A stretch of 64,000 nucleotides of DNA from Acidobacteriota bacterium (GTDB lineage Bacteria; Acidobacteriota; JAAYUB01), in NCBI GenBank assembly GCA_040768985.1, contig JAXGLX010000002.1, positions 4,485,871 through 4,549,870 on the forward strand, read 5' to 3'. The position numbers were made by a program, and so were the translations under genes. How positions within the stretch are numbered: the first letter of the stretch is position 1; the number at the start of each line of letters is the position of its first letter. Positions 1-64,000 of the stretch are shown piece after piece. The notes below the pieces were generated by a model. The model did no database searches and was not told the DNA's origin. It saw only the letters and a program-made list of their open reading frames with translations.

Positions 1-2346
1 GTCGTCGGGATTGATCTCGAGCATCCCTTCCGTCAGGAGCATCCGGGATCCCTCCACCCAGACGGACAGGGGGAACCCGCGATGAGAATGCTCCACAGCG
101 GAAACCGTCAACAGGTACGTTCCCCGTTCGGCAGTCACAGCCGCTATCCCCGCCTCACCGCTTCTGCCGGTGTCCGCCATCCGGCCGTGCCACCGGAACG
201 GGGCGGGATCACGACGGGCCAGGCCGGCCTCCCGGTGATACGCGCCGATGAACCGGCCCATTTCCGCGCGGATCTCTTCCACGTTCCTGAATTCAAAGCC
301 GACGGCGCCCATCCGACGGGCAATGCGGCAGAGAATCTCCCAATCCGGCAAAGCATTGCCGGGAGGTGGGACGGCCCGCCGGACCATCTGCACCCGGCCC
401 TCACCGTTGATGAAGGTTCCGTCGGATTCGGTGGCCGCCGCCGCCGGCAGCACCAGGTCTGCGGTGCAATAGGGCTCCGGCGGGTAGATGTTCTGGAAAA
501 TCAGGAAATCGGCCGGGACTTGCGGCGCGGGGGGCAGCTCGCCCAGCAGGTACAACACCCGGCTCCGCTGTCCGGCCCAGAGCCGCCAGGCGTTCCAACT
601 CCCGTCCGCGGGCGCCAGGGGCACCCCCCAGATCTGTTCCGCGAGCCGGCGTTGCGCGTCGTCGTCCAGCGGCACGCCGCCTGGGAGAACCTCCGGGTAG
701 GCGCCGGCCATCAGCGAACCGACCAGGTTGTTTTGCGCCGGCAGGGGCATGAACCGGGCTCCGGTGGCGTCGGCCAGCTCGGTCAGGATCGCGAGGATTT
801 CCGCCGCCCCGTCGCACTGCATGAACTCGGAGCCGACCAGGATCACGGTGCGTTTGGATTCCCGCAGCAGCCGGGCGGCCTCACCGAGGTCGCTGTCCCG
901 GCCGGCGGCGCTCGCCCCGGCCGGAGCCGCAGCCGCCGGCTGGACGCGGTCCAGCAGGCTGCGGAGCAGGCCGGCTTCGCCGCCCGACGGCGGTTGCAGC
1001 CAGATCTGGGCGAGCAGGCTGTAGCTGTGGCGATGCGGATTCACGGTGATGAGGCGGATCCCCTGCTTGAGCGCCCGCCGCAGGGCCACCCCGACCACCG
1101 AGCGTCCGAAGCGGGAATCCAGACCCACGGCCAGGATGACCTCGGCCGCGGACAGGGCCGACAGCGGCACGCTCCGGCCCAGGAGGCGGAGGTAGGGGTC
1201 GAACGCCGGCCCGTAGAAGATCCGGGCCGTGGTGTCCACCTGGTGGGAGCGCATGACCACCCGGGCGAACTTCTGGGCGACGTACAGGTCCTCGGTGCAG
1301 CAGTTGGTGGATGCCAGCAGGGCGAACTCCTCCGGCGGACAGGCGGCGAGCTTCTCGGCCATCAGCGCGGTGGCCTGGTCCCAGGAGATTTCCGTGGGGA
1401 TCGAGCCGTAGCGGGCATAGGGGTTCCGGAGCCGCCGGTAGCCGCTGACCAGCTCCGTGTTGCAGAAGCGCCCCTTGACGCAGAGCTGCCCCTGGTTCAC
1501 CACGGGATCGTCGGCGGGCAGGCTGCCGATGACCCGTTCGTCCTTCACCAGCAGCCGGAGCTGACAGCCCACGCCGCAGAACGAGCAGGTGGTGGTCTCC
1601 TCCCGGTCGGGCTTGCCCTCCCAGGCCCGGGCTTTCTCGCGCAGGGCGCCGGTCGGGCACACCGCCACGCAGGCGCCGCAGAACTCGCAGCCGCCCGCCA
1701 TGTGGGTGCGGTGGAAGGCCGGCCCGATGATGGTGTTGCGCCCGCGGTTCTTGTACGCCAGCACGTTGGCGGTCCGGACCTCCTGGCACATCCGGACACA
1801 CCGCCCGCAGAGGATGCACAGGTTGTAATCGCGGTCGTAGAAGGGATCCTCCGTCTCCACCCGGAGGTTGCGGTAGTAGATCGGGTGATCGATGCGGTCG
1901 ATGCCCATGGATTCCGCCACCGCCTGCAGCTCGCACAGCGTGTCCTTGGGGCAGTACCGGCAGCCCGTGGTGACCCCGGACTTGCGGATGGTGGGCATGA
2001 ACTCCTTGCACTCGGCCTTCTCGTCGCAGACCAGGCAGCTGGAGGTGTGCTCCGTCAGGAAGAGCTGCAGGATGTCCCGGCGCATGGCCTCGATCTGCGC
2101 GGTCCGGGTGCGCACGATCATCCCCTCTTCCACCGGGGTGGTGCAGGCGGTCGGAAAGGTGCGCACCCCTTCGACCTCGACGATGCACATGCGGCATCCG
2201 CCGTGCGCCGACAGGCCGTCGAGGTAGCACAGGGTGGGTATCTCGATGCCATGGGCGCGGGCCGCCTCCAGAATCGTGGCGCCCCGGGCGGCCGTGATCG
2301 TCCGATTGTCAATGCTCAACGTGATGGGAATCTGCTCGGTGCTCAC
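1..2346 (-). CDS. NuoG-like Fe-S / molybdopterin-oxidoreductase-family subunit, partial (C-terminus beyond window start); GTG start overlapping the NuoF-like stop
   Basis: Own reverse-complement translation of frame 0 runs open from 2346 to position 1: N-terminal 2Fe-2S motif (C-x10-C-x2-C), His-ligated cluster HTSSCLVCDEKAEC, two ferredoxin-type CxxCxxCxxxCP motifs, then MopB-type TTCSFCGVGCQL...C. Not in the ORF track because it has no stop in the window. Confidence 0.75.
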   Translation of the reverse strand, partial: MSTEQIPITLSIDNRTITAARGATILEAARAHGIEIPTLCYLDGLSAHGGCRMCIVEVEGVRTFPTACTTPVEEGMIVRTRTAQIEAMRRDILQLFLTEHTSSCLVCDEKAECKEFMPTIRKSGVTTGCRYCPKDTLCELQAVAESMGIDRIDHPIYYRNLRVETEDPFYDRDYNLCILCGRCVRMCQEVRTANVLAYKNRGRNTIIGPAFHRTHMAGGCEFCGACVAVCPTGALREKARAWEGKPDREETTTCSFCGVGCQLRLLVKDERVIGSLPADDPVVNQGQLCVKGRFCNTELVSGYRRLRNPYARYGSIPTEISWDQATALMAEKLAACPPEEFALLASTNCCTEDLYVAQKFARVVMRSHQVDTTARIFYGPAFDPYLRLLGRSVPLSALSAAEVILAVGLDSRFGRSVVGVALRRALKQGIRLITVNPHRHSYSLLAQIWLQPPSGGEAGLLRSLLDRVQPAAAAPAGASAAGRDSDLGEAARLLRESKRTVILVGSEFMQCDGAAEILAILTELADATGARFMPLPAQNNLVGSLMAGAYPEVLPGGVPLDDDAQRRLAEQIWGVPLAPADGSWNAWRLWAGQRSRVLYLLGELPPAPQVPADFLIFQNIYPPEPYCTADLVLPAAAATESDGTFINGEGRVQMVRRAVPPPGNALPDWEILCRIARRMGAVGFEFRNVEEIRAEMGRFIGAYHREAGLARRDPAPFRWHGRMADTGRSGEAGIAAVTAERGTYLLTVSAVEHSHRGFPLSVWVEGSRMLLTEGMLEINPDD

Positions 2347-4232
2347 TGTTCACTCCGCCTGGACTCGAAAATGACGGCGTTGCCCGCCAATTGGTCGTAT
2401 CGGCACACTTCGTAGCAGGCCTTGCATTTGATGCAAAGGGCCAGGTCGATCCGGTGCGCTTCGGACCGCGCCCCGGAGATGGCGTGGGTCGGGCACACCT
2501 CGACGCACCGCTGGCACCCGTTGCAGCGCGCAGGATCAATGCGGTACTCCACCAGTTCCTTGCAGACGGCGGCCGCACAGTGACGCTCTTTGGCGTGCTG
2601 GAGATACTCGGTGCGGAAGTGCCGCAAGGTGGTCAGGACCGGATTGGGCGCGGTCTGGCCCAGTCCGCACAGCGAAGCCCGTTTCACCGTCTCGGCCAGG
2701 TGCTGCAGTTTGGCCAGGTCCTCCGGTTGGCCGCGTCCGGCCACCAGGTCCTCCAGCAGACGGACCATGTGCCAGGTGCCCACCCGGCAGGGGGAGCATT
2801 TGCCGCACGATTCCGCCTGGGTGAAACGAAGGAAGTACAGGGCGAGGTCCACCGCGCAGGTGTCCTCGTCGACCACGATCATGCCGCCTGAGCCCATGAT
2901 GGACCCGGCTTCGGCCATGGCCTCGTAGGCCACCGGCAGGTCGAGAAACTCCTCCGACAGGCAGCCGCCTGAAGGCCCGCCGGTCTGGACCGCCTTGAAC
3001 CGCTTCCAGGATCCGCCCCCGATGTCGAAGACAATCTGGCGCAGCCGGATGCCCAGCGGCACCTCGATCAGGCCCGGCCGCCGGACCTTGCCTACCAGGG
3101 AAAAGGTCTTGGTGCCATAATTGCCTTCCACTCCGAACTGACGGTACCACGCCGCGCCGTTGCGAAGAATATGGGGCAGGGTGCCCAATGTTTCCACGTT
3201 GTTGATGATGGTGGGGTGGCCGTTGAGGCCGGCGATGGCCGGGAAGGGCGGGCGCGAGCGCGGCATGCCCCGGCGGCCTTCGCACGAGGCGATGAGCGCG
3301 GTCTCTTCACCGCACACGAATGCGCCGCCGCCCTCCTTGAGGGTGATGCCGAAGCTGAAATCTGTTCCCAGCACCCGCTCACCCAGCAATCCGTGAGTGG
3401 TCATCTGGGCGATGGCCTGGCGTAACCGGGCGATGGCCAGGTGGTAATCCGAGTTGATGTAGATGTAGCCGTGGCCGGCGCCGATGGCGTACGCCGCGAT
3501 GAGCAGGCCTTCCAGTACGGCATGGGGATCGCCTTCGATGAGCGCCCGGTTCATGAACGCACCCGGATCACCCTCGGAACAGTTGCAGATCACGTACTTG
3601 GTGGTTCCGGCGGCGCCGCGGCAGATCTGCCATTTCCGCCAGGTGGGGAAGCCGGCCCCGCCCCGGCCGCGCAGCCCCGCCTCCTTGACCATACCGATGA
3701 CATCCTCTGGCGTCATCCCGAGCGCCTCATTCAGTCCCGCATAACCGTCATTGGCCAGATAGTGCTCGATGTCCTCGGGGTCGATGAAGCCGCAGTTACG
3801 GAGCACCAGCCGGACCTGGTGACGCATCATCGGCGTGTCAAAAAAGCGCGGCAGCCCGGCAGTGAGCGGATCGCCGTTGGAGCCGAAATGAGCAAAGGCC
3901 AGGTCCGCTGACGGATCGCCGTGCAACAGCAACCGCTCCAGAATCCGTTTCACCCGGGACGGATCCACGTTGGCATACGTGATGCGGGGATGGTTCGGCA
4001 GCCGCACGTCCACGAGCGGCTCCAGGTAGCAGGGGCCGATGCAGCCCACGGGGACCACCCGAGCCTCCACCTGGAGCTCCAGGAGTGTCTGTCGGATGGC
4101 GTGCAGCACATTTCCGGCACCGGCGGCAAGTCCACAGGTGGCGGCACCGACGTAGATGACCGGGACCGGGCTCTCCTCAAGACGGGCCCATTGTTGCCTG
4201 GCGGCAGATTGGATGGTCGAGAAGTTACTCAC
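2343..4232 (-). CDS. NuoF-like NAD(H)-binding flavoprotein subunit (51-kDa-type; HndC/HoxF-like) with C-terminal 2x[4Fe-4S] ferredoxin domain
   Basis: Track ORF; GLRGRGGAGFP NADH/FMN motif, ESCGKCSPCR cluster motif, C-terminal CNGCQRCVEVCP and CIKCKACYEVC motifs. Confidence 0.9.
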   Translation of the reverse strand: MSNFSTIQSAARQQWARLEESPVPVIYVGAATCGLAAGAGNVLHAIRQTLLELQVEARVVPVGCIGPCYLEPLVDVRLPNHPRITYANVDPSRVKRILERLLLHGDPSADLAFAHFGSNGDPLTAGLPRFFDTPMMRHQVRLVLRNCGFIDPEDIEHYLANDGYAGLNEALGMTPEDVIGMVKEAGLRGRGGAGFPTWRKWQICRGAAGTTKYVICNCSEGDPGAFMNRALIEGDPHAVLEGLLIAAYAIGAGHGYIYINSDYHLAIARLRQAIAQMTTHGLLGERVLGTDFSFGITLKEGGGAFVCGEETALIASCEGRRGMPRSRPPFPAIAGLNGHPTIINNVETLGTLPHILRNGAAWYRQFGVEGNYGTKTFSLVGKVRRPGLIEVPLGIRLRQIVFDIGGGSWKRFKAVQTGGPSGGCLSEEFLDLPVAYEAMAEAGSIMGSGGMIVVDEDTCAVDLALYFLRFTQAESCGKCSPCRVGTWHMVRLLEDLVAGRGQPEDLAKLQHLAETVKRASLCGLGQTAPNPVLTTLRHFRTEYLQHAKERHCAAAVCKELVEYRIDPARCNGCQRCVEVCPTHAISGARSEAHRIDLALCIKCKACYEVCRYDQLAGNAVIFESRRSEQ

Positions 4233-4713
4233 GGTTTTGCAAGATCTCCTTCAGCTGGGTGACCATTGTCCGGGCGTGGATCTTCTCGTTGACTTGGACC
4301 ACCGGGGCCAGCGCACAGCACCCCAGGCAGTTGACTCGCTGAAAATCGAATGCTTTGTCTTTGGTGGACTGTCCCACGGTGATGCCGAGTTGCCAACCGA
4401 GGGTGTCGCTCAGAAATCCGCCACCGTGGACGTGGCAGGCGGTACCCATGCACACCTTGATGGACTTCCGGCCAGGCTCGTCGAAGCGGAACTTTGAAAA
4501 AAATGAGGCCACCCCGAAGATCTGGTTTTCGGACAGGCGCAGAAACTGCGAGATCCGCCGCACCGATTCCTCGGAAATGTAGCCGAACGTTTCCTGCACC
4601 CGGACCAGAATGGAAATCAGCTCCCCCTCCTGGCCCTTGAACTGCTGGAAGAGGTCATGGTAATCCCGCGGGTCGGTGCCGGCGCCGGCCTCCGGGGTGT
4701 CGAGTGGATTCAT
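4225..4713 (-). CDS. NuoE-like 2Fe-2S thioredoxin-fold subunit (24-kDa-type; HndA/HoxE-like)
   Basis: Track ORF 162 aa; Cys motifs CMGTACHV and CLGCCALAP; 8-nt overlap with the NuoF-like start suggests translational coupling. Confidence 0.85.
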   Translation of the reverse strand: MNPLDTPEAGAGTDPRDYHDLFQQFKGQEGELISILVRVQETFGYISEESVRRISQFLRLSENQIFGVASFFSKFRFDEPGRKSIKVCMGTACHVHGGGFLSDTLGWQLGITVGQSTKDKAFDFQRVNCLGCCALAPVVQVNEKIHARTMVTQLKEILQNRE

Positions 4714-5988
4714 TCAGTCATCCTCGCTTTGTTGGACTCGGTTCAGGTGGATACAGTCGGTGAGCTTCACTTCGCCCCGCACAAAATCCTCCGCAAAGGC
4801 CATGCAGGTGGGCGATCCGCAACATCCGCAATCGATTTGTTTCAGTTTTTGATAGACGCGCTCCCGCTCTTTCATCCGCTTGATGGACGTCTCCAGGTCC
4901 GTGTCGAAGTAGCGGATCGGACGCGGCATGATCGGATACTCGATGGTGAAATATCCTGCCTGCATCTTCTGCTCGATGTCGTGGGTGTCGATCTCGATCC
5001 GCTCCTGATACTTTTCACCCTGTCGCAGGGCATTGACTCGGGCGATGTACGGGTTTTCCACGTTGAAGGTGCCGCCGACGCAGCCCAGCATGTGGGCCGA
5101 CGCCTCGATGAAGGTGACATTGCGCAAGCGGGAGTTCTCGATGTCGTCCAAAATTTGCATGACGTGGTCCAGACCCGCAATCACCAGCCAGTTCTCCCGC
5201 TCCGCCGCCCGGGTCAAGCTGCCCGACGTGACCCACTCCGAGTTGAACGAGAAATTCTCCGGCACCTGCTTCACGTCGAATTCCTTGTGGATGGCCATCA
5301 CGTGAGGCATGATGATGGAGTAGATCCCGCGCACCGACACCACGCCGTCGAACCAGGATTTATTCTTTTCAGCCGGCTGCTGAACGGAGGCGATCTTCGC
5401 CGGACAGGTGGCCACATAAAACACGCCGATCTCCTCGGCGGTGAGGCCCAACTGTTCGGGCAGGTCCTTTTTGATTTCCCGGGCCGTGATTTCACGCGGC
5501 ACTTCCATGGGGACGATCAGCTCCACCAGGTCGGGAAATTTCACCTGGATGAGCCGAACCACGCATGGGCAATAGGACGCGATCAGTGGCAGGCGGCCGC
5601 GGTATTCCTTGAGGTACAGTTCCAGCGCCTTGGCCAGGGCCACCGTGGAGGTATGCACGTCGATCACGCTGTCGAAACCGATTTCCTTTAGCGCCAGGTG
5701 AATCACGTAGGGGTGGATGTGGGCGTCGAACTGGGCGTACAAGACGGGGGACGGCACGATGACCTTGTGCCGGAAGTGGGAGAGTCCATTGACCATGTCA
5801 CTGTCGACAACAATGGCGTTTTCCGGACAGATGCCGATGCAGTTGCCGCAGTCGACGCAGAATTCGTCCGAGATGACCGCTTTGCCGTTGCGCACCCGGA
5901 TGGCCTGAGTGGGGCAGATGCGCATGCAGGCCATGTGTCCCCGGCATTTCGCCGGGAGGACTCTGTGGGCATGGAAATAGCGGGTCAT
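4714..5988 (-). CDS. Sensory-type (HydS-like) [FeFe]-hydrogenase-like protein: N-terminal 2x[4Fe-4S] ferredoxin, divergent H-cluster domain, C-terminal Cx2Cx4Cx16C motif
   Basis: Track ORF 424 aa; CxxCxxCxxxCP-type motifs at N-terminus; H-cluster-like motifs SYCPCV, ATCPAK, SAHMLGCVGG; C-terminal DCGCCGSPTCMAFAEDFVRGEVKLTDC. Confidence 0.7.
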   Translation of the reverse strand: MTRYFHAHRVLPAKCRGHMACMRICPTQAIRVRNGKAVISDEFCVDCGNCIGICPENAIVVDSDMVNGLSHFRHKVIVPSPVLYAQFDAHIHPYVIHLALKEIGFDSVIDVHTSTVALAKALELYLKEYRGRLPLIASYCPCVVRLIQVKFPDLVELIVPMEVPREITAREIKKDLPEQLGLTAEEIGVFYVATCPAKIASVQQPAEKNKSWFDGVVSVRGIYSIIMPHVMAIHKEFDVKQVPENFSFNSEWVTSGSLTRAAERENWLVIAGLDHVMQILDDIENSRLRNVTFIEASAHMLGCVGGTFNVENPYIARVNALRQGEKYQERIEIDTHDIEQKMQAGYFTIEYPIMPRPIRYFDTDLETSIKRMKERERVYQKLKQIDCGCCGSPTCMAFAEDFVRGEVKLTDCIHLNRVQQSEDD

Positions 5989-6007
5989 GGCAGTGGCTCT
6001 CTGCGCG

Positions 6008-6820
6008 TCAGGCTGTCGGTGGGCGAATGGAGAATTTCATCCGCAACCGGGTTCCCCGGCCGACCTCACTTTGGAGGTCCAACTCATCCGAATTTCTTTT
6101 GATGTTCGGCAAACCCATGCCCGAGCCGAAACCCATGGCCCGTTGTTCTTCGGTGGCCGTGGTGTACCCCTCCTGCATCGCCTCGGTCACGTCCGGAATG
6201 CCCTTGCCCTCGTCGTCGAGGATCACCTCGATGGCGTTGGGGGTGACCGCCAGGCTCACCTGGGCCCGCTTGGCGTGCATGATCACATTCATCTCACCCT
6301 CGTAGGTGGAGATGGCCACGCGCCGGACGATCGTGGGATCGACCCCGATCTTCTTCAGGATGGATTTCACTTCGGTGGATACCAGACCGGCCCGCGAGAA
6401 ATCGCTCCCTTCGATCAGGAACTGGTTATTCAACAGGATGGACTCGGACGGTGGCGGGATTTCCATGGGCAAACCCGCCAGGCCGGACTCATGGGTCAGG
6501 GTGTAAATCCGGACGCAGCTTTCGTACATGTCCAACTGGGTGGACATCAACACGATGTTGTGTTCCCGGGCGAATCGCTCGGCGCCGTCCTTGGTCTTTT
6601 TGCCACGGATCAGAACAACCCCGCGGAATTCGGCCATGTGAGCGGAGATGACCGACTGCTGGGAGGCGAGACCGGTCAACAGGATGGAGTCCGGTTTTCC
6701 GAACGCGAGCACGTCGCTCATCAGGTCCGAGGCGTAGATTTCCGTGATGTCGGTGGAGAGGAGATCCTCGCGGGCCAGCACGGCGGCTTCCAGCGCGAGT
6801 CTGATGGCATCAATCTTCAT
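6008..6820 (-). CDS. DRTGG-domain protein fused to HATPase_c-type anti-sigma regulatory factor-like Ser/Thr kinase domain
   Basis: Track ORF 270 aa; C-terminal ATPase G-box-like GFGSGMGLPNIKR; N-terminal half resembles DRTGG domain. Confidence 0.65.
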   Translation of the reverse strand: MKIDAIRLALEAAVLAREDLLSTDITEIYASDLMSDVLAFGKPDSILLTGLASQQSVISAHMAEFRGVVLIRGKKTKDGAERFAREHNIVLMSTQLDMYESCVRIYTLTHESGLAGLPMEIPPPSESILLNNQFLIEGSDFSRAGLVSTEVKSILKKIGVDPTIVRRVAISTYEGEMNVIMHAKRAQVSLAVTPNAIEVILDDEGKGIPDVTEAMQEGYTTATEEQRAMGFGSGMGLPNIKRNSDELDLQSEVGRGTRLRMKFSIRPPTA

Positions 6821-6904
6821 TCACACGCTCAGGGGACGGCGGTTCATTCAGCGTCTGGGCCGGGCCGATCCGCGAACGAGCAGGTTGTCGAACAGATACT
6901 GACG

Positions 6905-7240
6905 TTACTTGGCGACGAGTCCGAGCGAGTATAGTTTCCCGACCAGGTCGAAAGTCATCGTGTCAGTAGCGAGGAGGGCAATGTTATGACGGTTGGCCAG
7001 TTCGATGGTTTCCGGTGGGACACTCTTGCCGTTGGGGATGATGACGGCCGCAACATCCACCAGGTTGGCTGCCGGGACGATGCTCTTGTGGGTTTGCACG
7101 GTCACCCAGAGATTGCCGGATTTTGCGCCCGCCATGACATCACTCAGCATGTCGGAGATGAACACGCCGCTGATCTCCCGGTGCTCAAACTGGCTCAACG
7201 GCTTCAGCCCGAGGATGTCGATCACTTCTTTTGTCGTCAT
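6905..7240 (-). CDS. DRTGG-domain protein (small regulatory partner)
   Basis: Track ORF 111 aa; similar in sequence to the N-terminal half of the 6008-6820 product (ISDMLSDVMAG vs ASDLMSDVLAFG). Confidence 0.6.
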   Translation of the reverse strand: MTTKEVIDILGLKPLSQFEHREISGVFISDMLSDVMAGAKSGNLWVTVQTHKSIVPAANLVDVAAVIIPNGKSVPPETIELANRHNIALLATDTMTFDLVGKLYSLGLVAK

Positions 7241-7283
7241 AGTTCAAGCTCCGTGCAAAGATGGATGTTGGTCCCGGTTGCGA

Positions 7284-7826
7284 TTAAAACAACGGCTTTC
7301 GTTCCACCAGCGGCTTCTGCGAGAGCATGCCGACATCATGGATGAACTCACCCCGGCACAGGGCGATCTTCGGGATCCGGTCGAAGGAAATGAATCGGAC
7401 GGTGGACCGCGAGGTGTCGCGGCGCTGGTTGAAATACGCGCCGAGTATGTCCAGCCGCCTCTTGCTGATCGGGGTCCGCAGCCCGTCCGGCAGGTTGGAA
7501 AAGGCGACCAGGATCCAGGTCCGCTTTTTCTCCGCCCGCTTGCGGATTTTCTCCACAGCGCAATCGGGCAGGCAGGAGGTGCAGTACATCAGTCCCAGCA
7601 GGTCTTGGAAACTTTCACGCCGCTGGCAGAGCGCGCACTCGAGGTTGAAGCGGATGGTCTGGGCGTTCTCGACGATGCTCCAGGTGCAGTCTCCTTCCTT
7701 GTACTGATCCCACGTGTCCTGGGTGGAAAAGTAGGTCCGGAGTTCCTGGCAATGGGAGCAACGCTCGAAGACCGAGAAACCGAACTGGACGTCCACCATT
7801 TTCCACGCATGCTGGCAATGTGACAT
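7284..7826 (-). CDS. Cys-rich zinc-ribbon-like hypothetical protein (start moved to internal Met MSHCQ)
   Basis: Track ORF 7284-7877; CxxC pairs (CSHCQ, CALCQ, CTSC) plus further Cys/His; first gene of the minus-strand cluster. Confidence 0.45.
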   Translation of the reverse strand: MSHCQHAWKMVDVQFGFSVFERCSHCQELRTYFSTQDTWDQYKEGDCTWSIVENAQTIRFNLECALCQRRESFQDLLGLMYCTSCLPDCAVEKIRKRAEKKRTWILVAFSNLPDGLRTPISKRRLDILGAYFNQRRDTSRSTVRFISFDRIPKIALCRGEFIHDVGMLSQKPLVERKPLF

Positions 7827-8289
7827 CAGTGCACACCTGATAACAAAATAACAAGCCAGGCCTGCCGCCTGATCCAATGTGCGTACAAGAATGACCGGAA
7901 CAGTCTGAGTCAGGTTAATTCAGCAATACCGCGATGTCAAGGGATTGTTGCCGGAATCCAGGTTCGTCGGCACGCCGGGCGATGAAACAGAACGGTGCCT
8001 CCGACCCGAATCGCCGCGCTCGGATGGCCGGAATCAGCGGAGTTGCGGCGTTAATGAACGAGTCACAGCCGGAGCATGGTCGGTTGATGATCAATCCCAT
8101 GCTGAAATCCTGTTCGACCCGCCGCGTGCCGTGGGTCGCCGGGAGGGACGCCTGAAGGTTGTGCGTGGCCCAGGTGCGCACGGTACGGGGGGGGCGACGG
8201 GCCCATCCATCACCACGCCGACTGTTTGGTTCCGGCTCCGCCGGGTTGGGATTACGAATCAGGATGACGCGCTCGAACCATCAACGACC

Positions 8290-8650
8290 AACTATCCGCG
8301 ATACTGTGAACCTGTGAATCCGTGAACATTCCAACGTTCGAACATTCAAACGGCTCCATTACGAACACGATCACGATTACGGATTACGAGCTGGAACCAT
8401 CAACTCTCAATGAGCGGAAACGAGCCTCGAGCCTCGAGTCTCTAGCCTCGATTACGATCACGATTACGAATTACGATTACGAATCTCGATTACGATTACG
8501 AATCACGAGCACGAGCCATCAACTCTCAATGAGCGGAAACGAGCCTCTAGCCTCGAGCCTCTAGCCTCGATTACGATCACGATTACGAATCTCGATTACG
8601 ATTACGAATCACGAGCACGAGCCATCAACGATCAACCATCAACGATCAAC
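8290..8650. repeat. Minisatellite array: two tandem ~105-120-bp units (approx 8397-8515 and 8516-8620) built from GATTACGA / CACGAGCACGAG / CCATCAAC / GAGCCTCTAGCCTCGAG submotifs, plus flanking partial units
   Basis: Direct reading: unit ccatcaactctcaatgagcggaaacgagcctc[g/t]agcctcgag...cgattacgatcacgattacgaat...cacgagcacgag occurs twice in tandem; second unit lacks one 13-nt tacgattacgaat subunit. Confidence 0.8.
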
Positions 8651-8684
8651 AGTTGGCGAGCTTTCCAACCCCGGGCGCAGGCAC

Positions 8685-17747: not shown

Positions 17748-19109
17748 ATGCGGGCGTTGCTGACTGTCGGGTTGATCGGCATCTTGCTGGCCCTGGCGGC
17801 CGCCCAGGGGGATCCGCGGGACCTGCCGCGGGTGCAGAGCGCCAACATCGTCTACCTGGGCTCCTTCGCGCTGCCGGAGGGCGACTTCGGCGGCTCGCGG
17901 TTCGGCTACGGCGGCAAGGGACTCTGCTTCTACCGGGAGCCGTCCGGCACGCCCTCGTTGTTCCTGCAGGGGCATGACTGGTACCCCGGGTTCGTGGCCC
18001 AGGTGTCCGTGCCGGACCTGGGCGGAACGGCGACCGTGCTCCAGGAGTTCCGCGACGTCACCGACGGCGCGCTGGCGACGCTGGCCACGTCGGATTCGTT
18101 CGTTTACGGCATGATGGTGTACGACGGGCGGCTCATCGTGGGCGCCTCGTGCTACTACGACGGGGACGCCAGCCAGGTGAACTCCCACGGCGTCTCGACC
18201 TTGAACCTGGCCGCCCCCGACGACTTCCAGGGATTTTACCCGATGGCCGCCGAGGCCAATCCGCGCTCCCTGGGGGGCTACATGACGGTGATCCCCGCCG
18301 AATGGCAGGCGCTGCTGGGCGGACCGGCGCTGACGGGCAAGGGATGCCTGTCCATCATCTCCAACAACAGCGCCGGACCGTGCGCCACGGTGTTCGACCC
18401 CGACGACGTGGGCGCCGCCAGCCCGATCCCCGGCTTCACCCTGATCTTCTACCCGCTGGCGCACCCGCTGGCGCCGGAGACCACCACCAACGAGCTGTTC
18501 AACCTGGCCACCCACATGGCGGGCATCGCCTTCCCGCCGGGGAGCCGGAGCGTGCTCTTCTTCGGGCGGCAGGGGACCGGGACCTACTGCTACGGCGTCG
18601 GCGGCGGCGTGGAGTGCGACGACCCGTGCGACGACAGCCACGGCACCCACGCCTGGCCGTACCGCCATCAGGTGTGGGCGTACGACGCCGCCGAGCTGCT
18701 CCAGGTGCGGAGCGGCGCGAAGGCCTGCTGGGAGATGCGTCCCTACGCGGTCTGGGCGCTCGAGGGGATGACCGGCGGCACCTGCGCCGACATGGAGGGC
18801 GCCGCGTACGATCCGGCGACGGGCCGCCTCTACGTCACCGAAAGCTACGCCGAGGAGCCCCGCGTGCACGTCTACCGGATCATGGTTCCGTCGGCGGTGA
18901 CGCGGGACGGCGACATCAACGGCGACGGCGGGTGCGACGTGCGCGACGCCGTGGTGCTGGCGGTGACGCTGGCGGGCGGCCTCGCCTCCGGCACGCCCCC
19001 CTGCGCGCGCCCGCTGGCGTGCGATTTCACCGGCGACGGGTCGCTGGACGCCGAGGACCTGCTGATCCTGGGCGCCTACTTCGCCGGCAGCCGGACCGCG
19101 CTTCCCTGA
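17748..19109 (+). CDS. Secreted hypothetical protein with C-terminal dockerin-like duplicated Ca-binding segment
   Basis: Track ORF 17745-19109; signal-peptide-like N-terminus; DINGDGGCDVRD and DFTGDGSLDAED loops each followed by a hydrophobic helix. Confidence 0.7.
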   Translation: MRALLTVGLIGILLALAAAQGDPRDLPRVQSANIVYLGSFALPEGDFGGSRFGYGGKGLCFYREPSGTPSLFLQGHDWYPGFVAQVSVPDLGGTATVLQEFRDVTDGALATLATSDSFVYGMMVYDGRLIVGASCYYDGDASQVNSHGVSTLNLAAPDDFQGFYPMAAEANPRSLGGYMTVIPAEWQALLGGPALTGKGCLSIISNNSAGPCATVFDPDDVGAASPIPGFTLIFYPLAHPLAPETTTNELFNLATHMAGIAFPPGSRSVLFFGRQGTGTYCYGVGGGVECDDPCDDSHGTHAWPYRHQVWAYDAAELLQVRSGAKACWEMRPYAVWALEGMTGGTCADMEGAAYDPATGRLYVTESYAEEPRVHVYRIMVPSAVTRDGDINGDGGCDVRDAVVLAVTLAGGLASGTPPCARPLACDFTGDGSLDAEDLLILGAYFAGSRTALP

Positions 19110-19285
19110 CCGGGCCGGTGTCGGGATCACCGGCCGGGCCGCAAACCGGCCGGCCTCGTTGATTCACGCGCCGATCACTTCACCACCACCTTGAGCAGCG
19201 TACCAGCCGGCAGGGCGTCGTCGAGCTGGACGCCGTTGAGGATCGCCGCCGCCTCGAGCTTGTCCGCGGCCACGCCCAACTGCTG
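19011..19285. repeat. Left copy of a ~275-bp diverged direct repeat (about 90% identity to 30423-30700) covering the dockerin-gene 3' end, the intergenic hairpin and the M48-peptidase 3' end
   Basis: Direct alignment of the two regions by eye. Confidence 0.8.
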
Positions 19286-19450
19286 GAATGCGAGCAGGGG
19301 GTGGTCGAAGGTCTGGCCCTCGCCGTAGCCTTGGCGGAGTCTTCACCGACAGCCCTGACAGGGCCGGTTGCGCCTGGCTGTACCGAGGCACGCTGCGACG
19401 CGCCGCTTTCGTGACGTCCTCGGGTGAGGTTCAACCCGTCAGGGTTTGTG
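19175..19450 (-). pseudogene. Decayed remnant of an M48 peptidase gene (paralogous to 30586-32067) with an internal deletion
   Basis: Reverse-complement reads ...RQGYGEGQTFDHPLLAFQQLGVAADKLEAAAILNGVQLDDALPAGTLLKVVVK*, matching the intact peptidase C-terminus but missing about 440 bp; right boundary uncertain. Confidence 0.6.
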
Positions 19451-19562
19451 GAGATAATCGGTGCGGGGCATCCTGTGTTCAATCTGCCGACTCCATCCGG
19501 TTGCGGAGGCTCTCGAAGCCCTCGCGCAGGGACTCCCGGCACTTCCGGCGTCTGCTAGCTTC

Positions 19563-19592
19563 TTGATTGAGTGTAGGTATTATGTGTAATAT
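19563..19592 (+). promoter_or_regulatory. Candidate promoter TTGATT-N18-TAATAT in an AT-rich patch upstream of the giant gene
   Basis: Hexamers read directly; locally low GC in an otherwise GC-rich window. Confidence 0.3.
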
Positions 19593-19664
19593 ATCCAACA
19601 TTCCCACAATCAGGCGGGACGCAGTTTGCGGGTGATGTTTTCCGGCCGGAAGGGTAGGTGAAAC

Positions 19665-22600
19665 ATGTTCAGATCGTCCCTGACACGGCACGGCAGCTTC
19701 TTCACCGGTCAAGAGCGGACGGATCGCCGGCAGCGTCCGGCCGGTCGCGTCGGACGCTGCGGGTTCGCGGTCGGGATCGTATTCATCGCCCTGGCCCGGC
19801 TGGGCGCCCAGGACCTGGAGATCGCCGGCGACCCATCGATCAACCGGTGCGAGGCCAAGGTCTACACCCTCACCCTGCAAAACGATTCCGGAAATCCGTT
19901 GACCCGCCTGGTGGCGAGTGCCGATCTCTCGCTGTTGACGGGATTTTCGTACGTGCCCGGCAGCACCTCGATTTGGGTCAACGCCGAGCCGGTGTTCTGC
20001 ACCGCCGATCCTGCGGCCGGCGGCGGCTCCTTGATCTGGGACCTGGATGCGCTTTGCGGCCCGACGGTGGGCCTGGACGATGGCGACACGCTGAGTGTCA
20101 CCTTTCAGCTTCAAACGGCGTGCGCCGCCGTCTCCGGTTCCCTGGGCAGCCGGTTTAACTATGACATTGCGGGGACGCCGTCCGAGATCTTAGCGGCCCG
20201 CGCCATCCAGGTGTTGCCGGGCCGGCTGAGCATCCGGAAAACCCCCAGCGTCATCTCCCAGGAGGTGGGTCAAAACGTCACCTGGACCATCGCCGTGGAG
20301 AACACCGGCCTGGGAACGGTCCGGAACGTGGTGGTGACCGACGGGTTGGGGGCGGGCCTCGAGTACGTGGCGTCGTCGCCGGCCGGCCTCAACGCCGGGC
20401 CGACGACCCGCTGGGATGCGGCCCAGGTGCCGGGCCTGGCGCTGATGGTTCCCGGCGACATCATCACCCTCGACGTCACGGTGAAAGTCATCGCCTGCAC
20501 CGGCCTGGACAATTCCGCCGACGCGCGGTGGGGCTGCAACCCGGCGACCGACTGTTTCGACACCGCCGTCGACGGCGGGACGGCCACCGCGGTGGTGCAG
20601 CGGATCCCCCGTTCTCCCAGCCTGAGCTTGACGCCCCCCGACATCGGTTTCTCATACTGCGAGGACAGCGGCCCGCAGGCCTTGAGTGTGGAGAATATCG
20701 GTGACGGGACGGCCCGAGCGGTCGAGCTGTGGATCGACTTCAGCCCGCTGGCCGTCGCCGCGTCGTCGGTCCCCTACAACGCCGCCGGTTACTTTGAGCT
20801 GCCCGACATCGCCGCTGGCGGCCGTGTCGACGTGACGTTCACCCTGGCGTACGCCGGCTGGTGCGGCGGAGCCGACCTGGCGGGAACGCTGATCTGGCAA
20901 CCGCGCTACGCCGACGACTGCGGCGGCGCCTATTTCGCCCCGGTGGAATACAGCGAGATCCTCCCGGCAACCGGGACGCCCGGCCTTTCGGTCGACGTCA
21001 CCGGCGCCCCCGACGTCATCTCCATCGGGGACGCGGTCACGTACGCCGTCACATCCAACTATTCGGGGACCTTGAACTGCGGCGCGGGGAGCGTCGGGGC
21101 CGTCACCGTCACCGACACGGTCCCCGCGGGCTTCACCGTCGTGGACGCCGGCGGCGGGACCTGGGTTCCCGGGGCCGGCGGCACCGGCGGCGCGGTGACC
21201 TGGGCCTATCTCCCTCCCGCCACCCTCGCCACGACGCTGACCCTCCAAGCGCCCCTCCGGGACGAGTGCGAAACCTGGTGCTTCACCACGTTCGCCAACT
21301 CCGTCGAAGCCTCCGTCACCGACTGCTGCGGCTGTGAGCACACGGCGGCGGCGTCGCAGTCTTCGGCGATCGTGTGCGAGGAACTGGTCATGGTCACCCG
21401 GACCGCCACGCCGGCCACCGCGGAGCGCTGCTCGAATATCCTGTACACCAACATGTATGCATTCGACGGCTCGGCCGGCGCCCTCCTCAACGAGTTGGTG
21501 TTCACCGAACGGGCCGACCATCAGCAGCAGTACGTCCCCGGATCGCTGACCGTCACTTTCGACGGCGGTGACGTCACCGGATGCGTGCTCGTCACCGACA
21601 CGACCCCGGGCGGGACGCTGACCCTCGACTTCTCCGGTTGCGCCGCCGCCGCGGTGGGCGCGAAAGCGCTGGTCATCACCTACCAGCTGACCATCACCGA
21701 GGCCACCGCCGCCGCCTGCGGGGGAACGGAATTCTACGCCTGGTCCGCCCTGCAGCAGGGGAGCACCGGATCCCAGTGCCTTGTGGACGGGACCATCTAC
21801 GAGGCCGTCGCCGTCGCCGTCGAGGCGCCGGCCATGTCTCTCCGGTTGTCGGGCCTGTCGACGGTCGTGGACCGGTGCCGGACGGAGACGGTGACCCTCA
21901 CCCTGGCCCAAACGTCCATGGCCGCCAATCCCCGGGACGTCCGGCTCGTGCTGTCCGGCCTGAACTATTACGTGGTCAATCCAAGCGCAGCCATTTGCGC
22001 CGGCGACGTTTCGCCCATCTCCTGCACCCCCGCCCTGGTGGGGGACGACTTCGTCTGGTATTTCGGCGACGGATTCACCGGTGCCGGGCAGAGTTGCGTC
22101 CTCCAGTTCCAGGTGCAGAAGCGCTGTTCCGGCGGGGGGAGCCTGGAGGCCACGGCCTTCTTCGACGACCGCTGCCACGACGACGGCGTTTATGACGATA
22201 CCTGCTCCGTGAGTGGCGGCCTGACCCCCGCCGCCATCCGCGGAGGCGACCTGCTGGTGGAAGTGAGTCCGGAGGTCTACCAGGCCGCCTCCTCTTCGGT
22301 GGAGTGGAAGGTTTTCGTCACCAACCGGGGCGCGGGCACCGCCGCCAACGTGTGGGTGGATCACTTCCTGGGCGCCGGGCTCGATTTCAGTTCCGCTGTC
22401 GTCGACGACATGACCGGCGTCACCGTCACCGCCGACATGGACCACACCGGGGGCGCCGTCAACGGCGCCACCGTCGCCATCGACGCCCTGGCGCCCGGCG
22501 AGCGGCGGGAAATTTCCTTCCACGCGGTCCTGATCGACACCTTTAACCTGACCCTCGACGTGGCCGCCGCCTGGGGCTGCGTCGGCGTCGACTGCCAGTC

Positions 22601-25600
22601 GGCCGTGCGGGACAGTTCCACGGTGGAGACCCTCACGCCCATGCTGGTGGACACCGCCGTCGTGACCACTCCCGTGGATGCCTGCGGCGGCTCCACGGGC
22701 ACGCTCACGCTCCGCAACGCCGGACAGACCGCCTGCTACAACGGCCAGGTCACGGAGACGTTGCCGGCCGGCCTGCGGTACGTCTCCGGCACGACCCGCT
22801 GGCGGGTGAACGGCGGAGCATGGAACGGGCCCGACGCCGCCTACGACCCCAATCCCACCGTCTCTCCCCTGCGCTGGACCGCCACCGGGATCCCGGGATT
22901 GGCGGTTCTGAACCCGGGGGACACCCTGGATGTGGACTACGACTTGTCCGCGGACTGTCCCTTCACCGGCGGGCCGGTCACGGTCACCGTGTCGTACGAG
23001 GACCCCGGCGGGCAGGTCATCAACAATCCGGCGTCCACCTTCTCCGTGGCGTTCCGGGCGCCCGACCTCCGGGTGACGAAAACCCGGGCCGACCAACCGG
23101 TAAGCTGCGGGGAACTCATCGAGTGGACCATCGCGGTGGAGAACCAGAGCGGCTACACGCTTCCCATCGTCTGGGTCGAGGACACCCTGGATGCCGCCTT
23201 TACCTTCAACTCCTCGGTGGGAGACCCGCCCTACACGGCCGACGACGGCACCTTTGACGGCGTGAATCGGGTCAGCTGGGAACTGAGCTATCTTGGTCCC
23301 GGAGAAACCGCGATTCTGACCTTGCGGGCCTCATTGGATTCATCACCCTGCAGCCCGGACCTGGACAACACGGTCCGGGCCTGGTGGGGTTGCGGAACCG
23401 CCGACGGCTCGTCTGCAACCCAGCCAGGCGTGGATCCTCCCGATAACGGCCTTTGTCTGAACCCGACGCCGGTGAGCTACGTACGCACCGAGACCCGGCA
23501 GCCGAGCTTGACCGATTTCGCCGTCGGCCTCTCCCCCGCATCCATCGATGCCTGCAACGGCGGCACCGAAGTGACCTTCGCGTGCGCCAACACCGGCACC
23601 ACGGATGCTTTCCTCCTCGATGTCGAGATCTCCCTGCCCGCCGGGCTGACGTACAATCCCGGGACCGCCCGACTGTATGTCGGAGCCGACGGCACGGGCG
23701 CCACCACACCCATCGCCGATCCCGCCGTTTCGGGGAATCGGCTGATCTTTTTCGACACGGCCGACAAGGTCAACAACCTGGTCGATGTGCTGCAGGCCGC
23801 CGGTGGCAGCGACACGCTGGTGCTGAAATTCGAATTGCGATCGGATTGCTTTTTCGCGGCCGACCTGGGATACGCCGTGCGCTTCTACGACTGCTGCGGC
23901 GACACCCAGTACCAGCTCAGCGGCAGCCAGACAGTGCCGGCGCTCAACCCCGAGCTGACCGTCACCCAGGCGCCGGCATCCGCGCAGATCGCCTGCGGGG
24001 GACAGCAGGCCTGGACCATCACCGTCACCAACACGGGGGCGGGTAACGCCCAGGTGGTCCGAATCGAGGACACGCCCGGCGCCTGGATTACCGTGGACCC
24101 GGGCGCCTCCACCGCCGGGCTGACGGACCTGGGCTCCGGAAAGTGGGGCTGGGAGATCAACGATCTCGCCTCCGGCGGCGCGCAGGTCTTCACCCTGGCG
24201 GGAACCCTGAACCCGGCCGGGAACGGCTGCGATGCGTCCCGGCGCGAAAACAACGTCCGGGCTGTCTGGGGGTGTGGCACCGCCGGCGATGCCACCGACG
24301 GCGATCCCCTCACCCAAAGTTACGACTGCACCTCGGCGGTCTGGGCGACCGCCCCGACCGCCATTCTCCGGCTGCCCAACCTGGCCGTTGGCGCCGTCGC
24401 GCCTGCGGCCGCCTGCGCCGCCGACGGATCCTTCACCGGCAGCATCGCCGTCTCGATCGTCAACGCCGGCGACGGGAGCACCGGCGGCGGCTTCCTGATC
24501 CAGGCCGCCGACGGGCAGGGCTGGACCGGCACCTTCGCTTGCGCCAACATCCTCGCCGCCGGAGAAACTCTGAACCTCGACATCCCGGGCTCCTCCTGGT
24601 CGCCGGCGTGGGTGCCCGCCTGCACCCCCTGCGCCGCGGCCTCGCCCTACAGCTTCACCGTCGTGCTCGACCCGACGGGCGCCGTCTGCGAGTGCGACGA
24701 GAGCGACAATGCCCTGGCCGGGATCCTCTTCGACGTGCACCGCCCCGAACTGGCGGTGACGGACATCGATTTTGCGCTCGTCGCCTGTTCCGGCGACCAG
24801 GTCGCCGGCGCCATCCGCGTCCGCGTGGACAACACCGGGTGCGCAGACGCGGCCGGGGTCGTGGTTCGACTGACAGCCGACTGCGGGCTCACCTTCGGCG
24901 ACCAGATCACCAATGTGCCGGCGGGATCCCACACCCTGGCCGAGTTCCCGATCGTTGACGGTGCTTGGAACGACTGCGCCGACGAAACCTGCGCCTTCAC
25001 GGTCGCGGTGGATCCGGCGGGGCTGATCTGCGAGTGCGTGAGCGGCGGCGACACCCTCGGACCCGTGACCCACACGCTGTCCCTCCCGGACCTTGAGGTG
25101 ACCGACATCGAGCTGGGCGCCCTGAGTTGCGACAGCGGCGTCGTGTCCGGTTCGGCGTCCGTCACCGTCCGCAACGCGGGGAGCGGCGCGGCGGGCGCCT
25201 TCAGCGTCAGCCTGTCCACCCCGGCCGGCCTGGCGTTCACCGACCAGCCCGTCGCCGCGCTGGCTGCGGGCGAGAGCATCACCCTCGTATTCCCCGCTGC
25301 GGGGAGCCTGCCCGACTGCTGCCTCTGCGCGGCCGATTTCACCGCCGCGGCCGACGCCGCCCAGGCTGTCTGCGAGTGCCGGGGGGACAACAACGTCCGC
25401 ACCGTCCGGCCCGCGGCTGCGGACAAGATCTACTGGACGGACGAGAGTGCCGGCGCCATCCAGCGCGCCGAGGCCGACGGCGCCTCCGTGGAAGCGGTGC
25501 TCGCCGGGCTGGCCGGACCCCGCGCCGTGACCCTCGACGGGACCGGCGGCAAGATGTACTGGCTCGAGCCGGCCGGCGGCGTTCTCCGCCGGTCGAACCT

Positions 25601-28600
25601 GGACGGCACCGATCCCGAAACCCTGCTGGACAGCCTGTCGGCGCCGGTGGCCCTGGCTCTCGATCCGGCCGCCGGTCTGCTCTACTGGACCGACGCCGCG
25701 GGGGTGCACCGGGCTGGCCTCGACGGCGCCGATCCGGAGAATCTCATCCCCTCCGTGACGGATGCCGCCGGCATCGCCGTCGACTCCATCACCGGACGGC
25801 TCTATTTCGCCCAACCCGACGGCCGGATCCGCGGGGCGAACCTTGACGGCAACGACCTTCAGGAGGTGATCGCGGGCCTGGGCAGTCCCTTCGGCCTGGC
25901 GCTGGACATCCGGAACGGCATGCTCATATTCTCCGATCCGCTGACCGGCCTGATCCAGCGGATCTATCCGGACGGCACCGGCCTGACAACCGTGCTCGGC
26001 GGCCTGGAGTCCGCGGTGGGGTGCCTGGCCCTGAACGCGGAGGCCGAAACGGTCTACTACGAGACCCGGGGCGCCGCCATCCGCCGGGTGGGCCTGGACG
26101 GCGCGGGGGACGCGGCGATCGTCGACGGCCTGGACCAGTCGGGCGGTGTGGCCGTCCTGAAACTCAACACGGCGCCTACGGCCACGGAGATGAACCAGAC
26201 CCGCGACTATCTCCAGGGCGCCGCGACCGTGCCGCTCAACGATATCGTCGTGACCGATCCGGACTTCTGCGATACGGTCATGGCCGTCCTGATCCTGGCC
26301 GACCCGTCGTTGGGCGGTCTGTCCGACAGCAGCGGGCACGGCGAAACCTACGACGCCGCGGCGGGCCGGTGGACGGTCACCGGATCCGTGGCGGACGTCA
26401 ACGCCGCCCTGGCCGACGTCGCCTTCCTTCCGGTCCCCGACAATCCCGATGCCGAAACCGTCACCGTCCGGATCCGGGACGCTTCGGGGGCAGGCCCCGC
26501 CGATGGCGCCGTGGTCCTGGGCGTGATTCCCTATCCGGTCATTTCCGGGAGCGTCCGGCTCAACGGCGCCGGTGTCGCCGGCGTGGCGATGAACGGCCTG
26601 CCGGGCGGCATCGCCACTGACGCCTCCGGCGGCTACAGCGCCGTGTTGCCCCACGACTGGTCCGGGACAGTCACCCCGGACCTCGCCGGTTACCATTTCA
26701 CTCCCTCCAGCCGGACCTACGCCAACGTCGCCGTGGACCAGCCGGACCAGGACTATACCGCCACGGCCGCCACCGCCGCCGTCCTGGTTTCGGAACCGAA
26801 TCCATCGGTCTTCGGCGATCCGGTGACCCTGACGGTGACGGTCTCTTCCGCCGCCGGCCCGCCGCCCGGCACGGTGCGTTTTCTCGACGGCGCCGTCGAG
26901 ATCGGATCGGGGACACTGTCGGCCGGAGCCGCCGCTTTCTCCACCAGTCTGCTCTCCGGCGGGCTCCACGTCCTCACCGCCGCATACGACGGCAGTCCCG
27001 GCTACGAGACATCGGTTTCACCGCCCGTGAACCACCCGGTCAACCCGGCCGCCACGGCGACGAACCTCTCGTCGGCGCCCAATCCCTCGGTCTTCGGCGA
27101 CGCCGTGACCCTGACGGCCGTGGTCAGCTCCGGAGCGGGCACGCCGTCCGGGACAGTCACCTTCTTCGAGGGAGCCACGGTTCTCGGGAGCCAGGCGCTG
27201 GCGGGCGGTGTCGCCACTGTGGTTATTCCGTCGCCCCCTGGCGGCATTCACGGCTACAGCGCCGCCTATTCCGGCAACGCCGACCACCAGCCGTCCGCTT
27301 CGGCCGTCCTGAACCACTTGGTTCAACCCGCCCCCACCGCCACAACCCTGTCGTCGGCGCCCAATCCCTCGGTCTTCGGCGTCGCCGTGACCCTGACGGC
27401 GGTGGTGGTCTCTCCCGTCCCGGCGCCCGCCGGGAGTGTGGCCTTCCGCGACGGCGTCGTGGTGCTGGGAACGGTCGTCCTCTCCGGCGGCGGGACCGCG
27501 GTGTTCACCACGTCCGCGCTCACCGGGGGGACGCATTCGTTGACGGCCGAGTATCTCGGGACCGCGAACCACGCGGCCTCCACCTCCCCGGCCGTCCTGC
27601 AAACGGTTCGCCGGGCCGCGACCGCCACGACGGTCTCGTCGTCCGTCAACCCGTCCCGGTACGGACAGCCGGTGACGTTCACCGCCGCGGTGGCCGGCCC
27701 CGGGAGTCCGCCCACCGGCACCGTCGTTTTCCGGGCGGACGGCGCCGATCTCGGTCCGGCGGTGCCCCTGTCGGGCGGCATGGCCGTCCTGACCACTTCC
27801 GACCTGGCGGTGGGCGGCCACACGATCACCGCGCACTACCGGCCCATGGCCGACCCGAATCACCTGCCCAGCGAGGAGTCGCTGACCGGCGGGCAGAACG
27901 TCGTCAAGGCAGACACGACGACCGCCCTGACGACCAGCCGATCGTCGAGATATGGAGAAGCGGTCAACCTCACGGCCGTCGTGGCGGTGATCCCGCCCGG
28001 GAGCGGAATGCCCTCGGGAACGGTGACGTTTTTTGACGGAGTGACTACCCTGGGAACAGGTACACTGTCGGGCGGAACGGCGACCTTCACCACGACGGCC
28101 CTGGCGGTGGGGCCGCACCAGCTGGCGGCCCGGTTCGAGGGGAACGCCTCGCTGAATCCCAGCGTATCGCCGTCCACATTCCACCGGGTGTATATGGCCC
28201 TAACCGGCACGGTGCTGGCGGCCGCGCCGAATCCCTCGCACCGGGGCCAGACTGTGACGTTCACGGCGACGGTGACGGCGACACCTCCGGGAGCGGGAAC
28301 GCCCACCGGGACGGTGACGTTCCGGGACGACGGGGTCGCTCTCGGCAGTGCGCCGCTGTCGAACGGTACGGCGACGTGGGCTACCGCGCAGTTGACGATG
28401 GGCACGCATCCTATCACCGCGGGATATTCCGGTGACGAGAATTTTCGGTCGAGCGATTCGGAGATCCTGTCCCAGGCCGTGGAACGGGCGGAGACGGCCA
28501 CCACGCTCCATGTGTCACCGAGCCCCGTCTGTCCGGGCGGGACGGTGACCTTGACGGCCATGGTGTCCGTCGTGCCCGCTGGTGAAGGGACACCGACGGG

Positions 28601-30341
28601 GAGTGTCGAATTCCGGGACGGCCCGGAGCTGCTGGGAACGGTGGCGCTGGACGGCAATCTCGCGGTGTCGATCACCCTCGCTGCCCCGGAAGCGGGGACC
28701 CTGATCGTTTCCGCCGCTTACTCGGGTGACGGGGAGTTCATGGGAAGCAGTTCCGATCCGCTGGACCTGGAGGTGGCGGAGCCGCCGGCGGTGACCCTGG
28801 ATCCGATCCCGACCACGGTCGGATCGTGGGCGAGCGCCGCGCTCACGGTGGAATACTCGGGGACGGAACCCGTCTCGATCCAGTGGTACGAGGGAGCCAG
28901 CGGCGACACATCCCTGCCGGTGCCGGGAGCGACCGAGGCCACCCTCGCCACTCCGGCGGTGGACTGGGATACCGGCTACTGGGCCCGGTTGCAAAACGAC
29001 TGCGGCCAGACGGACAGCGCGGCGGCGGCCGTGACGATCCGGAACACCTATTACCTGGCGCACGTGGCCATGGACGACTTGTGGTGGACGTCACTGACGG
29101 CGGTCAACTGGAGCGAACACGATCACCCGGTGGTCTTGGAGGCGTTTGGCGCGGACGGCACTTTGCTGGAAACGCGCACGCTGGATCAACTGGGTTCCCG
29201 GTGCCAGTTGGCGCAGGACGCGTCGGAGTTGTTCTCCGCGGAAACGCTGGCGCAGGACGTCTGGGTGAGAACCACCACCGCTTCGGACCTGAAGGGCCTC
29301 GTGGCGTTCGGGACCACCGACGGGGAAACCCAGGCCAACCTGCCGTTCCTGAAGGCGGCGTCCTTCCACTCGGCCTTCCCCTACGTGGTAACGGGGGTGG
29401 CCGGCTGGTACACCGGACTGACCTTGGTGAACACCGACGAGACGCCGGCTTCGGTCCGGCTGACCGCTCGGGATGAAGACGGCGGCATCCTGTCGGAGCA
29501 GGCAGTCGCCATCCCGGGCTATGGGAAGTACGTCCGGTTTCTTGAGGAGATTTTCCCGGACGTCGCCGATCCGACGCGGCTCCGAAACGTCCGGGTGCTT
29601 TCGGACCGGCGCCTGGTGGGATTCGAACTCTTCTGGAACCTCGACCTGGCGGGCCTCGCCGGATTGCCCGCTGTGTCCATGGACGAATTGCCGCCGGACG
29701 GCGGCACATACGATCACTTCTTCAACGAGATCCCGGATTCGGGTAGTTACTATACCGGCATCACCTTCGTGAATCTGGATCAGGCGCCGGCTGCCATCGC
29801 CGCCGCCGCCTTCGATGCGGCCGGATCGCAGTTGGGGACGGAATATCTTGAACTGCCTCCCGGCAGCCAGTTGACCCGGGAGCTGCAGGCCGTGTTTCCG
29901 CCCCCGGACTATGCCGCGGCCGCGTACATCCGCTGGGACGCCCCGCAGCGCGTGACGGGTTTCGAGCTGGTGCTGACCCGGGATGGAGAATTCCTGTTCG
30001 ACGGCCTGGTGGGAGGGCTGGAACCCTGGCACCGGCTGGTGTTCCCGGCGGCCTCGCCCTCGGGCGGTTCAGTGCGGCTGCGGCTGACGAACCAGGAGAA
30101 CCTCCACCTGAATCTGGAGATCACGGCATACGACGCGGCGGGGGTGGCGCTGGCCACCCGCCCGGCAGACCTCGACGCGTACCAGTTGCTGGACCTGAAC
30201 CTGGGAGCCGACCTGGCGCCGGTGGCGGCGGAGATCGCCTGGGTGGAAGTGGAAGGCGACGGCCTGATGGTGGGCGACGCGTTCATCATCTCGGCCGACG
30301 GAAAGCGCCTGGTCATCTATGCCGGCTTTCCGGCGTGGTGA
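19665..30341 (+). CDS. Giant (3558 aa) secreted/cell-surface multi-domain protein: DUF11-like repeats, CARDB-like domains, YWTD-type six-bladed beta-propeller, seven Ig-like repeats, C-terminal repeated beta-sandwich-like modules
   Basis: Single uninterrupted track ORF; signal-peptide-like N-terminus; YWTD-like blades (KIYWTD, KMYWLE, LLYWTD, RLYFAQ, MLIFSD, TVYYET); repeated PNPSVFG...VTLTA Ig-like units; CECxxxDN motifs ending CARDB-like units. Confidence 0.85.
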   Translation: MFRSSLTRHGSFFTGQERTDRRQRPAGRVGRCGFAVGIVFIALARLGAQDLEIAGDPSINRCEAKVYTLTLQNDSGNPLTRLVASADLSLLTGFSYVPGSTSIWVNAEPVFCTADPAAGGGSLIWDLDALCGPTVGLDDGDTLSVTFQLQTACAAVSGSLGSRFNYDIAGTPSEILAARAIQVLPGRLSIRKTPSVISQEVGQNVTWTIAVENTGLGTVRNVVVTDGLGAGLEYVASSPAGLNAGPTTRWDAAQVPGLALMVPGDIITLDVTVKVIACTGLDNSADARWGCNPATDCFDTAVDGGTATAVVQRIPRSPSLSLTPPDIGFSYCEDSGPQALSVENIGDGTARAVELWIDFSPLAVAASSVPYNAAGYFELPDIAAGGRVDVTFTLAYAGWCGGADLAGTLIWQPRYADDCGGAYFAPVEYSEILPATGTPGLSVDVTGAPDVISIGDAVTYAVTSNYSGTLNCGAGSVGAVTVTDTVPAGFTVVDAGGGTWVPGAGGTGGAVTWAYLPPATLATTLTLQAPLRDECETWCFTTFANSVEASVTDCCGCEHTAAASQSSAIVCEELVMVTRTATPATAERCSNILYTNMYAFDGSAGALLNELVFTERADHQQQYVPGSLTVTFDGGDVTGCVLVTDTTPGGTLTLDFSGCAAAAVGAKALVITYQLTITEATAAACGGTEFYAWSALQQGSTGSQCLVDGTIYEAVAVAVEAPAMSLRLSGLSTVVDRCRTETVTLTLAQTSMAANPRDVRLVLSGLNYYVVNPSAAICAGDVSPISCTPALVGDDFVWYFGDGFTGAGQSCVLQFQVQKRCSGGGSLEATAFFDDRCHDDGVYDDTCSVSGGLTPAAIRGGDLLVEVSPEVYQAASSSVEWKVFVTNRGAGTAANVWVDHFLGAGLDFSSAVVDDMTGVTVTADMDHTGGAVNGATVAIDALAPGERREISFHAVLIDTFNLTLDVAAAWGCVGVDCQSAVRDSSTVETLTPMLVDTAVVTTPVDACGGSTGTLTLRNAGQTACYNGQVTETLPAGLRYVSGTTRWRVNGGAWNGPDAAYDPNPTVSPLRWTATGIPGLAVLNPGDTLDVDYDLSADCPFTGGPVTVTVSYEDPGGQVINNPASTFSVAFRAPDLRVTKTRADQPVSCGELIEWTIAVENQSGYTLPIVWVEDTLDAAFTFNSSVGDPPYTADDGTFDGVNRVSWELSYLGPGETAILTLRASLDSSPCSPDLDNTVRAWWGCGTADGSSATQPGVDPPDNGLCLNPTPVSYVRTETRQPSLTDFAVGLSPASIDACNGGTEVTFACANTGTTDAFLLDVEISLPAGLTYNPGTARLYVGADGTGATTPIADPAVSGNRLIFFDTADKVNNLVDVLQAAGGSDTLVLKFELRSDCFFAADLGYAVRFYDCCGDTQYQLSGSQTVPALNPELTVTQAPASAQIACGGQQAWTITVTNTGAGNAQVVRIEDTPGAWITVDPGASTAGLTDLGSGKWGWEINDLASGGAQVFTLAGTLNPAGNGCDASRRENNVRAVWGCGTAGDATDGDPLTQSYDCTSAVWATAPTAILRLPNLAVGAVAPAAACAADGSFTGSIAVSIVNAGDGSTGGGFLIQAADGQGWTGTFACANILAAGETLNLDIPGSSWSPAWVPACTPCAAASPYSFTVVLDPTGAVCECDESDNALAGILFDVHRPELAVTDIDFALVACSGDQVAGAIRVRVDNTGCADAAGVVVRLTADCGLTFGDQITNVPAGSHTLAEFPIVDGAWNDCADETCAFTVAVDPAGLICECVSGGDTLGPVTHTLSLPDLEVTDIELGALSCDSGVVSGSASVTVRNAGSGAAGAFSVSLSTPAGLAFTDQPVAALAAGESITLVFPAAGSLPDCCLCAADFTAAADAAQAVCECRGDNNVRTVRPAAADKIYWTDESAGAIQRAEADGASVEAVLAGLAGPRAVTLDGTGGKMYWLEPAGGVLRRSNLDGTDPETLLDSLSAPVALALDPAAGLLYWTDAAGVHRAGLDGADPENLIPSVTDAAGIAVDSITGRLYFAQPDGRIRGANLDGNDLQEVIAGLGSPFGLALDIRNGMLIFSDPLTGLIQRIYPDGTGLTTVLGGLESAVGCLALNAEAETVYYETRGAAIRRVGLDGAGDAAIVDGLDQSGGVAVLKLNTAPTATEMNQTRDYLQGAATVPLNDIVVTDPDFCDTVMAVLILADPSLGGLSDSSGHGETYDAAAGRWTVTGSVADVNAALADVAFLPVPDNPDAETVTVRIRDASGAGPADGAVVLGVIPYPVISGSVRLNGAGVAGVAMNGLPGGIATDASGGYSAVLPHDWSGTVTPDLAGYHFTPSSRTYANVAVDQPDQDYTATAATAAVLVSEPNPSVFGDPVTLTVTVSSAAGPPPGTVRFLDGAVEIGSGTLSAGAAAFSTSLLSGGLHVLTAAYDGSPGYETSVSPPVNHPVNPAATATNLSSAPNPSVFGDAVTLTAVVSSGAGTPSGTVTFFEGATVLGSQALAGGVATVVIPSPPGGIHGYSAAYSGNADHQPSASAVLNHLVQPAPTATTLSSAPNPSVFGVAVTLTAVVVSPVPAPAGSVAFRDGVVVLGTVVLSGGGTAVFTTSALTGGTHSLTAEYLGTANHAASTSPAVLQTVRRAATATTVSSSVNPSRYGQPVTFTAAVAGPGSPPTGTVVFRADGADLGPAVPLSGGMAVLTTSDLAVGGHTITAHYRPMADPNHLPSEESLTGGQNVVKADTTTALTTSRSSRYGEAVNLTAVVAVIPPGSGMPSGTVTFFDGVTTLGTGTLSGGTATFTTTALAVGPHQLAARFEGNASLNPSVSPSTFHRVYMALTGTVLAAAPNPSHRGQTVTFTATVTATPPGAGTPTGTVTFRDDGVALGSAPLSNGTATWATAQLTMGTHPITAGYSGDENFRSSDSEILSQAVERAETATTLHVSPSPVCPGGTVTLTAMVSVVPAGEGTPTGSVEFRDGPELLGTVALDGNLAVSITLAAPEAGTLIVSAAYSGDGEFMGSSSDPLDLEVAEPPAVTLDPIPTTVGSWASAALTVEYSGTEPVSIQWYEGASGDTSLPVPGATEATLATPAVDWDTGYWARLQNDCGQTDSAAAAVTIRNTYYLAHVAMDDLWWTSLTAVNWSEHDHPVVLEAFGADGTLLETRTLDQLGSRCQLAQDASELFSAETLAQDVWVRTTTASDLKGLVAFGTTDGETQANLPFLKAASFHSAFPYVVTGVAGWYTGLTLVNTDETPASVRLTARDEDGGILSEQAVAIPGYGKYVRFLEEIFPDVADPTRLRNVRVLSDRRLVGFELFWNLDLAGLAGLPAVSMDELPPDGGTYDHFFNEIPDSGSYYTGITFVNLDQAPAAIAAAAFDAAGSQLGTEYLELPPGSQLTRELQAVFPPPDYAAAAYIRWDAPQRVTGFELVLTRDGEFLFDGLVGGLEPWHRLVFPAASPSGGSVRLRLTNQENLHLNLEITAYDAAGVALATRPADLDAYQLLDLNLGADLAPVAAEIAWVEVEGDGLMVGDAFIISADGKRLVIYAGFPAW

Positions 30342-30414
30342 GTCTGGAGGAGTGGAATATCCTGAACCGTCGGGGCGTCCGGCCTGGTTGGGGCGGGAAC
30401 AGCCCACCCGGAAT

Positions 30415-30520
30415 GCTGCCCCCGCTGGCGTGCGATTTCACTGATGACGAGTCGCTGGACGCGGCGGACCTGCTGATCCTGGACGCCTACTTCGCCGGCC
30501 GCCGGACCGCGCTTCACTGA
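30415..30520 (+). pseudogene. Dockerin-like C-terminal module fragment, out of frame (+2) with the giant ORF
   Basis: Track ORF 30335-30520 tail ...LPPLACDFTDDESLDAADLLILDAYFAGRRTALH matches the C-terminus of the 17748-19109 product. Confidence 0.5.
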
Positions 30521-30700
30521 CCGGGCCGGTGTCGGGATCACCGGCCGGGCCGCGGACCGGCGGGCTCCGGTGATTCACGCGCCGCTTACTTCACCACCAC
30601 CTTGAGCAGCGTGCCGGCCGGCAGGGCGGCGTCGAGCTGGACGCCGTTGAGGATCGCCGCCGCCTCAAGCTTGTCCGCGGCCACGCCCAACCGCTGGAAC
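30423..30700. repeat. Right copy of the ~275-bp diverged direct repeat
   Basis: Aligned by eye to 19011-19285. Confidence 0.8.
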
Positions 30701-32067
30701 GCCTGGCGGGCGGTGCCGGCCGCGGCGGTTTTCCGGAGCGTCAGCTTGTTCGGCTTGGCGTTGAGCTTCGCCGGATCCGTCAGGTTGTTGAAGCCGGCCA
30801 TGGTTTGCTTGAACACGGAAAAGTAGCGGTCGAACAGCGACGGGTCGGTGTAGCTGTGGAACACGTAGACGTACTTGTCCTTCTGAATGAAGGACGACGC
30901 GACGCGGATGTTTCCCTGCTCCAGCGCGACGTCGGAGACCAACTGCTGTGCGAGCAAGCCGTTGATCCGCGCGGCTTGTGATTGAAGGATGGACGCCTGG
31001 CTCTCCTGCCGGAACGCCTCCGCGGCCGCCGCCGGCGAGGCGCCGGGGGCCATGGAGAACAGGATCACCGCGTCCTGCTGCGCGGCGTAGAGCTGCACCT
31101 GGGCCGCGGTGTTGTTCACCTTCCAGCCCGAGGGCACCGGGAACTGGAACGCGAGCTGGGGATGATAGAAAGTCTGCCCCTCGACGTAGCCCTGGCGGGG
31201 GTCTTCGCCGAAGACGAGCCCCTCGAGGCGGCTGAGGTACCCGTCGCGGTTGGTGACGAACGCCGCGCCTGCCAGCTTTTCCTGCCAGACCTGGGCGTCG
31301 CGCCGGATGGCCGCGATCCGGTCCGGAGGGTTGGGGTGGGTGGAGAACCAGCCGGGCAGGCCGCTGCGGTCGGAGCCCGGGTTGAGCCGCTCCAGCGTGA
31401 CGAACATGTTGGCCATGTGGTTGGCGTCAAACCCGGCCCGGGAGGCATACTCGACGCCCAGGGCGTCCGCCTGGCGCTCGTCGTCGCGGCTGAACTTCAG
31501 GAAGAGCATGCTCAGCCCCAGTTGGGCGATGCCGGCGTACTTCTGGAACGTCTCGGAGAACATGCTGCCCACGCCCAGCCCCAGCATGGCCAGTTGCGCC
31601 TGGCTGTACTGGCGCACGCTGTGGCGCGCCGCGATGTGGCCGATCTCGTGCGACATGACGCCGGCCAGCTCCGCCTCGTCGTTGAGGTAGGAGAGCATCC
31701 CCCGGGTCAGATACACGTACCCGCCGGGGACCGCGAAGGCGTTCACCACGTCGCTGTCCACCACCTGGAGGGTGTAGGTCAGGTCCGGCCGGTGGCTCAG
31801 CGCGCCCAGCTTGTGGCCCAGCGCGGCCACGTAGGCGTCGAGTTCCGGGTTGTTGTACTTGCCGTACGTCTGCAGGATCTCGGGATCGAGCTGCTTGCCC
31901 AGGGCGATCTCGTCGGCGGTGGAGACGAGCATCAGCTCCCGTTTGCCCGTGACCGGATTCTTCGCGCAGGACATGCTCCAGATCACCAGGGTGGCCGCCA
32001 CGACCACGGCAGCGGTCCGCCAAACGATGGAACGACGCATCGCGCACCTCCTGATAGTGGGAACCAA
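30586..32067 (-). CDS. M48-family zinc metalloprotease with C-terminal extension
   Basis: Track ORF 493 aa; HEIGH zinc-binding motif; N-terminal signal/lipobox-like region; alternative start at MRRSIV (32040). Confidence 0.85.
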   Translation of the reverse strand: MVPTIRRCAMRRSIVWRTAAVVVAATLVIWSMSCAKNPVTGKRELMLVSTADEIALGKQLDPEILQTYGKYNNPELDAYVAALGHKLGALSHRPDLTYTLQVVDSDVVNAFAVPGGYVYLTRGMLSYLNDEAELAGVMSHEIGHIAARHSVRQYSQAQLAMLGLGVGSMFSETFQKYAGIAQLGLSMLFLKFSRDDERQADALGVEYASRAGFDANHMANMFVTLERLNPGSDRSGLPGWFSTHPNPPDRIAAIRRDAQVWQEKLAGAAFVTNRDGYLSRLEGLVFGEDPRQGYVEGQTFYHPQLAFQFPVPSGWKVNNTAAQVQLYAAQQDAVILFSMAPGASPAAAAEAFRQESQASILQSQAARINGLLAQQLVSDVALEQGNIRVASSFIQKDKYVYVFHSYTDPSLFDRYFSVFKQTMAGFNNLTDPAKLNAKPNKLTLRKTAAAGTARQAFQRLGVAADKLEAAAILNGVQLDAALPAGTLLKVVVK

Positions 32068-32190
32068 CCGATGATCCTATTATAGTACTTTTGTGGCGTG
32101 CTCACCCGAAATCAGGGGTTCCGGTTCCTGTCGAACGGGGGTGGCGATGACGGTCGTGACGCCGGTGGCCCGTCATCAGGTGGCGGTTTC

Positions 32191-33108
32191 TTAAGGGCCG
32201 AGCACCAGGCCCAGACGGGCGGCGTCGTATGCCGGCGTCGCGCCGGAACGCGATGCCACGTAGGCAGCCAGCCGGCAGGCGTCGGCCAGGACCGCCGGCC
32301 AGGGGGGCGTCGCCCGGGCGGTCAGGGCGGCGGCGAGCACGGCGGTAAAGGCGTCGCCGGCTCCCACCGTGTCACGGACGGTCACCGGCTCGGGCCGGCA
32401 GCGGTGCCAGCGTCCGTGATCCAGGAGGATCGCGCCGTCGGCGCCCAGGGTGACGCAGATCCGACGGCATCCGGTGCGCCGTTGCAGCGCCGCGACGGCC
32501 GCTTCCAGGGGGGTGCCGGCAGCGGCGCCCGACAGCACCAATAGCTCCTGCCGGTTGAGCTTGAGCAGGTCCGCCCGGCGGGCGAGCCGCAGGGCCCGGG
32601 CCCGGTCATCATGGGGGGGGCGCAGGTTGATGTCGCAGATGCGGATGGCCGCGGTTGCTTTCAGTAGCCGGGCCAGCGTTCGCCGGTTCGGGGCCTGGCG
32701 GAGGGCCAGGCTGCCAAAGACGACGGCGTGCGGATTCTCAGCGGCGATCGCCGCTGCACCGCTGGGGTTGGGAATCCGATCCCAGGCGGCGGGTTCGGCG
32801 ATGGTGAAGCGGGGGTTGCCGTCCGCATCCAGCGAGACGCGCACTGTGCCGGTGGGCAGGTCCCGCCGGATCGCCACGGCCCGCGTGTCCACGCCGAGGC
32901 GGTTCAGGGTGGCCAGCGCTTCGGCGCCCGGGCCGTCGTCGCCCACCGCCGACACCGGCAAGGCCCGGCGGCCTAGACGGCGCAGGTGTACGGCCACGTT
33001 CAGGGGTGCCCCGCCCATGAACCGGCCGGTGGGCAGGTGGTCCCAGAGGATCTCGCCGAAGCAGAGGATCGGTCCCGTCGGCGGACGCTCGCCCGCGGCC
33101 CGGTTCAT
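32191..33108 (-). CDS. PfkB-family carbohydrate kinase (fructokinase-like)
   Basis: In-frame part of track ORF 32191-33795 from MNRAAG; GAGDAF-type PfkB motif (DTVGAGDAFTA); ATGA overlap with the upstream gene stop. Confidence 0.8.
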   Translation of the reverse strand: MNRAAGERPPTGPILCFGEILWDHLPTGRFMGGAPLNVAVHLRRLGRRALPVSAVGDDGPGAEALATLNRLGVDTRAVAIRRDLPTGTVRVSLDADGNPRFTIAEPAAWDRIPNPSGAAAIAAENPHAVVFGSLALRQAPNRRTLARLLKATAAIRICDINLRPPHDDRARALRLARRADLLKLNRQELLVLSGAAAGTPLEAAVAALQRRTGCRRICVTLGADGAILLDHGRWHRCRPEPVTVRDTVGAGDAFTAVLAAALTARATPPWPAVLADACRLAAYVASRSGATPAYDAARLGLVLGP

Positions 33109-35174
33109 GATCCGGCCACCTGGAGTTCGTGGCAGGTCCGGATGAACTCCGCTGCCGACCAGGCCTGGTAACGTTTGCCCATGGGCCGTCCCGTCACTCC
33201 GTGGGCCCATTCGTTGAATTCCCACTCCCCGGCGATGCCGGTCCGGTTGAGCTCGGCCAGTCGGACCAGCTCCTGGCGAGCGAGTTCGGGGAGGCCGATC
33301 CGGTGGATGAACCGGACCCACTGGGCGCCGATGAACGGCCACACGCCGCCGTTGTGATAGTGGTGGGGCAGATTCATCAGGTTGACGGTGTAATACCGGC
33401 GCCAGTCCGGGTCGCCGCCCGTCACCACCGGGTAGAGGTTGGCCACCGGGAAGGGCTGGTTGACGCCCACTCCCCACATGAAGCGGAACGCCTGCCGCGC
33501 CTTCTCCAGATCCAGCACCCCGTACAGGAAGGCCATCACGTTGCCCAGGACGTCGCACCGCCAGCTGTAATCGAACGGAGTGACCTGGGCGATCAGGTAG
33601 CGGGCATCGCCCAGCGCGAACTGCTGGTCGGCGAAACTGGGCCCCTCGCCGGGAGCGGGCTGGCTGGTGCTGGGCCAGAAGTGAAGCAGGATTTCCTTCT
33701 TGATCACCTGGGACCAGCGCAAGTAGTCGCCGGCCCGGGCATCTTCCCCCAGCAGCTCCAGCATCCGGCCGAAACAGATGTTGGCGCGGTACCACAGGAT
33801 CTCATCATAGAGCACGTTGTAGCTCCGGCCGAACAGGTCGGTCCAGTCACCGGCTTCGGGGATTTCAAGAAGGGCGTCGTTGTTGCCGTCGTGGGCGCTG
33901 AGCCAGTCCATGGCCCGCTGCAGGCGGCCGGCGTGCCGGCGCAGGAACTCCAGGTCATGGGTCGCCTTGGTGTACTCGTAGCAGGCGATGACAAGCCACA
34001 GGCCGCTGTCGATGGAGCAGATGCTGCCGATCCCCGAGTAATCGGGCCGGCCTGAATCGATGGCCACGTTGGTGGGGATCTGCCCGTTGGGCGACAGGTT
34101 GCCCAGCAGGGTCTCCAGGGTGGCGAGCTGGCACCGACGGATGGACTCGTCGCCGGCGAGCGGCAGCGATCCGCACACGGCGATGGAACCATCCCGGGCC
34201 CAGACGCTCCGGTAATTGATGTCGGTGCCCGAGGGATCGTTGTCGGGCAGCGAGCACGCCGAAAAGCCAACCGAGGTCACGTTCCTGCGCAACGCCTCCA
34301 CCGCCCGCCCGTAGGCCAATCGGATGAAGGCCTCCTCGTTGCTGACCGGTCGTTCTGTCCGGCCGTGATCGGGCAGAAAGGGAACCTGGCCCGCGTCGGT
34401 CTCGGTCTCCGGTAGTTTCGCACCGGCGGGGAACACCTGGTAATGGCTCAATCCCTCCACCACGCCCCGGGCGCAGGGCGCCGCCGCGTGGTAAAAGGGC
34501 CGGTGCTTGGTGGCCTGGTACAGTTCCGGCTGGGCGTTGCCCACCACGATCCCCTTGACCTGATCGATGAGGAACATGGCCAGGTCGTTGCCGCTGTCAC
34601 CGGCCACCAGGACATGATCGGCTCGGATCTTCAAGTGGCGGATCAGCCAGCGCAGGGCATTGCCCTTGTTCGCCCAACGGGGCAGAATGTCCAGGTGGAG
34701 GGAACTGGAATACACCACCACCACGTCCAGCCCGGCTTTGGTCAGCCGCTTTTCGACCAGGGCCAGTTGCTGGGGCTCGGCGTTTTCCAAAAACCAGCTG
34801 GATTTGAACCGGTTCTGAAAATGGTTGGGCTGGCGGGTGATGGGCAGGTCCACCTGGCGGATGATCCCGTCCACCCGGGCCAGGTTCCATCCCTCTTCCA
34901 GGATTTCTGAAAACTCCTTGATGAGGCGGCCCTGGCGGCGGTCGAAGATGCCCGTGCCGACGCCGGCGATGATGAAATCGGCCTCCGGCAGCCCCTCCTG
35001 CCGACAGACGGCTGCGGTGTCATCCAAAAGCCGGCCCGTGTTGTAGCAGAGCAGGGGCCGCCGGCCGGAATCGAGCGCCTCCCATTGCATGCGGAAGAAA
35101 TGGGTGGCGGGCGGATCACCCAACAGGGTGCCGTCCAGATCGGACGCAAACAGCTTGATCGTGGCGGTGCGCAT
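33105..35174 (-). CDS. Fusion protein: N-terminal HAD-type sucrose-phosphate-phosphatase-like domain, C-terminal (alpha/alpha)6-barrel glycoside hydrolase-like domain (GH100 neutral-invertase-like)
   Basis: Track ORF 689 aa; HAD motifs DLDGTL and GDSGND; C-terminal glycosidase-like blocks. Confidence 0.7.
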   Translation of the reverse strand: MRTATIKLFASDLDGTLLGDPPATHFFRMQWEALDSGRRPLLCYNTGRLLDDTAAVCRQEGLPEADFIIAGVGTGIFDRRQGRLIKEFSEILEEGWNLARVDGIIRQVDLPITRQPNHFQNRFKSSWFLENAEPQQLALVEKRLTKAGLDVVVVYSSSLHLDILPRWANKGNALRWLIRHLKIRADHVLVAGDSGNDLAMFLIDQVKGIVVGNAQPELYQATKHRPFYHAAAPCARGVVEGLSHYQVFPAGAKLPETETDAGQVPFLPDHGRTERPVSNEEAFIRLAYGRAVEALRRNVTSVGFSACSLPDNDPSGTDINYRSVWARDGSIAVCGSLPLAGDESIRRCQLATLETLLGNLSPNGQIPTNVAIDSGRPDYSGIGSICSIDSGLWLVIACYEYTKATHDLEFLRRHAGRLQRAMDWLSAHDGNNDALLEIPEAGDWTDLFGRSYNVLYDEILWYRANICFGRMLELLGEDARAGDYLRWSQVIKKEILLHFWPSTSQPAPGEGPSFADQQFALGDARYLIAQVTPFDYSWRCDVLGNVMAFLYGVLDLEKARQAFRFMWGVGVNQPFPVANLYPVVTGGDPDWRRYYTVNLMNLPHHYHNGGVWPFIGAQWVRFIHRIGLPELARQELVRLAELNRTGIAGEWEFNEWAHGVTGRPMGKRYQAWSAAEFIRTCHELQVAGS

Positions 35175-35183
35175 GGAACGGCC

Positions 35184-36506
35184 CTAGCCTTCGTGGACTA
35201 TTATGGCGGGCGATTCGCGATCCTCCACGGTGCGGATCAGTTGCTGGGCGATCCCGGTCCAGGTGAAGTAGCTGCGCACTCGGTGGGCACCCTCCTGGGC
35301 CAGCCGCCCGGCCAGGTGGCGGTAGCGCAGCGTCTTGACCATGGTGATGCCGAGGTCCTCCGGGTCGAACGGATCGGCGCAGAGCGCGTGGACGCCGTAG
35401 GACATGGTCCGGATCAGGCCGCCGTGCACCGTGATGACAGTGGGGGTGCCGCACGCCATGGCCTCGATGGCGGTCATGCCGAAGGGTTCGTATCGGCTGG
35501 GCAGCACGAACACGTCAGCCGCACGGTAGAAATCGGCCATCTCCTCGTCGGGCAGGGAGCCACGGAACCGGATCCGGTCCGCCAGGCCGGAGCGGTCGGC
35601 CTGTTCCCTGAGTTCCGCAAGCAGCGGGTCGCCTTCCAGGTTCGGCGACTCAGTTCCCACGGCCAGCACCAGGATGGCATCGGGTACGCGCGGGGCGACC
35701 ACCCGGAAGGCGTCCAGCAGCAGGTCGAATCCCTTGTTGCGGGCCAGCCGCCCCACGGAGGCGATGACCCGGTGACCGGTGTAGCCGAGCTGGTCGCGCA
35801 ACAGGTCACGGGACGAGTCGCTGAGCGGGAAAAAGCGATTGTCGTCGTAGCCGGGCGGGATCACCTGGATCTTGTCTGCTGCTGTGCCGTAATCCTTACG
35901 GATGATGTCCAACTGGGGCGGCGAGGTGGCCACCACCAGGTCGCAGTCCTTGAAAATCCGGCTTTCGCTCGCGATGCGCTGCCGGAAATTGTAGGTGGCC
36001 TCGAATGCCGCCTCCTCCTCGGGATGGTCCTGCTGCATCTGCTGTTTCTTCCAGGAGCCAAGGGAATGGGGGGTGAACAGGTGCATGGCCCCCACGGCGT
36101 CGGCGATGTACTGGCCGGCCAGGCCGGCGTCCCAGTAGTGGCTGTTGATGAACTGGTAGTTCAGCCGGTCCCGGGAAATCCAGCGCAGGGCCCGTTCGGC
36201 CCACTCCGGGATGTGCTCGTGCAGGTACTCCTTGGGGATGAAGTTCGGCCCGCCGCACGGGACGCGCAGGATGCGCACGCCCGGTCCGGCGGATTCCTCG
36301 GCGGGCTGCTCCTCGAAGCGGCGGGTCCAGATGTCCACCTGGTAGCTGAGCTGAGCCAGCTTGCGGGACAGTTCCAGCACATACACCACCTGCCCGCCGG
36401 TGTCGGGAGCGCCGAGGGGCGGCTCGGCTGACACGTAGCCATGGGTGGAAATCATGGCGATGCGCCGCTTGACGCGGGGCCGCCGACGTTGCGGGAGGGG
36501 ATTCAT
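35184..36506 (-). CDS. Sucrose-phosphate synthase-like GT4 glycosyltransferase
   Basis: Track ORF 440 aa; N-terminal SPS-type block MISTHGY...DTGGQVVYVLEL; GT4 C-terminal blocks. Confidence 0.8.
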   Translation of the reverse strand: MNPLPQRRRPRVKRRIAMISTHGYVSAEPPLGAPDTGGQVVYVLELSRKLAQLSYQVDIWTRRFEEQPAEESAGPGVRILRVPCGGPNFIPKEYLHEHIPEWAERALRWISRDRLNYQFINSHYWDAGLAGQYIADAVGAMHLFTPHSLGSWKKQQMQQDHPEEEAAFEATYNFRQRIASESRIFKDCDLVVATSPPQLDIIRKDYGTAADKIQVIPPGYDDNRFFPLSDSSRDLLRDQLGYTGHRVIASVGRLARNKGFDLLLDAFRVVAPRVPDAILVLAVGTESPNLEGDPLLAELREQADRSGLADRIRFRGSLPDEEMADFYRAADVFVLPSRYEPFGMTAIEAMACGTPTVITVHGGLIRTMSYGVHALCADPFDPEDLGITMVKTLRYRHLAGRLAQEGAHRVRSYFTWTGIAQQLIRTVEDRESPAIIVHEG

Positions 36507-36748
36507 GATCGGTTCTCCAAAAAATGGTTTTCTACGACGTCCAAACCGCTCCTGGCGGAGGCCACGCGATGCACAGAATTGAGGAACTTGTCGTGCCGGC
36601 GACGACGGCTGGCGTGTGGTGGATCGAGAGCAGACCGCGACGGGTTTCGCATGAGCCAGAGCGTGATTTTCCGGACACCTCAGGTCGCAGTGAACTCATT
36701 GTAGCATCTGGAGTTGAAATCATCAACCCCAAAACGGGCGGCCGCGCG

Positions 36749-38518
36749 TCACATCGGCTCCAGCCGACCGGTCCGCGCCCGATGCTCCATCGCCTGCTGG
36801 CGCCACATGGCCGCGTAGAGGCCGCCGGCGTCGATCAGCTCGTTGTGGCGGCCGGTCTCGACGACGCGGCCCCGGTCCAGCACGTAGATGGTGTCGGCAT
36901 GGGCGATGGTGCTCAGCCGGTGCGCGATCAGGATCACCATGTGCTGCCGGCTGCGCGAGATCTCGCGCAGGGCGCCGGTGATCTCGCCCTCAGTGAGCGA
37001 GTCCAGCGACGAAGTGGCTTCGTCGAAAATGAACAGCCGGGGCGCGCGCAGCAGCGCGCGGGCGATGGCGAGGCGCTGCCGCTCGCCGCCGGAAACCCGC
37101 AGCCCGCCCTCGCCCAGGCGCGTGTCGAGCCCCTGGTCCGACCGCGCCAACAACGGGCCCGCCGAGGCGCGGCGCAGCACGTCGAGCATCTCGGCGTCGG
37201 TGGCCTCCGGCTTCACCAGTTGCAGGTTTTCCCGGATGGTGCCCGAGAAGAGCTGGGCGTCCTGGGCGACGAAGCCGATCTGGCGGCGGACGCGGTTGTA
37301 GCGCAGCTCGTTGATGGGGACCCCGTCCACCGACACGACGCCGCCGTTCGGGGCGTAGAGCCCGAGCAGCAGCTTGACCAGCGTGCTCTTGCCGCAGCCC
37401 GACGGGCCGGCGAAGGCGATGGTGTCGCCGAGCCGCGCCTCAAACGAGATGTGGTCGATGGCGTTGTCGGCCGCCCCCCGGTACCGGAAGACCACGTCGT
37501 CGAATTGCAGCCGCTCGATCACGCCGATCTCGACGGGTTCGTCCGGCCGCTTTTCGATGGGCGTCTGCATGAGCCGGTCGAACGCCAGCAGCGAGGCCTC
37601 GGACTCGCGGTAGCTCAGGATGACCCGGCCGAGCTGATGGAGCGGGCCGAAGATCGTGTTGAGGATCAGCTGGAACGACACCAGCTCGCCGGCCGACAGG
37701 GCCTGGCGGAAGATGAGCCAGAGCAGGATGAACAGGATCGACTGCCGCAGGAGGTTGATGAGCGTGCCCTGCAGGAAGGCGAGGCCGCGGATCTTGCGGA
37801 CCTTTTCCATCTCGAGGTCGAAGATCCGCCGGGTGTGGACCTGCAGCCGGCGGATCTCCGGCCAGGTGAGCCCCAGGCTCTTGACCAGCTCGATGTTGCG
37901 GAGCGACTCGGTGATCTGGCCGGACTGGCGCACGCTCTCGCGGACGATGGCGCGCTGGACGGTCCGGATCTTGTGGCTGAGCAGACCCGTGAACCCGGCC
38001 ATGAGCGCGACGCCGATCCCGAACACCGGGATCAGCAGCCAGTTCTTGGTCACGCCGTACCAGACGATGAAGCCGATGCCCACGGCGGAGGAATAGAGGA
38101 TGGTGACAGCCGCGTCCAGGAAGCGCTCGGTGTCGGTGCGCACCTTCTGCAGCAGGCCCATCGTCTCGCCGCTGCTGCGCGCCTCGAGCTCCACGAACGA
38201 CAGCCGCAGCGTCTGCTTGAGGCCGTCGTTGAACATCTCCGTTCCGGACTTGCCCACCACGAGCCGCAGCAGGTACTCCTGGACGGCCGTGGCGGCGCGG
38301 GCGGTCAGGGCGATGGCCACCGCCAGGGCCAGCCAGCCCAGCGCGCCGCGGACGAGTTCCGCTTCCGAACGCCCGCCGGGATTGAGCACGTAGTCGTCCA
38401 GGATCCGGCCGAAGATCAGCGGATCGACGAGCGCCAGCACCTGGGCGAGGCCGGCCAACATCAGGATCAGCGCGATGAGCCCGCGGTGCGGTCGGAGGTA
38501 GCGCCAGAGTATTTTCAT
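36749..38518 (-). CDS. ABC transporter fused permease/ATP-binding protein (type I exporter)
   Basis: Track ORF 589 aa; Walker A GPSGCGKST, ABC signature LSGGERQR, Walker B LFIFDEATS. Confidence 0.9.
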   Translation of the reverse strand: MKILWRYLRPHRGLIALILMLAGLAQVLALVDPLIFGRILDDYVLNPGGRSEAELVRGALGWLALAVAIALTARAATAVQEYLLRLVVGKSGTEMFNDGLKQTLRLSFVELEARSSGETMGLLQKVRTDTERFLDAAVTILYSSAVGIGFIVWYGVTKNWLLIPVFGIGVALMAGFTGLLSHKIRTVQRAIVRESVRQSGQITESLRNIELVKSLGLTWPEIRRLQVHTRRIFDLEMEKVRKIRGLAFLQGTLINLLRQSILFILLWLIFRQALSAGELVSFQLILNTIFGPLHQLGRVILSYRESEASLLAFDRLMQTPIEKRPDEPVEIGVIERLQFDDVVFRYRGAADNAIDHISFEARLGDTIAFAGPSGCGKSTLVKLLLGLYAPNGGVVSVDGVPINELRYNRVRRQIGFVAQDAQLFSGTIRENLQLVKPEATDAEMLDVLRRASAGPLLARSDQGLDTRLGEGGLRVSGGERQRLAIARALLRAPRLFIFDEATSSLDSLTEGEITGALREISRSRQHMVILIAHRLSTIAHADTIYVLDRGRVVETGRHNELIDAGGLYAAMWRQQAMEHRARTGRLEPM

Positions 38519-38611
38519 CAGTCACCCTGCCTGTCCGGCAGATGGCAGGCGGCGGATCGGCGCGCAGGCGGAATATGTCCGCGGCGAGGCGGCCGTCGCC
38601 GCGGTTGTCCG

Positions 38612-39535
38612 CTAGCGGCGGCGGTACACGTCGGTGCTCAGGTACTTGAGGCCGGAGTCGCACAGGAGCGTCGCCACGCGGGCCTGCGGACCCAGCCGCT
38701 CGGCCACTTGGAGCGCGGCGATGACGTTGGCGCCGGACGACGTCCCCGCAAAGAGGGCCTCCTCCTTCGCCAGGCGGCGGGTCATCGCCTTCGCATCCTC
38801 GGTCGGCACGGCGATGATCTCGTCCACCAGCGCCGGCTCCCAGAGCGGCGGCACGTAGCCGATCCCGACCCCCTCGATCTTGTGGGGTCCCGGCGCGCCG
38901 CCCAGCATCACCGACGATTCGGCCGGCTCCACGGCGACGATCCGGACACCCGGGTGGCGGCGCTTCAACACGGCGGCGACTCCGCGCAGTGAAGCCGCCG
39001 TGCCCACGCTGTGCACGAAGGCGTCGATCCGGCCCTCGGTCTGCGCCCAGATCTCCTCGCCCAGCGGATGGTACCCCGCGATGGCGTCTTGGTTGTTGAG
39101 CTGGTCGGTCCAGAACGTGCCGGGCTCCCGGCTGATCCGGCGGGCGGCTTCGATCATGTCCAGGATCAGCTGCTTGGTGGTGAGGCCGCCCTCGCTGGGG
39201 ACGAGCGTCAACTCCGCGCCGAGCGCCGCCATGTGGTCGCGCTTTTCGGCGCTGAACGCGTCGGATGTGACGATCCGGATGCAGTACCCCCGGGCGGCGC
39301 ACACCAGCGCCAGCGATGTCCCGGTGGAGCCGCCCGTGTACTCGACCACGGTGCCGCCGGGCGCGAGCCGGCCGTCGGCCTCGGCGCACGCGATCACCGC
39401 CTGCGCCATCCGGTCCTTCATGCTGCCGGTGGGGTTCTCCCACTCGAGCTTGGCGAACAGGGCCGCGCCGTTGGCGGGGACGATCCGGCGCAGCCGGACC
39501 AGCGAGGTGTGGCCGATGGTCTGGAGCACGTCCAT
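38612..39535 (-). CDS. Cysteine synthase family PLP-dependent enzyme (CysK/CysM-like)
   Basis: Track ORF 307 aa; PLP-lysine context NPTGSMKDR. Confidence 0.85.
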   Translation of the reverse strand: MDVLQTIGHTSLVRLRRIVPANGAALFAKLEWENPTGSMKDRMAQAVIACAEADGRLAPGGTVVEYTGGSTGTSLALVCAARGYCIRIVTSDAFSAEKRDHMAALGAELTLVPSEGGLTTKQLILDMIEAARRISREPGTFWTDQLNNQDAIAGYHPLGEEIWAQTEGRIDAFVHSVGTAASLRGVAAVLKRRHPGVRIVAVEPAESSVMLGGAPGPHKIEGVGIGYVPPLWEPALVDEIIAVPTEDAKAMTRRLAKEEALFAGTSSGANVIAALQVAERLGPQARVATLLCDSGLKYLSTDVYRRR

Positions 39536-39671
39536 GGACGGGACCTCCTGCGAATCACGAGTGGCACGATCAGTCTACCACGCCCGGAACGGATCCTGTT
39601 TGAAACCCTGCGGATTACGATGTATCATTTTTACGGTGTCCGGATTTCGAATCGCATGCAGGAGCAAACCG

Positions 39672-40511
39672 ATGAAGCCACTGCCAACCGTCTGGATGGG
39701 CGCGCTGATGCTGGTGGCGCTTGCCGGCGCCGCCGCGGGCCAGCAGCAAGACGCCCGGGAATGCAAGGACCACCCGCTGTTCACACGGATGCCCGGCTAC
39801 TGGATCCACAGTTGCGTCGAACGGCAGTTCGACGCGTTCGACTTCATTGTGGGCCCGAACAAGAAAACCAGCCATGTGGAAGGCCAGTTGTGGAAAATCA
39901 ACTACTACCCCCAGAACAGCCTCAATCCGAAACCCAGTGAGCTCCAGATCCAGCGCAACTTTCAGAACGCGGTCCAGAAGCAGGGCGGCAAGGTGGTCTG
40001 GACCGAAAAGGCCCAGGACACCTACATGCTCGTCAAGGACGGCGTGGAGGTCTGGGTGCATCTCAGGGCCGAATTCACCGGCAAGTACTTTCTGACCATC
40101 GTCCAGAAGCAGGCCATGGCGCAGGACATCGTGGTCGACGCGGCCGCGCTGGCCCAGGGGCTGGCCGCCGAGGGGCACATGACGGTGGAGGGGATCTATT
40201 TCGACACCGGCAAGGCGGTGATCAAACCCGAGTCGGCGCAGGCCATCGGCGAGATCGCCGGTCTGCTGAAGTCGGATCCGACCCTCAAGGTGTTCGTGGT
40301 GGGGCACACCGACAGCGTCAGCACCGTGGAGGTGAACCTGAAGCTGTCCCAGGACCGGGCCCAAGCGGTGCTGCAGGCGCTGGTTAGCCAGCACGGCATC
40401 GATCCCGCCCGGCTCCGGGCGCACGGCTGCGGCCCCTTCGCCCCCGTGGCCACCAACGCCACCGAGGCGGGCCGGGCCAAGAACCGCCGGGTGGAACTGG
40501 TGAAGCAATAA
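39672..40511 (+). CDS. OmpA-family protein (C-terminal OmpA-like peptidoglycan-binding domain) with signal peptide
   Basis: In-frame tail of track ORF 38880-40511 from MKPLPTVW; C-terminal NRRVEL motif; paralog of 46986-47831. Confidence 0.8.
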   Translation: MKPLPTVWMGALMLVALAGAAAGQQQDARECKDHPLFTRMPGYWIHSCVERQFDAFDFIVGPNKKTSHVEGQLWKINYYPQNSLNPKPSELQIQRNFQNAVQKQGGKVVWTEKAQDTYMLVKDGVEVWVHLRAEFTGKYFLTIVQKQAMAQDIVVDAAALAQGLAAEGHMTVEGIYFDTGKAVIKPESAQAIGEIAGLLKSDPTLKVFVVGHTDSVSTVEVNLKLSQDRAQAVLQALVSQHGIDPARLRAHGCGPFAPVATNATEAGRAKNRRVELVKQ

Positions 40512-40541
40512 CCAGGCACTATCCGCCGCGGGTCCGGCGGA

Positions 40542-42239
40542 TCAGGAGCCAAAAAACCGCAGAAACTTCCGCTCGCCGTCGTCGGTGCCGATGAGGATCA
40601 GTTCGGCGCCCGCCGCGAGGGGCGTCGCCGGATCGGGGTTGATGGCCAGGCCGCCGTCGGCCCGGATCGCAATGACGGAACAGTCCGTGGCCGCGCGGAT
40701 CCCCGATTGGGACAGGTTGCGGCCCACCAGTGACGCCGGAACCGCCAGGCTGAAGATGTTCAATCCTTCGGCCAGCATCCAGGTGTCCTCGTTGCGCAGG
40801 AAGTTGAAGATGGCGTCGGCGCCCAGCGCGGCGTACGACATGACGAAGTCGGCCCCGGCGCGGTGCAGCGTCGAGACGTTGCGATTGAGATTGGCGCGGC
40901 TGAGGATCTGCATGTCCGGCCGCAGGCTGCGCAGGTACTTGGTCAGGTAGATGTTGACGGCGTCGTCGTGGGTGGTGATGAGGGCGGCGGGGGTCTTGTC
41001 GATCCAGGCCCGCTGCAGCGTGCGGATATCGGCGGCGTCGCCGATGACGTGGTGCTCCTGGTCCTCCACCTGTCGCGGGTTTTTCTCGACGACCCGGTAG
41101 GGGCTGCCCCGCTCCTTGAACCGCGCGGCGATCGTGTCGCCCACCCGGCCGCTGCCGACGATCAGGATCGGATCCTGGGTCAGCTCGCGGAGATGGTAGC
41201 GTGAGAACTCCGCGTCGAACGCCGCCAGCCCCGCTTCGGCGCCGGCCAGCACGAGGGCGCTGGTGCGGCCGATGCGGCGGTCGGCGCGCGGAATCTCGAA
41301 CCGTCCCCGCTCCCAGATCCCCACGATGCTGAGTCCGAATCGCTCGCGCAGCCGGCTCTCGGCCAGCGTCTGGCCCACCAGCGGGGTGCCCATGGCCGCG
41401 AACTCGGCGATCACCAGCTCGTCGAAGCGGCTGATGATGTTGGCGCGGCAGTCGCCGCCCACGGTCCAGGCGGCCAGGGAGCGCCCCAGGATGTCGTAGA
41501 TCTGGATCACCTTCGTGCTGCCGGCCATCTCCAGGATGTCCACGGAGTGGGGGGAATCGGCGGTGGTGAGGACGGGAACCTCCTCGCTCAGCTCCCGGAC
41601 GGTGAAGGCGACGTTGGTGTTGATCTCGTCGCGGCTGGTGGCGACGACGAGCGCCGCGCGGTCGGCGCGCAGCCGGCGATATGTCTCCGGGTCATCGATA
41701 GCCCCCACGGCCACCCGGATGCCCACGTCGTACAGCTCCAGCGCATGCTTGAAGTCGTCCACCACGAGGACGTAGTCGCAGCGGTGGGCCTGCAGCTTCT
41801 CGATCAGGGCGGCCGTAACCGGATCGTAGCTCGTGATGATGACGTGACCCCGCGTCCCGGGCGGCAGCTCGCGGGGAGCGCGGTTGCGGGCCTCGGCCTC
41901 GATCCAGGGGCCGTAAAAGAACTTGATGAACATGAAGGGGAGCAGGGTCAGCAGGAAGATCATCCCGGACAGCAGCACGACGATGGAGAACGCTTTGCCC
42001 AGGTCCGTCGCGAAGGTGATGTCGCCGAAGCCCAGCGTGGACATGACCGTGAGGGTCCAGTACACCCCCGTGATCCAGGAGTGGTCCTGCCCTTCCGCGG
42101 CCATGATGTAATGGAAGATTACGCTGTAGACGGCCACCATGCCCGAAAGGACAAGGAGAAAATTGAGCAGCTGACGGAGATTGCGCCGGGTGCTGGCCCG
42201 CTGGAAAAAATAGCTGACGACGGCGGGATTGAATTTCAT
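40542..42239 (-). CDS. Potassium channel protein with two RCK/TrkA-like domains
   Basis: Track ORF 565 aa; selectivity filter TLGFGD; two Rossmann-like blocks downstream. Confidence 0.85.
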   Translation of the reverse strand: MKFNPAVVSYFFQRASTRRNLRQLLNFLLVLSGMVAVYSVIFHYIMAAEGQDHSWITGVYWTLTVMSTLGFGDITFATDLGKAFSIVVLLSGMIFLLTLLPFMFIKFFYGPWIEAEARNRAPRELPPGTRGHVIITSYDPVTAALIEKLQAHRCDYVLVVDDFKHALELYDVGIRVAVGAIDDPETYRRLRADRAALVVATSRDEINTNVAFTVRELSEEVPVLTTADSPHSVDILEMAGSTKVIQIYDILGRSLAAWTVGGDCRANIISRFDELVIAEFAAMGTPLVGQTLAESRLRERFGLSIVGIWERGRFEIPRADRRIGRTSALVLAGAEAGLAAFDAEFSRYHLRELTQDPILIVGSGRVGDTIAARFKERGSPYRVVEKNPRQVEDQEHHVIGDAADIRTLQRAWIDKTPAALITTHDDAVNIYLTKYLRSLRPDMQILSRANLNRNVSTLHRAGADFVMSYAALGADAIFNFLRNEDTWMLAEGLNIFSLAVPASLVGRNLSQSGIRAATDCSVIAIRADGGLAINPDPATPLAAGAELILIGTDDGERKFLRFFGS

Positions 42240-42377
42240 GGCCCCTCACCACCTGGGTGGTAATCGATCGATGTCGTCGGGCAAAACTGATCTTAGAGGC
42301 TTTCTCGGTGGCTGTCAATCAACCGAGCGCCCGCTGATGGTCGGAACGGCCGGCCCCGCCGAAGGTGTCAGGACGTA

Positions 42378-42822
42378 CCACCTTCGACCCGCCTCGCGGG
42401 TCGCGGCTCAACGATGATTGGTTCAATACACCCCGGGCTCGCGTCCGGGGTTACCCATGCGCGTTGATGAGACTGCCCTTGGTTACAGGTTATTAATTTC
42501 CAGCAAGGAGATTGTCGGCGGGGAAACGACCCGCGGCACGCGGGTCGAATATGGGTAGCCCCGGGTGAAACCCGGGGGCCGTTCCGCCCCGCCGTGAGCC
42601 GGGGCGACCCGCGTCGCGGGTCGAATAGGATCGGCCGCCGGAGCGGCTCAGGGCCGGTTTCAACGCCTTGACGGCACCCGTTTGTCGCATCCTCCCACCG
42701 AGCTCCACCCCACCTTCGACCCGCCTCGCGGGTCGCGGCCCAACGATGATCGGCGCCACAAACCCCGGGCTCGCGCCCGGGGCTACCCACCTTCGACCCG
42801 CCTTGCGGGTCGCTTAACCAAT
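42378..42822. repeat. Cluster of REP-like GC-rich palindromic elements: ~80-bp unit in two direct copies (approx 42378-42457 and 42708-42788), a partial copy (42790-42813) and inverted hairpin fragments (42527-42623)
   Basis: Units share ccaccttcgacccgcctcgcgggtcgcgg...ccccgggctcgcg(t/c)ccgggg(t/c)taccca; internal inverted repeats cgacccgc/gcgggtcg and ccccggg/cccgggg. Confidence 0.7.
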
Positions 42823-42944
42823 ACTCTTTCATCCGGTGGGCATTTACAGTAACCTGTGAGCGCCGACTTTCACGAACCGACGGCGCACCGCGGGACCGAT
42901 CCGAGGGGCTTGGGCCGGGCGCCGCCGGCAAGGAGCGAACCGCG

Positions 42945-43763
42945 ATGCATCCAGCGCTTGCCTTCATGAGCCGGCCGGGGCGGATTCTGGCCATGATCCA
43001 CGTCGGGGCCCTGCCCGGCACGCCGCGGAGCCGCGGGTCGATGGCGGAGGTCGTGGAGCGGGCCGCGGCCGAGGCGGCCGTCTACCGCGACGCGGGCGTG
43101 GACGCGCTGCTCGTGGAGAACATGCACGACGTCCCCTACCTGAACCGCGCCGTGGGCCCCGAGATCACCGCCGCCATGACGGTGGCGGCCCAGGCGGCGG
43201 CCCGCGCCGGCGGGCTGCCCACGGGCGTCCAGATCCTGGCCGGGGCGAACCGGGAGGCGCTGGCGGCGGCGCTGGCCGCGGGGTGCGCGTTCGTCCGGGC
43301 CGAAGGATTCGTGTTCGGCCACATCGCCGACGAGGGCTACATCGACGCTTGCGCCGGCGAGCTGCTCCGCTACCGCCGCGCCATCGGCGCCGAAGCGGTG
43401 GCCGTCCTGGCGGACGTGAAGAAGAAGCACAGCTCCCACGCCGTGACCGCCGACGTCGACATCGTGGAGACCGCCCGCGCGGCGGAGTTCTTCGCCGCCG
43501 ACGGCGTCGTCGTCACCGGGGTGGCCACCGCCCGGGAGACGGATCCGGAGGAACTCGCCACCGTGCGCGGCGCGGTGGGCGTCCCCGTCCTGGTTGGTTC
43601 GGGCGTGACGGAGGCCAACGTGGACCGGTACCTTTCGCACGCCCACGGACTCATCGTCGGGTCGCACTTCAAGGTGGACGGCTGCTGGGACCGGCCGGTG
43701 GACGCCGACCGGGTTCACCGCTTCATGGACCGGGTGCGCGCGCTGCGGGAGCGCGGCGCATGA
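42945..43763 (+). CDS. BtpA/SgcQ-family TIM-barrel protein
   Basis: Track ORF 272 aa; N-terminal block ILAMIHVGALPGTP. Confidence 0.75.
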   Translation: MHPALAFMSRPGRILAMIHVGALPGTPRSRGSMAEVVERAAAEAAVYRDAGVDALLVENMHDVPYLNRAVGPEITAAMTVAAQAAARAGGLPTGVQILAGANREALAAALAAGCAFVRAEGFVFGHIADEGYIDACAGELLRYRRAIGAEAVAVLADVKKKHSSHAVTADVDIVETARAAEFFAADGVVVTGVATARETDPEELATVRGAVGVPVLVGSGVTEANVDRYLSHAHGLIVGSHFKVDGCWDRPVDADRVHRFMDRVRALRERGA

Positions 43764-44689
43764 GGATCGTCGTCGTCGGCAGCTCCATCCTGGACGTGGT
43801 CGCCCGGCCCACCTCGCGGGTGGCGCGGGACACGTCCAACGAGGGCGTGGTCACACTGGGGGCGGGCGGCGCGGGGCGCAACGTGGCGGAAAACCTGGCG
43901 CGCCTGGGCTGCCGGGTGACCCTGGTGACGGACCTGGGCGACGATTTCGCCGGGCGCTTCCTGCTGGACAACATCCGGGAGCTGGGCATCGAGGCGCGGC
44001 TGTCCGCGCGGTCACGCACCGGTGTCTACCTGGCTCTCCTCAACGGCGACGGCTCCCTCGACCGGGGTTTCTGCGGCACCGGCACGGAGGCCATCTCGCC
44101 GTTCGCTATGCTGAACGCGCTGCCCGACTTGCAGGACTTTCATGGCGCGGTCATCGATGCCAACCTGTCGGAAACCGCCGTCGCGGCGCTGGCGGAGCGG
44201 TGCCGCCGCCTGAAGGTGCCCTACGCGGTGGAGTCGGTGGCCCACGAGCGGGCCCGGCGGGCGCTGCCGGCCATCCCGGGCTGCGTCCTCATCAAGCCGG
44301 ACCGCGCCGAGGCGCGCACGCTCACCGGCTTGCCCTGCGACACCCCGGCCGAGGCGGCCGCGTGCGCCCGGCGGCTGCGCGCCATGGGTGCCGGCACGGC
44401 CATCGTCAGCCTGGGCGCGGACGGCTTCCACATGGAGCACCCGGAGTTCTCCAGCCACATCCCCGCGCTCCCCGCCGCGGTGGCCAACGTCACCGGCGCG
44501 GGGGACGCGCTGTTCGCCGTCGCCTTCGCGGCGATCCTGAAGGGACTGCCGCCGCGGCTGGCGGCGGAGGCGGGACGCCGCGCCGCCGCGCTCACCGTGA
44601 CCAGCCTCGCCGCCGTGAGCCCCGCCATCACGCCGGAGCTGCTGAACCCGGCCGGATTGAATCCGACGACGGACGGAGGGCGCCCGTGA
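43760..44689 (+). CDS. psuK: PfkB-family kinase, probably pseudouridine kinase
   Basis: In-frame tail of track ORF 43283-44689 from MRIVVVG; ATGA overlap with the BtpA stop; assignment rests on adjacency to the psuG-like gene. Confidence 0.7.
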   Translation: MRIVVVGSSILDVVARPTSRVARDTSNEGVVTLGAGGAGRNVAENLARLGCRVTLVTDLGDDFAGRFLLDNIRELGIEARLSARSRTGVYLALLNGDGSLDRGFCGTGTEAISPFAMLNALPDLQDFHGAVIDANLSETAVAALAERCRRLKVPYAVESVAHERARRALPAIPGCVLIKPDRAEARTLTGLPCDTPAEAAACARRLRAMGAGTAIVSLGADGFHMEHPEFSSHIPALPAAVANVTGAGDALFAVAFAAILKGLPPRLAAEAGRRAAALTVTSLAAVSPAITPELLNPAGLNPTTDGGRP

Positions 44690-45630
44690 AATTCAACGAG
44701 GACCTGATCCACATCGCCGCCGAAGTGGCTGAGGCGCAGCAGGCGCGCCGACCGGTGGTGGCGCTGGAGTCCACGGTCATCGCCCACGGCTTGCCGTACC
44801 CCGACAACGTGGCCGCCGCGCTGGAGATGGAGGAGGCGGTCCGGGCCCAGGGCGCCGTGCCGGCCACCCTGGCGGTGATGGACGGCCGGTTGCGGATCGG
44901 CCTGACGACGGCCGAGATCGAGCGCCTGGCCTGCGGCCGCGAGCCGGTGGCCAAGCTCTCGCGCCGCAACCTGGCCGTGGCCGTGGCCGGGGGCGGACTC
45001 GGGGCCACCACCGTGGCCGCCACCATCATCGGGGCGTGGGTGGCGGGAATCCAGGTGATGGCCACGGGCGGCATCGGCGGCGCCCATCGCGGCGCCCCGC
45101 AGACGTTCGACATCTCCGCTGACCTGGCGGAACTGGCCCGCTACCCGGTGATCGTGGTGTGCGCGGGCGCCAAGAGCATCCTGGACCTGCCCCTGACCCG
45201 CGAGCTGCTGGAGACACTCGGCGTGCCGGTGCTTGGCTACGGCACCGACGAGTTCCCGGCGTTCTACACCCGCACCTCCGGCCTCGGCGTGGACGGGCGG
45301 GTGGATACGCCCGAAGCCGTGATCCGGGTGATCGAGGCGAAATGGGATCTGGATCTGGACGGGGGCGTGCTGGTGGTGAACCCCGTCCCGGAGGCGGACG
45401 CGCTGGACGCGGCCATGGTCGCCGCGGCCGTCGAGCGCGCCCAGGCGGAAGCGGAGGCCCGGGGGATCCGGGGCAAGGACCTGACCCCCTTCCTGCTGGC
45501 CCGGGTGGCGGCGCTCACGGGCGGCGCGTCGCTGGCGGCCAACCGGTCGCTGCTGCGCCACAACGCCCGGCTGGCCGGCCGTCTCGCCGTGGCCCTGAAC
45601 AGTCTCTTCGATGAGGAGGACGATTGGTGA
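44686..45630 (+). CDS. psuG: Pseudouridine-5'-phosphate glycosidase
   Basis: In-frame tail of track ORF 44200-45630 from GTG (VKFNEDL); GTGA overlap with the upstream stop; family blocks ESTVIAHGLPYP and VCAGAKSILD. Confidence 0.85.
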   Translation: MKFNEDLIHIAAEVAEAQQARRPVVALESTVIAHGLPYPDNVAAALEMEEAVRAQGAVPATLAVMDGRLRIGLTTAEIERLACGREPVAKLSRRNLAVAVAGGGLGATTVAATIIGAWVAGIQVMATGGIGGAHRGAPQTFDISADLAELARYPVIVVCAGAKSILDLPLTRELLETLGVPVLGYGTDEFPAFYTRTSGLGVDGRVDTPEAVIRVIEAKWDLDLDGGVLVVNPVPEADALDAAMVAAAVERAQAEAEARGIRGKDLTPFLLARVAALTGGASLAANRSLLRHNARLAGRLAVALNSLFDEEDDW

Positions 45631-46847
45631 TGCACATACCCATTCAGATCCGAATCGTGGTTGTCGTTCTGGCGCTGGTTCTGGCCGGGGGAGTCGCCCC
45701 GGCGCAGGAGTCGCTGAATCCGCTGCTCCAGCCGTACCTGGCCGCGTACGAGATCCCGGCCCTGGCCGCGGCGGTGGTGCAGGACGGACAGGTGATCGCC
45801 GTCGGGGCCGTGGGCACCCGCCGGTGGGGCACCCAGATTCCCGTCACCCTGAACGACCGGTTCCACCTGGGCTCGGACACCAAGGCCATGACCGCCACCA
45901 TGGCCGCGATTCTGGTGGAGCGCGGGAAGCTCCGCTGGGACTCCACCATCGGCGAGGTGTTTCCGGAGCTCGGCGACGAGGCCGATCCCGTCTTCAAGGT
46001 GCTGACGGTGGAGCGGATGCTCTCGCACACCAGCGGGCTCCCCAGTGACAACCTGTCGAAAGACGCCAAGTCATACCTGGACTTCCTCACCAACATGGAC
46101 GGCTGTCCTCCGGGCAACCTCGATGACATCCGGGCCTGGCTGGTGGGCAAGTGGGCGGCCCTGCCCATGCCCGGCCGGCCCGGCGTCCGCTTCGAGTACT
46201 CCAACCTCAACTACACCATCGTGGGCGCCATGATCGAACGCCTGGCGGGGCGGAGCTGGGACGAGCTGATCGTCGAGTGGATCTTCGAACCGCTGGAGCT
46301 GCGCACGGCGGGCCTCGGGCCGCAGTGTTCCCTCGGCCGGGTGGACGCCCCCCTCCCGCACGCCTTCGTCGACGGGAAGATCAAGCCGATGCTCGCCGGT
46401 CCCATGGCGGACAACTCGCCGGTGATCGGTCCGGCGGGGATCGCCCACATGTCGGTGCTCGATTTTGCGCGCTGGGCAAGCTGGAACGCCGGCCAGGGGA
46501 AGCGCGGCCCCGCGATCGTGAGGCCGGAAACCCTGAAGAAGCTCCACACCATGGTTGCCGAGATGCCGCCGGCCAAGGACGCCCCCATCGGCACGCCGCC
46601 GTCGGGCCGGTATGCCTTCGGCTGGGGCGAGATGAAACTGGACAGCTACCCCAATCCGGTCATCTTCCACGGCGGCTCCAACGGCATGAACATCGCCCGG
46701 ATCCTGTTCGATCCGGCCGCCGACTTCGCCGTGGTCATCCTCACGAACATCGCCACGCCGAAATGCGACGGCGCGCTGAAGGTGCTCACACGGGAGCTCA
46801 TCGACAAGTACGCCGGACGAAGCTCCCGGCCGGCCGCTCAACCGTAG
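45624..46847 (+). CDS. Serine hydrolase of the beta-lactamase / penicillin-binding-protein fold, secreted
   Basis: Track ORF 407 aa; SxxK motif SDTK; signal-peptide-like N-terminus. Confidence 0.8.
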   Translation: MVMHIPIQIRIVVVVLALVLAGGVAPAQESLNPLLQPYLAAYEIPALAAAVVQDGQVIAVGAVGTRRWGTQIPVTLNDRFHLGSDTKAMTATMAAILVERGKLRWDSTIGEVFPELGDEADPVFKVLTVERMLSHTSGLPSDNLSKDAKSYLDFLTNMDGCPPGNLDDIRAWLVGKWAALPMPGRPGVRFEYSNLNYTIVGAMIERLAGRSWDELIVEWIFEPLELRTAGLGPQCSLGRVDAPLPHAFVDGKIKPMLAGPMADNSPVIGPAGIAHMSVLDFARWASWNAGQGKRGPAIVRPETLKKLHTMVAEMPPAKDAPIGTPPSGRYAFGWGEMKLDSYPNPVIFHGGSNGMNIARILFDPAADFAVVILTNIATPKCDGALKVLTRELIDKYAGRSSRPAAQP

Positions 46848-46985
46848 CCGGCGACGCGACGCGGAGGCTCCGGCCGCCGGGGGCCCAGCCATTCTTTCCG
46901 CTTGTGTTCCGGCGGAACCTTCTCTATGCTGCCCGTCTTCGCGGAACGGCGGCCGATCCGCGACCTTCAACCAGGAGAAAGAGCC

Positions 46986-47831
46986 ATGAACGCAGTCCGA
47001 CTGATGGTGATGGGCATACTGGTGTTGCTGGCGGCCGTCGTGCCGCTGCGGGCGCAGGACGACACGCCCGGCGGACAGGACCATCCGCTGCTGTCGCGCA
47101 TGCCCGGGTATTTCATCGAGAACTACGACCAGAAGGATTTTGATCGCTTCGAATTCGAAGGCAAGGACGCCGAGCCGATCCCCGTGGAAGGGCGCAAGAC
47201 CTTCATCAACTACCGACCTCGGGAAGGCGCCGCGGTCCCGTCTCCGTTGCAGATTGTGCGCAACTATCAGAACGCCATCACCCGGGTCGGCGGCGTCGTG
47301 GTGTCCCAGTACGTGGATTCCGTGGGTGGTCAAACCACCCTCAAGCTGGTGCGGGGGACGAGCGAGATCTGGATCAAGGTGGGCGTGGGCGACAGCGGGC
47401 AGAACTACCAGTTGAACATCGTCGAGAAGGCGGGGATGCAGCAGGAGATCGTCGCCAGCGCCGACATCTGGAAGGGCGACCTCCATGACACGGGTCATGC
47501 CGCCGTCTACGGCATCCACTTCGATACCGACAAGGCCGAGATCAAGCCCGGATCGGAGAAGTCGCTCGAGGAAATCGTCCGGCTGTTGAAGCAGGACCCG
47601 AAGTTGACCTTGCTGGTCGTCGGCCACACCGACTCGACCGGGGAGATCCCGCACAACATGGCCCTGTCGGAGGCGCGGGCGAAGGCGGTGGTGGCGGCGC
47701 TCACCGGAACGCACGGGATCGCCGCGGCGCGGCTGTCCGCGTTCGGCTGCGGCCCGCTGGCGCCGGTGGCATCCAACGACACCGACGAGGGGCGCGCGAA
47801 GAACCGCCGTGTGGAGCTGGTCAAGCGCTAG
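46986..47831 (+). CDS. OmpA-family protein, paralog of 39672-40511
   Basis: In-frame tail of track ORF 46902-47831 from MNAVRLMV; shared blocks HPLLSRMPGY and NRRVELVK. Confidence 0.8.
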   Translation: MNAVRLMVMGILVLLAAVVPLRAQDDTPGGQDHPLLSRMPGYFIENYDQKDFDRFEFEGKDAEPIPVEGRKTFINYRPREGAAVPSPLQIVRNYQNAITRVGGVVVSQYVDSVGGQTTLKLVRGTSEIWIKVGVGDSGQNYQLNIVEKAGMQQEIVASADIWKGDLHDTGHAAVYGIHFDTDKAEIKPGSEKSLEEIVRLLKQDPKLTLLVVGHTDSTGEIPHNMALSEARAKAVVAALTGTHGIAAARLSAFGCGPLAPVASNDTDEGRAKNRRVELVKR

Positions 47832-47934
47832 GCGCCGGGCCCCATTTTTATTATGATGTGTTAGGGCGAGGTCGGCTCACGGCGGCAACCAGCCGTTCGG
47901 TTCGAGCGTGTTCCATGCAACCGCATCGAATGGT

Positions 47935-47948
47935 ATTATTTAAATAAT
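47935..47948. promoter_or_regulatory. Perfect 14-bp palindrome ATTATTTAAATAAT (candidate operator) upstream of the RND efflux operon
   Basis: Read directly; followed by the direct repeat AATTGA-N3-AATTGA. Confidence 0.3.
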
Positions 47949-47995
47949 TGAATTAATTGATAATGCCATTTGTTCACAAATAAACATTTAAGTAC

Positions 47996-48023
47996 TTGAC
48001 TATTTTTTGATCGGTGATATTCT
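47996..48023 (+). promoter_or_regulatory. Candidate sigma70-type promoter TTGACT-N16-TATTCT with TG extension, upstream of the efflux operon
   Basis: Read directly; ATG of the adaptor gene is about 35 nt downstream, preceded by GGAG. Confidence 0.4.
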
Positions 48024-48058
48024 GGGCCCCGTTCGAACGCGGAGCGAGGAGATAATTT

Positions 48059-49297
48059 ATGCCGAGCAGATACTGGCTGAATCGAGTGATCGCCGCGACG
48101 GCCCTCATGGCTGGGCTCCTACTGTCGGGCTGCGGATCGCAGCCGGCGCCTCCGCCGGCGGGTTCGCCCGAGGTGGCGTTCGTGACGGTCCAGGCCGAGC
48201 GGGTGGTGCTCACCACCGAACTGCCCGGTCGGACGTCCGCCTTCCTGGTGGCCGAGATCCGGCCCCAGGTCAACGGCCTCATCCAGAACCGCCTCTTCCG
48301 GGAGGGCGCCTACGTTCAGGAAGGCGAGCTGCTGTACCAGATCGACCCGGAGCCGTACCAGGCGGTTTACGATCAGACCAAGGCCGCGCTCGGCGCGGCG
48401 GAGGCGGAACTGGCCGTGGCCGAGGCAAACCTGCCGGCCCTCCGGTCCCGGGCCGAGCGCCTCAAGGGGCTCGTGGCGATTCATGCCGTGGGGCAGCAGG
48501 ACTACGACGACGCCAGCGCCGCGCTCCGGCAGGCCGAGGCCAACCTGGCGGCGCGGCGGGCGGCCCTGGAGATCAGCCGGACGGCCGTCGAGAGCGCCCG
48601 GATCAATCTAGCCTACACGCCCATCAAGGCGCCCATCTCGGGACGCATCGGCAAATCCAACGTCACCGTGGGCGCCATGGTGACGGCCTACCAGCCGGTT
48701 CCGCTGGCGGTCATCCAGCAGCTGGATCCCATCTACGTGGATGTCACCCAGTCCAGCGCGGACCTCCTGCGGCTGCGGCACCGCCTCGAGGATGGCCGCC
48801 TCTCCAACGGCGTCTCCAGAAACAAGGTGAAGCTCATCCTGGAGGACGGCGCCACCTACGCGCAGGAAGGCGCCCTGCAGTTCCGCGACGTGACCGTGGA
48901 CCCGACCACGGGCTCGGTGACGCTGCGGATGGTCTTCCCCAACGCCAAACAGATCCTCCTTCCCGGCATGTTCGTTCGGGCCGTCGTCGAGGAGGGCGTG
49001 GACGAACAGGCGCTCTGCGTGACCCAGCAGGGGATCACCCGCGATCCGAAGGGCAGGCCCGTCGCCTGGATCGTGAACGCCGAGAACAAGGTGGAGCAGC
49101 GGGCCCTGACACTGGACCGCGCGCTCGGCGACAAGTGGCTGGTCACCGCGGGGCTGGCGGCGGGGGATCGCGTGATCGTCGAAGGGCTGCAGAAGGTGCG
49201 GCCCGGCATGGCGGTCAAGGCGCAGCCCTTCGGTGCGCCGCCGGCAGGCTCGCCGCGTGACGACACCAACCCGCCGGCCGCCGCGCCGAAGCAGTAG
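48059..49297 (+). CDS. RND efflux periplasmic adaptor subunit (AcrA/MexA family lipoprotein)
   Basis: Track ORF 412 aa; lipobox LLSGC; coiled-coil and barrel blocks. Confidence 0.9.
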   Translation: MPSRYWLNRVIAATALMAGLLLSGCGSQPAPPPAGSPEVAFVTVQAERVVLTTELPGRTSAFLVAEIRPQVNGLIQNRLFREGAYVQEGELLYQIDPEPYQAVYDQTKAALGAAEAELAVAEANLPALRSRAERLKGLVAIHAVGQQDYDDASAALRQAEANLAARRAALEISRTAVESARINLAYTPIKAPISGRIGKSNVTVGAMVTAYQPVPLAVIQQLDPIYVDVTQSSADLLRLRHRLEDGRLSNGVSRNKVKLILEDGATYAQEGALQFRDVTVDPTTGSVTLRMVFPNAKQILLPGMFVRAVVEEGVDEQALCVTQQGITRDPKGRPVAWIVNAENKVEQRALTLDRALGDKWLVTAGLAAGDRVIVEGLQKVRPGMAVKAQPFGAPPAGSPRDDTNPPAAAPKQ

Positions 49298-49306
49298 GGG
49301 GAGTCC

Positions 49307-52300
49307 ATGCTGTCCCGATTCTTTCTCGACCGCCCGGTCTTCGCCTGGGTCATCGCCATCGGCATGATGCTGGGCGGCGGTCTGGCGATTTACAACCTGC
49401 CCATCTCCCAGTATCCGCCCATCGCCCCGCCGTCAATTTCCATCTCCGCGGTCTTTCCCGGCGCGTCGGCCAAGACTGTCGAGGACAGCGTGGTCCAGAT
49501 CATCGAGCAGAAGATGACGGGCCTCGACCGGATGCTGTACATGTCCGCCACCAGCGACTCGTCGGGCACCGGCACCCTCACGCTGACCTTCGCGCCGGGC
49601 ACCGATCCGGACCTGGCCTGGGCGAAGGTGCAGAACAAGCTCCAGCTTGCGCTGGCCATGCTGCCGGAGGATGTGCAGCGCCGCGGCGTCACGGTCAGCA
49701 AGTCCACCCGGAATTACCTGATGATCGTCGGCCTCCGGAGCGAGAGCGCCGACCTGGACCAGCACGACCTGAACGACTACTGCGCGTCCCAGATCCAGCC
49801 GTCACTGGCCCGCGTGCCGGGAGTCGGCGAGGTGGAGGCGTTCGGATCCCAGTACGCCATGCGGATCTGGCTGAACCCGGACCGGCTCACCAAGTACAAC
49901 ATGACCACCAGCGACGTGGTGCTCGCGGTCCGCGCGTACAACGTGGAGGTTTCCGCCGGCCAGTTCGGCGGGATGCCGGCCGTTCCCGGCCAGCGCCTCA
50001 ACGCGTCCATCATCGTGCAGTCCCTGCTCAAGACTCCCGAGGAGTTCGCCGCCATTCCGCTGCGCATCAATCCCGACGGATCGGTGGTGCGGGTTCGGGA
50101 CGTGGCGCGCACCGAGCTGGGGACCGAGTTCTATGACGTCATCTCCAAGCATAACGGCATGCCGATGGCCGGCCTGGCGGTCCGGCAGGAGCCGGGCGCC
50201 AACGCCCTGGACACCGCCGACGCGGTCAAGGCCAAGATGGAGGAACTCTCGCGGTACTTCCCCGCCGGCATGAAGGCGGTCTTCCCCTACGACACGACGC
50301 CCTTCGTGAAGGTCGCCATCTGGGAAGTGGTCAAGACGCTCATCGAGGCGATCATCCTGGTGTTCCTCATCATGTACCTCTTCCTGGGCAACCTGCGGGC
50401 CACCCTGATCCCCACCATCGCCGTGCCCGTGGTGCTGCTGGGCACCTTCGGGGTGCTGGCGCTGTTCGGCTTCTCCATCAACATGCTCACCATGTTCGCC
50501 ATGGTGCTGGCCATCGGGCTGCTGGTGGACGACGCCATCGTCGTCGTGGAGAACGTGGAGCGCGTCATGAGCGAGGAGGGGCTGTCGCCGCGCGAAGCCA
50601 CTCGCAAGTCCATGGGCGAGATCACCAGCGCGCTGGTGGGCATCGGCCTGGTGCTCTCGGCCGTCTTCGGCCCCATGATGTTCTTCCCCGGCTCCACCGG
50701 GGTCATTTACCGCCAGTTCTCCATCACCATCATCTCCTCGATGATGCTGTCGGTGGTCGTGGCGTTGATCCTGACGCCTGTGCTCTGCGCCTCGCTCCTC
50801 AAGCCCGTGGCCAAGGGGCACGAGGCGGCCGAAACCGGCTTCCGCCTGTTCCGGCCGTTCTTCCTCTGGTTCGACCGCGGCTTCAACTTCCTGCGGGAGC
50901 AGTATCAGTCGCTGGTGGGGCACATCCTGCGAGTCAAGGCGCCTTACCTCCTCCTTTTCGTGCTCATCGTCGCGGCCATGGGCTACTACTTCATGCGGAT
51001 GCCCACGTCGTACCTGCCCGACGAGGACCAGGGGATGATGATGGCCATGGTCCAGCTCCCCCCCGGGTCCACCCTGGAGCAGACCGAAGAGGTGATGACC
51101 CGGCTCCGGCACCACTTCCTGGTGGAGCAGAAGGAGGCCGTGGAATCCTGCATGACCATCACCGGTTTCAGCATGGCCGGCCGCGGCCAGAACCAGGGCA
51201 TGTCGTTCATCAAGCTGCGGGACTGGGCGCTGCGCGACCGGCCGGACCTGAAGGTGAAGGCGGTGGCCGGCCGCGCCATGGGCGTGTTCGCCGGCTACCG
51301 GAACGCCCTGGCGTTCGCGTTCCCGCCGCCGGCGGTGGTGGAGCTCGGCCAGGCCAAGGGGTTCGACTTCATGCTGCAGGACCGCGGCGGACTCGGCCAC
51401 GCCCGGCTGATGGAGGCCCGCGGCCTGCTCATGATGCAGGCCATGCAGGATCCGCGGCTGGCGGCGGTCCGGCCCAACGGCCTGCCCGACGTGCCCCAGT
51501 ACAAGGTGGACACGGACTGGGAAAAGGCCGGCACCCTCGGGGTGAGCGTGACCGCCATCCAGGCCACCATCGCCACGGCCTTCGGCAGCGCGTACGTCAA
51601 CGACTTCATCCAGGGCGGCCGCGTCAAACGGGTGTACGCCCAGGCGGACACCGCCTTCCGCATGCTGCCGAACGGTCTGGATCGCCTCTACGTCCGCAAC
51701 AACCTGGGCGAGATGGTGCCCGTTTCCGCGCTGGCCTCGGGGCGGTGGATCTACGACTCGCCCCGGTTGGAGCGATACAACGGCTTCCCGGCGCTGAACT
51801 TCCTCGGCGAGGCGGCGCCCGGCCGGAGCTCCGGCGAGGCCATGCAGGCCATGGAGGAGATCGTCGCGAAACTGCCCCAGGGGCTCGGCCACGACTGGAC
51901 CGGCCTGTCGTACCAGGAGCGCATGGGCCAGGCCCAGACCGGACTGCTGTACACGTTCTCCATTCTGGCCATCTTCCTGGTCCTGGCGGCCCTGTATGAG
52001 AGCTGGACGATCCCCATCTCCATCCTGTTCGCCCTGCCGCTGGGGGTCATCGGCGGCGTGCTGGCGTCCACCTGGCGCGGCCTGCCCAACGACGTCTACT
52101 TCCAGATCGGCCTGCTCACCGTGCTGGGCCTCACCACCAAGAACGCCATTCTGATCGTCCAGTTCGCCAAACTGCGGGTGGCGCAGGGGACCGGTCTCAT
52201 CGAGGCCACCCTCGAGGGCGCCAGGCTCCGGCTCCGGCCCATCGTGATGACGTCGCTGGCGTTCGGCTTCGGGGTGCTGCCCCTGGCCATGGCCGCCGGC

Positions 52301-52483
52301 GCGGGCGCCGGCGCCCAGCAGGCCATCGGCACCAGCGTGCTGGGCGGCATGATCACTGCCACCTTCCTGGCCATCTTCTTCATCCCCCTGTTCTATGTGC
52401 TGGTGGTCCAGGTCTTCGGACGGAAAACGAGCCGCCGGATTGCGTCCCACGCGCCGGATGAGCTCCAGCCGCAGGAGGAATAG
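49307..52483 (+). CDS. RND efflux inner-membrane permease (AcrB/MexB family)
   Basis: Track ORF 1058 aa; N-terminus MLSRFFLDRPVFAWVIAI typical of the family. Confidence 0.95.
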   Translation: MLSRFFLDRPVFAWVIAIGMMLGGGLAIYNLPISQYPPIAPPSISISAVFPGASAKTVEDSVVQIIEQKMTGLDRMLYMSATSDSSGTGTLTLTFAPGTDPDLAWAKVQNKLQLALAMLPEDVQRRGVTVSKSTRNYLMIVGLRSESADLDQHDLNDYCASQIQPSLARVPGVGEVEAFGSQYAMRIWLNPDRLTKYNMTTSDVVLAVRAYNVEVSAGQFGGMPAVPGQRLNASIIVQSLLKTPEEFAAIPLRINPDGSVVRVRDVARTELGTEFYDVISKHNGMPMAGLAVRQEPGANALDTADAVKAKMEELSRYFPAGMKAVFPYDTTPFVKVAIWEVVKTLIEAIILVFLIMYLFLGNLRATLIPTIAVPVVLLGTFGVLALFGFSINMLTMFAMVLAIGLLVDDAIVVVENVERVMSEEGLSPREATRKSMGEITSALVGIGLVLSAVFGPMMFFPGSTGVIYRQFSITIISSMMLSVVVALILTPVLCASLLKPVAKGHEAAETGFRLFRPFFLWFDRGFNFLREQYQSLVGHILRVKAPYLLLFVLIVAAMGYYFMRMPTSYLPDEDQGMMMAMVQLPPGSTLEQTEEVMTRLRHHFLVEQKEAVESCMTITGFSMAGRGQNQGMSFIKLRDWALRDRPDLKVKAVAGRAMGVFAGYRNALAFAFPPPAVVELGQAKGFDFMLQDRGGLGHARLMEARGLLMMQAMQDPRLAAVRPNGLPDVPQYKVDTDWEKAGTLGVSVTAIQATIATAFGSAYVNDFIQGGRVKRVYAQADTAFRMLPNGLDRLYVRNNLGEMVPVSALASGRWIYDSPRLERYNGFPALNFLGEAAPGRSSGEAMQAMEEIVAKLPQGLGHDWTGLSYQERMGQAQTGLLYTFSILAIFLVLAALYESWTIPISILFALPLGVIGGVLASTWRGLPNDVYFQIGLLTVLGLTTKNAILIVQFAKLRVAQGTGLIEATLEGARLRLRPIVMTSLAFGFGVLPLAMAAGAGAGAQQAIGTSVLGGMITATFLAIFFIPLFYVLVVQVFGRKTSRRIASHAPDELQPQEE

Positions 52484-52487
52484 CACC

Positions 52488-53912
52488 ATGAACCGAATCC
52501 TCATTCTCACGGTGGGACTGGCCCTGCTCCTCTGCGGCTGCCCGAAGCGGCAGGCGTACGAACAGCCGGCTCCGCCTGTGCCGGCCGCCTGGCCGGAGCC
52601 GGCCGCCGGCGCGGCGGCGGCCGGGACCGGCGCGCCCGCGGCCGCCGACCTCGGCTGGCGGGAGTTCTTCACCGATCCTAAGCTCCAGGCCGTCATCGAG
52701 CGGGCGCTGGAGCACAACCGGGACCTGCGCATCGCGGCGCTGAACGTCGACAAGATCCAGGCCCTGTACCGCATCCAGCGCGCGGCGCAGTACCCCACGG
52801 TGAGCGCGGCCGCCGCCATCGACGCCTACCGCGTGCCGAAAAACCTGTCGGGCGCCGACGAGTCGGAGACCGTCGCCCAGTACACCCTGAGCCTCGGCGC
52901 CACCGCGTGGGAGATCGATTTCTTCGGGCGCATCCGCAGTCTGAAGGAGCAGGCGCTGGAGCAGTACCTGGCCACGGAGCAGGCCCGCTCGGCCGCCCAG
53001 ATCTCGCTGGTGGCCGCCGTGGCGGCCAGCTACCTGACGCTGGCGGCGGACCAGGAGAACCTGCGGCTGGCCCGGGCCACCCTCGACGCCCAGCAGAAGG
53101 CGTACGAGCTGATCCGCAGCAGCCGGGATTTCGGCATCGCCTCCGACCTGGACGTGCACGAGGCGCAGTCCCTGGTGGAAGCCGCCCGCGTGGACATCGC
53201 CCGCTACAACGGCCTCATCGCCCTGGACCGGAACGCCCTCGACCTGGTGGTGGGCGCGCCGGTGCCGCCCGACGAGCTGCCCACCGAGCTCGACGCGGTG
53301 GCCGACTTCCGGGAGGTAGCCGCCGGGCTGCCCTCCGACGTGCTGCTCCGCCGGCCCGACATCCGGGCGGCCGAGCACCAGTTGCGGGGCGCCTACGCCA
53401 ACATCGAGGCGGCGCGCGCGGCGTTCTTCCCGCGGATCACCCTGACCGCCGGCGTCGGGCTGACCAGCAGCGACCTGGCCGACCTGTTCAAGTTCGGTTC
53501 CCGCTCGTGGAATTTCGTGCCCCAGGCCGTGCTGCCCATCTTCGACTGGGGCACCCGCCAGGCCAACTACCAGGTGTCGCAGGCGGACCGGGACATCGCC
53601 ATCGCCGCCTATGAATCGGCTATCCAGTCGGCGTTCCGCGAGGTCAGCGACGCGCTCAGCCTGCGGGTCACCCTCGTGGAGCAGCAGAACGCGCAGGAGG
53701 CGCTGGTGAAGGTCTTGGATCAAACTTGCCGCCTGGCGGAAGCCCGTTACCAGGCGGGCATCGACGGCTACCTGAACGTCCTTGTGGCGCAGCGGGCGCT
53801 CTACAACGCCCAGCAGGGATTGGTCGTCGTCCGCCTGGCCCGCCGGGCCAACCGGGTGGAGATGTACAAGGTGCTGGGCGGCGGCATCGAGCCGGGCCCG
53901 GCGGCTCCCTGA
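52488..53912 (+). CDS. Efflux outer-membrane factor lipoprotein (OprM/TolC family)
   Basis: In-frame tail of track ORF 52395-53912 from MNRILIL; lipobox LLCGC; AGGAGG RBS. Confidence 0.9.
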   Translation: MNRILILTVGLALLLCGCPKRQAYEQPAPPVPAAWPEPAAGAAAAGTGAPAAADLGWREFFTDPKLQAVIERALEHNRDLRIAALNVDKIQALYRIQRAAQYPTVSAAAAIDAYRVPKNLSGADESETVAQYTLSLGATAWEIDFFGRIRSLKEQALEQYLATEQARSAAQISLVAAVAASYLTLAADQENLRLARATLDAQQKAYELIRSSRDFGIASDLDVHEAQSLVEAARVDIARYNGLIALDRNALDLVVGAPVPPDELPTELDAVADFREVAAGLPSDVLLRRPDIRAAEHQLRGAYANIEAARAAFFPRITLTAGVGLTSSDLADLFKFGSRSWNFVPQAVLPIFDWGTRQANYQVSQADRDIAIAAYESAIQSAFREVSDALSLRVTLVEQQNAQEALVKVLDQTCRLAEARYQAGIDGYLNVLVAQRALYNAQQGLVVVRLARRANRVEMYKVLGGGIEPGPAAP

Positions 53913-53949
53913 CCGGCGCGCGGCGGCGGGATATTATCAGGATAACGAC

Positions 53950-54477
53950 ATGCGCGATCAGCACCTGCAAGCCATCATCGACAAGCTCGACGAGCAGTTC
54001 CCGGACTATGACCACACGGCCATCCGGCTCATCGTGGAGCTGTCCAACGCTTACCACATCCTGACGTCCGTCATGGAGCGGGCGTTCGCCAAATACAAGA
54101 TCACGCCCCAGTCCATGGACGTGCTGACCCTCCTCTACATGAAGCGGGGCCAGGAGTGCGCCCTGGGCGAGATCGGCGAGTTGCTGCTGGTTAGTCCGGC
54201 CAACGTCACCGGTCTGGTCCAGGGGTTGGTTCGGAAAGGACTTGTCGGGCGGCGGGAGGACCCCCAGGACCGGCGGAAGCGCCTGGCGGAGATCACGCCC
54301 CGGGGGATCGCCCTCATGGAGGACTTCCTGCCCAAATGCGCCCGGTTCCTCCAGGACGTGTTCGCGGCCGTCTCGCCCGAGGACAAGCGCCGGCTCTGCG
54401 CGCGCCTCCGGCAGATTGCCGACCTGCTGATGCCCTACTGGGAGAAGCGCATCCTGCCGGAGCTGGAAGGACCGTAA
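53950..54477 (+). CDS. MarR-family transcriptional regulator
   Basis: In-frame tail of track ORF 53782-54477 from MRDQ; winged-helix blocks. Confidence 0.8.
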   Translation: MRDQHLQAIIDKLDEQFPDYDHTAIRLIVELSNAYHILTSVMERAFAKYKITPQSMDVLTLLYMKRGQECALGEIGELLLVSPANVTGLVQGLVRKGLVGRREDPQDRRKRLAEITPRGIALMEDFLPKCARFLQDVFAAVSPEDKRRLCARLRQIADLLMPYWEKRILPELEGP

Positions 54478-54509
54478 ACCCGGCGAAATCAGCCGGTGGA
54501 ACGACAGCG

Positions 54510-56234
54510 ATGATGTCAACGTCAAGTCCTGATACATCGAAAGGCGGCTACCGCAGGGAAACGGTCTGCCTGCTGTTGGCGGCCGTCCTGCTGGGCGCCG
54601 TGGTCCGGTTCTCGGGCCTGACGGAGCGCGGGCTGGCCGAAGACGAGGCGCACAAGATCCGGACCGTGCGGCAGTACCAGCGGGGAGAATTCACCGGCAA
54701 CGCCGAGCATCCCATGCTCATGAAAGGCCTCATCCTGGTGTCGGTCGCCGCGGCCGACCTCTGGAACCGCGGGGGTGCGGAGGCCGCCGGCGGACCGATC
54801 CCCGAGGAGGTGGCGATCCGCATCCCCGGCATCCTGGCGGGCGCCCTGACGGTCATCCCGCTCTTCCTGGTGGGCGCCGCGTTATTCTCCCGCCGGGTGG
54901 GGCTGCTGGCGGCCTTCCTGTGGGCCGTCGGCATCCACGCGGTGTTCATCAACCAGGTGGCCAAAGAGGACACGCTCATGGTGTTCTTCCTGCTGTGGGG
55001 CATCTACTTCCACTGGCGGATGAAGACGACGCCGGACGCAGCCGCCCGGCGGAAGCGCGCGTTTTACCTTCTGTCAGCCGCCTGTTTCGGACTTCTGCTG
55101 GCGTCCAAGTACTTCCCGCACTTCTGGGGCGTGACGCTGCTGTTCTTTTTTCTGCATCGCAAATTCAACCCCGGCCTGTATCCGCCGGACCGCTACGGAA
55201 AGCGGGAGCTGCTGCTCTACGTCGCGGTGATGGGCGCCGTCTTCCTGCTGGCCAATCCCATGATCCTGCATCCCGCGGTGATGGCGCACATTTTCTCCTA
55301 CACGGGCCAGGCCACGGTCACGCACCACGGCTACGTCATGTTCGGCCACCTGTTCCCCAACAGCATCACCCTGACGCCGTTCGGCGGCACGCCGTGGTAC
55401 TTCTATCTGCTGGCGCTGATCGTCAAACTGCCGCCGCTGGTGCTGCTGGCTTTCGTCGCCGGCACGGCGCTGTGCGTGCGGCGATGGCGGGAGGCCGGCC
55501 CCATGTTTGTCCTGCTCTGGCTGGTGTTCTGGCTGGCGCCGTACTCGGTCGTCGGCGTGAAATTCCTGCGCTATATTCTCAGCCTCATGCCGGTGGTGTA
55601 TCTCGCCGCGGCCTTTGGGACGTTCGCCGGAGCCGAGTGGATCGCCGCGCGTCTGTCCCGGTCCGGTTCCCCGGTCTATCGGTGGATCCCCGAGACCGCG
55701 CTGACCGCCCTGGTGGTGCTGGTCTCGCTGGCGGCGCTGGTCGCGGCGCATCCGTTCTATGCCCTCTACGTCAACGTGATCGGCGGCGGGGCGGAGCGCG
55801 CCGCCTATTACTTCCCCCATGACGAGTGCTACGACCTCCGGCTGCGCGAAGCGATCGCCGACACCCTCCGGCAGGCGCCTCCGGGCAGCGTCCTGGTGGG
55901 TGAAACTCCGGCCGTCTTCAGCTATTATCTCGATCGAAGCGGCCGCCGGGATGTTCAGGTGGCGAATCTGTCCGACACCCGGTTCTCCCTGCCGGTGACG
56001 GCGCCCGTCTTCGTCTTCCTGCAGCCGGGCCGGATCTATTACGAAAACGTGGCGTTCCACTCCCGGCTGTGGAACCGGGAGCGGGACCTGTTGAGCGCCC
56101 CGGTCGCCGGGCGGCCGATGGTGCGGGTGTTCCGGCTCGACGGATCGGAGTTCGGCGAGATCGTGGCGAACCGCGACACGGTTCCGTCCCGCGTCCAGGC
56201 GCCGCAAGACATGTATTTTCTCACGACGGATTAG
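54510..56234 (+). CDS. GT39/ArnT-like integral membrane glycosyltransferase
   Basis: In-frame tail of track ORF 54336-56234 from MMSTSS; multi-pass hydrophobic N-terminal half with a soluble C-terminal domain. Confidence 0.7.
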   Translation: MMSTSSPDTSKGGYRRETVCLLLAAVLLGAVVRFSGLTERGLAEDEAHKIRTVRQYQRGEFTGNAEHPMLMKGLILVSVAAADLWNRGGAEAAGGPIPEEVAIRIPGILAGALTVIPLFLVGAALFSRRVGLLAAFLWAVGIHAVFINQVAKEDTLMVFFLLWGIYFHWRMKTTPDAAARRKRAFYLLSAACFGLLLASKYFPHFWGVTLLFFFLHRKFNPGLYPPDRYGKRELLLYVAVMGAVFLLANPMILHPAVMAHIFSYTGQATVTHHGYVMFGHLFPNSITLTPFGGTPWYFYLLALIVKLPPLVLLAFVAGTALCVRRWREAGPMFVLLWLVFWLAPYSVVGVKFLRYILSLMPVVYLAAAFGTFAGAEWIAARLSRSGSPVYRWIPETALTALVVLVSLAALVAAHPFYALYVNVIGGGAERAAYYFPHDECYDLRLREAIADTLRQAPPGSVLVGETPAVFSYYLDRSGRRDVQVANLSDTRFSLPVTAPVFVFLQPGRIYYENVAFHSRLWNRERDLLSAPVAGRPMVRVFRLDGSEFGEIVANRDTVPSRVQAPQDMYFLTTD

Positions 56235-56281
56235 CCGCCGCGACATCATCCGGCCGCGCCTGTCGGGGCGGCCGGAAAAGG

Positions 56282-57319
56282 ATGAGTGTGATGAGTCAAT
56301 CGTCAACGCCCGCGGTTTCCATCGTCGTTCCCTTCCACAACGAGGAGGCGAACATCCCGCTGCTCTACGAGGAGATCACCCGGGTCATGGCCGGGATCAC
56401 CGCCGCGTACGAGCTGATCTTCGTGGACGACAAGAGCACTGACGGCTCCGTGGGCGCCATCCTTGCCCTGGTCCGCCGCGACCCCCGCGTCGTCTGCGTG
56501 AAACTGCGGCGCAACCACGGCCAGACCGGCGCCCTGGCGGCGGGTTTCGACCATGCCCGCGGGGAGATCGTCATCAGCATGGACGGCGACCTGCAGCACG
56601 ACCCGGCCGATATCCCGGCCCTGCTGCAGCCGGTCCGGGAGGACGCGTGCGACATCGCCAGCGGCTGGCGCAAGGAGCGGATCGACCCGTTCCTGTCCCG
56701 CAAGCTGCCGTCGCGGATCGCCAACTGGATCATGGCCCGGTTCTCCGGCCTCGACATTCACGACTTCGGGACCACGTTCAAGGCGTACCGCCGGGACATC
56801 CTCTCCCAGGTCCGGCTCTACGGCGATCTGCACCGGTTCATTCCGGCGCTGGCGCTGGCGTACGGCGCCCGGGTGCTCGAAGTGCCCATCAACAGCCGGA
56901 AGCGACAGCACGGCCGCTCGCACTACACCATCATGCGCACGTTCCGGGTGATGTTCGACCTGATCACCATCCGTTTCCTGCTCAAGTACATCACCCGGCC
57001 GCTGCACTTCTTCGGCCGGCCGGGCCTGCTGTGCCTGTTCGGCGGGATCGGCACCGGGCTGTTCCTGGTGGCCAAGAAGCTGCTGCTGGGCAGCGACGTG
57101 TTCACGCAGCACGCGCCGCTGCTGATGTTCGCCGTGCTGCTGGTGCTGGCCGGCGTGCAGCTCGTCTGCTTCGGGCTGCTGGGCGAGATGCTCACCCGCG
57201 TCTACTTCGAGTCCAGCCAGCGCACCATCTATGCCGTGGAGAAAGTGATTCGCCACGGCGATCCGCTGGCGCCCCGCCGCGCCGAGGCCGGCGGGGAGGC
57301 GGGTGAGGGGACGGCCTGA
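56282..57319 (+). CDS. GT2-family polyprenyl-phosphate sugar transferase (ArnC / dolichol-phosphate-mannose synthase-like)
   Basis: In-frame tail of track ORF 56069-57319 from MSVMSQ; GT2 blocks VSIVVPFHNEE, FVDDKSTDGS and ISMDGDLQHDP; C-terminal transmembrane segments. Confidence 0.85.
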   Translation: MSVMSQSSTPAVSIVVPFHNEEANIPLLYEEITRVMAGITAAYELIFVDDKSTDGSVGAILALVRRDPRVVCVKLRRNHGQTGALAAGFDHARGEIVISMDGDLQHDPADIPALLQPVREDACDIASGWRKERIDPFLSRKLPSRIANWIMARFSGLDIHDFGTTFKAYRRDILSQVRLYGDLHRFIPALALAYGARVLEVPINSRKRQHGRSHYTIMRTFRVMFDLITIRFLLKYITRPLHFFGRPGLLCLFGGIGTGLFLVAKKLLLGSDVFTQHAPLLMFAVLLVLAGVQLVCFGLLGEMLTRVYFESSQRTIYAVEKVIRHGDPLAPRRAEAGGEAGEGTA

Positions 57320-57425
57320 ATGTCCCTGGCAACGTTTGATCCGGAGCGCGCCGGCTGGTCTGCCGGTCGGCGGCTTACCCGGCCTGGAGGCCGGATGCAT
57401 CCCAATCGGTGAGGCAATCAGACCG

Positions 57426-59909
57426 ATGCGACGCACCCGAGGCAGAGCCCTGCGGCTGGGATTGGCGGCCGTGATCCTGATGGCGGTCAACCCCGTCTGG
57501 GCCGGCGCCGCGGGACCGGTGCGGATCACGGTCCGGTTCGCGCTCCCCTCGGGGGGCGTGCAGCCGCTGCCCGGGGCCACCGTGATCCTGCAGCCGGCAG
57601 CCCGGGAACGATCGCTGCAGAGTTTTACCGGCGACGACGGTGGCGTGGAGTTCGCCGACGTCGCGGCGGGCGAGTATGTCGTCGTGGCGGCGATGGACGG
57701 GTTCGTCACCATCCGCCGCAAAGTCACCGTGCTCCGGGAACAGGCGCTGGACGTGGAGCTGACGCTGCCGCTGGAGCAACTCGCCGCCTCCGTGGACGTG
57801 GTGGCCGAGAGCGAACAGGAACAGGCCCGGCAGCCGTCGCTGCCGGCGGAACTGCGCGAGGAGCTGCTCCGCACCGCCCCCCTGGTGAACGAGAAGTTTC
57901 AGGACGCGCTGCCGCTGCTGCCCGGGGTGGTCCGCGGGCCCGACGGTCTGCTCAACCTGAAGGGGGCGCGGGCGAGCCAGAGCGGCCTGCTGGTCAACTC
58001 GGTCAACGTGACCGATCCGGTGACCGGCCAGTACGCCATGGAGCTGCCCATCGAGGCCATCGAGAGCGTGAAGGTGCACGCCAACCCGTATGCGGCCGAA
58101 TACGGCAAGTTCACCGGCGCCGTCACCACCATCGAGACCCGACGGGGCACGGACACGTTCAAGTTCCTCCTGACCAACTTCATGCCGCGCCTGCGCTGGG
58201 TGGACGGCAGCACCCGCGGCTTCGAGTCGTTCACGCCGCGGCTGGCGCTGGCCGGGCCGCTGGTGCGCAACCGCGTCTGGTTCACCCAGCATCTTGAATA
58301 CCGCTTCATCCTGACCGACGTGCCATCGCTGCCGGAACCGGACAACGTGACCCAGTTGGAGACCTTCGATTCATTCACCCGCATCGACTGGGATCCCGGC
58401 GACACCCACGATGTCACGGCGGTGCTGTCCATCTACCCCCAGAACCTGAAGTACGTCAATCTGGACACCTTCCATCCGCCCGCGGTGACCCCCAACTACC
58501 GCCAGCGGGGATACTTCTTCGCGTTCTCCGACCGGATGATCCTCAACCTGAACGCGCTGGTGGAATCCTCCTTTTCGGTCAAGAAGCTGGACGCCCACAT
58601 CTGGGGCCAGTCGCTGGACACCATGACCATCACTCCGGAGACGTGGCGCGGGGCGTTCTACAACACCCAGAATCGTTTCAGCCGCCGCTACGAATGGGCC
58701 CAGACCCTGACTCTGAACCAGTCCCGCTGGCACGGGCTGCACCACCCGAAGTTCGGCTACGTGGTCTCGCGCTCGGACTTCGACGGCACCGACCGGAGCC
58801 GGGCGGTGGACATCCGCCGCGCCGACGGGACGCTGTTCCAGCGATTCGAGTTCCTTGGGGCGGGAGAGTTGTCGCAGGGCGTGACCGAGTGCACCGTCTT
58901 CGCCCAGGACCGGTGGCAGATCGGCACGCCGCTCACGCTGGACGCCGGAGTGCGGCTCGATTGGGACTCGCTGGGTGAGCGCTTCCACGTGGCGCCCCGG
59001 GCCGGGTTCGCCTGGTTACCCTTTTCGAGGGATCCGCGCACCGTCATCCGGGGCGGCCTGGGCCTGTTCTACGACAAGATTCCGCTCAACGCCGGCGCCT
59101 TCACCCAGTATCAGCAGTTCCGGGTGACCAACTATGCCGCGGACGGCCAGACCGTCGTGGCCGGGCCGCTCACGCTGGAGAACATCCTGGCGGACGAACG
59201 GCTGGACAACGCCTGCTCCCTCACCTGGAACCTGGAGCTTGACCGGGAGATTACCCGCGGCCTATGGGCACGGGCCGGCTACCAGAACCGCGAGCAGCGG
59301 AACGACCTGGTGGTGGATCCGGTGGTCGGCGAGACGCCCGATTTGGTGCTAAGCAACCGGGGGAGCTCCAGCTACAAGGAGTGGCTCTTCAGCCTGCGGT
59401 ATCGGTTCCGCCAGGCGGACGAGGTGACCTTCTCCTATGTGCGCTCGTCGGCGGTAGGCAACCTCAACGCCTTTGAGCTGTACTTCGGCAACTACCACTA
59501 TCCCGTCATCCGGATGGACGAAGTGGGACCGCAGCCGTTCGACGTGTCGGATCGGTTCCTCCTCACCGGCGTGACCACCCTGCCGTACGGCATCATCCTG
59601 GCGCCGCTGCTGGAGATCCGCGACGGCTTCCCCTACTCCCTCGTGGACGAGGAGCAACGCTTCGTCGGCGCCCGCAACCGCGGCGGTCGCTTCCCGTTGT
59701 TCGCCTCGCTGGATTTCACGCTGATGAAGAAGGTGGACATCAAGCTTCGGGGGCGCGTGTACCATACCCAGATCGGCGTGAAGATCTACAACCTGACGAA
59801 CCACTGGAATCCCCGCGACGTCCAGAACAACGTGGACAGTCCGGCGTTCGGCACCTTCTACAACAGCGTGGGCCGGCAGTTCCGGGGAAAATTCGAGATC
59901 GATTTCTGA
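57426..59909 (+). CDS. Large outer-membrane beta-barrel protein, TonB-dependent-receptor-like, with N-terminal carboxypeptidase-regulatory-like domain
   Basis: In-frame tail of track ORF 57303-59909 from MRRTRG; signal peptide; C-terminal aromatic residue (EIDF). Confidence 0.65.
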   Translation: MRRTRGRALRLGLAAVILMAVNPVWAGAAGPVRITVRFALPSGGVQPLPGATVILQPAARERSLQSFTGDDGGVEFADVAAGEYVVVAAMDGFVTIRRKVTVLREQALDVELTLPLEQLAASVDVVAESEQEQARQPSLPAELREELLRTAPLVNEKFQDALPLLPGVVRGPDGLLNLKGARASQSGLLVNSVNVTDPVTGQYAMELPIEAIESVKVHANPYAAEYGKFTGAVTTIETRRGTDTFKFLLTNFMPRLRWVDGSTRGFESFTPRLALAGPLVRNRVWFTQHLEYRFILTDVPSLPEPDNVTQLETFDSFTRIDWDPGDTHDVTAVLSIYPQNLKYVNLDTFHPPAVTPNYRQRGYFFAFSDRMILNLNALVESSFSVKKLDAHIWGQSLDTMTITPETWRGAFYNTQNRFSRRYEWAQTLTLNQSRWHGLHHPKFGYVVSRSDFDGTDRSRAVDIRRADGTLFQRFEFLGAGELSQGVTECTVFAQDRWQIGTPLTLDAGVRLDWDSLGERFHVAPRAGFAWLPFSRDPRTVIRGGLGLFYDKIPLNAGAFTQYQQFRVTNYAADGQTVVAGPLTLENILADERLDNACSLTWNLELDREITRGLWARAGYQNREQRNDLVVDPVVGETPDLVLSNRGSSSYKEWLFSLRYRFRQADEVTFSYVRSSAVGNLNAFELYFGNYHYPVIRMDEVGPQPFDVSDRFLLTGVTTLPYGIILAPLLEIRDGFPYSLVDEEQRFVGARNRGGRFPLFASLDFTLMKKVDIKLRGRVYHTQIGVKIYNLTNHWNPRDVQNNVDSPAFGTFYNSVGRQFRGKFEIDF

Positions 59910-60124
59910 TCGGCCGGCGAGTGAATCCCGACGCGATCCGGTCCCGCCGGATGCGTTCGGATTGGGGCATGCCGGCCGGTCCGGGTTCTTGCGGCGAGAT
60001 GATCCCTCCGCCGACGGACACCCTGAGCATCCGACCGGGCAAAAAATCGACCAGCCGTTCAACTATCGTCCAAACGCGCCATCCTAATAGAAGTAACCAT
60101 CATTATCTCAAGGAGGAACACCGA

Positions 60125-60622
60125 ATGAAGCGCGTCTCGTATTGGGTGCTTGTCGTGGCCGTAACGGGGGTGTGCGTGGGGTTCGCTCTGGCTGCCGCGA
60201 CAATGAAGCCGCCGAAAAAGGAACAGAAGCTGGTACGGGTGCCGGGCGACCAGGCGTGGACGGACACGGGCCTGGTCATCACGCGCAAGGACCGAGTTAC
60301 CATTTCGGCTTCGGGCACCGTCTGCTTCCACAATGGCGCCCGCGACTCCGGGGTGGGACCACTGGGCTGGTCCCGGGGCAACTACCAGGCCGCCTGGCCC
60401 GATGACTGGGTCAGCTGCGACGATCCACTCCCGTCGGGCGGACATGCCGGGCTGCTGGCCCGGGTCGGAAGCGAGGAACTCTTCGTCGGCGGCAGCGTCA
60501 CCTTTCAACACAAGGAAGGCCGGCTGTACCTCGGAATCAACGACTGCACGCTGAAGGGGGACTTTTTCAACACCGGCCAGTTCAACGCGACAGTGAAGGT
60601 GGAGCGAAACGTCATTCCGTAA
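60125..60622 (+). CDS. Small secreted beta-sandwich protein, possibly LecA/PA-IL lectin-like
   Basis: In-frame tail of track ORF 59921-60622 from MKRVSY; AAGGAGG RBS; signal peptide; fold assignment is by-eye resemblance only. Confidence 0.5.
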   Translation: MKRVSYWVLVVAVTGVCVGFALAAATMKPPKKEQKLVRVPGDQAWTDTGLVITRKDRVTISASGTVCFHNGARDSGVGPLGWSRGNYQAAWPDDWVSCDDPLPSGGHAGLLARVGSEELFVGGSVTFQHKEGRLYLGINDCTLKGDFFNTGQFNATVKVERNVIP

Positions 60623-60837
60623 CCGCACGGGCGACCAATGGAATCCTGCACGAAATCGTGCTGTCCGCAGGCGTTCGGGTGACCACGGGGCCGCCGAATC
60701 GTCCCATCGGCCGACGGTATCGACTGGACCGGTTTCGGAAATTTGTTGTTCAATTTTGAAACTTTATCATGCGTCAGTGGATCTAACATAAAATATATGC
60801 CCATCAACATATTTCATTCCATCTCAGGAGAAAATCA

Positions 60838-61386
60838 ATGGACCTGATGGAAGTGCTTCTCAACACGGGGGGCGGCGGGGCCATCGGCCAGATCGCCCAG
60901 CAGTTCGGGTTGCAGGAGGATCAGGCGCAGTCGGCGGTGGCCAGCCTGCTGCCGGCGCTGCAGGCGGGGCTATCCCGGAACGTCAGGCAGGAAGGCGGAA
61001 TGGACAGCCTGTTCCAGGCGCTGGCCGGCGGCGGCCACCAGCAGTACATCGACAATCCGGGCATCCTGGGTTCGGCCGACAACATCACGGACGGCAACGG
61101 CATCCTGGGACATATCCTGGGCAGCAAAGACGTGAGCCGGGCCGTCGCCGCCCAGGCGTCCCAGCAGACCGGCATCGGCACGGAGATCCTGAAAAAGATG
61201 CTGCCCATCGTGGCCAGCCTGGTGATGGGTTCGCTGAGCCGCCAGACGAACGCGCCGGCCGCGCCGCAGTCGCCGTTCGGCCAGTCCGGCGGCGGAATGG
61301 ATATCCTGTCCTCGATCCTGGGCGGCGGCGACGACAGCTCCGCCGGCGGCCTGATGGGGATGCTGGGCAAACTCCTCGGCGGTTAG
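60838..61386 (+). CDS. DUF937/YidB-like Gly-rich protein
   Basis: Track ORF 182 aa; AGGAG RBS; N-terminal block LLNTGGGGAIGQIAQQFGL. Confidence 0.6.
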   Translation: MDLMEVLLNTGGGGAIGQIAQQFGLQEDQAQSAVASLLPALQAGLSRNVRQEGGMDSLFQALAGGGHQQYIDNPGILGSADNITDGNGILGHILGSKDVSRAVAAQASQQTGIGTEILKKMLPIVASLVMGSLSRQTNAPAAPQSPFGQSGGGMDILSSILGGGDDSSAGGLMGMLGKLLGG

Positions 61387-61473
61387 TCCGTCGGCTTCGT
61401 ACGAGACCATCCGGACGGCCGCCCGCGCGGCCGGCCTGAACGTTTTATCATCATATCCGGTTAAGGAGGCACT

Positions 61474-61851
61474 ATGGCTTTGAAAGACAAGTACCAGGAG
61501 CTGATGACCCTGGCCACCCGCCTGGAGATCCGGGATCTCGAATTCACGGAGGAGGGGGGCAAGCTCCGCATCAAAGGGACCACCACCTACCAGCTCGAGA
61601 AGGACCTGTTCTGGGACAAGATCAAGCAGTACCCCGAATGGCAATCCGAGGTCGCGGCGGACATCCGCGCCGATCGGACGGACATCCACGGCGTCCACAT
61701 CGTCCAGCCGGGCGACACGCTGTCCAAGATCGCCAAGGTCCATCTGGACGACGCCAAGCGGTACATGGAAATTTTCAACGCCAACAAGGACATCCTGAAG
61801 GACCCGAACCTGATCCAGGTGGGTCAGAAGCTGGTGATCCCCAAGCGCTGA
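61474..61851 (+). CDS. LysM-domain peptidoglycan-binding protein
   Basis: Track ORF 125 aa; C-terminal LysM block HIVQPGDTLSKIAK...ANKDIL...LIQVGQKLVIP. Confidence 0.8.
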   Translation: MALKDKYQELMTLATRLEIRDLEFTEEGGKLRIKGTTTYQLEKDLFWDKIKQYPEWQSEVAADIRADRTDIHGVHIVQPGDTLSKIAKVHLDDAKRYMEIFNANKDILKDPNLIQVGQKLVIPKR

Positions 61852-61969
61852 GCTTCGCCCCATCGTCCGCCGGATCGCCGGACTGCCACTCCCCGGGGAG
61901 TGCGGCGTATCGGGCGGCAACACGTGCATCGAACGGATACACTATTCCACCCAAGAGGAGGAGCTTGAC

Positions 61970-62302
61970 ATGGCCGCAAAGTTTGACTTGAAGATGAGCA
62001 AGAACGGGCGGTTCACATTCAACCTGAAGGCCGCCAACGGACAGGTCATCCTGACCAGTGAGATGTACAACACCAAGGCCGCCGCCGAAAACGGAATCGC
62101 CTCGGTTCAGAAGAACGCGGCGTACGACGACCGCTACGAGCGGAAGGTGGCCAAGGATGGACAGCATTTCTTCGTGCTGAAGGCGGCGAACCTCCAGGTC
62201 ATCGGCAAGAGCGAGCTCTACAAAGCCGCCGCGTCCATGGAGAAGGGCATCGCGTCGGTGAAGAAGAACGGCCCCGTCGCCAAAATCGACGACAAGGCAT
62301 AG
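61970..62302 (+). CDS. YegP-family protein (tandem DUF1508 repeats)
   Basis: Track ORF 110 aa; two internal repeats FTFNLKAANGQVILTSEMY and FFVLKAANLQVIGKSELY. Confidence 0.8.
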   Translation: MAAKFDLKMSKNGRFTFNLKAANGQVILTSEMYNTKAAAENGIASVQKNAAYDDRYERKVAKDGQHFFVLKAANLQVIGKSELYKAAASMEKGIASVKKNGPVAKIDDKA

Positions 62303-62318
62303 ATCCCAACGGGATGGC

Positions 62319-62357
62319 GGCACCAGCCGGAGCAACGGCTGGTGCCGCTTTGTTTTC
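62319..62357 (+). terminator. Rho-independent terminator: 11-bp GC-rich stem (GGCACCAGCCG / CGGCTGGTGCC), 6-nt loop, T-rich tail
   Basis: Read directly, immediately after the YegP-family stop. Confidence 0.6.
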
Positions 62358-62624
62358 ATCGCGCCGGGTGCCGCCAAACGGGGGATCGTCCCGTTGAGCT
62401 TCCTGAACAGCGGGCGTGGCGTGCTGCCGCCGCCAGCGGGCGTTTCGTTTCAACGGTTGCCCCAGCGGCGGTCTGCGGGGGCCGACCGTTCAATCAAACC
62501 ATACTCGGAGGATGCGCCGCTGCTTGGGGCGCGCCCTTTCCCGGACTGCCGGAGCAGCAATCAATATTCTGGTTCTGCGTTACCAAGGCTAAAATGAGGT
62601 GCGTCTGGACAGCCGGTTGTGCCT

Positions 62625-62652
62625 TGACATCTCCGGCCGGGCCGGATACTGT
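62625..62652 (+). promoter_or_regulatory. Candidate promoter TTGACA-N16-TACTGT upstream of the lipoprotein gene
   Basis: Perfect -35 hexamer read directly; weak -10. Confidence 0.3.
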
Positions 62653-62681
62653 CGTCCGAACAAAAGTTGAGCAGGAGCGCA

Positions 62682-63302
62682 ATGAAAAAATTACTGGGTA
62701 CAGCGATGGCCGTCTGGGGGCTGGCCGCCCTGGCGTGGGCCGGTTCCGTCAGTTTTGTCTCGACCTGGAAGAATCCCAACGCCGGCCCGTTGGATCGGAC
62801 CGGCCGGAAGGTGGCCACGTTCGTGATCAATCCGGATGAATCCATGCGGTTGGGACCTGAGGAGACACTGGCCGCGGAGCTGCGCAGTCGCGGGGTGGAT
62901 TGCCTGGCCGGTTACACCGTCCTGCCGGTCGAACTGGCCCGTGACCGGGACAAGGCCCAGGCGTTCCTGAAGCGGGTGGGGATCGCGTACGCCATCCTGA
63001 TCCGGGTGGCAGGCAAGGGGGAGGAGCTTCACTACATGCCCGGCACCGCCTGGTACGCCGGACCGCACTATTCGAATTTCTGGGGTTACTGGGACTACGG
63101 CTGGTCGACGGTGTATTCGCCGGGCTACGTGTATTCGGACACGGTGGTCTCTCTGGAGACGCTGGTTTACTCTATCGAGGAAAACACGCTGCTCTGGGCG
63201 GGATTGTGCAAGGCGACCAATCCGAAGGATATCCGCAAACTGGTCAAAGAGATCGCCGACGCGGCCGGCAAGAAAATACGCAAGGCAGGCTTGATCCGAT
63301 AG
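62682..63302 (+). CDS. Hypothetical secreted/lipoprotein-like protein
   Basis: In-frame tail of track ORF 62667-63302 from MKKLLG; GGAG RBS; signal peptide; no domain recognised. Confidence 0.55.
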   Translation: MKKLLGTAMAVWGLAALAWAGSVSFVSTWKNPNAGPLDRTGRKVATFVINPDESMRLGPEETLAAELRSRGVDCLAGYTVLPVELARDRDKAQAFLKRVGIAYAILIRVAGKGEELHYMPGTAWYAGPHYSNFWGYWDYGWSTVYSPGYVYSDTVVSLETLVYSIEENTLLWAGLCKATNPKDIRKLVKEIADAAGKKIRKAGLIR

Positions 63303-63481
63303 CGGACAGGGAGCTGGCGCCGCAGGGCATGCGACCCGGGTCTCCCGGTTAGAAAAAACACTGTCCATCGGCGGGATAGTGGATACATGCTGAGAAAATC
63401 GCCGGCCGTTCCGGTGTCGAACCTGCCGTGGCGACACTCGGCTGAAATCCACAACACCGCCCTGTCCCTGGTCGGGACGGG

Positions 63482-64000
63482 CTACCCGGCTGAGGCGGCT
63501 TTTCGCCGCGCGAGGTGGCGGTAGACGAACAGGCCCACCAGGGCGACGAGGATCGCCACCACCACGATGTCCACGACGTGGCTGTACTCCATGACCAGGT
63601 GCCAGTTCTGCTTCAGGTAATAACCCACGACCGTGAGGAAGGCATTCCAGAGACCGGCGCCGATCACGGTGTAGATAGAAAACTTGACCAGGTTCATCCG
63701 GGCGATGCCCGCCGGGATGGAGATCAGGTGGCGGACCACCGGGATGAAGCGGGAGATCAGGATCGCCACTTCGCCCCGCCGCGTAAAGAAGCGCTCGGTG
63801 ATCGCCAGGTCGTGCGGGTCCAGCAGGAAGTACTTGCCGTACCGGGTGATGAAGGGGCGGCCGCCGTACTGCCCCATCCAATAGGATAGCAGCGACCCAA
63901 CGAGACTGGCCAGGGTGCTCACCGCGATCACGCCGAAGAAGGAAAACCGCCCTTCGGCGATGAGGAAGCCGGCGAACGGCATCACCGCCTCGCTGGGCAG
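63482..64000 (-). CDS. DedA-family membrane protein, partial (N-terminus beyond window end)
   Basis: Track ORF 63482-63985; frame stays open to the window edge; PSEAVMPFAGFL block typical of DedA proteins. Confidence 0.75.
   Translation of the reverse strand: MPSEAVMPFAGFLIAEGRFSFFGVIAVSTLASLVGSLLSYWMGQYGGRPFITRYGKYFLLDPHDLAITERFFTRRGEVAILISRFIPVVRHLISIPAGIARMNLVKFSIYTVIGAGLWNAFLTVVGYYLKQNWHLVMEYSHVVDIVVVAILVALVGLFVYRHLARRKAASAG

Follow-up and report, generated by a model that had tools for sequence, protein, structure and literature searches.

Among the closest described systems is TamHydS of Thermoanaerobacter mathranii, a characterised "putative sensory" [FeFe] hydrogenase of group D (M2e) that binds [2Fe]adt, has a low turnover and has been proposed to act as a sensor; its gene stands next to that of a kinase-like ATPase and precedes the genes of a Bfu-type hydrogenase (PMC8163306, PMC13104023). 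The PAS-containing HydS proteins of group C are likewise proposed H2 sensors, and their genes lie near those for kinases, phosphatases, and bifurcating hydrogenases (PMC8163306, PMC13104023). Here, we describe a related locus in a 64,000-nt stretch of an Acidobacteriota genome (hereafter, the window), for which we consider it about an even chance (probability near 0.5) that a SpoIIAB-type kinase module sensing H2 or redox state controls a Bfu/Nfn pyridine-nucleotide–ferredoxin system. A sensor of this kind is already known, but its pairing with Bfu/Nfn enzymes and some of its chemistry have not been described.

Gene layout and extent of the cassette

Seven co-directional, tightly packed genes occupy positions 1–7826 on the minus strand, all placed as in the initial annotation, whose gene content and domain calls also hold in Pfam and NCBIfam profile searches. 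In gene order, these are:

7284–7826, minus strand: Cys-rich 180-aa protein, gene 1 of the cassette, without a Pfam or NCBIfam match
6905–7240, minus strand: stand-alone DRTGG protein, 111 aa (Pfam DRTGG)
6008–6820, minus strand: DRTGG plus SpoIIAB-type GHKL ATPase/Ser-kinase domain, 270 aa (HATPase_c_2, TIGR01925)
4714–5988, minus strand: [FeFe]-hydrogenase-like protein, 424 aa (Fe_hyd_lg_C, two Fer4, PF04060)
4225–4713, minus strand: BfuC, NuoE/HydC-like [2Fe-2S] thioredoxin-like subunit, 162 aa (PF01257)
2343–4232, minus strand: BfuB, NuoF/HydB-like FMN/NAD(H) subunit, 629 aa (Pfam and solved Bfu-family B subunits)
1–2346, minus strand: BfuA, NuoG-like, cut by the window edge (Pfam and PDB matches)

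By their coordinates, successive genes are separated by 43, 84, 19, and 0 nt and then overlap by 8 and 4 nt (GTGA); the 0-nt gap is where the stop codon of the 424-aa gene abuts the start codon of bfuC. Two contigs of the same species, L081 and L082 (99.7% and 98.75% identical to the window where aligned), carry the full bfuA gene, encoding 842 aa, followed by nfnA and then nfnB, with overlapping start and stop. Canonical NfnA and NfnB also follow in about 50 loci from more than 10 phyla. The operon thus continues beyond the window edge and forms a self-contained nine-gene cassette.

Of 80 loci from other genomes, most have an identical gene order, so the arrangement lies far beyond chance; a neighbourhood not conserved in related genomes, which the initial annotation had named as counting against it, is the opposite of what was found. 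The nine-gene order is kept across loci with sharp boundaries, and the hydrogenase-like gene is as well conserved as the enzyme subunits. By these comparisons, the window genes make up the front part of a cassette of nine genes common to many anaerobic bacterial phyla. Its hosts belong to Gram-negative, largely uncultured phyla, in some of which H2 producers possessing true [FeFe] hydrogenases are known (PMC5317091, PMC3534657).

A few loci depart from this order. The four upstream genes occur alone, without Bfu, in L057, and in L066 they are convergent to a fused Type-1 NfnABC-type Bfu on the opposite strand, already provided with a third substrate of its own. On gene arrangement, the four-gene upstream module is therefore judged separable from the Bfu/Nfn genes. 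In L007, the first three genes are missing and the hydrogenase-like gene still stands with BfuCBA–NfnAB, and in distant loci it ends an HdrA/MvhD/GltD-like operon without another hydrogenase.

The hydrogenase-like protein and its partners

BLASTP aligns the 424-aa protein colinearly and end to end with TamHydS (34% identity, E 2e-79). It matches Fe_hyd_lg_C (PF02906) at 83.6 bits over profile positions 4–244 of 245, contains two Fer4 motifs and a PF04060 FeS domain (44.7 bits), and has no PAS domain in a Pfam search. The clear Fe_hyd_lg_C match sets it apart from a ferredoxin or Nar1-like protein without a hydrogenase domain, the other finding on which the initial annotation was to fall. Its C-terminal cluster motif, Cx2Cx4Cx16C (C387-x2-C390-x4-C395-x16-C412), is of the group D type and invariant in the family; together with the colinearity and the missing PAS domain, this bears out the earlier label of a sensory-type, PAS-less hydrogenase-like protein. 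We thus assign it, by homology, as a full-length homologue of TamHydS and a divergent group D (M2e) [FeFe] hydrogenase. Of the two N-terminal cluster motifs, the second (C44/C47/C50/C54, [4Fe-4S]) is canonical, and the first (C15-x2-H18-x2-C21-x3-C25-P) has a histidine for one F-cluster cysteine. Among 200 relatives, 172 have His and 20 have Arg at this position (the second Cys of F-cluster 1), where TamHydS has Cys.

The H-cluster ligands C300, C355, and C503 (CpI numbering) are present as C140, C195, and C303, and the position of C499, a Cys in TamHydS, is taken by His299, making the H-cluster site non-canonical as judged from the alignment. CpI C299–C300 correspond to Y139–C140, C355 and K358 to C195 and K198, and M497 to S297. 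As expected for group D, proton-relay Cys299 is absent and Met353 and Met497 are replaced, with Tyr139, Ala193, and Ser297 at these three positions; position 497 is Leu in the family consensus and in TamHydS, and Ser or Thr has been described at position 353 in M2e (PMC8163306), where the 424-aa protein has Ala. CpI position 299 is Tyr or Phe in this flavour of the family, and the usual proton relay is therefore absent. CpI positions 299 and 499 covary, a sister flavour pairing Cys at 499 with His at 299, and the 2Fe-site residues Cys303 (bridging), Lys198, and Pro79–Ser80 are invariant in the family. As a histidine may still ligate the cubane, His at position 499 lowers strict group D membership rather than function, and the protein probably still carries an H-cluster with a His-ligated cubane.

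The 111-aa protein matches Pfam DRTGG slightly below the gathering score (24.0 bits, E 3.7e-5), is paralogous to the N-terminal domain of the 270-aa protein (26% identity, E 6e-11), and has an SDxxSDV motif conserved in 61 loci. The 270-aa protein combines a weak N-terminal DRTGG domain with an ATPase domain that matches HATPase_c_2 (37 bits), HATPase_c (31.9 bits), and NCBIfam TIGR01925 spIIAB of the anti-sigma F factor family (54.9 bits). Its nearest solved structure is SpoIIAB (1til, E 1.7e-7), and the ATP-binding motifs E..N, DxGxGIPD, and GFGSGMGLPN of this domain are conserved in 66 loci. While the ATPase and DRTGG domains first proposed upstream of the hydrogenase-like gene stand, the histidine-kinase type does not, as TIGR01925 and 1til place the domain in the SpoIIAB/anti-sigma Ser-kinase class; a histidine kinase with a phospho-acceptor domain was accordingly rejected. 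The nine conserved cassette genes include none for a STAS antagonist, a PP2C phosphatase, or a sigma factor, and the DRTGG proteins may substitute for these partners. The 180-aa protein has no recognisable fold; this Cys/His-rich protein likely contains two zinc-ribbon-like sites, and its FNQRRDTSRS motif is conserved. Some relatives have DRTGG fused to the hydrogenase-like domain, either N-terminally (P0251, P0311) or C-terminally (P0254, P0260, P0319), and P0314 has an N-terminally fused HATPase_c. The DRTGG, HATPase, and hydrogenase-like trio is for this reason viewed as one sensor unit. Fusions of the same kind occur in Elusimicrobia (10.1101/765248) and Hydrogenedentota (PMC11406978).

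Predicted Bfu and Nfn enzymes

BfuC matches 2Fe-2S_thioredx (PF01257) at 134.9 bits, and BfuB has Complex1_51K, NADH_4Fe-4S, and two C-terminal Fer4 domains (2x[4Fe-4S]) in addition to an N-terminal thioredoxin-like domain. Residues 22–615 of BfuB align end to end with solved Bfu-family B subunits at 589–685 bits (9bov_B 685, 9n5u_B 683, 7t2r_B 669, 8oh5_B 662, and HydB 589–620), compared to 288–362 bits for complex I NuoF, where only the core aligns. [quoted passage not shown] The genes initially called NuoEFG-like are indeed present, but the structure matches identify them more precisely as members of the electron-bifurcating Bfu family, namely BfuC, BfuB, and BfuA, with bifurcation as the predicted activity.

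BfuA contains Fer2_4, NADH-G_4Fe-4S_3, Fer4, Molybdop_Fe4S4, and Molybdopterin domains (Pfam), and its translation has the cluster motifs A1–A4(5) (C40/C51/C54/C68, H100/C104/C107/C113, CILCGRCVRMC, CEFCGACVAVCP, CSFCGVGC). The A2 His motif and an extra CxxCx5C motif are each found in 47 of 47 homologues. The C-terminal part is molybdopterin-like and the H-cluster domain (Fe_hyd_lg_C) is absent from BfuA; a group A3 bifurcating HydABC was rejected, as this has no counterpart in a NuoG-like A subunit without that domain. PDB matches include FdsA and subunit A of NiFe-HydABCSL (7t2r_A). At the formate dehydrogenase active site, ARVCH of FdsA aligns with ARIFY in BfuA, and the cassette homologues have AR-x-[F/Y]-Y in 41 of 42 cases and S-Y in one. 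An NAD-dependent formate dehydrogenase (FdsABG/Fdh-Bfu) was also rejected, with the catalytic Cys/Sec and His missing and an Fdh-alpha score of 221 bits against a cut-off of 666.

NfnA and NfnB are full-length matches to the two NfnSL subunits (585 bits to 4ylf_B, large; 251 bits to 5jca_S, small); both lie outside the window, in the same-species contigs. They are predicted to form a canonical, self-sufficient enzyme, and the catalytic partner that had seemed unclear is largely accounted for by this continuation of the operon. BfuCBA may have as its third substrate either NADPH, with NfnAB as the link, or H2, with the group-D-like protein in that role.

Readings of the cassette and comparison with known systems

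In our preferred reading, in which a sensing kinase module controls the Bfu/Nfn system, the Zn-ribbon-like protein, DRTGG, DRTGG-HATPase, and the 424-aa protein would form a signal-transduction unit. The 424-aa protein would provide the input: its redox or conformational state would shift in response to H2 or to the redox state of the ferredoxin pool, the latter acting via the Fe-S clusters of the protein. DRTGG would replace the PAS domain of group C sensors and relay this change to the SpoIIAB-type ATPase/Ser-kinase, which would phosphorylate or sequester a partner. Candidates for this partner are the stand-alone DRTGG protein and the Zn-ribbon protein, which has the conserved RRDTSRS motif. 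BfuC, BfuB, BfuA, NfnA, and NfnB would be the regulated machinery, in which the Bfu-type bifurcating core, with an A subunit lacking a catalytic site, and canonical NfnAB would interconvert NADH, NADPH, and reduced ferredoxin. The sensing role of the 424-aa protein is something we infer, as are the signal, the activity and target of the kinase, and the association of Bfu and Nfn in one complex. The reading is favoured by the TamHydS homology, the invariant 2Fe-site residues, the fusions, the conserved ATP-binding motifs, the separability of the module (L057, L066), the missing proton relay at residue 299, the Bfu/Nfn structure matches, and the nine-gene order. Against it, the cassette yielded no output domain, DNA-binding or of another kind, and pure sensing leaves BfuCBA with only NfnAB as an obvious third substrate, although NfnAB is already a complete enzyme on the same NADH and ferredoxin. 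The translational coupling to bfuC, the conservation equal to that of enzyme subunits, and the L007 arrangement also speak against it, as does the C-terminal cluster of TamHydS, which is unresponsive to H2 (PMC13104023).

Several of these points would suit the main alternative, which we regard as tentative and rather unlikely and in which a new Type-3 Bfu hydrogenase ("FeFe(D)-Bfu") has the 424-aa protein as its H2-converting subunit. The protein would bind to BfuA, itself devoid of a catalytic site, in the way that the [NiFe] small and large subunits do in NiFe-HydABCSL, and the resulting complex would link H2 with NAD+ and ferredoxin, gated by the kinase and DRTGG proteins. NfnAB would make NADPH from NADH and reduced ferredoxin, so that overall an H2:NADP+ system would arise, running in this direction or backwards. 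Such a role fits a BfuA that has no H-cluster domain and a formate dehydrogenase site that is dead in all cassette members, yet keeps the A1–A5 cluster motifs and the extra CxxCx5C and matches the non-catalytic 7t2r_A. It also fits a self-contained cassette in which the hydrogenase-like protein is the only third-substrate candidate besides a canonical, self-sufficient NfnAB, as well as the 0-nt gap to bfuC, its retention with the enzymes in L007 without the first three genes, and its place at the end of the HdrA/MvhD/GltD-like operon without other hydrogenases. In work published in JACS in 2019, an engineered histidine in CrHydA1 (C362H, at the equivalent of CpI Cys499) reportedly left the H-cluster active and biased towards H2 oxidation. 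Conversely, proton-relay Cys299 is replaced by Tyr/Phe, the protein always has a kinase-type ATPase and DRTGG beside it, or fused to it in relatives, as is typical of signalling, and the four-gene module occurs without Bfu in L057 and beside an opposite-strand Type-1 NfnABC in L066. Furthermore, HydABC complexes purified from organisms in which group D genes are neighbours are not known to contain the group D protein. Catalytic rates of TamHydS are also low (PMC8163306). The fullest form of this alternative is doubtful: a catalytically competent, naturally His-ligated [FeFe] hydrogenase in an empty NuoG-like BfuA would be an unrecognised Type-3 "FeFe(D)-Bfu", forming an H2:NADP+ system with NfnAB under DRTGG/SpoIIAB-type ATP-dependent gating and spread by horizontal transfer through more than 10 anaerobic phyla. 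If true, at least part of the "sensory" group D would be more than sensory.

It is improbable that the 2Fe subcluster has been lost and that the protein, unrelated to H2, is a Nar1-like multi-[4Fe-4S]/[3Fe-4S] protein sensing ferredoxin/NAD(P)H redox or relaying electrons for Bfu/Nfn. One cubane Cys is indeed His and the canonical P1–P3 signatures fail, as also remarked for Hydrogenedentota "group C1" proteins (PMC11406978); the His or Arg in F-cluster 1 resembles a 3Fe-type motif, the associated enzymes do not use H2, and a weak motif test of 80 loci revealed no HydF- or HydG-like ORFs up to about 10 kb away. However, Cys303, Lys198, and Pro79–Ser80, whose importance is confined to the 2Fe site, never vary, the homologue TamHydS assembles an H-cluster, the 299/499 covariation points to selection on the H-cluster pocket, and true [FeFe] hydrogenases are known from H2 producers of the cassette phyla. 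Far less credible still is a detached complex I N-module with unrelated upstream neighbours. Some cassette phyla have complex I loci without nuoEFG, and NuoE, NuoF, and NuoG are the top named NCBIfam models, except that formate dehydrogenase gamma scores slightly higher for the NuoE-like protein. These scores nevertheless remain below the cut-offs (NuoF 447.8 vs. 558.65, NuoG 282.7 vs. 470, NuoE 120 vs. [quoted passage not shown] Together, these findings effectively refute an N-module identity.

Compared to known systems, the 424-aa protein resembles TamHydS in lacking Cys299 and Met at position 497, in the conserved Asp residues beside the C-terminal cluster Cys and a Glu-Asp pair, and in its kinase-like ATPase neighbour and location upstream of a Bfu-type complex. 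It differs in the cubane ligand (Cys499 to His), in Tyr instead of Ala at position 299 and Ala instead of Ser at position 353, and in the His of F-cluster 1; its locus has a BfuA without H-cluster, then NfnAB, a second DRTGG, and a Zn-ribbon protein, and its hosts are Gram-negative and largely uncultured. With group C HydS (e.g. TmHydS of Thermotoga maritima), it shares the disrupted proton pathway and the C-terminal four-Cys cluster, whereas PAS is absent here, with DRTGG in its place in relatives, and the kinase partner is SpoIIAB-like.

Compared to NiFe-HydABCSL of Acetomicrobium mobile (Bfu Type 3), BfuB and BfuC can be aligned with the solved subunits along their whole length and the NuoG/Fdh-like BfuA likewise lacks a catalytic site, as does 7t2r_A, but [NiFe] subunits are absent and the group-D-like protein is encoded directly upstream. 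Linkage to an NfnL-type NADPH module is shared with Nfn-Bfu (NfnABC/Stn), although here this module is unfused from BfuA and forms a complete, separate NfnA and NfnB pair, a combination not among the Bfu types listed in PMC9304861. Both subunits match NfnAB/NfnSL of Thermotoga maritima (4YLF) and Pyrococcus furiosus (5JCA) in full length, but the gene arrangement suggests invariable co-transcription behind a Bfu core in the cassette. Among the partner-switching Ser-kinases (anti-sigma factors SpoIIAB/RsbW), the ATPase domain most resembles SpoIIAB, with intact N, G1, and G2 boxes, yet it is fused to DRTGG and STAS, PP2C, and sigma factor partners were not found in the cassette. Finally, the protein shares with CrHydA1 C362H, a group A laboratory mutant with a His-ligated [4Fe-4S]H, a histidine at the CpI Cys499 equivalent; unlike in that mutant, the histidine here occurs naturally, is conserved, and shows covariation with position 299.

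The cassette and its limits

The window opens with seven co-directional minus-strand genes, which in gene order are separated by gaps of 43, 84, 19, and 0 nt and then overlap by 8 and 4 nt.

Cassette genes in the window, as seen by ORF listing and translation
7284-7826, minus strand: Zn-ribbon protein gene, 180 aa, starting at the ATG common to homologues
6905-7240, minus strand: DRTGG gene, 111 aa
6008-6820, minus strand: DRTGG-HATPase gene, 270 aa
4714-5988, minus strand: hydrogenase-like gene, 424 aa
4225-4713, minus strand: NuoE-like gene, 162 aa
2343-4232, minus strand: NuoF-like gene, 629 aa
1-2346, minus strand: NuoG-like gene, cut by the left edge, with a GTG start that overlaps the preceding stop as GTGA

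The initial annotation described these genes as a gas- or redox-sensing cassette beside a NuoEFG-like module. All the domains it named were recovered with Pfam and NCBIfam (DRTGG, HATPase_c_2/HATPase_c, Fe_hyd_lg_C, and the NuoE/F/G-type domains), and the absence of PAS also held, as no PAS domain was among the matches of the seven genes. The Zn-ribbon protein had no match in either database. DRTGG scored 24 bits in the 111-aa protein and less at the N-terminus of the 270-aa protein (Pfam). Fe_hyd_lg_C covered its whole profile in the 424-aa protein (83.6 bits), with a two-cluster ferredoxin domain and PF04060 on its flanks; this Pfam match rules out an ordinary ferredoxin lacking a hydrogenase domain. 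An Rfam search of window positions 1-10000 gave no match, and a scan for promoters and terminators yielded no signals above the shuffled expectation. A TTGACA-17 nt-TAACCT arrangement seen by eye at 7940-7912 failed the criteria of the promoter scan.

Gene order was compared across 80 loci obtained from a scan of species-representative genomes by searching their six-frame ORFs with the seven window proteins (phmmer). The closest loci are Acidobacteriota MAGs with 95-96% identity. The order from the Zn-ribbon gene to NuoG is present in essentially all loci down to approximately 57% identity and in some at 45-48%, so that the neighbourhood, which could have turned out not to be conserved in related genomes, is in fact retained. 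By record title, the cassette occurs in Acidobacteriota (including Terriglobia and Holophagae), Zixibacteria, Ignavibacteria, Calditrichota, KSB1, Gemmatimonadota, Krumholzibacteriota, Bacteroidota, Aminicenantes, and a Chromatiales bin. Complete genomes with the cassette include CP070674.1, CP070756.1, and OY760907.1. In the locus L001, two genes come after the one for the 842-aa NuoG-like protein, the first (284 aa) with an overlapping start and the second with 465 aa; their products are, respectively, full-length homologues of the small (5jca_S, 251 bits; 4ylf_A, 226 bits) and large (4ylf_B, 585 bits; 5jca_L, 522 bits) subunits of NfnSL/NfnAB. Both genes directly follow NuoG in every locus with a long enough contig (about 49 loci; phmmer). 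The window's own species also has NfnA and NfnB, because contigs encoding an identical NuoF protein carry both (L084, L081, and L082, with 99.99%, 99.7%, and 98.75% identity to the window). In three reference loci, cross-locus conservation starts exactly at the Zn-ribbon gene and stops at NfnB; these sharp limits therefore define a self-contained nine-gene cassette.

The family of the 424-aa protein is large, with 1751 word-index matches (E<1e-5) and, in an exhaustive HMMER search, 4411 representatives at E<1e-3 and 275 at E<1e-30. The cassette subfamily corresponds to a single 50%-identity representative (59% identity) and the next relatives reach at most 41%, thus making it a tight clade. 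Several features suggest that the cassette was horizontally transferred or replaced by recombination and locally rearranged. Between window positions 1-17534 and L001, identity is 98.9% in the flanking genes and falls to 92.1% in the cassette; a 262-aa gene without a Pfam match (8685-9473) sits on the cassette's other side in L001 (85.8% identical); the upstream cassette genes have a GC3 of 0.76-0.82 vs. approximately 0.90-0.95 in neighbouring genes; and the tight clade spans many phyla. GC is lower in the 4-10 kb region (0.59-0.61) than in the whole window (about 0.68). The 262-aa gene is bracketed by intergenic 119-nt tandem repeats (8249-8650 and 9613-9821) composed of short units, among them GTAATCG and TCAACCA; copies of the 119-nt repeat adjoin the gene's homologue in L001.

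Further along the window, positions 9869-15225 encode an ATP-dependent PEP carboxykinase, a carboxyltransferase of the methylmalonyl-CoA/propionyl-CoA type, a cupin, and an oxaloacetate-decarboxylase-alpha/transcarboxylase-5S-like protein, a set that fits a propionate-type fermentative metabolism. A giant 3559-aa ORF (19662-30338, plus strand) with seven Big_3_5 Ig-like stretches, DUF11, and CARDB probably encodes a surface protein or one of the adhesin type. At 33108-36695 (minus strand), a fusion of sucrose-phosphate phosphatase with an invertase/GH100-like domain, beside a sucrose-phosphate-synthase-like GT4 glycosyltransferase, may belong to a compatible-solute (sucrose) cycle.

The hydrogenase-like protein and its upstream partners

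The H-cluster motifs of the 424-aa protein were placed by alignment to solved [FeFe] hydrogenases and 16 homologues.

H-cluster motifs in the 424-aa protein (canonical motif and canonical residues in CpI numbering)
TSCCP: ASYCP; Cys299 is replaced by Tyr139, ligand Cys300 is retained as C140
MPCxxK: ATCPAK; Cys355 is C195, Lys358 is K198
ExMxCxxGC: EASAHMLGC; Met497 is replaced by Ser297, ligand Cys499 by His299; bridging Cys503 is C303

CpI positions 353 and 354 are Ala193 and Thr194, and the C-terminus carries C387-x2-C390-x4-C395-x16-C412. Pro79-Ser80, Lys198, and Cys303 are invariant among the protein and its homologues; in group A enzymes, these residues contact or bridge the 2Fe subcluster. 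An AF2 model of the protein, based on a 17-row alignment, was unusable (pLDDT 56.8).

The overall architecture is that of the M2e subclass or group D, defined as "putative sensory" and lacking PAS, with TamHydS as its sole characterised member (PMC8163306; PMC13104023). The 424-aa protein and TamHydS (sequence from the supplement of PMC6984386) are colinear from residue 3 to 415 with 34% identity (BLASTP, E 2e-79), and the group D Asp before the first and last C-terminal Cys, as well as the Glu-Asp pair, are invariant in the family (16 homologues). In contrast to the 424-aa protein with its His at position 499, TamHydS keeps each of the four cubane Cys (SSACP, SPCAAK, EGLACIGGC), and its first ferredoxin motif is the canonical CRGCTNCIKRCP, whereas the 424-aa protein has CRGHMACMRICP. 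Of 200 family sequences, 172 carry His and 20 carry Arg in place of the second F-cluster 1 Cys. Positions 299 and 499 covary strongly: among the 171 members with both motifs readable, 100 have His/Cys, 57 Tyr-or-Phe/His, and 14 other combinations.

The ATPase domain of the 270-aa protein is closest to SpoIIAB (TIGR01925, 54.9 bits; 1til, E 1.7e-7), and its boxes E..N, DxGxGIPD, and GFGSGMGLPN are conserved in 66 loci. Its DRTGG domain and that of the 111-aa protein are paralogues. In more remote members of the hydrogenase-like family, Pfam places DRTGG (P0251, P0311) or HATPase_c (P0314) N-terminal to the hydrogenase-like domain in the same polypeptide, or DRTGG C-terminal to it, after the Cx2Cx4Cx16C cluster (P0254, P0260, P0319), where it occupies the PAS position of group C enzymes. 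HATPase fusions of "group C" hydrogenases have been reported in Elusimicrobia (10.1101/765248) and Hydrogenedentota, for which the authors did not find P1-P3 signatures and assigned no function (PMC11406978). The four upstream genes are predicted to form one signalling unit. Within it, the Zn-ribbon protein has a small family, whose 219 members all carry the annotation hypothetical, with conserved Cys/His sites and a near-invariant FNQRRDTSRS motif (residues 133-141); no structural relative was found with a confident predicted model. In this motif, Thr and Ser come after basic residues, and it might, purely as an inference, be a phospho-acceptor for the neighbouring SpoIIAB-type kinase.

The four-gene module also occurs alone (Zixibacteria, L057) or convergent to a fused NfnABC-type Bfu, whose 1232-aa NfnA has a GltD-like insert (Anaerolineae, L066), and in L007 the hydrogenase-like gene is kept with BfuCBA-NfnAB while the first three genes are absent. 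In relatives with 43-46% identity (L074, 1604-11293; also L068-L080), a DRTGG, HATPase, and hydrogenase-like trio closes an operon of HdrA-like, MvhD (FlpD), GltD-like, and other Pyr_redox_2 flavoproteins; here DRTGG and HATPase are separate genes, and Arg replaces the F-cluster Cys. Two loci (L067, 5745-8162; L070, 11775-14211) encode a second hydrogenase-like paralogue with the canonical Cys in the F-cluster motif, with its own HATPase and DRTGG genes inserted between the cassette NuoE and NuoF. The constant theme is linkage to flavin/Fe-S electron-bifurcating, NAD(P)H-linked complexes, which do not always include a true hydrogenase.

The NuoEFG-like genes as a Bfu core

The products of the three genes, with their NuoE/F/G-type domains, fall below every NCBIfam Nuo equivalog cut-off. 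Residues 22-615 of the NuoF-like protein align with solved Bfu-family B subunits, namely those of NfnABC (9bov_B, 685 bits; 9n5u_B, 683 bits), NiFe-HydABCSL (7t2r_B, 669 bits), Stn (8oh5_B, 662 bits), and HydABC (589-620 bits), vs. 288-362 bits for complex I NuoF over the core only. On these grounds we rejected a complex I N-module, which we regard as effectively excluded. The NuoG-like protein has motifs for a [2Fe-2S], a His-ligated [4Fe-4S], and 2x[4Fe-4S] clusters, as well as Molybdop_Fe4S4. An extra CxxCx5C (GCRYCPKDTLC; window 1960-1932, residues 129-138) between the His-ligated cluster and the 2x[4Fe-4S] motifs is found in 47 of 47 cassette homologues, in contrast to FdsA, and may be an additional cluster or docking site. 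Matches of the molybdopterin-like domain include FdsA and, from NiFe-HydABCSL, the A subunit, which is non-catalytic. A role as formate dehydrogenase was rejected, since the catalytic Cys-His (ARVCH) is replaced by Phe-Tyr ([F/Y]-Y in 41 of 42 cassette members, S-Y in one). The protein lacks a hydrogenase domain and is a Type-3-like BfuA in the Bfu classification, in which Type-3 BfuA needs additional subunits for the third substrate (PMC9304861; PMC11829005).

Sensing or catalysis

With a probability of roughly 50%, the four upstream genes would be a sensor-transducer controlling the Bfu/Nfn system. The group-D-like protein would serve as input, DRTGG as the coupling domain between input and ATPase, and the SpoIIAB-type ATPase/kinase as output, acting on a system that would balance NADH, NADPH, and ferredoxin. 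This is suggested by the homology to TamHydS and the properties of that enzyme, by the occurrence of DRTGG and HATPase in one polypeptide with the hydrogenase-like domain, by an ATP site that is conserved, by a four-gene module that is separable, and by the loss of the proton relay. Counting against it, no output domain is seen among the cassette genes, BfuCBA would be left without a clear third substrate, the hydrogenase-like gene is translationally coupled to bfuC, and L007 retains that gene without the first three. In the main rival, the 424-aa protein would supply the H2 module for a Type-3 Bfu hydrogenase, with NfnAB turning the products into NADPH; we consider it doubtful.

Less probable still, and improbable in our view, is a protein without a 2Fe site that only senses or relays redox. 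The ligand Cys499 is replaced, but the residues that contact or bridge the 2Fe subcluster in group A enzymes are invariant, and His at this position would be compatible with an H-cluster because the CrHydA1 C362H study reportedly concerns the equivalent Cys. A crude motif scan of about 10 kb on either side of the cassette in the 80 loci found no HydF or HydG. Cultured members of cassette-bearing phyla possess true [FeFe] hydrogenases (PMC5317091; PMC3534657), and C. abyssi has a SudBA/NfnAB pair (Cabys_0800-0801).

In the searched literature, we found no description of a nine-gene cassette with an H-cluster-less BfuA and canonical NfnAB, of DRTGG as a PAS-equivalent partner, of the cassette-specific Zn-ribbon protein, or of natural His-for-Cys states and their covariation; a search for DRTGG plus hydrogenase returned unrelated papers only. 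If the sensor reading is true, many uncultured anaerobes would couple H2 or redox sensing to the control of their NADPH supply, and the catalytic reading, if true, would establish a bifurcating hydrogenase of a new type. As covarying pairs, His299/Cys499 and Tyr/Phe299/His499 (CpI numbering) offer ready-made natural experiments on H-cluster tuning. As fusions physically tie the hydrogenase-like protein to DRTGG and a SpoIIAB-type ATPase, the proposed signalling chain is testable.

Compared with NfnABC, in which an NfnL-like domain is inserted in a NuoG/Fdh-like BfuA, the cassette has a separate NfnL homologue with an NfnS partner. What constantly accompanies the hydrogenase-like protein here is no hydrogenase but a Bfu core without a hydrogenase domain of its own, together with NfnAB. 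An [FeFe] hydrogenase of the "sensory" type that lacks PAS, has a kinase-like neighbour, and is encoded upstream of a NuoEFG-like complex is of a known kind (PMC8163306; PMC11406978; 10.1101/765248), to which the cassette adds a concrete and widespread natural context that makes the physiological role of the "sensory" group D testable.

Follow-up and report, generated by a model that had tools for sequence, protein, structure and literature searches.

The window, i.e. the whole 64-kb stretch of DNA that was analysed, carries part of an operon with the gene order Cys-rich protein, DRTGG-like protein, SpoIIAB-like ATPase, a 424-aa [FeFe]-hydrogenase-like protein, the NuoE/F/G-like subunits of a Bfu core and an NfnAB-like pair (Table 1). 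In the related loci L001 and L062–L064, the two NfnAB-like genes make up the last part of the operon. The G+C content of the operon region is 0.59–0.60, versus 0.65–0.73 in the remaining window, which suggests a foreign origin.

Table 1. Genes and sequence motifs of the operon, with positions in the window.
Feature	Position	Strand	Details
Cys-rich protein, first operon gene	7284..7826	(-)	180 aa as called in relatives; mechanical ORF to 7877
DRTGG-like protein, 111 aa	6905..7240	(-)	Pfam DRTGG 24.0 bits, E 3.7e-5, just below the cut-off of 25.2
270-aa protein, weak N-terminal DRTGG-like region and SpoIIAB/RsbW-like HATPase_c	6008..6820	(-)	ends 19 nt upstream of the 424-aa gene
[FeFe]-hydrogenase-like protein, M2e/group-D-like	4714..5988	(-)	424 aa; ORF intact
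First ferredoxin motif CRGHMACMRICP	5911..5946	(-)	CxxHxxCxxxC; His18 for second Cys, codon CAC 5935-5937
Second ferredoxin motif CVDCGNCIGICP	5824..5859	(-)	canonical; four Cys all invariant
L1 equivalent ASYCPCV, residues 137-143	5560..5580	(-)	Tyr139 at proton-relay CpI C299; Cys140 = cluster ligand C300
L2 equivalent ATCPAKIAS, residues 193-201	5386..5412	(-)	Cys195 = C355, Lys198 = K358; Ser for consensus Glu
L3 equivalent EASAHMLGCVGG, residues 295-306	5071..5106	(-)	His299 (codon CAC, 5092-5094) for C499; Cys303 = bridging C503
C-terminal [4Fe-4S] motif CGCCGSPTCMAFAEDFVRGEVKLTDC, residues 387-412	4753..4830	(-)	C387-x2-C390-x4-C395-x16-C412; Pfam FeS
NuoE/HydC-like [2Fe-2S] protein (BfuC)	4225..4713	(-)	Pfam 2Fe-2S_thioredx E 2.5e-39; start codon abuts stop of 424-aa gene (4714/4713)
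NuoF/HydB-like flavoprotein (BfuB)	2343..4232	(-)	Pfam; C-terminal 2x[4Fe-4S] extension, ~150-residue N-terminal extension before NuoF-like core
NuoG-like BfuA	1..2346	(-)	molybdopterin-type domain; GTG start at 2346 overlaps NuoF stop; truncated by window edge, 841 aa in L001

According to Pfam, the 424-aa protein consists of an N-terminal region with Fer4 motifs (residues 12–60), a Fe_hyd_lg_C domain (residues 76–306; 83.6 bits against a cut-off of 22.1, E = 2.3e-23) and a C-terminal FeS domain (PF04060, residues 384–413; 44.7 bits against a cut-off of 23, E = 1e-11), with the last cysteine, Cys412, located 12 residues short of the C-terminus. The exact sequence is absent from database records, and protein P0282 from the same 90%-identity cluster was used as stand-in. 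An AF2 model of the 424-aa protein, calculated with a 124-sequence alignment as input, has a pLDDT of 94.7; a model obtained from an alignment of only 17 sequences (pLDDT 57) was discarded. When the AF2 model is searched against the PDB with Foldseek, the top 50 matches are [FeFe]-hydrogenases throughout (TMq 0.57–0.67), in agreement with the Pfam match and with an H-domain superfamily fold. The curated hydrogenase models of NCBIfam all score well under their cut-offs, e.g. 102.7 versus 450.

A first-pass annotation, made from the DNA sequence alone, had described three H-cluster-like motifs that diverge from the catalytic consensus. These motifs were compared with characterised hydrogenases by phmmer alignment to the PDB sequences of CpI, TmHydA and HDCR HydA2. 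The segments 'iasyCPcvv', 'vatCpaK' and 'EasahmlGCvGG' pair with 'FTSCCPAWV', 'VMPCTSK' and 'EVMACNYGCVGG', respectively, and SYCPCV, ATCPAK and SAHMLGCVGG are therefore positionally homologous to L1, L2 and L3 (residue equivalences in Table 1). The objection that the motifs might not be homologous thus fails, and the divergence itself is real, the change in L3 being a Cys-to-His replacement. As a consequence, the set of four Cys that ligate [4Fe-4S]H in CpI (C300, C355, C499 and C503) is incomplete: Cys140, Cys195 and Cys303 are kept, while His299 takes the place of C499. In the segment corresponding to CpI P231/S232 only the proline is kept (Pro81), Ser232 being paired with Val82 in the HMMER alignment.

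The remaining ligands are strictly conserved. In the 124-sequence alignment (26–83% identity to the query) 15 invariant Cys were counted, among them seven in the N-terminal ferredoxin region (C15, C21, C25, C44, C47, C50 and C54), the three remaining H-cluster Cys (C140, C195 and C303) and the four at the C-terminus (C387, C390, C395 and C412). Position 18 in the first ferredoxin motif is a His in 116 of the 130 sequences analysed and a Cys in most wider representatives. Not only is the bridging Cys303 invariant, but Lys198 is also near-universal in the clade formed by the closest relatives (17 of 17 sequences, and 120 of 121 in a larger clade set); in the wider family R, Q, L or H are also tolerated at this position. 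The equivalent lysine in CpI, K358, pairs with the distal CN ligand of the 2Fe subsite. The exact Cx2Cx4Cx16C spacing at the C-terminus, which the first-pass annotation had taken for the accessory-cluster signature of sensory [FeFe]-hydrogenases, is not due to chance, as the Pfam FeS match lies above its cut-off and the four Cys are invariant, and the same motif has indeed been described for M2e and M2f proteins, the putative sensory hydrogenases (PMC8163306).

As judged by sequence comparison, the 424-aa protein is an [FeFe]-hydrogenase-like iron-sulfur protein of the M2e (group D) type, albeit a divergent one, and belongs to a separate clade. This clade is tightly conserved and occurs in Acidobacteriota, Zixibacteria, Ignavibacteria and Calditrichota, with 120 close relatives of ~422 aa from several phyla showing 62–95% identity; the 70 published group D sequences include none from Acidobacteriota or Zixibacteria (PMC13104023, Table S6). 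The features of group A are absent, C299, E279 and S319 being replaced by Tyr139, Lys120 and Val159 in the phmmer alignment, and with 64.8 the protein stays below the cut-off of the NCBIfam model for group A (406). Membership of group C (M2f) is ruled out, since Pfam detects no PAS domain in the 424-aa protein or in ten long relatives. The architecture is that of group D (PMC8163306), with 2x[4Fe-4S], an H-domain and the Cx2Cx4Cx16C motif, without PAS and without the proton-relay Cys, and a HATPase_c_2 gene lies next to the hydrogenase-like gene, both here and in L065–L067. However, the group-D-specific proton path defined in TamHydS by E252, S249 and D265 (PMC10407848) is not kept, the equivalent residues being Leu258, Ser255 and Ala271. 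Glu is found at the E252 position in 0 of 122 clade members versus 101 of 149 wider representatives, and Asp at the D265 position in 0 of 122 versus 91 of 149. All phylogenies are neighbour-joining (NJ) trees; in a midpoint-rooted tree made up solely of 142 M2e-like sequences, the clade has a long branch of its own and is grouped with other E252-less lineages, away from the 'A|SED' group of TamHydS.

The position of CpI Cys499 is occupied by His in 46 of the 122 clade members, whereas all 149 wider representatives have Cys and none has His. A replacement Cys for His299 was looked for among the clade sequences, and none was found; Cys142, the second Cys of SYCPCV, was rejected as a substitute cluster ligand, as it is present in just 37% of the His299 sequences. 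No more than 4 of the 424 columns (139, 144, 257 and 299) tell the two forms of the protein, with His or with Cys, apart, and all of these lie within segments lining the H-cluster. The His299/Tyr139 and Cys299/His139 forms appear to represent alternative, co-adapted versions of one active-site pocket within one clade. In NJ bootstraps run after the discriminating sites had been taken out, the His form is monophyletic in 0 and the Cys form in 1 of 200 replicates, which leaves a single origin of His299 unsupported, and the NJ trees require a minimum of 2–6 changes at position 299. A strict rule of 'His at 139 and/or 299' fits 122 of 122 top matches, but 7 of 57 GTDB loci have neither, and the rule describes a tendency only. 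A literature search for natural His variants at this ligand returned nothing pertinent, and to our knowledge the characterised [FeFe]-hydrogenase groups have all been described with four Cys on [4Fe-4S]H. The same position, four residues ahead of the bridging Cys, is C362 in CrHydA1, where Asp or Ser is tolerated: in the C362D/S variants the cluster forms, the 2Fe subsite is still taken up and the activity is biased to H2 uptake (PMC5855289). Cys-to-His changes alter catalytic bias and overpotential, according to the part of PMC11376134 that cites Rodriguez-Macia et al. 2019.

Upstream of the hydrogenase-like gene, the gene for the Cys-rich protein is kept at the operon head with 42–90% identity among relatives, and its product has no match in Pfam, NCBIfam or the PDB sequences. 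The position of the 111-aa DRTGG-like gene is conserved in ~50 loci. The 270-aa protein matches HATPase_c_2 (E = 4e-9) and, under the cut-off, DRTGG (E = 0.0036) in Pfam, spIIAB in NCBIfam (E = 8e-15, under the cut-off) and an anti-sigma F factor in the PDB (E = 1.7e-7). The DRTGG assignments within the window are sub-threshold Pfam scores.

Downstream, the best PDB matches of BfuB extend over nearly the full length (E = 1e-205 to 1e-175) and are B subunits of electron-bifurcating complexes; the N-terminal extension of BfuB is Pfam-negative here, and the homologous gene in L067 has a weak 2Fe-2S_thioredx match. When BfuA is aligned to FdsA, the FdsA segment 'DTCARVCHSPT' pairs with 'DTTARIFYGPA', so that the Mo-ligand Cys-His falls on Phe-Tyr; a formate dehydrogenase was rejected as the downstream enzyme on this ground. 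By its sequence, the downstream enzyme is predicted to be an NAD(P)H/ferredoxin Bfu-type core with an NfnAB-like NADP(H) module, and not a hydrogenase. The order from the Cys-rich gene to the NuoG-like gene is complete in most of the ~55 close loci (HydS identity at least 44%) with long-enough contigs, which belong to several phyla. The closed Zixibacteria chromosomes CP070674, CP070756, CP070777, CP070839, OY970208 and OY760907 also have the operon. Elsewhere the signalling genes and the hydrogenase-like gene are found beside HdrBC/Ldh-like genes (L065), with no redox enzyme alongside (L066) or with a NiFe hydrogenase with NuoEF (L067). This variation fits a portable regulator rather than a dedicated catalytic subunit. 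Among ten long representatives of the family, seven are fused to DRTGG, one to HATPase_c and none to PAS, and the fusions to DRTGG and HATPase_c are independent support for a signalling module. Searches for TSCCP ORFs of at least 250–280 aa in the 64-kb window and within 10 kb on either side of 64 related loci revealed no canonical hydrogenase, and the same regions contain no radical-SAM or HydF-motif ORFs of that size. Literature searches for DRTGG in combination with hydrogenase, and for Zixibacteria in combination with HydEFG, returned nothing pertinent.

On balance, and with a little more confidence than doubt, the 424-aa protein most likely acts in a small signalling cassette, as its putative sensing subunit, rather than as an enzyme for bulk H2 turnover. 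The first-pass annotation, which had also proposed a sensing rather than a catalytic role, is partly supported in this respect, by the M2e architecture, the loss of the proton-relay Cys and of the other group A pathway residues, the conserved SpoIIAB-like and DRTGG-like neighbours, and the DRTGG/HATPase_c fusions. On the other hand, with the group-D path missing and a cluster Cys exchanged for His, the protein differs from the sensory enzymes characterised so far. Control by H2 has no obvious reason, given that the downstream genes do not encode a hydrogenase, and the abutment of the 424-aa gene to nuoE fits a structural subunit as well.

In the sensing mechanism that we propose, the H-cluster-like site would bind H2 or equilibrate with the cellular reductant pool, and turnover is expected to be slow because the known proton pathways of groups A and D are both absent. 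By analogy with Cys-to-His engineering in algal HydA1, the His ligation may lift the [4Fe-4S]H potential and couple it to pH, and a site tuned in this way would be biased to H2 oxidation or binding. Changes in redox state or conformation could be relayed through the cluster domains at both ends of the protein to the two gene products encoded just upstream, the DRTGG-like protein and the SpoIIAB-like ATPase/kinase, and this kinase would in turn act on the downstream Bfu-type NuoE/F/G-like and NfnAB-like enzyme, via its activity or its expression. The fusions and the occurrence of the cassette beside several Bfu-type enzymes provide a concrete, testable signalling partner for the 'putative' role of group D, and suggest that in uncultured, widespread anaerobes H2 or redox sensing may also govern electron-bifurcating enzymes other than hydrogenases.

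Several other functions have to be weighed against sensing. A decaying, non-functional hydrogenase remnant with neutral motif changes would explain the lost consensus motifs and the low G+C content of the operon, but it is effectively refuted by conservation and has hardly any probability left: the ORF is intact, 120 relatives are closely similar across several phyla, none of the remaining cluster Cys varies, the gene neighbourhood is maintained and the AF2 model is of high confidence. A functional protein that lacks the 2Fe subsite is a more serious candidate. Comparable to Narf/Nar1-like proteins, it would be an FeS-only redox sensor or electron-transfer protein that signals the ferredoxin/NAD(P)H state to the kinase or simply wires clusters, without interacting with H2. 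The strong divergence of all three catalytic motifs with the loss of one cluster Cys, the absence of both known proton pathways, the wide miss of the curated NCBIfam cut-offs and the fact that the regulated enzyme works on NAD(P)H and ferredoxin instead of H2 all point this way. So does the lack of maturase-like or canonical HydA ORFs in the window and around the 64 loci, but local absence of maturases says little, because maturase genes are usually unlinked to hydA. We nevertheless consider loss of the subsite rather unlikely, as the residues that hold it are strictly conserved, with Cys303 invariant and Lys198 retained in the clade while being looser in the wider family. In addition, an empty pocket is hard to square with the location of the sites co-varying with His299, all of which line the 2Fe pocket, and the CrHydA1 variants at the equivalent Cys still accept the subsite (PMC5855289).

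The 424-aa protein could also be catalytic, as the subunit of the downstream complex that activates H2. It would then pass electrons from H2 via its own clusters on to BfuA, the NuoG-like subunit, and the result would be an uptake-biased NAD(P)+/ferredoxin-linked hydrogenase, comparable to the case of HytA. The junction with nuoE and the constant gene order across phyla are in line with such a role, as is the B subunit of bifurcating type; the NuoG-like subunit, without its Mo-ligand Cys-His pair, has no substrate site of its own, and separate H-cluster subunits are known in Bfu enzymes (PMC9304861). Moreover, His or other non-Cys ligation at the C499 position favours H2 oxidation (PMC5855289, PMC11376134), and the residue at the C299 position, a protonatable His or Tyr, could serve as a relay. 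A third-substrate module is already present, however, in the NfnAB-like pair, both the group A and the group D proton pathways are missing, and the group D enzyme characterised so far is poorly active (PMC8163306, PMC10407848). The family co-occurs with and is fused to DRTGG and HATPase domains and is also found next to unrelated enzymes or none, and in Firmicutes the M2e genes adjoin complete HydABC enzymes that carry their own H-cluster (PMC8163306). A catalytic role is therefore given a low probability.

With the sensing role as starting point, a more far-reaching proposal can be made, which is possible but doubtful as a whole. The clade (Acidobacteriota, Zixibacteria and FCB-group phyla) may represent sensors with a natural His-ligated H-cluster, switching repeatedly between His139/Cys299/Leu144/Gly257 and Tyr139/His299/Val144/Ser257 and thus retuning the [4Fe-4S]H potential and proton coupling, as nature's version of C362H. 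Via the DRTGG/SpoIIAB-like kinase cassette, such a sensor would gate a non-hydrogenase bifurcating NAD(P)H/ferredoxin enzyme. If this is true, H2 would be a redox signal for the general balancing of electron carriers. A Cys-to-His change at exactly this position has already been used in the laboratory for tuning catalytic bias; a natural His with a co-varying pocket would offer enzymologists an evolved test case for how first-shell ligation and second-shell residues affect H-cluster potential, proton coupling and H2 affinity.

The closest characterised relative is TamHydS from Thermoanaerobacter mathranii (M2e/group D), with 34% identity over 414 columns. Both proteins have the same PAS-less three-part plan, comprising a 2x[4Fe-4S] N-domain, an H-domain and the Cx2Cx4Cx16C motif, and both lack the proton-relay Cys. 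The interdomain and cluster landmarks R30/R32, K35, E392/D393 and C379...C404 of TamHydS (PMC13104023) correspond to R31/R33, K36, E400/D401 and C387...C412. Common to both are also E282/R286-type residues, which are E123/K127 here in the CpI alignment (the family-wide MAFFT alignment is one column off in this segment), a hydroxyl residue before the L2 Cys (Thr194) and an adjoining gene for a histidine-kinase-like ATPase (PMC8163306, PMC13104023). In TamHydS, however, the four [4Fe-4S]H Cys are complete (L3 EGLACIGGCIGG), Ala occupies the C299 position and the first ferredoxin motif is all-Cys, whereas the 424-aa protein differs by His299, Tyr139, His18, Leu258 and Ala271. The enzyme adjoining the 424-aa protein gene is not a HydABC hydrogenase, unlike in the M2e context of Firmicutes. 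The C-terminal cluster of TamHydS is unresponsive to H2 (PMC13104023), and for the characterised relatives, too, the sensory role is still termed 'putative' (PMC8924675, PMC13104023). TmHydS from Thermotoga maritima (M2f/group C) shares the N-terminal clusters, the H-domain without relay Cys and the C-terminal Cx2Cx4Cx16C motif (PMC8163306), but group C is defined by a PAS domain after the C-terminal cluster, and this domain is absent from the 424-aa protein.

HytA of the Fdh/Hyt complex of C. autoethanogenum, a ~450-aa protein with 2x[4Fe-4S] and an H-domain, is encoded beside NuoE/F-like and BfuA-like genes (PMC9304861), as is the 424-aa protein. HytA is described as a subunit that contains an H cluster and is active as an [FeFe]-hydrogenase, and the description mentions no DRTGG/HATPase cassette (PMC9304861); in the 424-aa protein the catalytic motifs are missing, and the C-terminal cluster is that of M2e. 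The engineered CrHydA1 Cys362 variants (C362D/S and C362H) concern the same ligand position as His299, but they were made in the laboratory, in a group A enzyme whose proton path is intact, whereas His299 is natural and co-varies with three other pocket residues. Finally, the regulatory [NiFe]-hydrogenase HoxBC with its kinase HoxJ provides a functional analogy only, being a high-affinity hydrogenase that works slowly and is linked to a kinase (PMC8163306); its fold and cofactor are unrelated, and HoxJ is a PAS-containing histidine kinase, in contrast to the SpoIIAB-like ATPase with DRTGG found here.

The HydS-like protein, an M2e/group-D-like [FeFe]-hydrogenase-like protein encoded by gene 4 of the operon (see table), contains, according to Pfam, a 2x[4Fe-4S] ferredoxin region (residues 12-60), an H-domain (Fe_hyd_lg_C, residues 76-306; 83.6 bits, E 2.3e-23) and a C-terminal PF04060 'putative Fe-S cluster' domain (residues 384-413, E 1e-11); no PAS domain was found over the whole 424 residues. 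The peptides quoted in the first-pass annotation (SYCPCV, ATCPAK, a third motif and a C-terminal motif) are all present, and the claimed C-terminal spacing is exact (C387-x2-C390-x4-C395-x16-C412). Phmmer against solved hydrogenases places ASYCPCV on TSCCPAW, ATCPAK on MPCTSK and EASAHMLGCVGG on EVMACNYGCVGG, so that these motifs are true homologues of L1-L3, as that annotation had assumed. Cys140, Cys195, Lys198 and the bridging Cys303 correspond to Cys300, Cys355, Lys358 and Cys503 of CpI. The proton-relay Cys299 of CpI is replaced by Tyr139 and its cluster ligand Cys499 by His299, and the remaining group A proton-path residues are also exchanged (E279 to K120, S319 to V159). The AF2 model was poor with a shallow alignment and reached pLDDT 94.7 and pTM 0.93 with 124 aligned sequences; the 50 best PDB hits of the latter model in Foldseek are without exception [FeFe]-hydrogenases (TMq 0.57-0.67, 16-21% identity). 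Ferredoxin motif 1, on which the first-pass annotation did not remark, reads CxxHxxCxxxC; of the 130 sequences analysed, 116 have His and 6 Arg at its second Cys position (His18), where most wider M2e-like representatives have Cys. Such a motif could provide a His-ligated [4Fe-4S] or a [3Fe-4S] accessory cluster.

Features of the operon and of the surrounding window
Feature	Position	Strand	Remarks
Gene 1, Cys-rich protein	7284-7877	-	function unassigned
Gene 2, DRTGG-like protein			111 aa
Gene 3, SpoIIAB/RsbW-like HATPase_c domain			270 aa
Gene 4, HydS-like protein	4714-5988	-	424 aa
Ferredoxin motif 1 of gene 4	5911-5946		His18 codon 5935-5937
Gene 5, NuoE-like
Gene 6, NuoF-like			629 aa
Gene 7, NuoG-like			841 aa
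Genes 8-9, NfnA-like and NfnB/GltD-like pair			past window edge
Low-complexity array	8250-8650		two 119-nt tandem units and related 53-nt copies, rich in GATTACGA-like words
ATP-dependent PEP carboxykinase	9866-11509	-	adjoins operon
Carboxyltransferase / cupin / oxaloacetate-decarboxylase-alpha-like / biotinyl-carrier cluster	~11694-15700	+
Aldehyde dehydrogenase family gene (Pfam Aldedh)	~15796-17400	-
Moco (molybdenum/tungsten cofactor) riboswitch	17410-17533	-	63.8 bits, gathering score 36
Giant ORF	19662-30338	+	3559 aa; Big_3_5 Ig-like repeats (seven matched stretches), DUF11, CARDB

The exchange at position 299 is shared by part of the close relatives. Among 149 more distant M2e-like representatives the equivalent of Cys499 is Cys wherever the column is aligned, except for Gly in one aberrant sequence (P0262). 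Within the clade of 122 sequences, 46 have His and 76 have Cys at this position. In the alignment the residue at 299 is tightly coupled to that at 139: all 76 Cys299 sequences carry His139, and 42 of the 46 His299 sequences Tyr or Phe139. His occupies neither position in 7 of 57 GTDB loci. Cys142 of SYCPCV was considered as a substitute ligand and rejected, being present in only 37% of the His299 group, and no alignment column offers a compensating Cys in that group. Of 424 columns, only four tell the two forms apart: 139 (Y/H), 144 (V/L), 257 (S/G) and 299 (H/C). Since all four are located in L1, in the loop with the equivalent of TamHydS E252 and in L3, they point to a co-adapted pocket rather than lineage drift. 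In 200 NJ bootstraps calculated without these sites the clade was recovered 200 times, a monophyletic His form never and a monophyletic Cys form once; on these trees, which are NJ trees only and have short internal branches, position 299 requires a minimum of 2-6 changes. At the equivalent C362 of CrHydA1, which precedes the bridging C366 by four residues, Asp or Ser is accepted, with retention of the cluster and of 2Fe incorporation and a bias toward H2 uptake (PMC5855289). According to a passage in a review (PMC11376134, citing Rodriguez-Macia et al. 2019), Cys-to-His exchange at [4Fe-4S]H shifts the bias and raises the overpotential.

A word-indexed search retrieved 1751 relatives, the best 120 of which are ~422 residues long and 62-95% identical to the HydS-like protein; among 50%-identity representatives, an exhaustive HMMER search found only one above 50% identity, the others being 28-41% identical. 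The close clade occurs in GTDB MAGs of Acidobacteriota (96% identity), Zixibacteria, Ignavibacteria, Calditrichota, KSB1, Gemmatimonadota and Holophagae, phyla from which none of the 70 group D sequences in the literature originates. The clade forms a long branch among other lineages devoid of E252, away from the TamHydS group, in a midpoint-rooted NJ tree.

The nine genes of the operon, among which the HydS-like gene comes fourth, are closely packed: genes 1-4 are separated by 43, 84 and 19 nt, and the starts thereafter abut or overlap; the order of genes 1-7 is kept in most of ~55 close loci with sufficiently long contigs. Among PDB entries, B subunits of electron-bifurcating Bfu complexes match the NuoF-like protein best (E 1e-205 to 1e-175), and in the molybdopterin-type domain of the NuoG-like protein the Mo-ligand Cys-His of FdsA is Phe-Tyr. 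Neither the 64-kb window nor the 10 kb on either side of the gene in 64 loci contains a TSCCP-type HydA or a HydE/F/G-like ORF. The bifurcating enzyme to which the HydS-like protein is attached is not a hydrogenase. The G+C content of the operon region is 0.59-0.60 (0.59-0.65 over positions 1-8000), versus 0.65-0.73 in the rest of the window, and the operon proteins are 55-78% identical to Zixibacteria and Ignavibacteria counterparts, which together suggests lateral spread of the whole operon.

The low-complexity array lies between the operon and the next gene. In the 96%-identical Acidobacteriota locus L001, copies related to it occur on either side of the operon (~7720-7860, 18410-18550 and 19500-19660), and it is therefore regarded as a dispersed intergenic repeat. 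The PEP carboxykinase and carboxyltransferase cluster next to the operon are typical of propionate/succinate-type fermentative metabolism. The Aldedh gene directly downstream of the Moco riboswitch encodes no obvious molybdoenzyme, and the giant ORF product is probably a surface or adhesin-type protein.

Genes preceding the HydS-like gene recur with M2e proteins elsewhere. In the wider M2e-like family, ten long representatives were scanned for additional domains: DRTGG is fused to seven of them (C-terminally in six, N-terminally in one), HATPase_c is fused N-terminally to one, and PAS is absent from all ten. The cassette of DRTGG, HATPase and M2e protein is also found in three loci with different surroundings, in two of which, from more distant relatives, DRTGG, PHP and HATPase follow the M2e gene. 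In L065 (9202-12955) the M2e-like gene is followed by DRTGG, PHP and second HATPase_c genes, with HdrBC/Ldh-like genes adjoining; in L066, from a Clostridia MAG close to TamHydS, no redox enzyme is nearby; and in L067 (4737-11987) an M2e-like gene with fused DRTGG precedes PHP and a second HATPase_c gene, flanked on one side by NuoE/F and HdrBC-like genes and on the other by a NiFe hydrogenase, represented by its small and large subunits and the HycI protease. As this last cassette adjoins a NiFe hydrogenase, the association is not tied to [FeFe] enzymes. The fusions and varied surroundings imply that the M2e protein travels with a kinase-like module and not with a particular catalytic partner. 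A his-kinase-like gene outside the holoenzyme has been noted in Bfu operons (PMC9304861). The Cys-rich gene 1 product (CSHC, CALC and CTSCLPDC motifs), which is kept at the operon head in ~50 loci and has no Pfam, NCBIfam or PDB sequence match, may be an output or adaptor of the signalling cassette.

We therefore lean towards the view that the HydS-like protein serves a DRTGG/SpoIIAB-like kinase cassette as its sensing subunit and that this cassette controls the Bfu/Nfn-type NAD(P)H-ferredoxin enzyme encoded downstream. The H-cluster-like site of the protein would hold a His-ligated [4Fe-4S] subcluster and have no efficient proton path. Separate H-cluster subunits have precedent in Bfu enzymes, and the protein might accordingly oxidise H2 as a subunit of the downstream complex; given the exchanged proton-path residues we consider this unlikely. 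It is equally improbable that the 2Fe subsite has been lost and that the protein responds to redox state alone, the Asp and Ser variants of CrHydA1 being capable of 2Fe incorporation. A decaying remnant is excluded by the conservation. The sensing rather than catalytic role proposed in the first-pass annotation is reasonable and is strengthened by the fusions and gene context, but is still putative.

A Cx2Cx4Cx16C motif after an H-domain without Cys299 marks the 'putative sensory' hydrogenases of M2f (group C), which have a PAS domain, and of M2e (group D), which do not (PMC8163306). The sequence of the sensory hydrogenase TamHydS, rebuilt from the supplementary coding sequence of PMC13104023 (18 of 18 published landmark residues agree), aligns end to end with the HydS-like protein at 34% identity, and both have the interdomain Arg (R31/R33), K36, E400/D401 and the C-terminal Cys residues. 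However, the HydS-like protein differs from group D at its most specific point, the proposed proton path E252/D265 (PMC10407848): E and D occur in 101 and 91 of the 149 wider representatives, respectively, but in none of the 122 clade sequences, which have I/L/V/M and S/A instead. It scores far under the cut-off of every curated NCBIfam hydrogenase model. With the architecture of group D, but neither its specific proton path nor conformity to the four-Cys rule, the HydS-like protein is best filed as a new form of group D (M2e), set apart by a predicted natural Cys-to-His ligand exchange that co-varies with three more residues of the putative pocket.

Follow-up and report, generated by a model that had tools for sequence, protein, structure and literature searches.

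A Cys-rich protein of an undescribed orphan family is the first component of a conserved DRTGG, serine kinase and HydS-like gene cassette

In the window, which is the whole 64,000-nucleotide stretch of the Acidobacteriota contig JAXGLX010000002.1 analysed here, a gene that we call X stands at the head of a cassette encoding a DRTGG protein, a DRTGG-fused Ser/Thr kinase and a homologue of the sensory [FeFe]-hydrogenases. The X family is a compact, undescribed orphan family. X always takes the first place in this conserved sensor-kinase module and is thus a good candidate signalling partner for sensors of this kind. On the grounds of synteny and conservation, we propose that X may act as an obligatory non-enzymatic adaptor or switch subunit of the four-gene sensory module, and we give this reading an even chance of being right. 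The regulator role is one that we infer from gene context. The cassette of sensory hydrogenase and kinase is already known; the new element is its undescribed first component.

Gene X and its upstream region

The gene and the candidate promoter of the operon are located in the window as follows.

7284 to 7826, minus strand: gene X, stop codon included, 180 aa (open reading frame and translation, homologues, dN/dS, AF2 model)
7935 to 7940, minus strand: -35-like TTGACA, a weak candidate for the operon promoter (CTTGAC, at the same distance in the window and in loci L003 and L004)

The start codon of X is the ATG at 7826 and the stop codon occupies 7284-7286 of the minus strand. A longer ORF initiated by TTG at 7877 was rejected, because every homologue has its start at the corresponding Met. 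Among 5.8 billion proteins, a word-seeded HMMER search recovered 219 homologues of about 180 aa with 52-93% identity, all unnamed or annotated as 'hypothetical' and none with a Pfam domain. X is under purifying selection, with a dN/dS of 0.16-0.21 against three relatives (Nei-Gojobori). Given the homologues, the shared start and the dN/dS values, X is a genuine gene rather than a reading frame open by chance in a GC-rich genome. The numerous overlapping spurious ORFs on either strand of the region would speak for a chance ORF in GC-rich DNA without expression. However, this is next to impossible for a gene whose 219 homologues have equal length and start over several phyla at such a dN/dS, whose AF2 fold is confident, and whose operon position and spacing are kept.

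The next gene upstream of X is more than 850 nt away, beyond a repeat-filled intergenic region. The CTTGAC sequence lies about 110 nt upstream of X and is kept in the closest relatives. A strict consensus scan for promoters and terminators near X gave nothing convincing and did not call the -35-like TTGACA. No conserved operator was found upstream of X, where the sequence is conserved in close relatives only. Rex-like sites occurred upstream of X at 2 of 76 loci, so a Rex-type operator is no general feature.

Sequence searches

The window protein matched no family of Pfam-A 2025 or NCBIfam 20.0 at E ≤ 0.1. A profile of X run against all PDB sequences returned only noise (V-ATPase G, S27 and Fur, E ≥ 0.2), with S27 at an E value of 0.97. 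When the profile was compared with 1.84 billion cluster representatives, 75 clusters were obtained at E ≤ 1e-3. These were nearly all proteins of 175-185 aa or fragments, and a fusion of X to another domain was found in none of the 75. Against Pfam, the 105 aligned homologues gave sub-threshold matches only, and these were of the zinc-ribbon type (DUF5816, Zn_ribbon_RRN7, S27e and IS1595); DUF5816 was matched by 58 of the 105, with a best E value of 0.015, which is likewise sub-threshold. No enzyme-like match appeared in any library searched. In the literature searched, X was not mentioned, and nothing relevant was found on DRTGG together with hydrogenase.

The sequence-only reading recognised no family for this protein and suggested a search by HMM and by structure. 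These searches, when run, yielded 219 homologues forming an orphan family, with no Pfam, NCBIfam, PDB-sequence or significant Foldseek match. The X family would merit a new Pfam or DUF entry.

Order and synteny of the operon

The genes that follow X in the window, in the direction of transcription, are listed below.

7241 to 7283, minus strand: spacer between X and the DRTGG gene, 43 nt, with a GGAG ribosome-binding site
6905 to 7240, minus strand: single-domain DRTGG protein, 111 aa (Pfam DRTGG, sub-threshold, E 3.7e-5)
6008 to 6820, minus strand: protein of a DRTGG domain and HATPase_c_2, an RsbT/RsbW/SpoIIAB-like GHKL Ser/Thr kinase, 270 aa (Pfam, NCBIfam)
4714 to 5988, minus strand: HydS-like protein, 424 aa (Pfam Fer4, Fe_hyd_lg_C and FeS)
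4225 to 4713, minus strand: NuoE/HydC-like [2Fe-2S] subunit (Pfam 2Fe-2S_thioredx, E 2.5e-39)
2343 to 4232, minus strand: NuoF/HydB-like FMN/NAD(H) subunit (Pfam Complex1_51K and NADH_4Fe-4S)
1 to 2346, minus strand: NuoG-like subunit with a molybdopterin-type domain, truncated by the start of the window (translation, Pfam)

A pattern scan with one genome per GTDB species gave 76 X loci, all from MAGs or SAGs of uncultured organisms. The carriers belong to Zixibacteria, Ignavibacteria, Acidobacteriota, Calditrichota, KSB1, Bacteroidota and Latescibacterota, and further to Krumholzibacteriota, Gemmatimonadota, Verrucomicrobiota, Anaerolineae, Myxococcales and Chromatiales. The order is X, DRTGG, DRTGG-GHKL Ser-kinase, HydS-like, NuoE, NuoF, NuoG-like and NfnAB-like. 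On contigs with an identical X protein, outside the window, the operon ends with an NfnA-like and an NfnB-like gene. The sequence-only reading placed X first in the cassette, and this is the order kept in the 76 species genomes.

Synteny was scored by tblastn with the window proteins on the same strand, and the denominators are the loci with enough DNA. Downstream of X, the DRTGG protein was present at 73 of 74 loci (the single miss is a frameshifted gene), the DRTGG-HATPase kinase at 72/72 and the HydS-like protein at 65/67. The corresponding counts were 61/66 for NuoE, 56/61 for NuoF and 49/54 for the NuoG-like protein. The reverse check started from two kinase homologues picked independently of X and found X in 4/4 places, as proteins of 183 aa with 54-56% identity, two genes upstream of the kinase. 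The sequence-only reading had named co-occurrence with DRTGG/HATPase/HydS-like genes in other genomes as a check, and the absence of both homologues and co-occurrence as a refutation; what we found was 219 homologues and near-absolute synteny.

The NuoEFG genes are missing at two loci (L002 and L045) and lie on the other strand at a third (L051); at all three, X still stands with the DRTGG, kinase and HydS-like genes. A single member departs from this context: P0245, which is very divergent, adjoins a uracil-DNA glycosylase gene and not DRTGG, on a contig of only 2 kb. The spacer between X and the DRTGG gene was 40-47 nt long in 57 of the 74 loci measured. It contained no conserved RNA or operator element, its sequence conservation being confined to the ribosome-binding site.

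Sensor, kinase and downstream enzyme

The HydS-like protein consists of a 2x[4Fe-4S] domain, an [FeFe]-hydrogenase H-domain and a C-terminal 'FeS' domain, which is the M2e or group D architecture. The Cys equivalents of the H-cluster (C140, C195 and C303) were invariant in 67 sequences. Position 299 was Cys in 45 of the 67 and His in 22, including the window. In the kinase, the N-box, G1 and G2 residues (ATP-binding motifs) are invariant; its best NCBIfam match was the anti-sigma F factor SpoIIAB (E 8e-15, below the cut-off).

Putative sensory [FeFe]-hydrogenases of M2e or group D are located near protein kinases and upstream of bifurcating hydrogenases (PMC3561251). We compared the cassette with those of the sensory [FeFe]-hydrogenases (group C HydS with PAS; group D/M2e TamHydS). 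The HydS-like protein shares the M2e architecture, adjoins a Ser-kinase and lies upstream of NuoE/NuoF-type subunits. A HydS-type protein with a C-terminal [4Fe-4S] domain beside a protein kinase was found at 65/67 loci. In contrast, the place of the bifurcating HydABC hydrogenase is taken by the NuoE, NuoF, NuoG-like and NfnAB-like genes. The cassette also differs in that the enzyme downstream is without a hydrogenase subunit, the kinase is DRTGG-fused, and the HydS-like protein of the window has His for the first Cys of the H-cluster motif L3. For the sensory cassettes, the literature searched mentions no X-like protein.

The NuoG-like protein contains no H-domain. Its 'ARIFYGP' stretch appears to be without the catalytic Cys/Sec-His pair of formate dehydrogenase motifs. 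Because the downstream genes are NuoE/NuoF/NuoG-like plus NfnAB-like and include no hydrogenase subunit, the enzyme is, judged by its predicted subunits, a Bfu/Nfn/Stn-related oxidoreductase and not a hydrogenase; background on enzymes of this type is given in PMC9304861, PMC11829005 and PMC7483475. The label of a hydrogenase regulatory cassette, given by the sequence-only reading, therefore stands for the HydS-like protein beside the kinase but not for the enzyme downstream.

Predicted structure of X

The AF2 model of X, built from the 105-sequence alignment, had a pLDDT of 85.5 and a pTM of 0.78. It divides the protein into the following parts.

7560 to 7826, minus strand: N-terminal all-beta domain, aa 1-89 (AF2 secondary structure; conservation and co-loss of ligands)
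7335 to 7559, minus strand: C-terminal alpha/beta domain, aa 90-164, with C157 and D164 (AF2, conservation)
7404 to 7433, minus strand: near-invariant basic loop F132-N-Q-R-R-D-T-S-R-S141, a candidate docking or phospho-acceptor loop
7287 to 7334, minus strand: C-terminal tail, aa 165-180, consensus GMLSxEPPxERKPLF, a candidate short linear docking motif

The N-domain is predicted to contain two very long strands (8-23 and 47-64) and hairpins at 29-34, 41-44, 70-72 and 76-81, and the C-domain a helix (90-99), a strand (103-110), a second helix (122-134) and a second strand (142-147). In the loop, F, N and R136 were conserved in 105/105 homologues, D137 and S141 in 104/105 and T138 in 101/105; F132, N133 and R135 are kept in every X clade. 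The tail has a pLDDT below 50 yet a column conservation of 80-100%, and a tail that is conserved but predicted to be disordered is a candidate docking motif. It is specific to the clade of the window.

Foldseek searches with two X-family models against PDB and one against BFVD gave nothing at E ≤ 0.001. The best non-significant neighbours of the N-domain were T. maritima NusG domain II and MCM N-terminal domains, and those of a Cys-less homologue were the hybrid tandem Tudor domains of KDM4A/B/C (E 0.036-0.1, TM about 0.4 by target). Across the hybrid (interdigitated) Tudor and NusG domain II matches, about 85 columns were aligned with a Foldseek probability of 0.8-0.98, but the E values were 0.036-0.2, the TM-scores at most 0.41 (small-target normalised), the rmsd 4-5 Å and the identity 7-13%. 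The resemblance of the model to the Tudor and NusG domains is thus confined to topology and indicates neither homology nor a common function. The Foldseek likenesses serve only as a description of that topology, namely two small beta lobes linked by two long shared strands.

The median pI of the X family is 5.8, with a charge of about -6 in the N-domain and a median of +2 in the C-domain; the C-domain of the window protein is basic (+10). The acidic character of the family argues against a classical DNA-binding regulator.

Cys and His ligands

The sequence-only reading described a protein of about 180 aa with at least three CxxC pairs among its 100 N-terminal residues, and this was borne out. 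X has 180 aa and ten Cys residues (4, 23, 26, 47, 64, 67, 82, 85, 89 and 157), which include the pairs C23-SH-C26, C64-AL-C67 and C82-TS-C85. The C-terminal domain had been taken to be free of Cys; this was wrong, since it contains C157, conserved in 104/105 homologues. Among the 105 sequences of the window's clade, H6, C23, C64, C82, C85 and C89 were conserved in 105/105, C67, like C157, in 104/105, C4 and C26 in 103/105, H25 in 98/105 and H163 in 93/105. Position 47 was Cys in 72 and His in 31 of the 105, an alternation that is typical of a Zn ligand and supports a Zn site.

The co-loss of ligands was scored across 242 non-redundant X-family sequences, and the ligands were found to be lost in three independent groups. 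H25, C26 and C/H47 were lost together in six sequences that keep all other ligands. C4 and C67 were lost together, often with H6 and sometimes with C64, and one member, P0257, loses this group alone. C82, C85, C89 and C157 were retained by every variant with a partial loss. This co-loss pattern suggests three separable, probably structural, Zn sites. Putative site A is probably formed by C4, H6, C64 and C67; putative site B probably by C23, C26 and C/H47, perhaps with H25; and putative site C probably by C82, C85, C89 and C157, where it would clamp the beta domain to the alpha/beta domain. The three putative sites fit the bilobal topology with one inter-domain clamp. A pairing of C4/H6 with C23/C26 was rejected, because these residues are placed at the two ends of a strand 16 residues long and the co-loss contradicts it. 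Taken together, the ligand pattern, the alternation of Cys and His at position 47 and the modular co-loss lead us to infer that X binds Zn.

We compared these sites with those of known metal proteins. C23xxC26, C64xxC67 and C82xxC85 each follow the end of a predicted beta-strand, are 98-100% conserved and thus match the two-knuckle pattern of zinc ribbons; as in Zn_ribbon_RRN7/TFIIB, Ribosomal_S27e, Zn_ribbon_IS1595 and DUF5816, the CxxC knuckles sit at beta-hairpin turns. The zinc-ribbon character named by the sequence-only reading is supported by these knuckles and by the fact that zinc-ribbon models are the only Pfam signals, although they were sub-threshold in 5-58 of the 105 members and absent from the window protein itself. 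X differs from zinc ribbons in that its three putative sites are embedded in a bilobal beta domain of larger size, joined to an alpha/beta domain, and in that its ligands are dispensable in a sister clade. Ferredoxin-type Fe-S binding is not indicated, as X has no motif of the CxxCxxCxxxC type and Fer4_9 was matched by 11/105 members at E ≥ 0.043. HypA, a Ni metallochaperone with a structural Zn site (CxxC...CxxC), is likewise small and hydrogenase-associated, and X likewise has a putative structural Zn site. However, X is without the Ni-binding MHE N-terminus and starts with MSHCQH (consensus M-x-E-C-x-H-x-W); HypA models matched 7/105 members at E ≥ 0.29, and no HypA structure was among the Foldseek matches. 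X is also unlike the ZAS anti-sigma factors, as it lacks the H-x3-C-x2-C motif and its operon contains no sigma-factor gene.

A sister clade without the ligands

P0277 and 34 relatives form a sister clade with 22-28% identity to the window X. The alignment shows that this clade has lost every Cys/His ligand and has no C-terminal tail. Nevertheless, its AF2 model (pLDDT 83.3, pTM 0.77) has the same order of secondary structure as X, and its gene order is also maintained. On three independent contigs (L083, L088 and L089), the order is X', DRTGG, DRTGG, HATPase, HydS-like, NuoE, NuoF and a fused NuoG/NfnB, with the HATPase split from its DRTGG domain. On L088 and L089, a gene of 133 aa directly follows the HydS-like gene.

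As the ligands are gone while the predicted fold and the synteny persist, metal or redox chemistry is not the core function of the family. The Cys-richness of X is a structural trait of its clade and lies outside the functional core of the family, and the role of metal-binding partner, which the sequence-only reading named beside that of regulator, cannot be the core function. Natural Cys-less variants thus separate the X fold from the metal sites. Only G16, E21, Y42, W49, Q56, F60 and L128 are invariant in all X clades; F33, G45, G78, A108, F132, N133, R135, G159, D164 and G166 are near-invariant.

Proposed role of X and alternatives

In the proposed mechanism, X would be a small, soluble, acidic, two-domain protein. 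The other members of its module would be the single-domain DRTGG protein, the GHKL Ser/Thr kinase with its fused DRTGG domain, and the group-D-like sensory [FeFe]-hydrogenase homologue. The module heads, and presumably controls, the operon for the NuoEFG/NfnAB-like NAD(P)H-ferredoxin oxidoreductase. In the clade to which the window protein belongs, the three putative Zn sites would pin the fold, and protein-protein contacts, not metal or redox chemistry, probably underlie the action of X. The candidate contact surface conserved in all clades comprises E21, Y42, W49, Q56, N133, R135 and D164. Other candidate contacts are the loop FNQRRDTSRS and the conserved, predictedly disordered C-terminal tail. 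The likeliest partners would be the neighbouring DRTGG protein and the kinase.

No STAS domain, PP2C phosphatase, sigma factor or recognisable DNA-binding protein was found in the cassette or operon. Since the Ser kinase looks active and a STAS substrate, PP2C and sigma factor are missing, the most economical assumption is that X and/or the DRTGG protein is its partner or substrate. In a narrower version, the kinase would phosphorylate X at T138, S139 or S141, and phospho-X would, by analogy, fill the part of the STAS proteins in RsbT/RsbW/SpoIIAB partner switching. The cassette resembles the partner-switching systems (RsbT/RsbS/RsbR, RsbW/RsbV and SpoIIAB/SpoIIAA) in combining a HATPase_c_2 Ser/Thr kinase with small single-domain partners, and X also carries a conserved loop with Ser and Thr. 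However, the cassette is without STAS, PP2C and sigma factor, and X itself had no Pfam match to STAS (SpoIIAA/RsbV/RsbS) and no STAS structure among its Foldseek matches; the likeness is thus functional and by analogy only. T138 and S141 show 96-99% conservation in the window's clade. Beyond it, the idea of a phospho-acceptor is weak, because among 24 divergent members only 18 have Thr or Ser at position 138, and S141 is replaced by Lys.

X is presumably co-transcribed with the enzyme genes in most genomes, and a structural or assembly role would account for this equally well. X might then be a structural subunit or an assembly or maturation factor of the HydS-like protein or of NuoEFG/NfnAB, with no part in signalling. 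Small Zn-ribbon proteins are often accessory subunits, and the faint matches to HypA, a Zn-containing maturation factor (7/105 members, E ≥ 0.29), point the same way. We nevertheless consider this unlikely, as X always adjoins the DRTGG and kinase genes, shows no fold match to HypA or any other maturation factor, and is accompanied by DRTGG, kinase and HydS-like even at loci from which NuoEFG is missing or where it has the opposite strand. X could still serve the HydS-like protein specifically, as its subunit or assembly factor. In another reading, X would be a sensor in its own right and would signal redox or metal status to the kinase through a redox-active Fe-S cluster or a Zn-thiolate switch. 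Nine of its ten Cys are conserved in at least 98% of clade members, C82-x2-C85-x3-C89 with the remote C157 could in principle bind a cluster, the operon is concerned with redox enzymes, and there were weak Fer4 matches (11/105, E ≥ 0.043). A sensor of this kind is quite improbable, given that a clade without any ligand retains synteny and predicted fold and that sites drop out singly in otherwise normal members; moreover, structural Zn typically shows such knuckle patterns and a Cys/His swap like that at position 47, and the HydS-like protein is already the dedicated Fe-S sensor of the cassette.

The absence of a recognisable DNA-binding protein from the cassette would leave room for X as the DNA- or RNA-binding output, for example a zinc-ribbon transcription factor that autoregulates the operon. 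Zinc ribbons frequently bind nucleic acids, the weak fold likenesses are to nucleic-acid-associated domains (NusG DII and the MCM N-terminal domain), and the C-domain of the window protein is basic (+10). We regard this role as very unlikely, because the family as a whole has an acidic character (a median pI of 5.8, with about -6 in the N-domain and a median of only +2 in the C-domain), no HTH or other DNA-binding model was matched, and the upstream regions carry no conserved operator (Rex-like sites, 2/76 loci).

The adaptor or switch reading of X can be extended to a broader one. X may be the missing signal-transducing partner of the group-D-type sensory [FeFe]-hydrogenases, in a new partner-switching-like system with DRTGG replacing STAS. 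We hold this extension to be possible but doubtful. In Clostridia, a PHP-domain gene may stand in the place of X. The listing of Cthe_0335 as the group D hydrogenase (PMC3561251) speaks in part against this. If the extension is true, X would be a Zn-stabilised bilobal beta protein that serves as phospho-switch or output, and a GHKL Ser kinase and two DRTGG domains would complete the system. Electron-bifurcating NAD(P)H/ferredoxin enzymes would thereby be adjusted, in activity or expression, to H2 or redox state.

The X family marks an uncharacterised NuoEFG/NfnAB-type enzyme that is common in sediment Zixibacteria, Ignavibacteria, Calditrichota and Acidobacteriota, and X is confidently predicted to fold into a shape unmatched in PDB. 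A 2026 study of TamHydS, a group D sensory hydrogenase, describes the interaction partners as unidentified and regards finding them as critical for further work (PMC13104023). The [FeFe]-hydrogenases that putatively sense H2 or redox state, those of groups C and D, are widespread; X, linked to sensor, DRTGG and kinase in about ten phyla and found in no other domain context, is a concrete and testable candidate for their partner.

Repeat-rich DNA and a candidate binding array upstream of the X operon

The operon headed by the gene for X, a Cys-rich protein of 180 aa, is preceded by intergenic DNA filled with composite tandem repeats, which TRF placed at 8358-8650 and 9658-9818. These repeats are composed of short units (CGATTA/CGATCA, CGAGCCTCTAGCCT and AACCATC), and the same unit types reappear beyond a 262-aa ORF, on its far side. 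The following features were recorded in this region.

8291-8338, (-): set of three TTCAC(A) half-sites at intervals of about 10 nt (gaatgTTCACggaTTCACaggTTCACagt)
8323-8348: 16-nt palindrome adjoining the TTCAC(A) half-sites
8358-8614: 119-nt repeat unit in 2.2 copies (TRF)
8685-9473, (-): 262-aa ORF rich in Ala, Pro, Gly and Ser, between two repeat blocks

The 262-aa ORF is annotated as a gene on the JGI contigs that encode an X protein identical to that of the window, and no Pfam match was found for the ORF as called there. The half-sites and the palindrome are located approximately 480 nt upstream of X and may constitute a regulator-binding array; conservation does not extend beyond close relatives.

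Gene spacing and gene order in the cassette

The distance between the X stop codon and the DRTGG start (7241-7283 in the window) was measured in the 74 loci having both genes. It was 40-47 nt in most of them, a spacing that spans more than 10 phyla, and sequence conservation within the spacer was limited to the AGGAG ribosome-binding site.

Split and fused genes occur in the Cys-less clade, the sister clade of the X family in which all Cys and His ligands are lost. In its loci L083, L088 and L089, the HATPase has a gene of its own, apart from that of the second DRTGG domain, and the NuoG-like and NfnB-like proteins are fused into a single protein of about 1265 aa. In addition, L088 and L089 have a 133-aa gene between HydS-like and NuoE, which gave no Pfam match.

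On the Zixibacteria chromosomes L001/L007 and L013, the cassette looks decayed, with X and DRTGG still intact. L001/L007 has a truncated kinase gene call, and its HydS-like gene is reduced to the first 53 residues and followed by a TPR gene. In L013, the kinase match extends only to residue 227, and a search for HydS-like gave no match. The sole X-family member seen out of context was P0245, a divergent protein on a metagenome contig of only 2 kb (L086); it has no FNQRR motif, and the next gene downstream encodes a uracil-DNA glycosylase, not a DRTGG protein.

The HydS-like protein and the downstream enzyme genes

4714-5988, (-): HydS-like protein
1-4713, running past the window start, (-): NuoE-like, NuoF-like and NuoG-like enzyme genes

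In the HydS-like protein of the window, His takes the place of the first Cys in H-cluster motif L3 (EASAHMLGC). Among 67 relatives, this position is Cys in 45 and His in 22. The L1 proton-transfer Cys position appears to be occupied by Tyr (SYCPC). The NuoG-like protein carries a molybdopterin-type domain, and we take its ARIFYGP stretch to be without the Cys/Sec-His pair of formate dehydrogenases. NfnA-like and NfnB-like genes come next, outside the window. The enzyme genes of the operon encode a widespread Bfu/Nfn-related complex, not a hydrogenase.

Follow-up and report, generated by a model that had tools for sequence, protein, structure and literature searches.

The window analyzed here, a 64-kb stretch of an Acidobacteriota metagenome-assembled genome (MAG), contains a gene for a dockerin-tailed secreted protein that stands alone among housekeeping genes. 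An aldehyde dehydrogenase gene and carboxylase genes lie upstream, and a variable island and an M48 peptidase gene lie downstream. The gene and the modules of its product occupy the following positions; the residue numbers of the body (~30-380) are given in the 454-aa numbering that starts from the GTG at 17745.

17736-17741, plus strand: Shine-Dalgarno-like GGGAGG, separated by 6 nt from the ATG at 17748 (visible in the sequence itself)
17748-19109, plus strand: gene for the dockerin-tailed secreted protein, stop codon included (ORF list)
17748-17804, plus strand: predicted signal peptide MRALLTVGLIGILLALAAA, predicted cleavage before QG (sequence inspection)
17832-18884, plus strand: modeled beta-propeller body, aa ~30-380, unannotated family (AlphaFold2, family HMM)
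18906-19082, plus strand: dockerin module, aa 388-446 (Pfam PF00404 above the gathering cutoff; PDB dockerin matches)
18912-18947, plus strand: predicted Ca-loop 1, DINGDGGCDVRD (read from the translation)
19023-19058, plus strand: predicted Ca-loop 2, DFTGDGSLDAED (read from the translation)

The ORF encodes 453 aa when read from the ATG at 17748, or 454 aa if the GTG at 17745 is used as the start; a database protein (P0001) that is 100% identical by local alignment begins at this ATG. Orthologs with 93-94% amino acid identity are present in two Acidobacteriota MAGs (L004 and L005), and a further relative (L006) is 78% identical. Against these three, the body has a dN/dS of 0.17-0.25 and the tail one of 0.4-0.6; given these low values, the gene is functional, and altogether it is real and evolves under purifying selection. 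The GC content is 68%, and a minus-strand ORF (17703-19130) along with other overlapping ORFs can be dismissed as GC-rich shadow ORFs, given that the homologs and purifying selection favor the plus-strand frame only. A GC-rich inverted repeat located past the stop codon shows no folding advantage over shuffled sequence (z = -1.56), and scanning for terminators gave no such site downstream of the gene, so that we claim no terminator here.

The N-terminus, MRALLTVGLIGILLALAAA, has by inspection the n-h-c layout of a Sec signal peptide and lacks a lipobox cysteine; AlphaFold2 models the signal segment as a helix (aa 2-20), and the N-termini of the homologs are similarly hydrophobic. With a Sec-type signal peptide readable at the N-terminus, the description of this protein as secreted, made in the initial annotation, holds. 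The window also encodes TonB-dependent-receptor-like, OEP, AcrB, and OmpA-family proteins, and the organism is therefore a diderm. A Sec signal by itself would leave the dockerin-tailed protein in the periplasm, which counts against a role at the cell surface.

Judged by HMM comparison, the C-terminal tail is a genuine dockerin. The initial annotation had left the verdict on the tail to dockerin HMMs, and Pfam Dockerin_1 (PF00404) recognizes it at 26.8 bits compared to the gathering cutoff of 22.9 (E = 6.1e-6), in a match that takes in aa 389-445 of the protein and positions 2-55 of the 57 in the profile. About ten PDB sequence matches were obtained at E ≤ 1, all on the tail (aa 386-454); nine of these, including the best, are dockerins or cellulosomal proteins (top match, 2y3n_B, E = 6.2e-5), and two marginal ones (E about 0.3) are serine protease matches. 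The duplicated Ca-binding segment reported previously at the C-terminus is indeed found there, as two canonical 12-residue loops within the last ~60 residues. Loop 1 (D390 to D401) has D/N/D/D/D at positions 1, 3, 5, 9, and 12, and loop 2 (D427 to D438) has D/T/D/D/D at the same positions, with Thr at position 3; thus, as far as can be predicted from the translation, these are two tandem Ca-binding loops with the expected ligand positions. A helix is predicted after each loop (399-410 and 436-446) in the full-length model, at a pLDDT of only 40-60, and equivalent helices appear in a single-sequence model of the tail alone, the pLDDT of which (47.8) is too poor for a fold search. The linker carries a PPC...LAC motif. 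Cys397 (position 8 of loop 1) and Cys426 (just before loop 2) are both present in five of seven close relatives and both absent in the other two; this co-variation, in seven non-independent sequences, hints at a disulfide staple. In several close relatives, loop 2 is degenerate. A word-indexed search with the 72-aa tail alone retrieved only one 81-aa fragment and no other protein with a tail of the same type.

In itself, the dockerin is ordinary. Like the type I dockerins of cellulosomal enzymes (PF00404; PDB 2y3n_B, 6kgc_B, and 2ccl_B), it is a C-terminal module of a secreted protein, ~60 residues long, with two tandem 12-residue Ca-loops, each followed by a helix (here, in a low-confidence model). 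The Dockerin_1 match and the similarity to cellulosomal dockerins would fit a plant-cell-wall enzyme that docks on a cohesin scaffoldin in a multi-enzyme complex. Nevertheless, we find such a cellulosome-type component very unlikely: neither Pfam nor NCBIfam yields a plant-cell-wall CAZyme domain or CBM in the protein, the window contains no scaffoldin or cohesin, the MAG belongs to a diderm member of Acidobacteriota, and the genomic contexts of the family, described below, are exopolysaccharide (EPS) biosynthesis and a fucosidase and sulfatase-maturation locus rather than cellulases. Further departures from the type I dockerins are the cargo, which is no known plant-cell-wall enzyme, and the linker, with its PPC...LAC motif and co-varying Cys pair. 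The two repeats of the dockerin are identical at only 9 of 22 positions, so that symmetric dual binding is not indicated.

Dockerin-like modules outside cellulosomes are the subject of a review (Peer et al. 2009, cited through PMC5244752 and PMC10066038); proposals for their role include adhesion and assembly, and PMC10066038 treats them as possible adhesins. The dockerin described here is similar to these modules in that it is attached to a protein unrelated to cellulose degradation in a host outside the clostridia, and differs from them in having as its cargo a member of a defined and very large propeller family, in which other proteins use SLH, T9SS, and other tails. The adhesin proposal would fit an orphan dockerin, that is, a true dockerin fold that has no cohesin partner in the genome and serves as a Ca2+-dependent stabilizer, in low-specificity adhesion, or as a binder of a surface component other than cohesin. 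We find this somewhat doubtful. No cohesin was detected in any of the 31 ORFs scanned in the 64-kb window (the giant protein described below and 30 others), and none was flagged in the 20-kb neighborhoods of two other dockerin-bearing family members; the degeneration of loop 2 in relatives and the higher dN/dS of the tail than of the body point in the same direction. Conversely, the cohesin scan covered 64 kb of the genome, both loops are canonical in the protein from the window, and the co-varying cysteines suggest a maintained, stapled fold.

The 3' end of the dockerin gene belongs to a direct repeat that flanks the variable island:

19007-19291, no strand assigned: direct repeat copy 1 (repeat search, 285 nt at 92% identity; alignment)
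19292-30417, plus strand: strain-specific island of 11.1 kb between the repeat copies (different cargo in close strains)
19665-30341, plus strand: giant surface-protein gene, 3,558 aa, inside the island
30418-30702, no strand assigned: direct repeat copy 2 (repeat search, 285 nt at 92% identity; alignment)
30418-30520, within copy 2: relic half-dockerin, last 33 codons and stop (tail HMM, repeat alignment)
30586-32067, minus strand: intact M48 peptidase gene, 3' end inside repeat copy 2

Three elements make up the repeat unit: the final 103 nt of the dockerin gene with its stop codon, a spacer of 67 nt, and a 115-nt stretch from the 3' end of the M48 gene. Copy 1 joins the real dockerin end to a 115-nt M48 relic on the minus strand, and copy 2 joins a dockerin relic to the intact M48 end. 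Within the island, an AT-rich region precedes the giant gene, the product of which contains, according to Pfam, five DUF11 domains, CARDB, LDL-receptor class B (YWTD-type) repeats, and seven Big_3_5 domains, with no match to dockerin or cohesin.

The initial annotation had stated that the same tail recurs after the giant gene and had taken this to suggest a shared module for anchoring or sorting. The similarity itself is real: a custom HMM of the tail matches 30398-30517 with E = 7.7e-9 (next best match in the window, E = 0.48). The match is truncated, however, to HMM positions 30-71, that is, the second F-hand. The translation of this relic, PPLACDFTDDESLDAADLLILDAYFAGRRTALH followed by a stop, includes neither the first F-hand nor any part of the body, and its two loop glycines are replaced, by D and E. 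Strict regular expressions for dockerin loops found no second site in the window; they missed the relic because of these mutated glycines, and the custom HMM found it. The relic begins 77 nt past the stop of the giant ORF (30341), in a different frame, and over 34 aligned codons, it differs from the dockerin gene by 6 nonsynonymous vs 2 synonymous changes. The notion of a module shared with the giant protein thus fails, the relic being confined to a 285-nt repeat that includes the spacer and the M48 end. The significance of the match and its proximity to the end of the giant gene could still be taken to indicate a functional second copy, such as the actual C-terminal end of the giant protein, put out of view by a frameshift. 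We find this extremely unlikely: the similarity is at the DNA level and extends past the stop codon, across the spacer, and over 115 nt of the oppositely oriented M48 gene, and the truncation, the change of frame, the loss of both loop glycines, and the excess of nonsynonymous changes all speak against function.

Comparison with the close strains suggests how the repeat arose. The dockerin part of copy 1 is identical to the L004 and L005 sequences at 101 of 103 positions, compared to 93 of 103 for copy 2. In both strains, the flanks are 96-98% identical to those in the window and the site is occupied by other cargo, namely, a 1.4-kb insert with an HGSNAT-like acyltransferase in L004 and the same insert together with a 990-aa secreted protein in L005. 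The simplest reading is a strain-variable island produced by single-crossover (Campbell-type) integration of homeologous DNA that carried the junction segment. Such recombination would have placed the giant-gene island between the dockerin gene and the convergent M48 gene and left the tail fragment behind, a footprint that would have no part in anchoring. It has to be considered that the repeat and the island are instead a chimera of strain variants generated in metagenome assembly and do not represent any real arrangement. L083, the database contig closest for this gene (2,144 nt), stops precisely with the last codon of the gene, the stop codon, and the last 12 residues of its protein match copy 2, not copy 1, as is typical of assembly-graph ambiguity at a repeat; the different cargo in related strains is compatible with a chimera as well. 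Still, the two copies are 8% apart, so that an assembler would neither collapse them nor mistake one for the other, and a native-like copy 1 and a divergent copy 2 around the cargo are the expected product of single-crossover integration of homeologous DNA, so that we hold a chimera to be quite improbable.

The body of the dockerin-tailed protein, which had been described as unassignable and without a recognizable catalytic domain, is just that at the sequence level. HMM searches with the N-terminal body found no match in Pfam (E ≤ 1), where the dockerin was the only hit of the protein, or in NCBIfam (E ≤ 1), and neither a single-sequence phmmer search nor a profile of 57 sequences matched any PDB sequence over the body (E ≤ 10). 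An AlphaFold2 model of the full-length protein, built on the 57-sequence alignment, has a mean pLDDT of 87.8 and a pTM of 0.84. In this model, the body is a beta-propeller with 22 beta-strands, and the pLDDT of its 10-residue blocks ranges from 81 to 98, mostly above 90. Foldseek searches of the PDB and BFVD with the model returned generic propellers only (TMq ≤ 0.40, TMt ≤ 0.55, rmsd 6-17 Å, identity 7-14%), including WD40, plexin-type, GH130, GH43, PON1, luciferin-regenerating enzyme, ulvan lyase Uly1, and phage tail-spike propellers. Among these solved (PDB) and viral predicted (BFVD) structures, there is no neighbor with TM > 0.6, the best TMq being 0.39-0.40. Given that only generic matches were obtained, we assign the propeller to no family or superfamily and do not fix the number of blades. 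Carbohydrate-active propeller enzymes and Ca-dependent propeller hydrolases (GH43, GH130, Uly1, PON1, and luciferin-regenerating enzyme) and phage tail-spike propellers such as K1E endosialidase share with the model the overall beta-propeller topology; the similarity is generic, with WD40 proteins scoring equally well, and there is no match to these enzymes at the sequence level.

The modeled propeller defines a protein family that, as judged from sequence searches, is very large and is covered by no Pfam, NCBIfam, or PDB entry. An exhaustive profile search yielded 3,742 clusters at 50% identity with E ≤ 1e-3, which is a lower bound for the family, and 1,687 of the clusters have E ≤ 1e-30. In a word-indexed search, 453 of the 8,000 candidates scored were relatives; the 120 matches listed cover 68-100% of the query at 46-78% identity, apart from the exact match. 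Genome scanning placed family members in Acidobacteriota, Chloroflexota, Fibrobacterota, Verrucomicrobia, Gammaproteobacteria, Deltaproteobacteria, Nitrospirae, Elusimicrobia, and Actinobacteria as well as one Kerfeldbacteria MAG and one Woesearchaeota MAG; with the exception of Desulfogranum japonicum DSM 18378, all these records are MAGs. The only match to the family HMM in the window is the dockerin-tailed ORF itself (E = 4e-197), so that there is no second copy of the propeller there. Among 95 representatives that are 34-53% identical, 15 positions are near-invariant (Y138, D139, H148, S209, Y236, S269, Y283, H302, Y306, W311, Y313, D314, Y334, W337, and D356), and the full-length propeller alignment contains the conserved motifs YYD, SHG, CYG...C.DP, GxHAYPY, and WAYD. 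The C282/C291 pair is conserved among the same representatives, as fits an extracytoplasmic protein.

Family members longer than 440 aa, 55 in number, show no Pfam family over the propeller region in any case and, beyond it, a variety of tails: SLH in 9 proteins, dockerin in 8, fn3 in 3, Por_Secre_tail (T9SS) in 2, FlgD_ig in 2, and RTX and PKD in 1 each. The dockerin occurs in at least three architectures, namely, straight after the propeller, after a spacer of ~150 aa (P0008 and P0009), and after fn3 (P0078). Long members contain further domains, including CBM6, CBM35, CBM96, Laminin_G_3, PA14, and a right-handed Beta_helix. By these domain assignments, the propeller carries interchangeable envelope-anchoring or sorting tails in the relatives. 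The anchoring or sorting role suggested for the tail in the initial annotation agrees with this pattern, with SLH, T9SS, fn3, RTX, and dockerin found in the same position in homologs. Because one conserved propeller bears any of these five depending on the lineage, we interpret the dockerin in this protein as a probable address label for the cell envelope; the alternative SLH and T9SS tails thus lend indirect support to an anchoring role of the dockerin.

The genomic contexts of the relatives link the family to polysaccharides. In 27 of the 79 genome loci, GT4, GT2, an AsnB-type amidotransferase, or Wzy_C is encoded within 6 kb, and two or three tandem paralogs are present in 22 of the 79. A Nitrospirae operon consists of a family gene, two sulfotransferase genes, Wzy_C, another family gene, AsnB, a hexapeptide acetyltransferase gene, and two GT4 genes; a copy in Fibrobacteria adjoins exosortase EpsH/EpsI, PEP-CTERM proteins, a TPR protein, and a sigma-54 regulator. 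The gene for P0009, a dockerin-bearing relative that is 54% identical to the protein from the window, lies among genes for GH141/Pel9A-like, GH29 fucosidase, Cthe_2159, CBM4_9, and FGE-sulfatase proteins. The gene in the window stands alone, and the EPS and glycan contexts accordingly come from relatives only, mostly at 35-55% identity. Glycoside hydrolases and lyases such as PslG, PelA, BcsZ, and AlgL are encoded in exopolysaccharide operons and have TIM-barrel or alpha/alpha-toroid folds. By functional analogy, many members of the propeller family resemble these enzymes in being secreted or periplasmic single-domain proteins encoded among glycosyltransferases and Wzy; there is no sequence or fold relationship, and the gene in the window is outside any EPS operon.

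Taken together, the swapped tails, the fusions to carbohydrate-related domains, and the loci indicate a protein of the cell envelope that is engaged in binding or processing polysaccharide. On the strength of the tail swapping, the CBM-type fusions, and the EPS and glycan loci, the likeliest role of the protein is that of a cell-surface module acting on or binding polysaccharide, with the dockerin as its address label. For the complete reading, in which a Sec-exported modular protein consisting of a signal peptide, a ~350-residue propeller, and a type-I-like dockerin acts on or binds surface polysaccharide, we consider the chances to be about even; counting against it, the sequence discloses neither a catalytic activity nor a substrate, and all solved structures are distant (TM ≤ 0.55). 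The more specific proposal, that the propeller represents a new, widespread family of carbohydrate-active enzymes (hydrolases or lyases) for bacterial, possibly sulfated, EPS, deployed at the surface via interchangeable anchors, is tentative and, in our estimate, rather doubtful.

Beta-propellers often serve as binding platforms, and the body could be non-catalytic, that is, a lectin, an adhesin, or a protein-interaction scaffold on the envelope rather than an enzyme. Such a role would agree with the WD40 and plexin-type proteins among the top Foldseek matches, the many aromatic residues among the conserved ones, and the presence of a giant adhesin-like protein next to the gene in the window. 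Nevertheless, near-invariant Asp and His residues in proteins that remain 35-60% identical across phyla are more typical of an active site, the fusion to separate CBMs suggests that the propeller acts as the effector rather than as the binding unit, and location inside EPS operons matches processing enzymes; in view of these features, we regard a non-catalytic propeller as unlikely.

Under the preferred reading, of a polysaccharide-acting or polysaccharide-binding envelope module, the protein, comprising the signal peptide, the propeller, and a C-terminal dockerin with two Ca-binding F-hands, would be exported by Sec. The propeller would bind, and probably cleave or trim, an extracellular or envelope polysaccharide, the candidate substrates being the EPS of the cell itself or an environmental, possibly sulfated, glycan; D139, H148, H302, D314, and D356, along with many Tyr and Trp residues, are the likely contact or catalytic residues. 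After Ca2+-dependent folding, the dockerin would keep the propeller attached to an envelope partner, which could be a cohesin-type module or another surface component.

To our knowledge, dockerins outside cellulosomes are common but unexplained, and a single propeller that carries SLH, T9SS, fn3, RTX, or dockerin depending on the lineage offers a clean comparative handle on them. The value of the present finding lies in a large unannotated propeller family tied to polysaccharide biology and in the modular-anchor pattern; the family is a modest lead and a reasonable candidate for a new carbohydrate-active family, with relevance for the turnover of the biofilm matrix by bacteria of soil and sludge. 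The island with the giant gene, bracketed by the repeat, shows the exchange of surface-protein cargo at a fixed site between closely related strains. If the propeller indeed represents a new family of EPS-processing proteins, Acidobacteriota would employ dockerin-based, cellulosome-like docking in a diderm envelope for EPS remodeling rather than for plant-biomass degradation.

The window carries a direct repeat on both sides of an 11.1-kb segment that contains the giant gene located between the dockerin gene and the convergent M48 peptidase gene:

19007-19291 and 30418-30702, direct repeat of 285 nt, 92% identity between copies
19665-30341, + strand, giant gene, 3,558-aa product

The empty-site junction, that is, the 3' end of the dockerin gene, the spacer and the 3' end of the M48 gene, is present in both repeat copies. 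Such an arrangement resembles the outcome of a single-crossover integration of homeologous DNA; alternatively, it may be an assembly join. The giant protein encompasses five DUF11 domains, CARDB, LDL-receptor class B (YWTD) repeats and seven Big_3_5 domains, with no domain match in the C-terminal ~450 aa, and is likely an adhesin or surface protein. An unusually AT-rich stretch, ttgattgagtgtaggtattatgtgtaatatatcc, lies upstream of the gene (~19560-19610).

Related Acidobacteriota strains, with flanks that are 96-98% identical, have other cargo at the site that lies between the dockerin gene and M48 and is equivalent to window positions 19116-30586:

L004, 7369-8733, HGSNAT/Acyl_transf_3 membrane acyltransferase
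L005, 7369-11860, HGSNAT/Acyl_transf_3 membrane acyltransferase and a secreted protein of 990 aa with no Pfam match

This interval is a hypervariable island that is surface- or glycan-related.

Another version of the dockerin gene is found on L083, an ENA contig of 2,144 nt that terminates at the gene's stop codon and is the source of P0001, a cluster representative in the propeller family to which the body of the dockerin protein belongs. P0001 and the window protein differ only in their last 12 residues; those of P0001 agree with the relic of the dockerin gene end located after the giant gene (copy 2; DAYFAGRRTALH). Either L083 represents a recombinant allele, or the assembly broke within the repeat.

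Outside the island, the window contains a sucrose-metabolism cluster, and GC content falls to 0.59-0.62 at 4001-10000 and 60001-64000, against a background of ~0.68:

32191-36506, - strand, PfkB sugar kinase; 689-aa fusion of sucrose-phosphate phosphatase with a GH100/invertase-like part; GT4 gene resembling sucrose-phosphate synthase

The dockerin itself contains two cysteines that co-vary among seven relatives:

18933-18935, Cys397, loop-1 position 8
19020-19022, Cys426, directly before loop 2

The pairing is Cys and Cys in five of these relatives, and Phe and Ala in two, which suggests a disulfide staple of a kind that is not typical for dockerins from clostridia. A third cysteine, located in the PPC motif, is invariant.

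Several propeller-family members (P0010, P0012, P0018-P0021 and P0026) share a ~90-aa C-terminal extension that terminates in ...GGYNTSY...G...KG.LTI..GSLT...LEIW. This extension matches nothing in Pfam and may represent a further uncharacterised tail module of the family. In a Nitrospirae MAG (L052, 59-10910), two family members are encoded in a compact operon together with two sulfotransferases, Wzy_C, AsnB, an acetyltransferase and two GT4 proteins, which suggests a sulfated exopolysaccharide pathway with the propeller family as a part.

Follow-up and report, generated by a model that had tools for sequence, protein, structure and literature searches.

A giant gene for an adhesin-like protein in an Acidobacteriota genome is bracketed by two diverged direct repeats, each of which carries the 3' ends of the same two convergent genes. 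This arrangement raises the question of how the gene came to lie at this site and why both of its flanks are duplicated. A sequence-only reading of the window, by which we mean the whole 64,000-nt stretch of DNA that was analysed, had placed an open reading frame of 3558 aa between paralogous flanks, and this frame is confirmed at positions 19665 to 30341. Below, we describe the repeats, the genes and gene relics that surround the insert, the insert itself, and the state of the same junction in other strains and in sibling lineages, and we weigh the events that could have produced the present arrangement.

Results

The two copies of the repeat align without gaps over 285 nt, from 19007 to 19291 on the left and from 30418 to 30702 on the right, with 24 mismatches (91.6% identity; BLASTN E=7.6e-107), and they constitute the longest direct repeat within the 64-kb window. 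The repeat of about 90% identity that had been read at 19011 to 19285 and 30423 to 30700 is therefore real, with its bounds slightly refined. Its content had been described as a dockerin 3' end, a GC hairpin, and an M48 peptidase 3' end, and this too is what we find: the unit joins the final 103 nt of a dockerin-tail open reading frame, including its stop codon, to the final 117 nt of an M48 open reading frame on the minus strand, with a 65-nt spacer between them. The left spacer (19110 to 19174) is a convergent spacer, and the right one (30521 to 30585) lies downstream of both the giant gene and M48. Both spacers contain an identical 33-nt GC-rich inverted repeat (19110 to 19142 and 30521 to 30553), for which these are the only two matches in the window. 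A canonical intrinsic terminator could be ruled out, as the hairpin has no T tract and folds no better than shuffled sequence (z of -0.3 to -1.7), and we presume that it is a terminator-like element. Both copies have probably persisted because each would still end transcription, the left one for the dockerin gene and the right one for the giant gene and M48.

Each of the two flanking genes is intact on one side of the insert only. On the left, the dockerin-tail gene (17748 to 19109, plus strand) encodes 453 aa and runs into the repeat. Its dockerin module is complete, with both segments present (Pfam Dockerin_1, residues 389 to 445; 26.8 bits against a cutoff of 22.9, model positions 2 to 55 of 57), and orthologues with 92 to 94% amino acid identity occur in the sibling lineages L007, L008, L040, and L041. 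The right repeat holds a dockerin fragment (30418 to 30520, plus strand) that comprises the second half-module and the stop codon, has neither a start codon nor the first half, and is read in frame +2 with respect to the giant open reading frame; the sequence 5' of it is unrelated. The intact M48 metallopeptidase gene is on the right (30586 to 32040, minus strand). It encodes a BepA/LoiP-like protein of 484 aa (Pfam Peptidase_M48, E=2.8e-38; no NCBIfam match reaches its curated cutoff) whose HExxH motif is preserved as HEIGH at residue 131, and the protein is identical on nine contigs.

The left M48 copy is a pseudogene (19175 to 19427, minus strand) that survives as three collinear blocks. 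The first (19175 to 19291) belongs to the repeat, the second (19283 to 19349) aligns with 31144 to 31211 at 82% identity, and the third (19350 to 19427) aligns with 31576 to 31653 at 74%. Two internal deletions, one of 450 bp (in-frame) and one of 364 bp, have removed the intervening sequence, and the 450-bp deletion falls between the copies of a 9-bp CTGGAACGC repeat that the intact gene carries twice. The HExxH motif has been lost, its position now reading SPEDVT, and the 5' third of the gene is missing. The collinearity of the remnant with M48 extends at least as far as residue 131, corresponding to 1.24 kb of target. The earlier description of the flanks, with an intact dockerin gene beside a decayed, internally deleted peptidase on the left and an intact peptidase beside only a dockerin fragment on the right, thus holds on both sides.

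The arrangement is fixed and does not vary among the sampled strains. Every same-species contig carries the filled site, both copies are spanned in independent assemblies from JGI, ENA, and NCBI, the left copy is 100% identical across eight same-species contigs and the right copy is the same in six, and no strain polymorphism was found in either copy among the sampled same-species contigs. These observations bear on the idea that the right dockerin fragment is a frameshifted tail of the giant protein, or that the repeat is an artefact of assembly, such as a collapse or a strain chimera. The fragment does lie on the same strand, 76 nt past the giant stop codon, and short-read assemblers do break at the repeat, with three short k-mer assemblies ending within a 37-nt stretch that is identical in both copies. 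However, the fragment comprises just the second dockerin half, nothing upstream of 30418 resembles the first half, and the similarity continues through the stop codon and the spacer into M48, which identifies a segmental copy. Moreover, the independent assemblies, from at least eight samples, agree base for base, and the copies differ from one another at 24 positions. A check for an assembly artefact had been proposed along with the sequence-only reading, and its outcome speaks for a genuine arrangement; we regard a frameshifted tail or an artefact as scarcely credible. Strain diversity is low over the whole stretch from 18 to 36 kb, which is near-clonal, and the idea that low diversity is specific to the repeat-bounded block was rejected on this ground.

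The insert extends from 19428 to 30417, about 11 to 11.1 kb, and consists of one giant gene with 237 nt upstream and 76 nt downstream of it. The gene (19665 to 30341, plus strand) encodes an N-terminal hydrophobic segment followed by several DUF11/CLIPPER domains, CARDB, an LDL-receptor class B repeat, about seven to nine Big_3_5 Ig-like domains, and Ig_7. No family matches the C-terminal 430 aa, whose only homologues are two distant stand-alone proteins. In every same-species contig the open reading frame is intact over the covered part, with few differences that are mostly synonymous, and dN/dS among strains is 0.15 to 0.46 (from few sites). Because the frame is intact and dN/dS lies in this range, the gene looks functional from its sequence. 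Its GC content (0.65 to 0.74) equals that of the genome, so there is no compositional sign of foreign origin. The upstream region (19428 to 19664, plus strand) has a lower GC content of 0.56, and no resemblance to M48 or to the sibling genomes could be detected in it; this is presumably inserted DNA that carries the promoter and leader of the giant gene, and a consensus scan of it returned no sigma-70-type promoter. The segment between the giant-gene stop codon and the right repeat (30342 to 30417) gave no similarity elsewhere when searched.

Homologues of the giant gene on three other contigs (L048 to L050) share 48 to 63% amino acid identity over up to ~1250 aa. In two of the three (L048 and L050), a conserved partner gene lies upstream of the homologue. 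This partner is absent from the window, which fits the capture of a single gene. No donor locus was recognised, since neither the contexts of L048 to L050 nor those of the C-terminal-domain homologues L025 to L028 have M48 or dockerin neighbours. The exact giant protein of the window has no database record; protein-index queries with its C-terminal 430 aa and N-terminal 330 aa missed even the near-identical same-species protein, so that missing close matches are uninformative.

Direct repeats that flank an insert, together with an empty site that holds one copy of them (see below), are also what a mobile element would leave, either a genomic island put in place by a site-specific recombinase, whose attL and attR the repeats would be, or a transposon that duplicates an unusually long target. 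A candidate for the ends of such an element is a tentative 19-nt inverted repeat that brackets the giant open reading frame. Its arms (19604 to 19622, plus strand, and 30375 to 30393, minus strand) match at 16 of 19 positions and form the only such pair with at most three mismatches in the window. The match is marginal (local-alignment shuffle p=0.03), though, the arms sit 176 nt and 24 nt inside the insert boundaries, and the inverted repeat was not found at the homologous giant genes elsewhere. A separate inverted match of 19601 to 19622 to the M48 leader (18/22, E=1.5) was dismissed as chance. Further evidence against a mobile element comes from the content of the insert, which is nearly filled by one open reading frame: Pfam searches of the giant frame (whole and in nine pieces) and of seven antisense and flanking frames gave no integrase, transposase, or recombinase domain, and the window has no tRNA, tmRNA, or other Rfam family match. 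In addition, 285 nt of ordinary flanking genes far exceeds the target duplications of transposons. A mobile element is accordingly a very unlikely source of this arrangement.

To check whether the dockerin/M48 junction had undergone an old segmental duplication or an insertion, a comparison of synteny with relatives that lack the giant gene had been suggested. The result was positive. Contig L040 (ENA UPSM01000006.1, from activated sludge, ~94% nucleotide identity) has the dockerin gene, a 65-nt spacer with the same hairpin, and M48, with no giant gene between them, and its positions 11260 to 11541 form a single junction copy that matches both window repeats. This empty site supports the proposed duplication or insertion. 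Both window copies share with L040 the type of spacer and the M48 C-terminus KVVVK, against L007 and L008, which indicates that both descend from an L040-type empty site. In L007, the junction is occupied by a gene for a 408-aa HGSNAT/acyltransferase-3 protein, and in L008 and L041 by this gene and ~3 kb more. Four states of the junction thus exist in the clade: empty, acyltransferase, acyltransferase plus a 997-aa open reading frame, and giant adhesin. The tree of the four lineages is unrooted as regards the order of the empty and acyltransferase states for the whole clade, and the inference for the window lineage is unaffected by this. L042, a dockerin homologue with 77% amino acid identity that was tried as a synteny outgroup, has an unrelated neighbour and is therefore uninformative.

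The empty site of L040 could in principle be derived rather than ancestral, if the ancestor of L040 and the window lineage was filled and L040 was emptied by recombination between the direct repeats. Such recombination across 285 nt would restore exactly one junction copy, and the divergence of 19 to 26% in M48 blocks 2 and 3 could then predate the split of the lineages. We nevertheless judge this sequence of events to be very unlikely. When the L040 copy was examined as a recombinant of both window copies, no left/right mosaic appeared, and the sites of agreement are interleaved. The giant gene is missing from L040, L007, L008, and L041 alike, which would call for several independent losses, and the 7.8% unique divergence of the dockerin fragment fits an origin within the window lineage.

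Polarised substitutions in the 103-nt dockerin end number eight in the fragment and one in the functional copy, a pattern that fits decay of the redundant parts. The unique divergence of the fragment (7.8%) is close to the per-lineage divergence at fourfold sites, where total K against the siblings is 0.11 to 0.16, and the event is therefore about as old as the lineage. Divergence is uneven along the left copy. The nonfunctional parts of the core carry 11 unique changes in 220 nt and M48 blocks 2 and 3 carry 29 in 146 nt (Fisher p=1.2e-5), so that the distal M48 remnant is about fourfold more diverged than the 285-nt core, with a step at 19291. Such a step is not expected from one duplication that decayed neutrally at a uniform rate. 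The earlier proposal of a duplication or insertion here is supported, and the uneven divergence of the M48 remnant is left unexplained by one duplication with uniform decay.

A different history would involve two events, in which a tandem duplication from the dockerin 3' end through M48, and possibly beyond, was followed by illegitimate insertion of the giant gene into the spare left M48, with gene conversion preserving the similarity of the core. Tandem duplication is frequent in bacteria. The collinearity of the left remnant with M48 over 1.24 kb, to at least residue 131, fits such a history, the microhomology deletions would be ordinary pseudogene decay, and a redundant copy tolerates insertion, as was also argued by Johnston et al. 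(2013; PMC3784515). On the other hand, two rare events at one spot are needed, and no join point is recognisable. The 76 nt and 237 nt on either side of the giant gene match nothing to the right of M48, and a search of 19428 to 19664 and 30342 to 30417 for a duplication join point, an M48 5' end, or a promoter relic gave nothing beyond chance. The step at 19291 would also still want a separate explanation. We therefore hold the two-event history as a tentative alternative, possible but on the improbable side.

Discussion

We interpret the locus as the scar of an old insertion, specific to this lineage and now fixed, that duplicated its target and left redundant pieces to decay, and we put the probability of this interpretation at roughly three in four. 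The ancestor of the species had the dockerin gene, the 65-nt hairpin spacer, and the convergent M48 gene, as L040 still does. In the lineage of the window, about 11.1 kb of unrelated DNA (19428 to 30417) now occupies the junction, with a copy of the junction on each side. Both flanking genes survive in one intact copy, the dockerin gene to the left of the insert and M48 to its right, and the spare pieces are pseudogenes. General or illegitimate recombination, and not a dedicated mobile-element enzyme, is the likely agent. A circular intermediate could have entered by a Campbell-type single crossover, or incoming DNA could have bridged two sister chromosomes and been integrated, and in both cases the target would end up duplicated on both sides of the insert. 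Experiments have demonstrated that tandem duplications can arise when incoming DNA bridges sister chromatids (Johnston et al. 2013, PMC3784515).

At least 285 nt of target, and possibly at least 1.24 kb, was duplicated. Two versions of the insertion with target duplication would account for the step in divergence, and we consider them about equally likely. In the first, the copied segment reached from 30418 to 31653 or beyond, 1.24 kb or more, and gene conversion subsequently made the two 285-nt cores alike again. This version would require gene conversion, and the strains offer no polymorphism in either copy. In the second, only 285 nt was duplicated, and the diverged M48-like blocks would have arrived with the insert and been joined at a 9-bp CTGGAAYGC microhomology. 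This version would predict an excess of third-position changes, and block 3 lacks such an excess, with 4 changes at first, 9 at second, and 6 at third codon positions.

A bolder reading would take the dockerin/M48 junction as a recurrent, recombinase-independent landing site for cell-envelope genes in this clade, with the giant gene having moved as a unit bounded by the 19-nt inverted repeats, via an undescribed mechanism that copies hundreds of target bases. We think it quite improbable that the locus reflects such a mechanism.

The value of the locus lies in its being a clean natural case, in an uncultured acidobacterium, in which the junction can be compared in its filled state, in its empty state, and with two other occupants. 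A 10.7-kb adhesin-like gene has been added here between convergent genes without inactivating either, and the redundant gene ends have decayed by microhomology deletions. It is useful as a dated marker of gene gain, and it carries a caution for assemblers, since short-read contigs break in the repeat.

Among known systems, Campbell-type insertion-duplication has the same topology, with an insert between direct copies of one contiguous segment and each gene intact on one side only, and, as here, it needs no element-encoded recombinase. The copies in the window differ from those of such constructs in being 8% diverged and fixed, the mark of an old natural event and not of a laboratory construct, and in the greater divergence at the far end of the left copy. 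The interchromatid merodiploidy described by Johnston et al. (2013; PMC3784515) is similar in that incoming DNA pairs with two sister-chromatid positions and produces a tandem duplication whose redundant copies are free to decay. Those duplications span 100 to 900 kb, between IS-derived repeats in a competent Gram-positive bacterium, whereas the duplication in the window covers 0.3 to 1.2 kb and has foreign DNA at the join.

Genomic islands flanked by att sites resemble the locus in forming a lineage-specific block, in having direct repeats that duplicate a gene 3' end, and in having a one-copy empty site. Unlike these islands, the locus lacks an integrase, a tRNA or tmRNA target, and a short identical core, and its repeat is made of two gene ends and a spacer. 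Transposons and insertion sequences usually duplicate 2 to 14 bp of target; in the window at least 285 nt is duplicated, with neither a transposase nor inverted repeats at the exact boundaries. The copies produced by a simple tandem duplication are adjacent, whereas those of the window are separated by ~11 kb of unrelated DNA. Homology-facilitated illegitimate recombination is conceivable if the M48-like blocks were the anchor, with the 9-bp microhomology at the core edge. However, that process normally deletes or replaces recipient DNA, whereas here DNA was duplicated, and such an anchor is not backed by the codon positions of block 3. The giant protein itself shares with the giant DUF11/Big_3 adhesin-like proteins of environmental bacteria a string of beta-sandwich repeats after an N-terminal hydrophobic segment, and it differs from them in its family-less C-terminal 430 aa and in the missing upstream partner found in L048 and L050. 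Set beside these systems, the locus is a well-documented case of a known kind of event and not a new kind of system.

RESULTS

Two copies of a convergent gene junction flank the giant gene. The longest direct repeat of the window is 285 nt and ungapped (19007-19291 and 30418-30702; 24 mismatches, 91.6% identity); pairwise alignment, a repeat finder and BLASTN (E = 7.6e-107) all recovered it, which bears out the sequence-only reading that diverged repeats flank a giant surface-protein gene. Within each copy, a dockerin-tail ORF contributes its final 103 nt, stop codon included; a 65-nt spacer follows, and then the 3'-terminal 117 nt of an M48 peptidase ORF that runs on the other strand. The first 33 nt of the spacer form a GC-rich inverted repeat that is identical in both copies and has only these two matches within the window; the hairpin is also conserved at the sibling locus L040. 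It has no T tract and folds no better than shuffled sequence, and only its position between convergent genes suggests a terminator role.

On the left, the 453-aa dockerin gene is intact (17748-19109; Pfam Dockerin_1), and the M48 sequence is a pseudogene, collinear by BLASTN with the intact M48 gene in two further blocks past the repeat: block 2 (19283-19349; 82% match to 31144-31211) and block 3 (19350-19427; 74% match to 31576-31653). At the first gap, 450 bp were lost in frame between two 9-bp CTGGAACGC repeats present in the intact gene, a typical microhomology deletion; the second gap is 364 bp, and the catalytic HEIGH has become SPEDVT. Beyond block 3, 237 nt (19428-19664; GC 0.56) show no match to the 5' part of M48 or to the region upstream of it. 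On the right, 76 unrelated nt separate the giant-gene stop codon from a dockerin fragment; the spacer comes next, and M48, intact here, occupies 30586-32040 (Pfam Peptidase_M48, E = 2.8e-38). The fragment comprises only the second half of the dockerin module, in a frame different from that of the giant gene. The asymmetry read from the sequence alone, in which the peptidase has decayed with internal deletions on the left and only a dockerin fragment persists on the right, holds on both sides.

Sibling lineages include an empty site. The locus is covered in four sibling lineages at ~93 to 97% nucleotide identity, and the giant gene is absent from all four. In L040 (UPSM01000006.1, a 317-kb activated-sludge contig), nothing but the 65-nt spacer with the same hairpin divides M48 from the dockerin gene, the ABC-transporter gene directly follows M48, and a single stretch (11260-11541) aligns with both window repeat copies. 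The other three carry different DNA between the dockerin gene and M48: in L007 (Acidobacteria MAG contig JAGOHA010000093.1), a gene for a 408-aa HGSNAT/acyltransferase-3 membrane protein (2474-3700), with a 34-nt overlap between its 3' end and that of the dockerin gene; in L008 (Acidobacteriota MAG contig JAKQOW010000136.1; 11534-14527 and 14567-15991) and L041 (metagenome contig Ga0209201_1000032), the acyltransferase gene and a further ~3 kb, in which a 997-aa ORF matches no family. The dockerin/M48 junction varies among sibling lineages. Both window copies share the spacer and the M48 C terminus KVVVK with L040, whereas L007 and L008 end in KLVTK; the window lineage therefore derives from an L040-like junction, to which the giant-gene block was added. 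The comparison with L040, an empty site with one junction copy, together with the anatomy of the repeat, supports the earlier proposal of an old insertion or duplication at this junction.

The arrangement is shared by same-species strains. The exact M48 protein occurs on 9 contigs and the exact dockerin protein on 14, drawn from JGI, ENA, NCBI (MAG GCA_036769055.1) and Logan assemblies; the relatives carry the label Acidobacteriota. The filled arrangement is found in every same-species contig of sufficient length. Eight contigs agree exactly over the left repeat copy and the next 660 nt, and six have the same right copy. Three short k-mer assemblies end at repeat position 129, within a 37-nt stretch identical between the copies, indicating that assemblers stumble on the repeat. 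An assembly artefact, which the sequence-only reading had left to be checked, is excluded for practical purposes, since independent assemblies resolve the repeat alike. Strain diversity is ~0.05% over the whole 18- to 36-kb stretch and is not confined to the repeat-bounded block.

To date the event, we polarized changes by L040, plus L007, L008 and L041 where available. The dockerin 3' end (103 nt) has 1 unique change in the left, functional copy and 8 in the right fragment; the spacer (65 nt) has 2 and 5, and the M48 3' end (117 nt) has 3, all synonymous, and 4, respectively. At fourfold sites, the window differs from each sibling by K = 0.11 to 0.16, or ~6 to 8% per lineage; the dockerin fragment, with 7.8% unique divergence, therefore dates the event to around the time the lineage arose. 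The insertion is old and fixed.

The left M48 remnant has decayed unevenly. Along the pseudogene (19175-19427), unique changes climb stepwise away from the dockerin gene, from 2.6% in the part within the 285-nt core (3/117 nt) to 15% in block 2 (10/68 nt) and 23 to 26% in block 3 (18 to 20/78 nt); nonfunctional core parts have 11/220 changes versus 29/146 in blocks 2 and 3 together (Fisher P = 1.2e-5). At least 1.24 kb may originally have been duplicated, with the core later rehomogenized by gene conversion bounded by the deletion at 19291; however, neither copy shows polymorphism, and this account has no direct support. Alternatively, the 285 nt alone may have been duplicated, and the insert may have brought the diverged M48-like blocks, with the 9-bp microhomology as the join. 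The latter predicts a surplus of third-position changes, which is seen in block 2 (1, 3 and 6 changes at first, second and third codon positions) but not in block 3 (4, 9 and 6).

The giant gene encodes an adhesin-like string of domains. The 3,558-aa ORF (19665-30341) contains several DUF11/CLIPPER domains, CARDB, an LDL-receptor class B repeat, ~7 to 9 Big_3_5 Ig-like domains and Ig_7. Its C-terminal 430 aa (residues 3129 to 3558; 29049-30338) match no Pfam or NCBIfam family. Two homologues of this region were detected in an index of 5.8 billion proteins from which giant proteins were seemingly not retrieved; these, P0001 and P0002, are stand-alone proteins of ~530 aa with 37 to 38% identity, and P0002 (6528-8117 of its contig) adjoins an RHS/YD-repeat gene. 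The gene is intact in every strain over the part covered, with few and mostly synonymous differences (dN/dS 0.15 to 0.46, on 1 to 22 sites). Collinear homologues share 48 to 63% amino acid identity over up to ~1,250 residues, on contigs of 36 to 61% GC. In two of three such contigs (L048, 3-1241; L050, 2-2191), a conserved partner gene lies upstream; the two partner proteins are 45% identical, and the window has no counterpart. No donor locus was found among the homologue contexts read, and GC content gives no sign that the insert is foreign.

Other loci in the window also vary. On the side away from the giant gene, M48 is flanked by a 4.65-kb block (32055-36704) that all four sibling lineages lack, so M48 has lineage-specific DNA on both sides. 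The block carries genes for a PfkB kinase (~32191-33111), an S6PP and GH100-invertase-like fusion (33105-35174) and a GT4 sucrose-phosphate-synthase-like protein (35184-36506); no flanking repeats were seen, and in the siblings ~90 to 140 nt of unmatched sequence lie between M48 and the ABC-transporter gene. Repeats mark a second variable locus (7957-9803), where a familyless 259- to 262-aa ORF (8685-9473, minus strand) has 119-nt repeats, tandem or dispersed, on both sides (8249-8650 and 9613-9803); 7957-9734 is unmatched in L040, which has 65 nt in its place, and L041 gives short repeat matches only.

At the strain level, the window and the sibling species have a 4.27-kb segment (11530-15796) that four same-species contigs (L029, L030, L031 and L039) lack, without Ns. 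Its flanks (10 to 11.5 kb and 15.8 to 17.9 kb) differ from those contigs by 3 to 5%, versus ~0.05% elsewhere, and the pattern suggests import by recombination or an indel between strains. Position 39608 is another strain-level breakpoint: similarity to same-species contigs L001 to L005 ends there, with M23 peptidase and DsrE genes instead, and the preceding 2.6 kb (37000-39608) are 1 to 6% diverged. A GC-rich repeat of 80 nt (up to ~290 nt) with internal palindromes may be a small dispersed element; its copies (42378-42457 and 42710-42789; L001, 152-433; L008, 4097-4172) are 86 to 89% identical.

DISCUSSION

At this locus the insert lies between two copies of the target, and each of the interrupted genes survives intact on one side. 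Such a topology results from a Campbell-type single crossover and also from the integration of DNA that bridges two sister chromosomes, a route shown experimentally to make tandem duplications in pneumococcal transformation (Johnston et al. 2013, PMC3784515). An origin of the block as a site-specific island or transposon is argued against by the lack of an integrase, a transposase or a tRNA and by a repeat that is long and built of ordinary genes; the insert has no tRNA or Rfam family, and no sizeable insert ORF on either strand has a recombinase or transposase domain. A marginal inverted repeat (16/19; 19604-19622, plus strand, and 30375-30393, minus strand) does bracket the giant ORF, lying 42 nt ahead of its start codon and 34 nt past its stop codon. 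It is the sole such match within the window (local-alignment shuffle P = 0.03), its left arm resembles the M48 leader (32063-32042; 18/22), and it is not present at the distant giant-gene homologues. We regard the feature as a well-documented case of a known type of event, in which insertion by recombination duplicates the target and pseudogene decay follows, and its scar as neat, not surprising.
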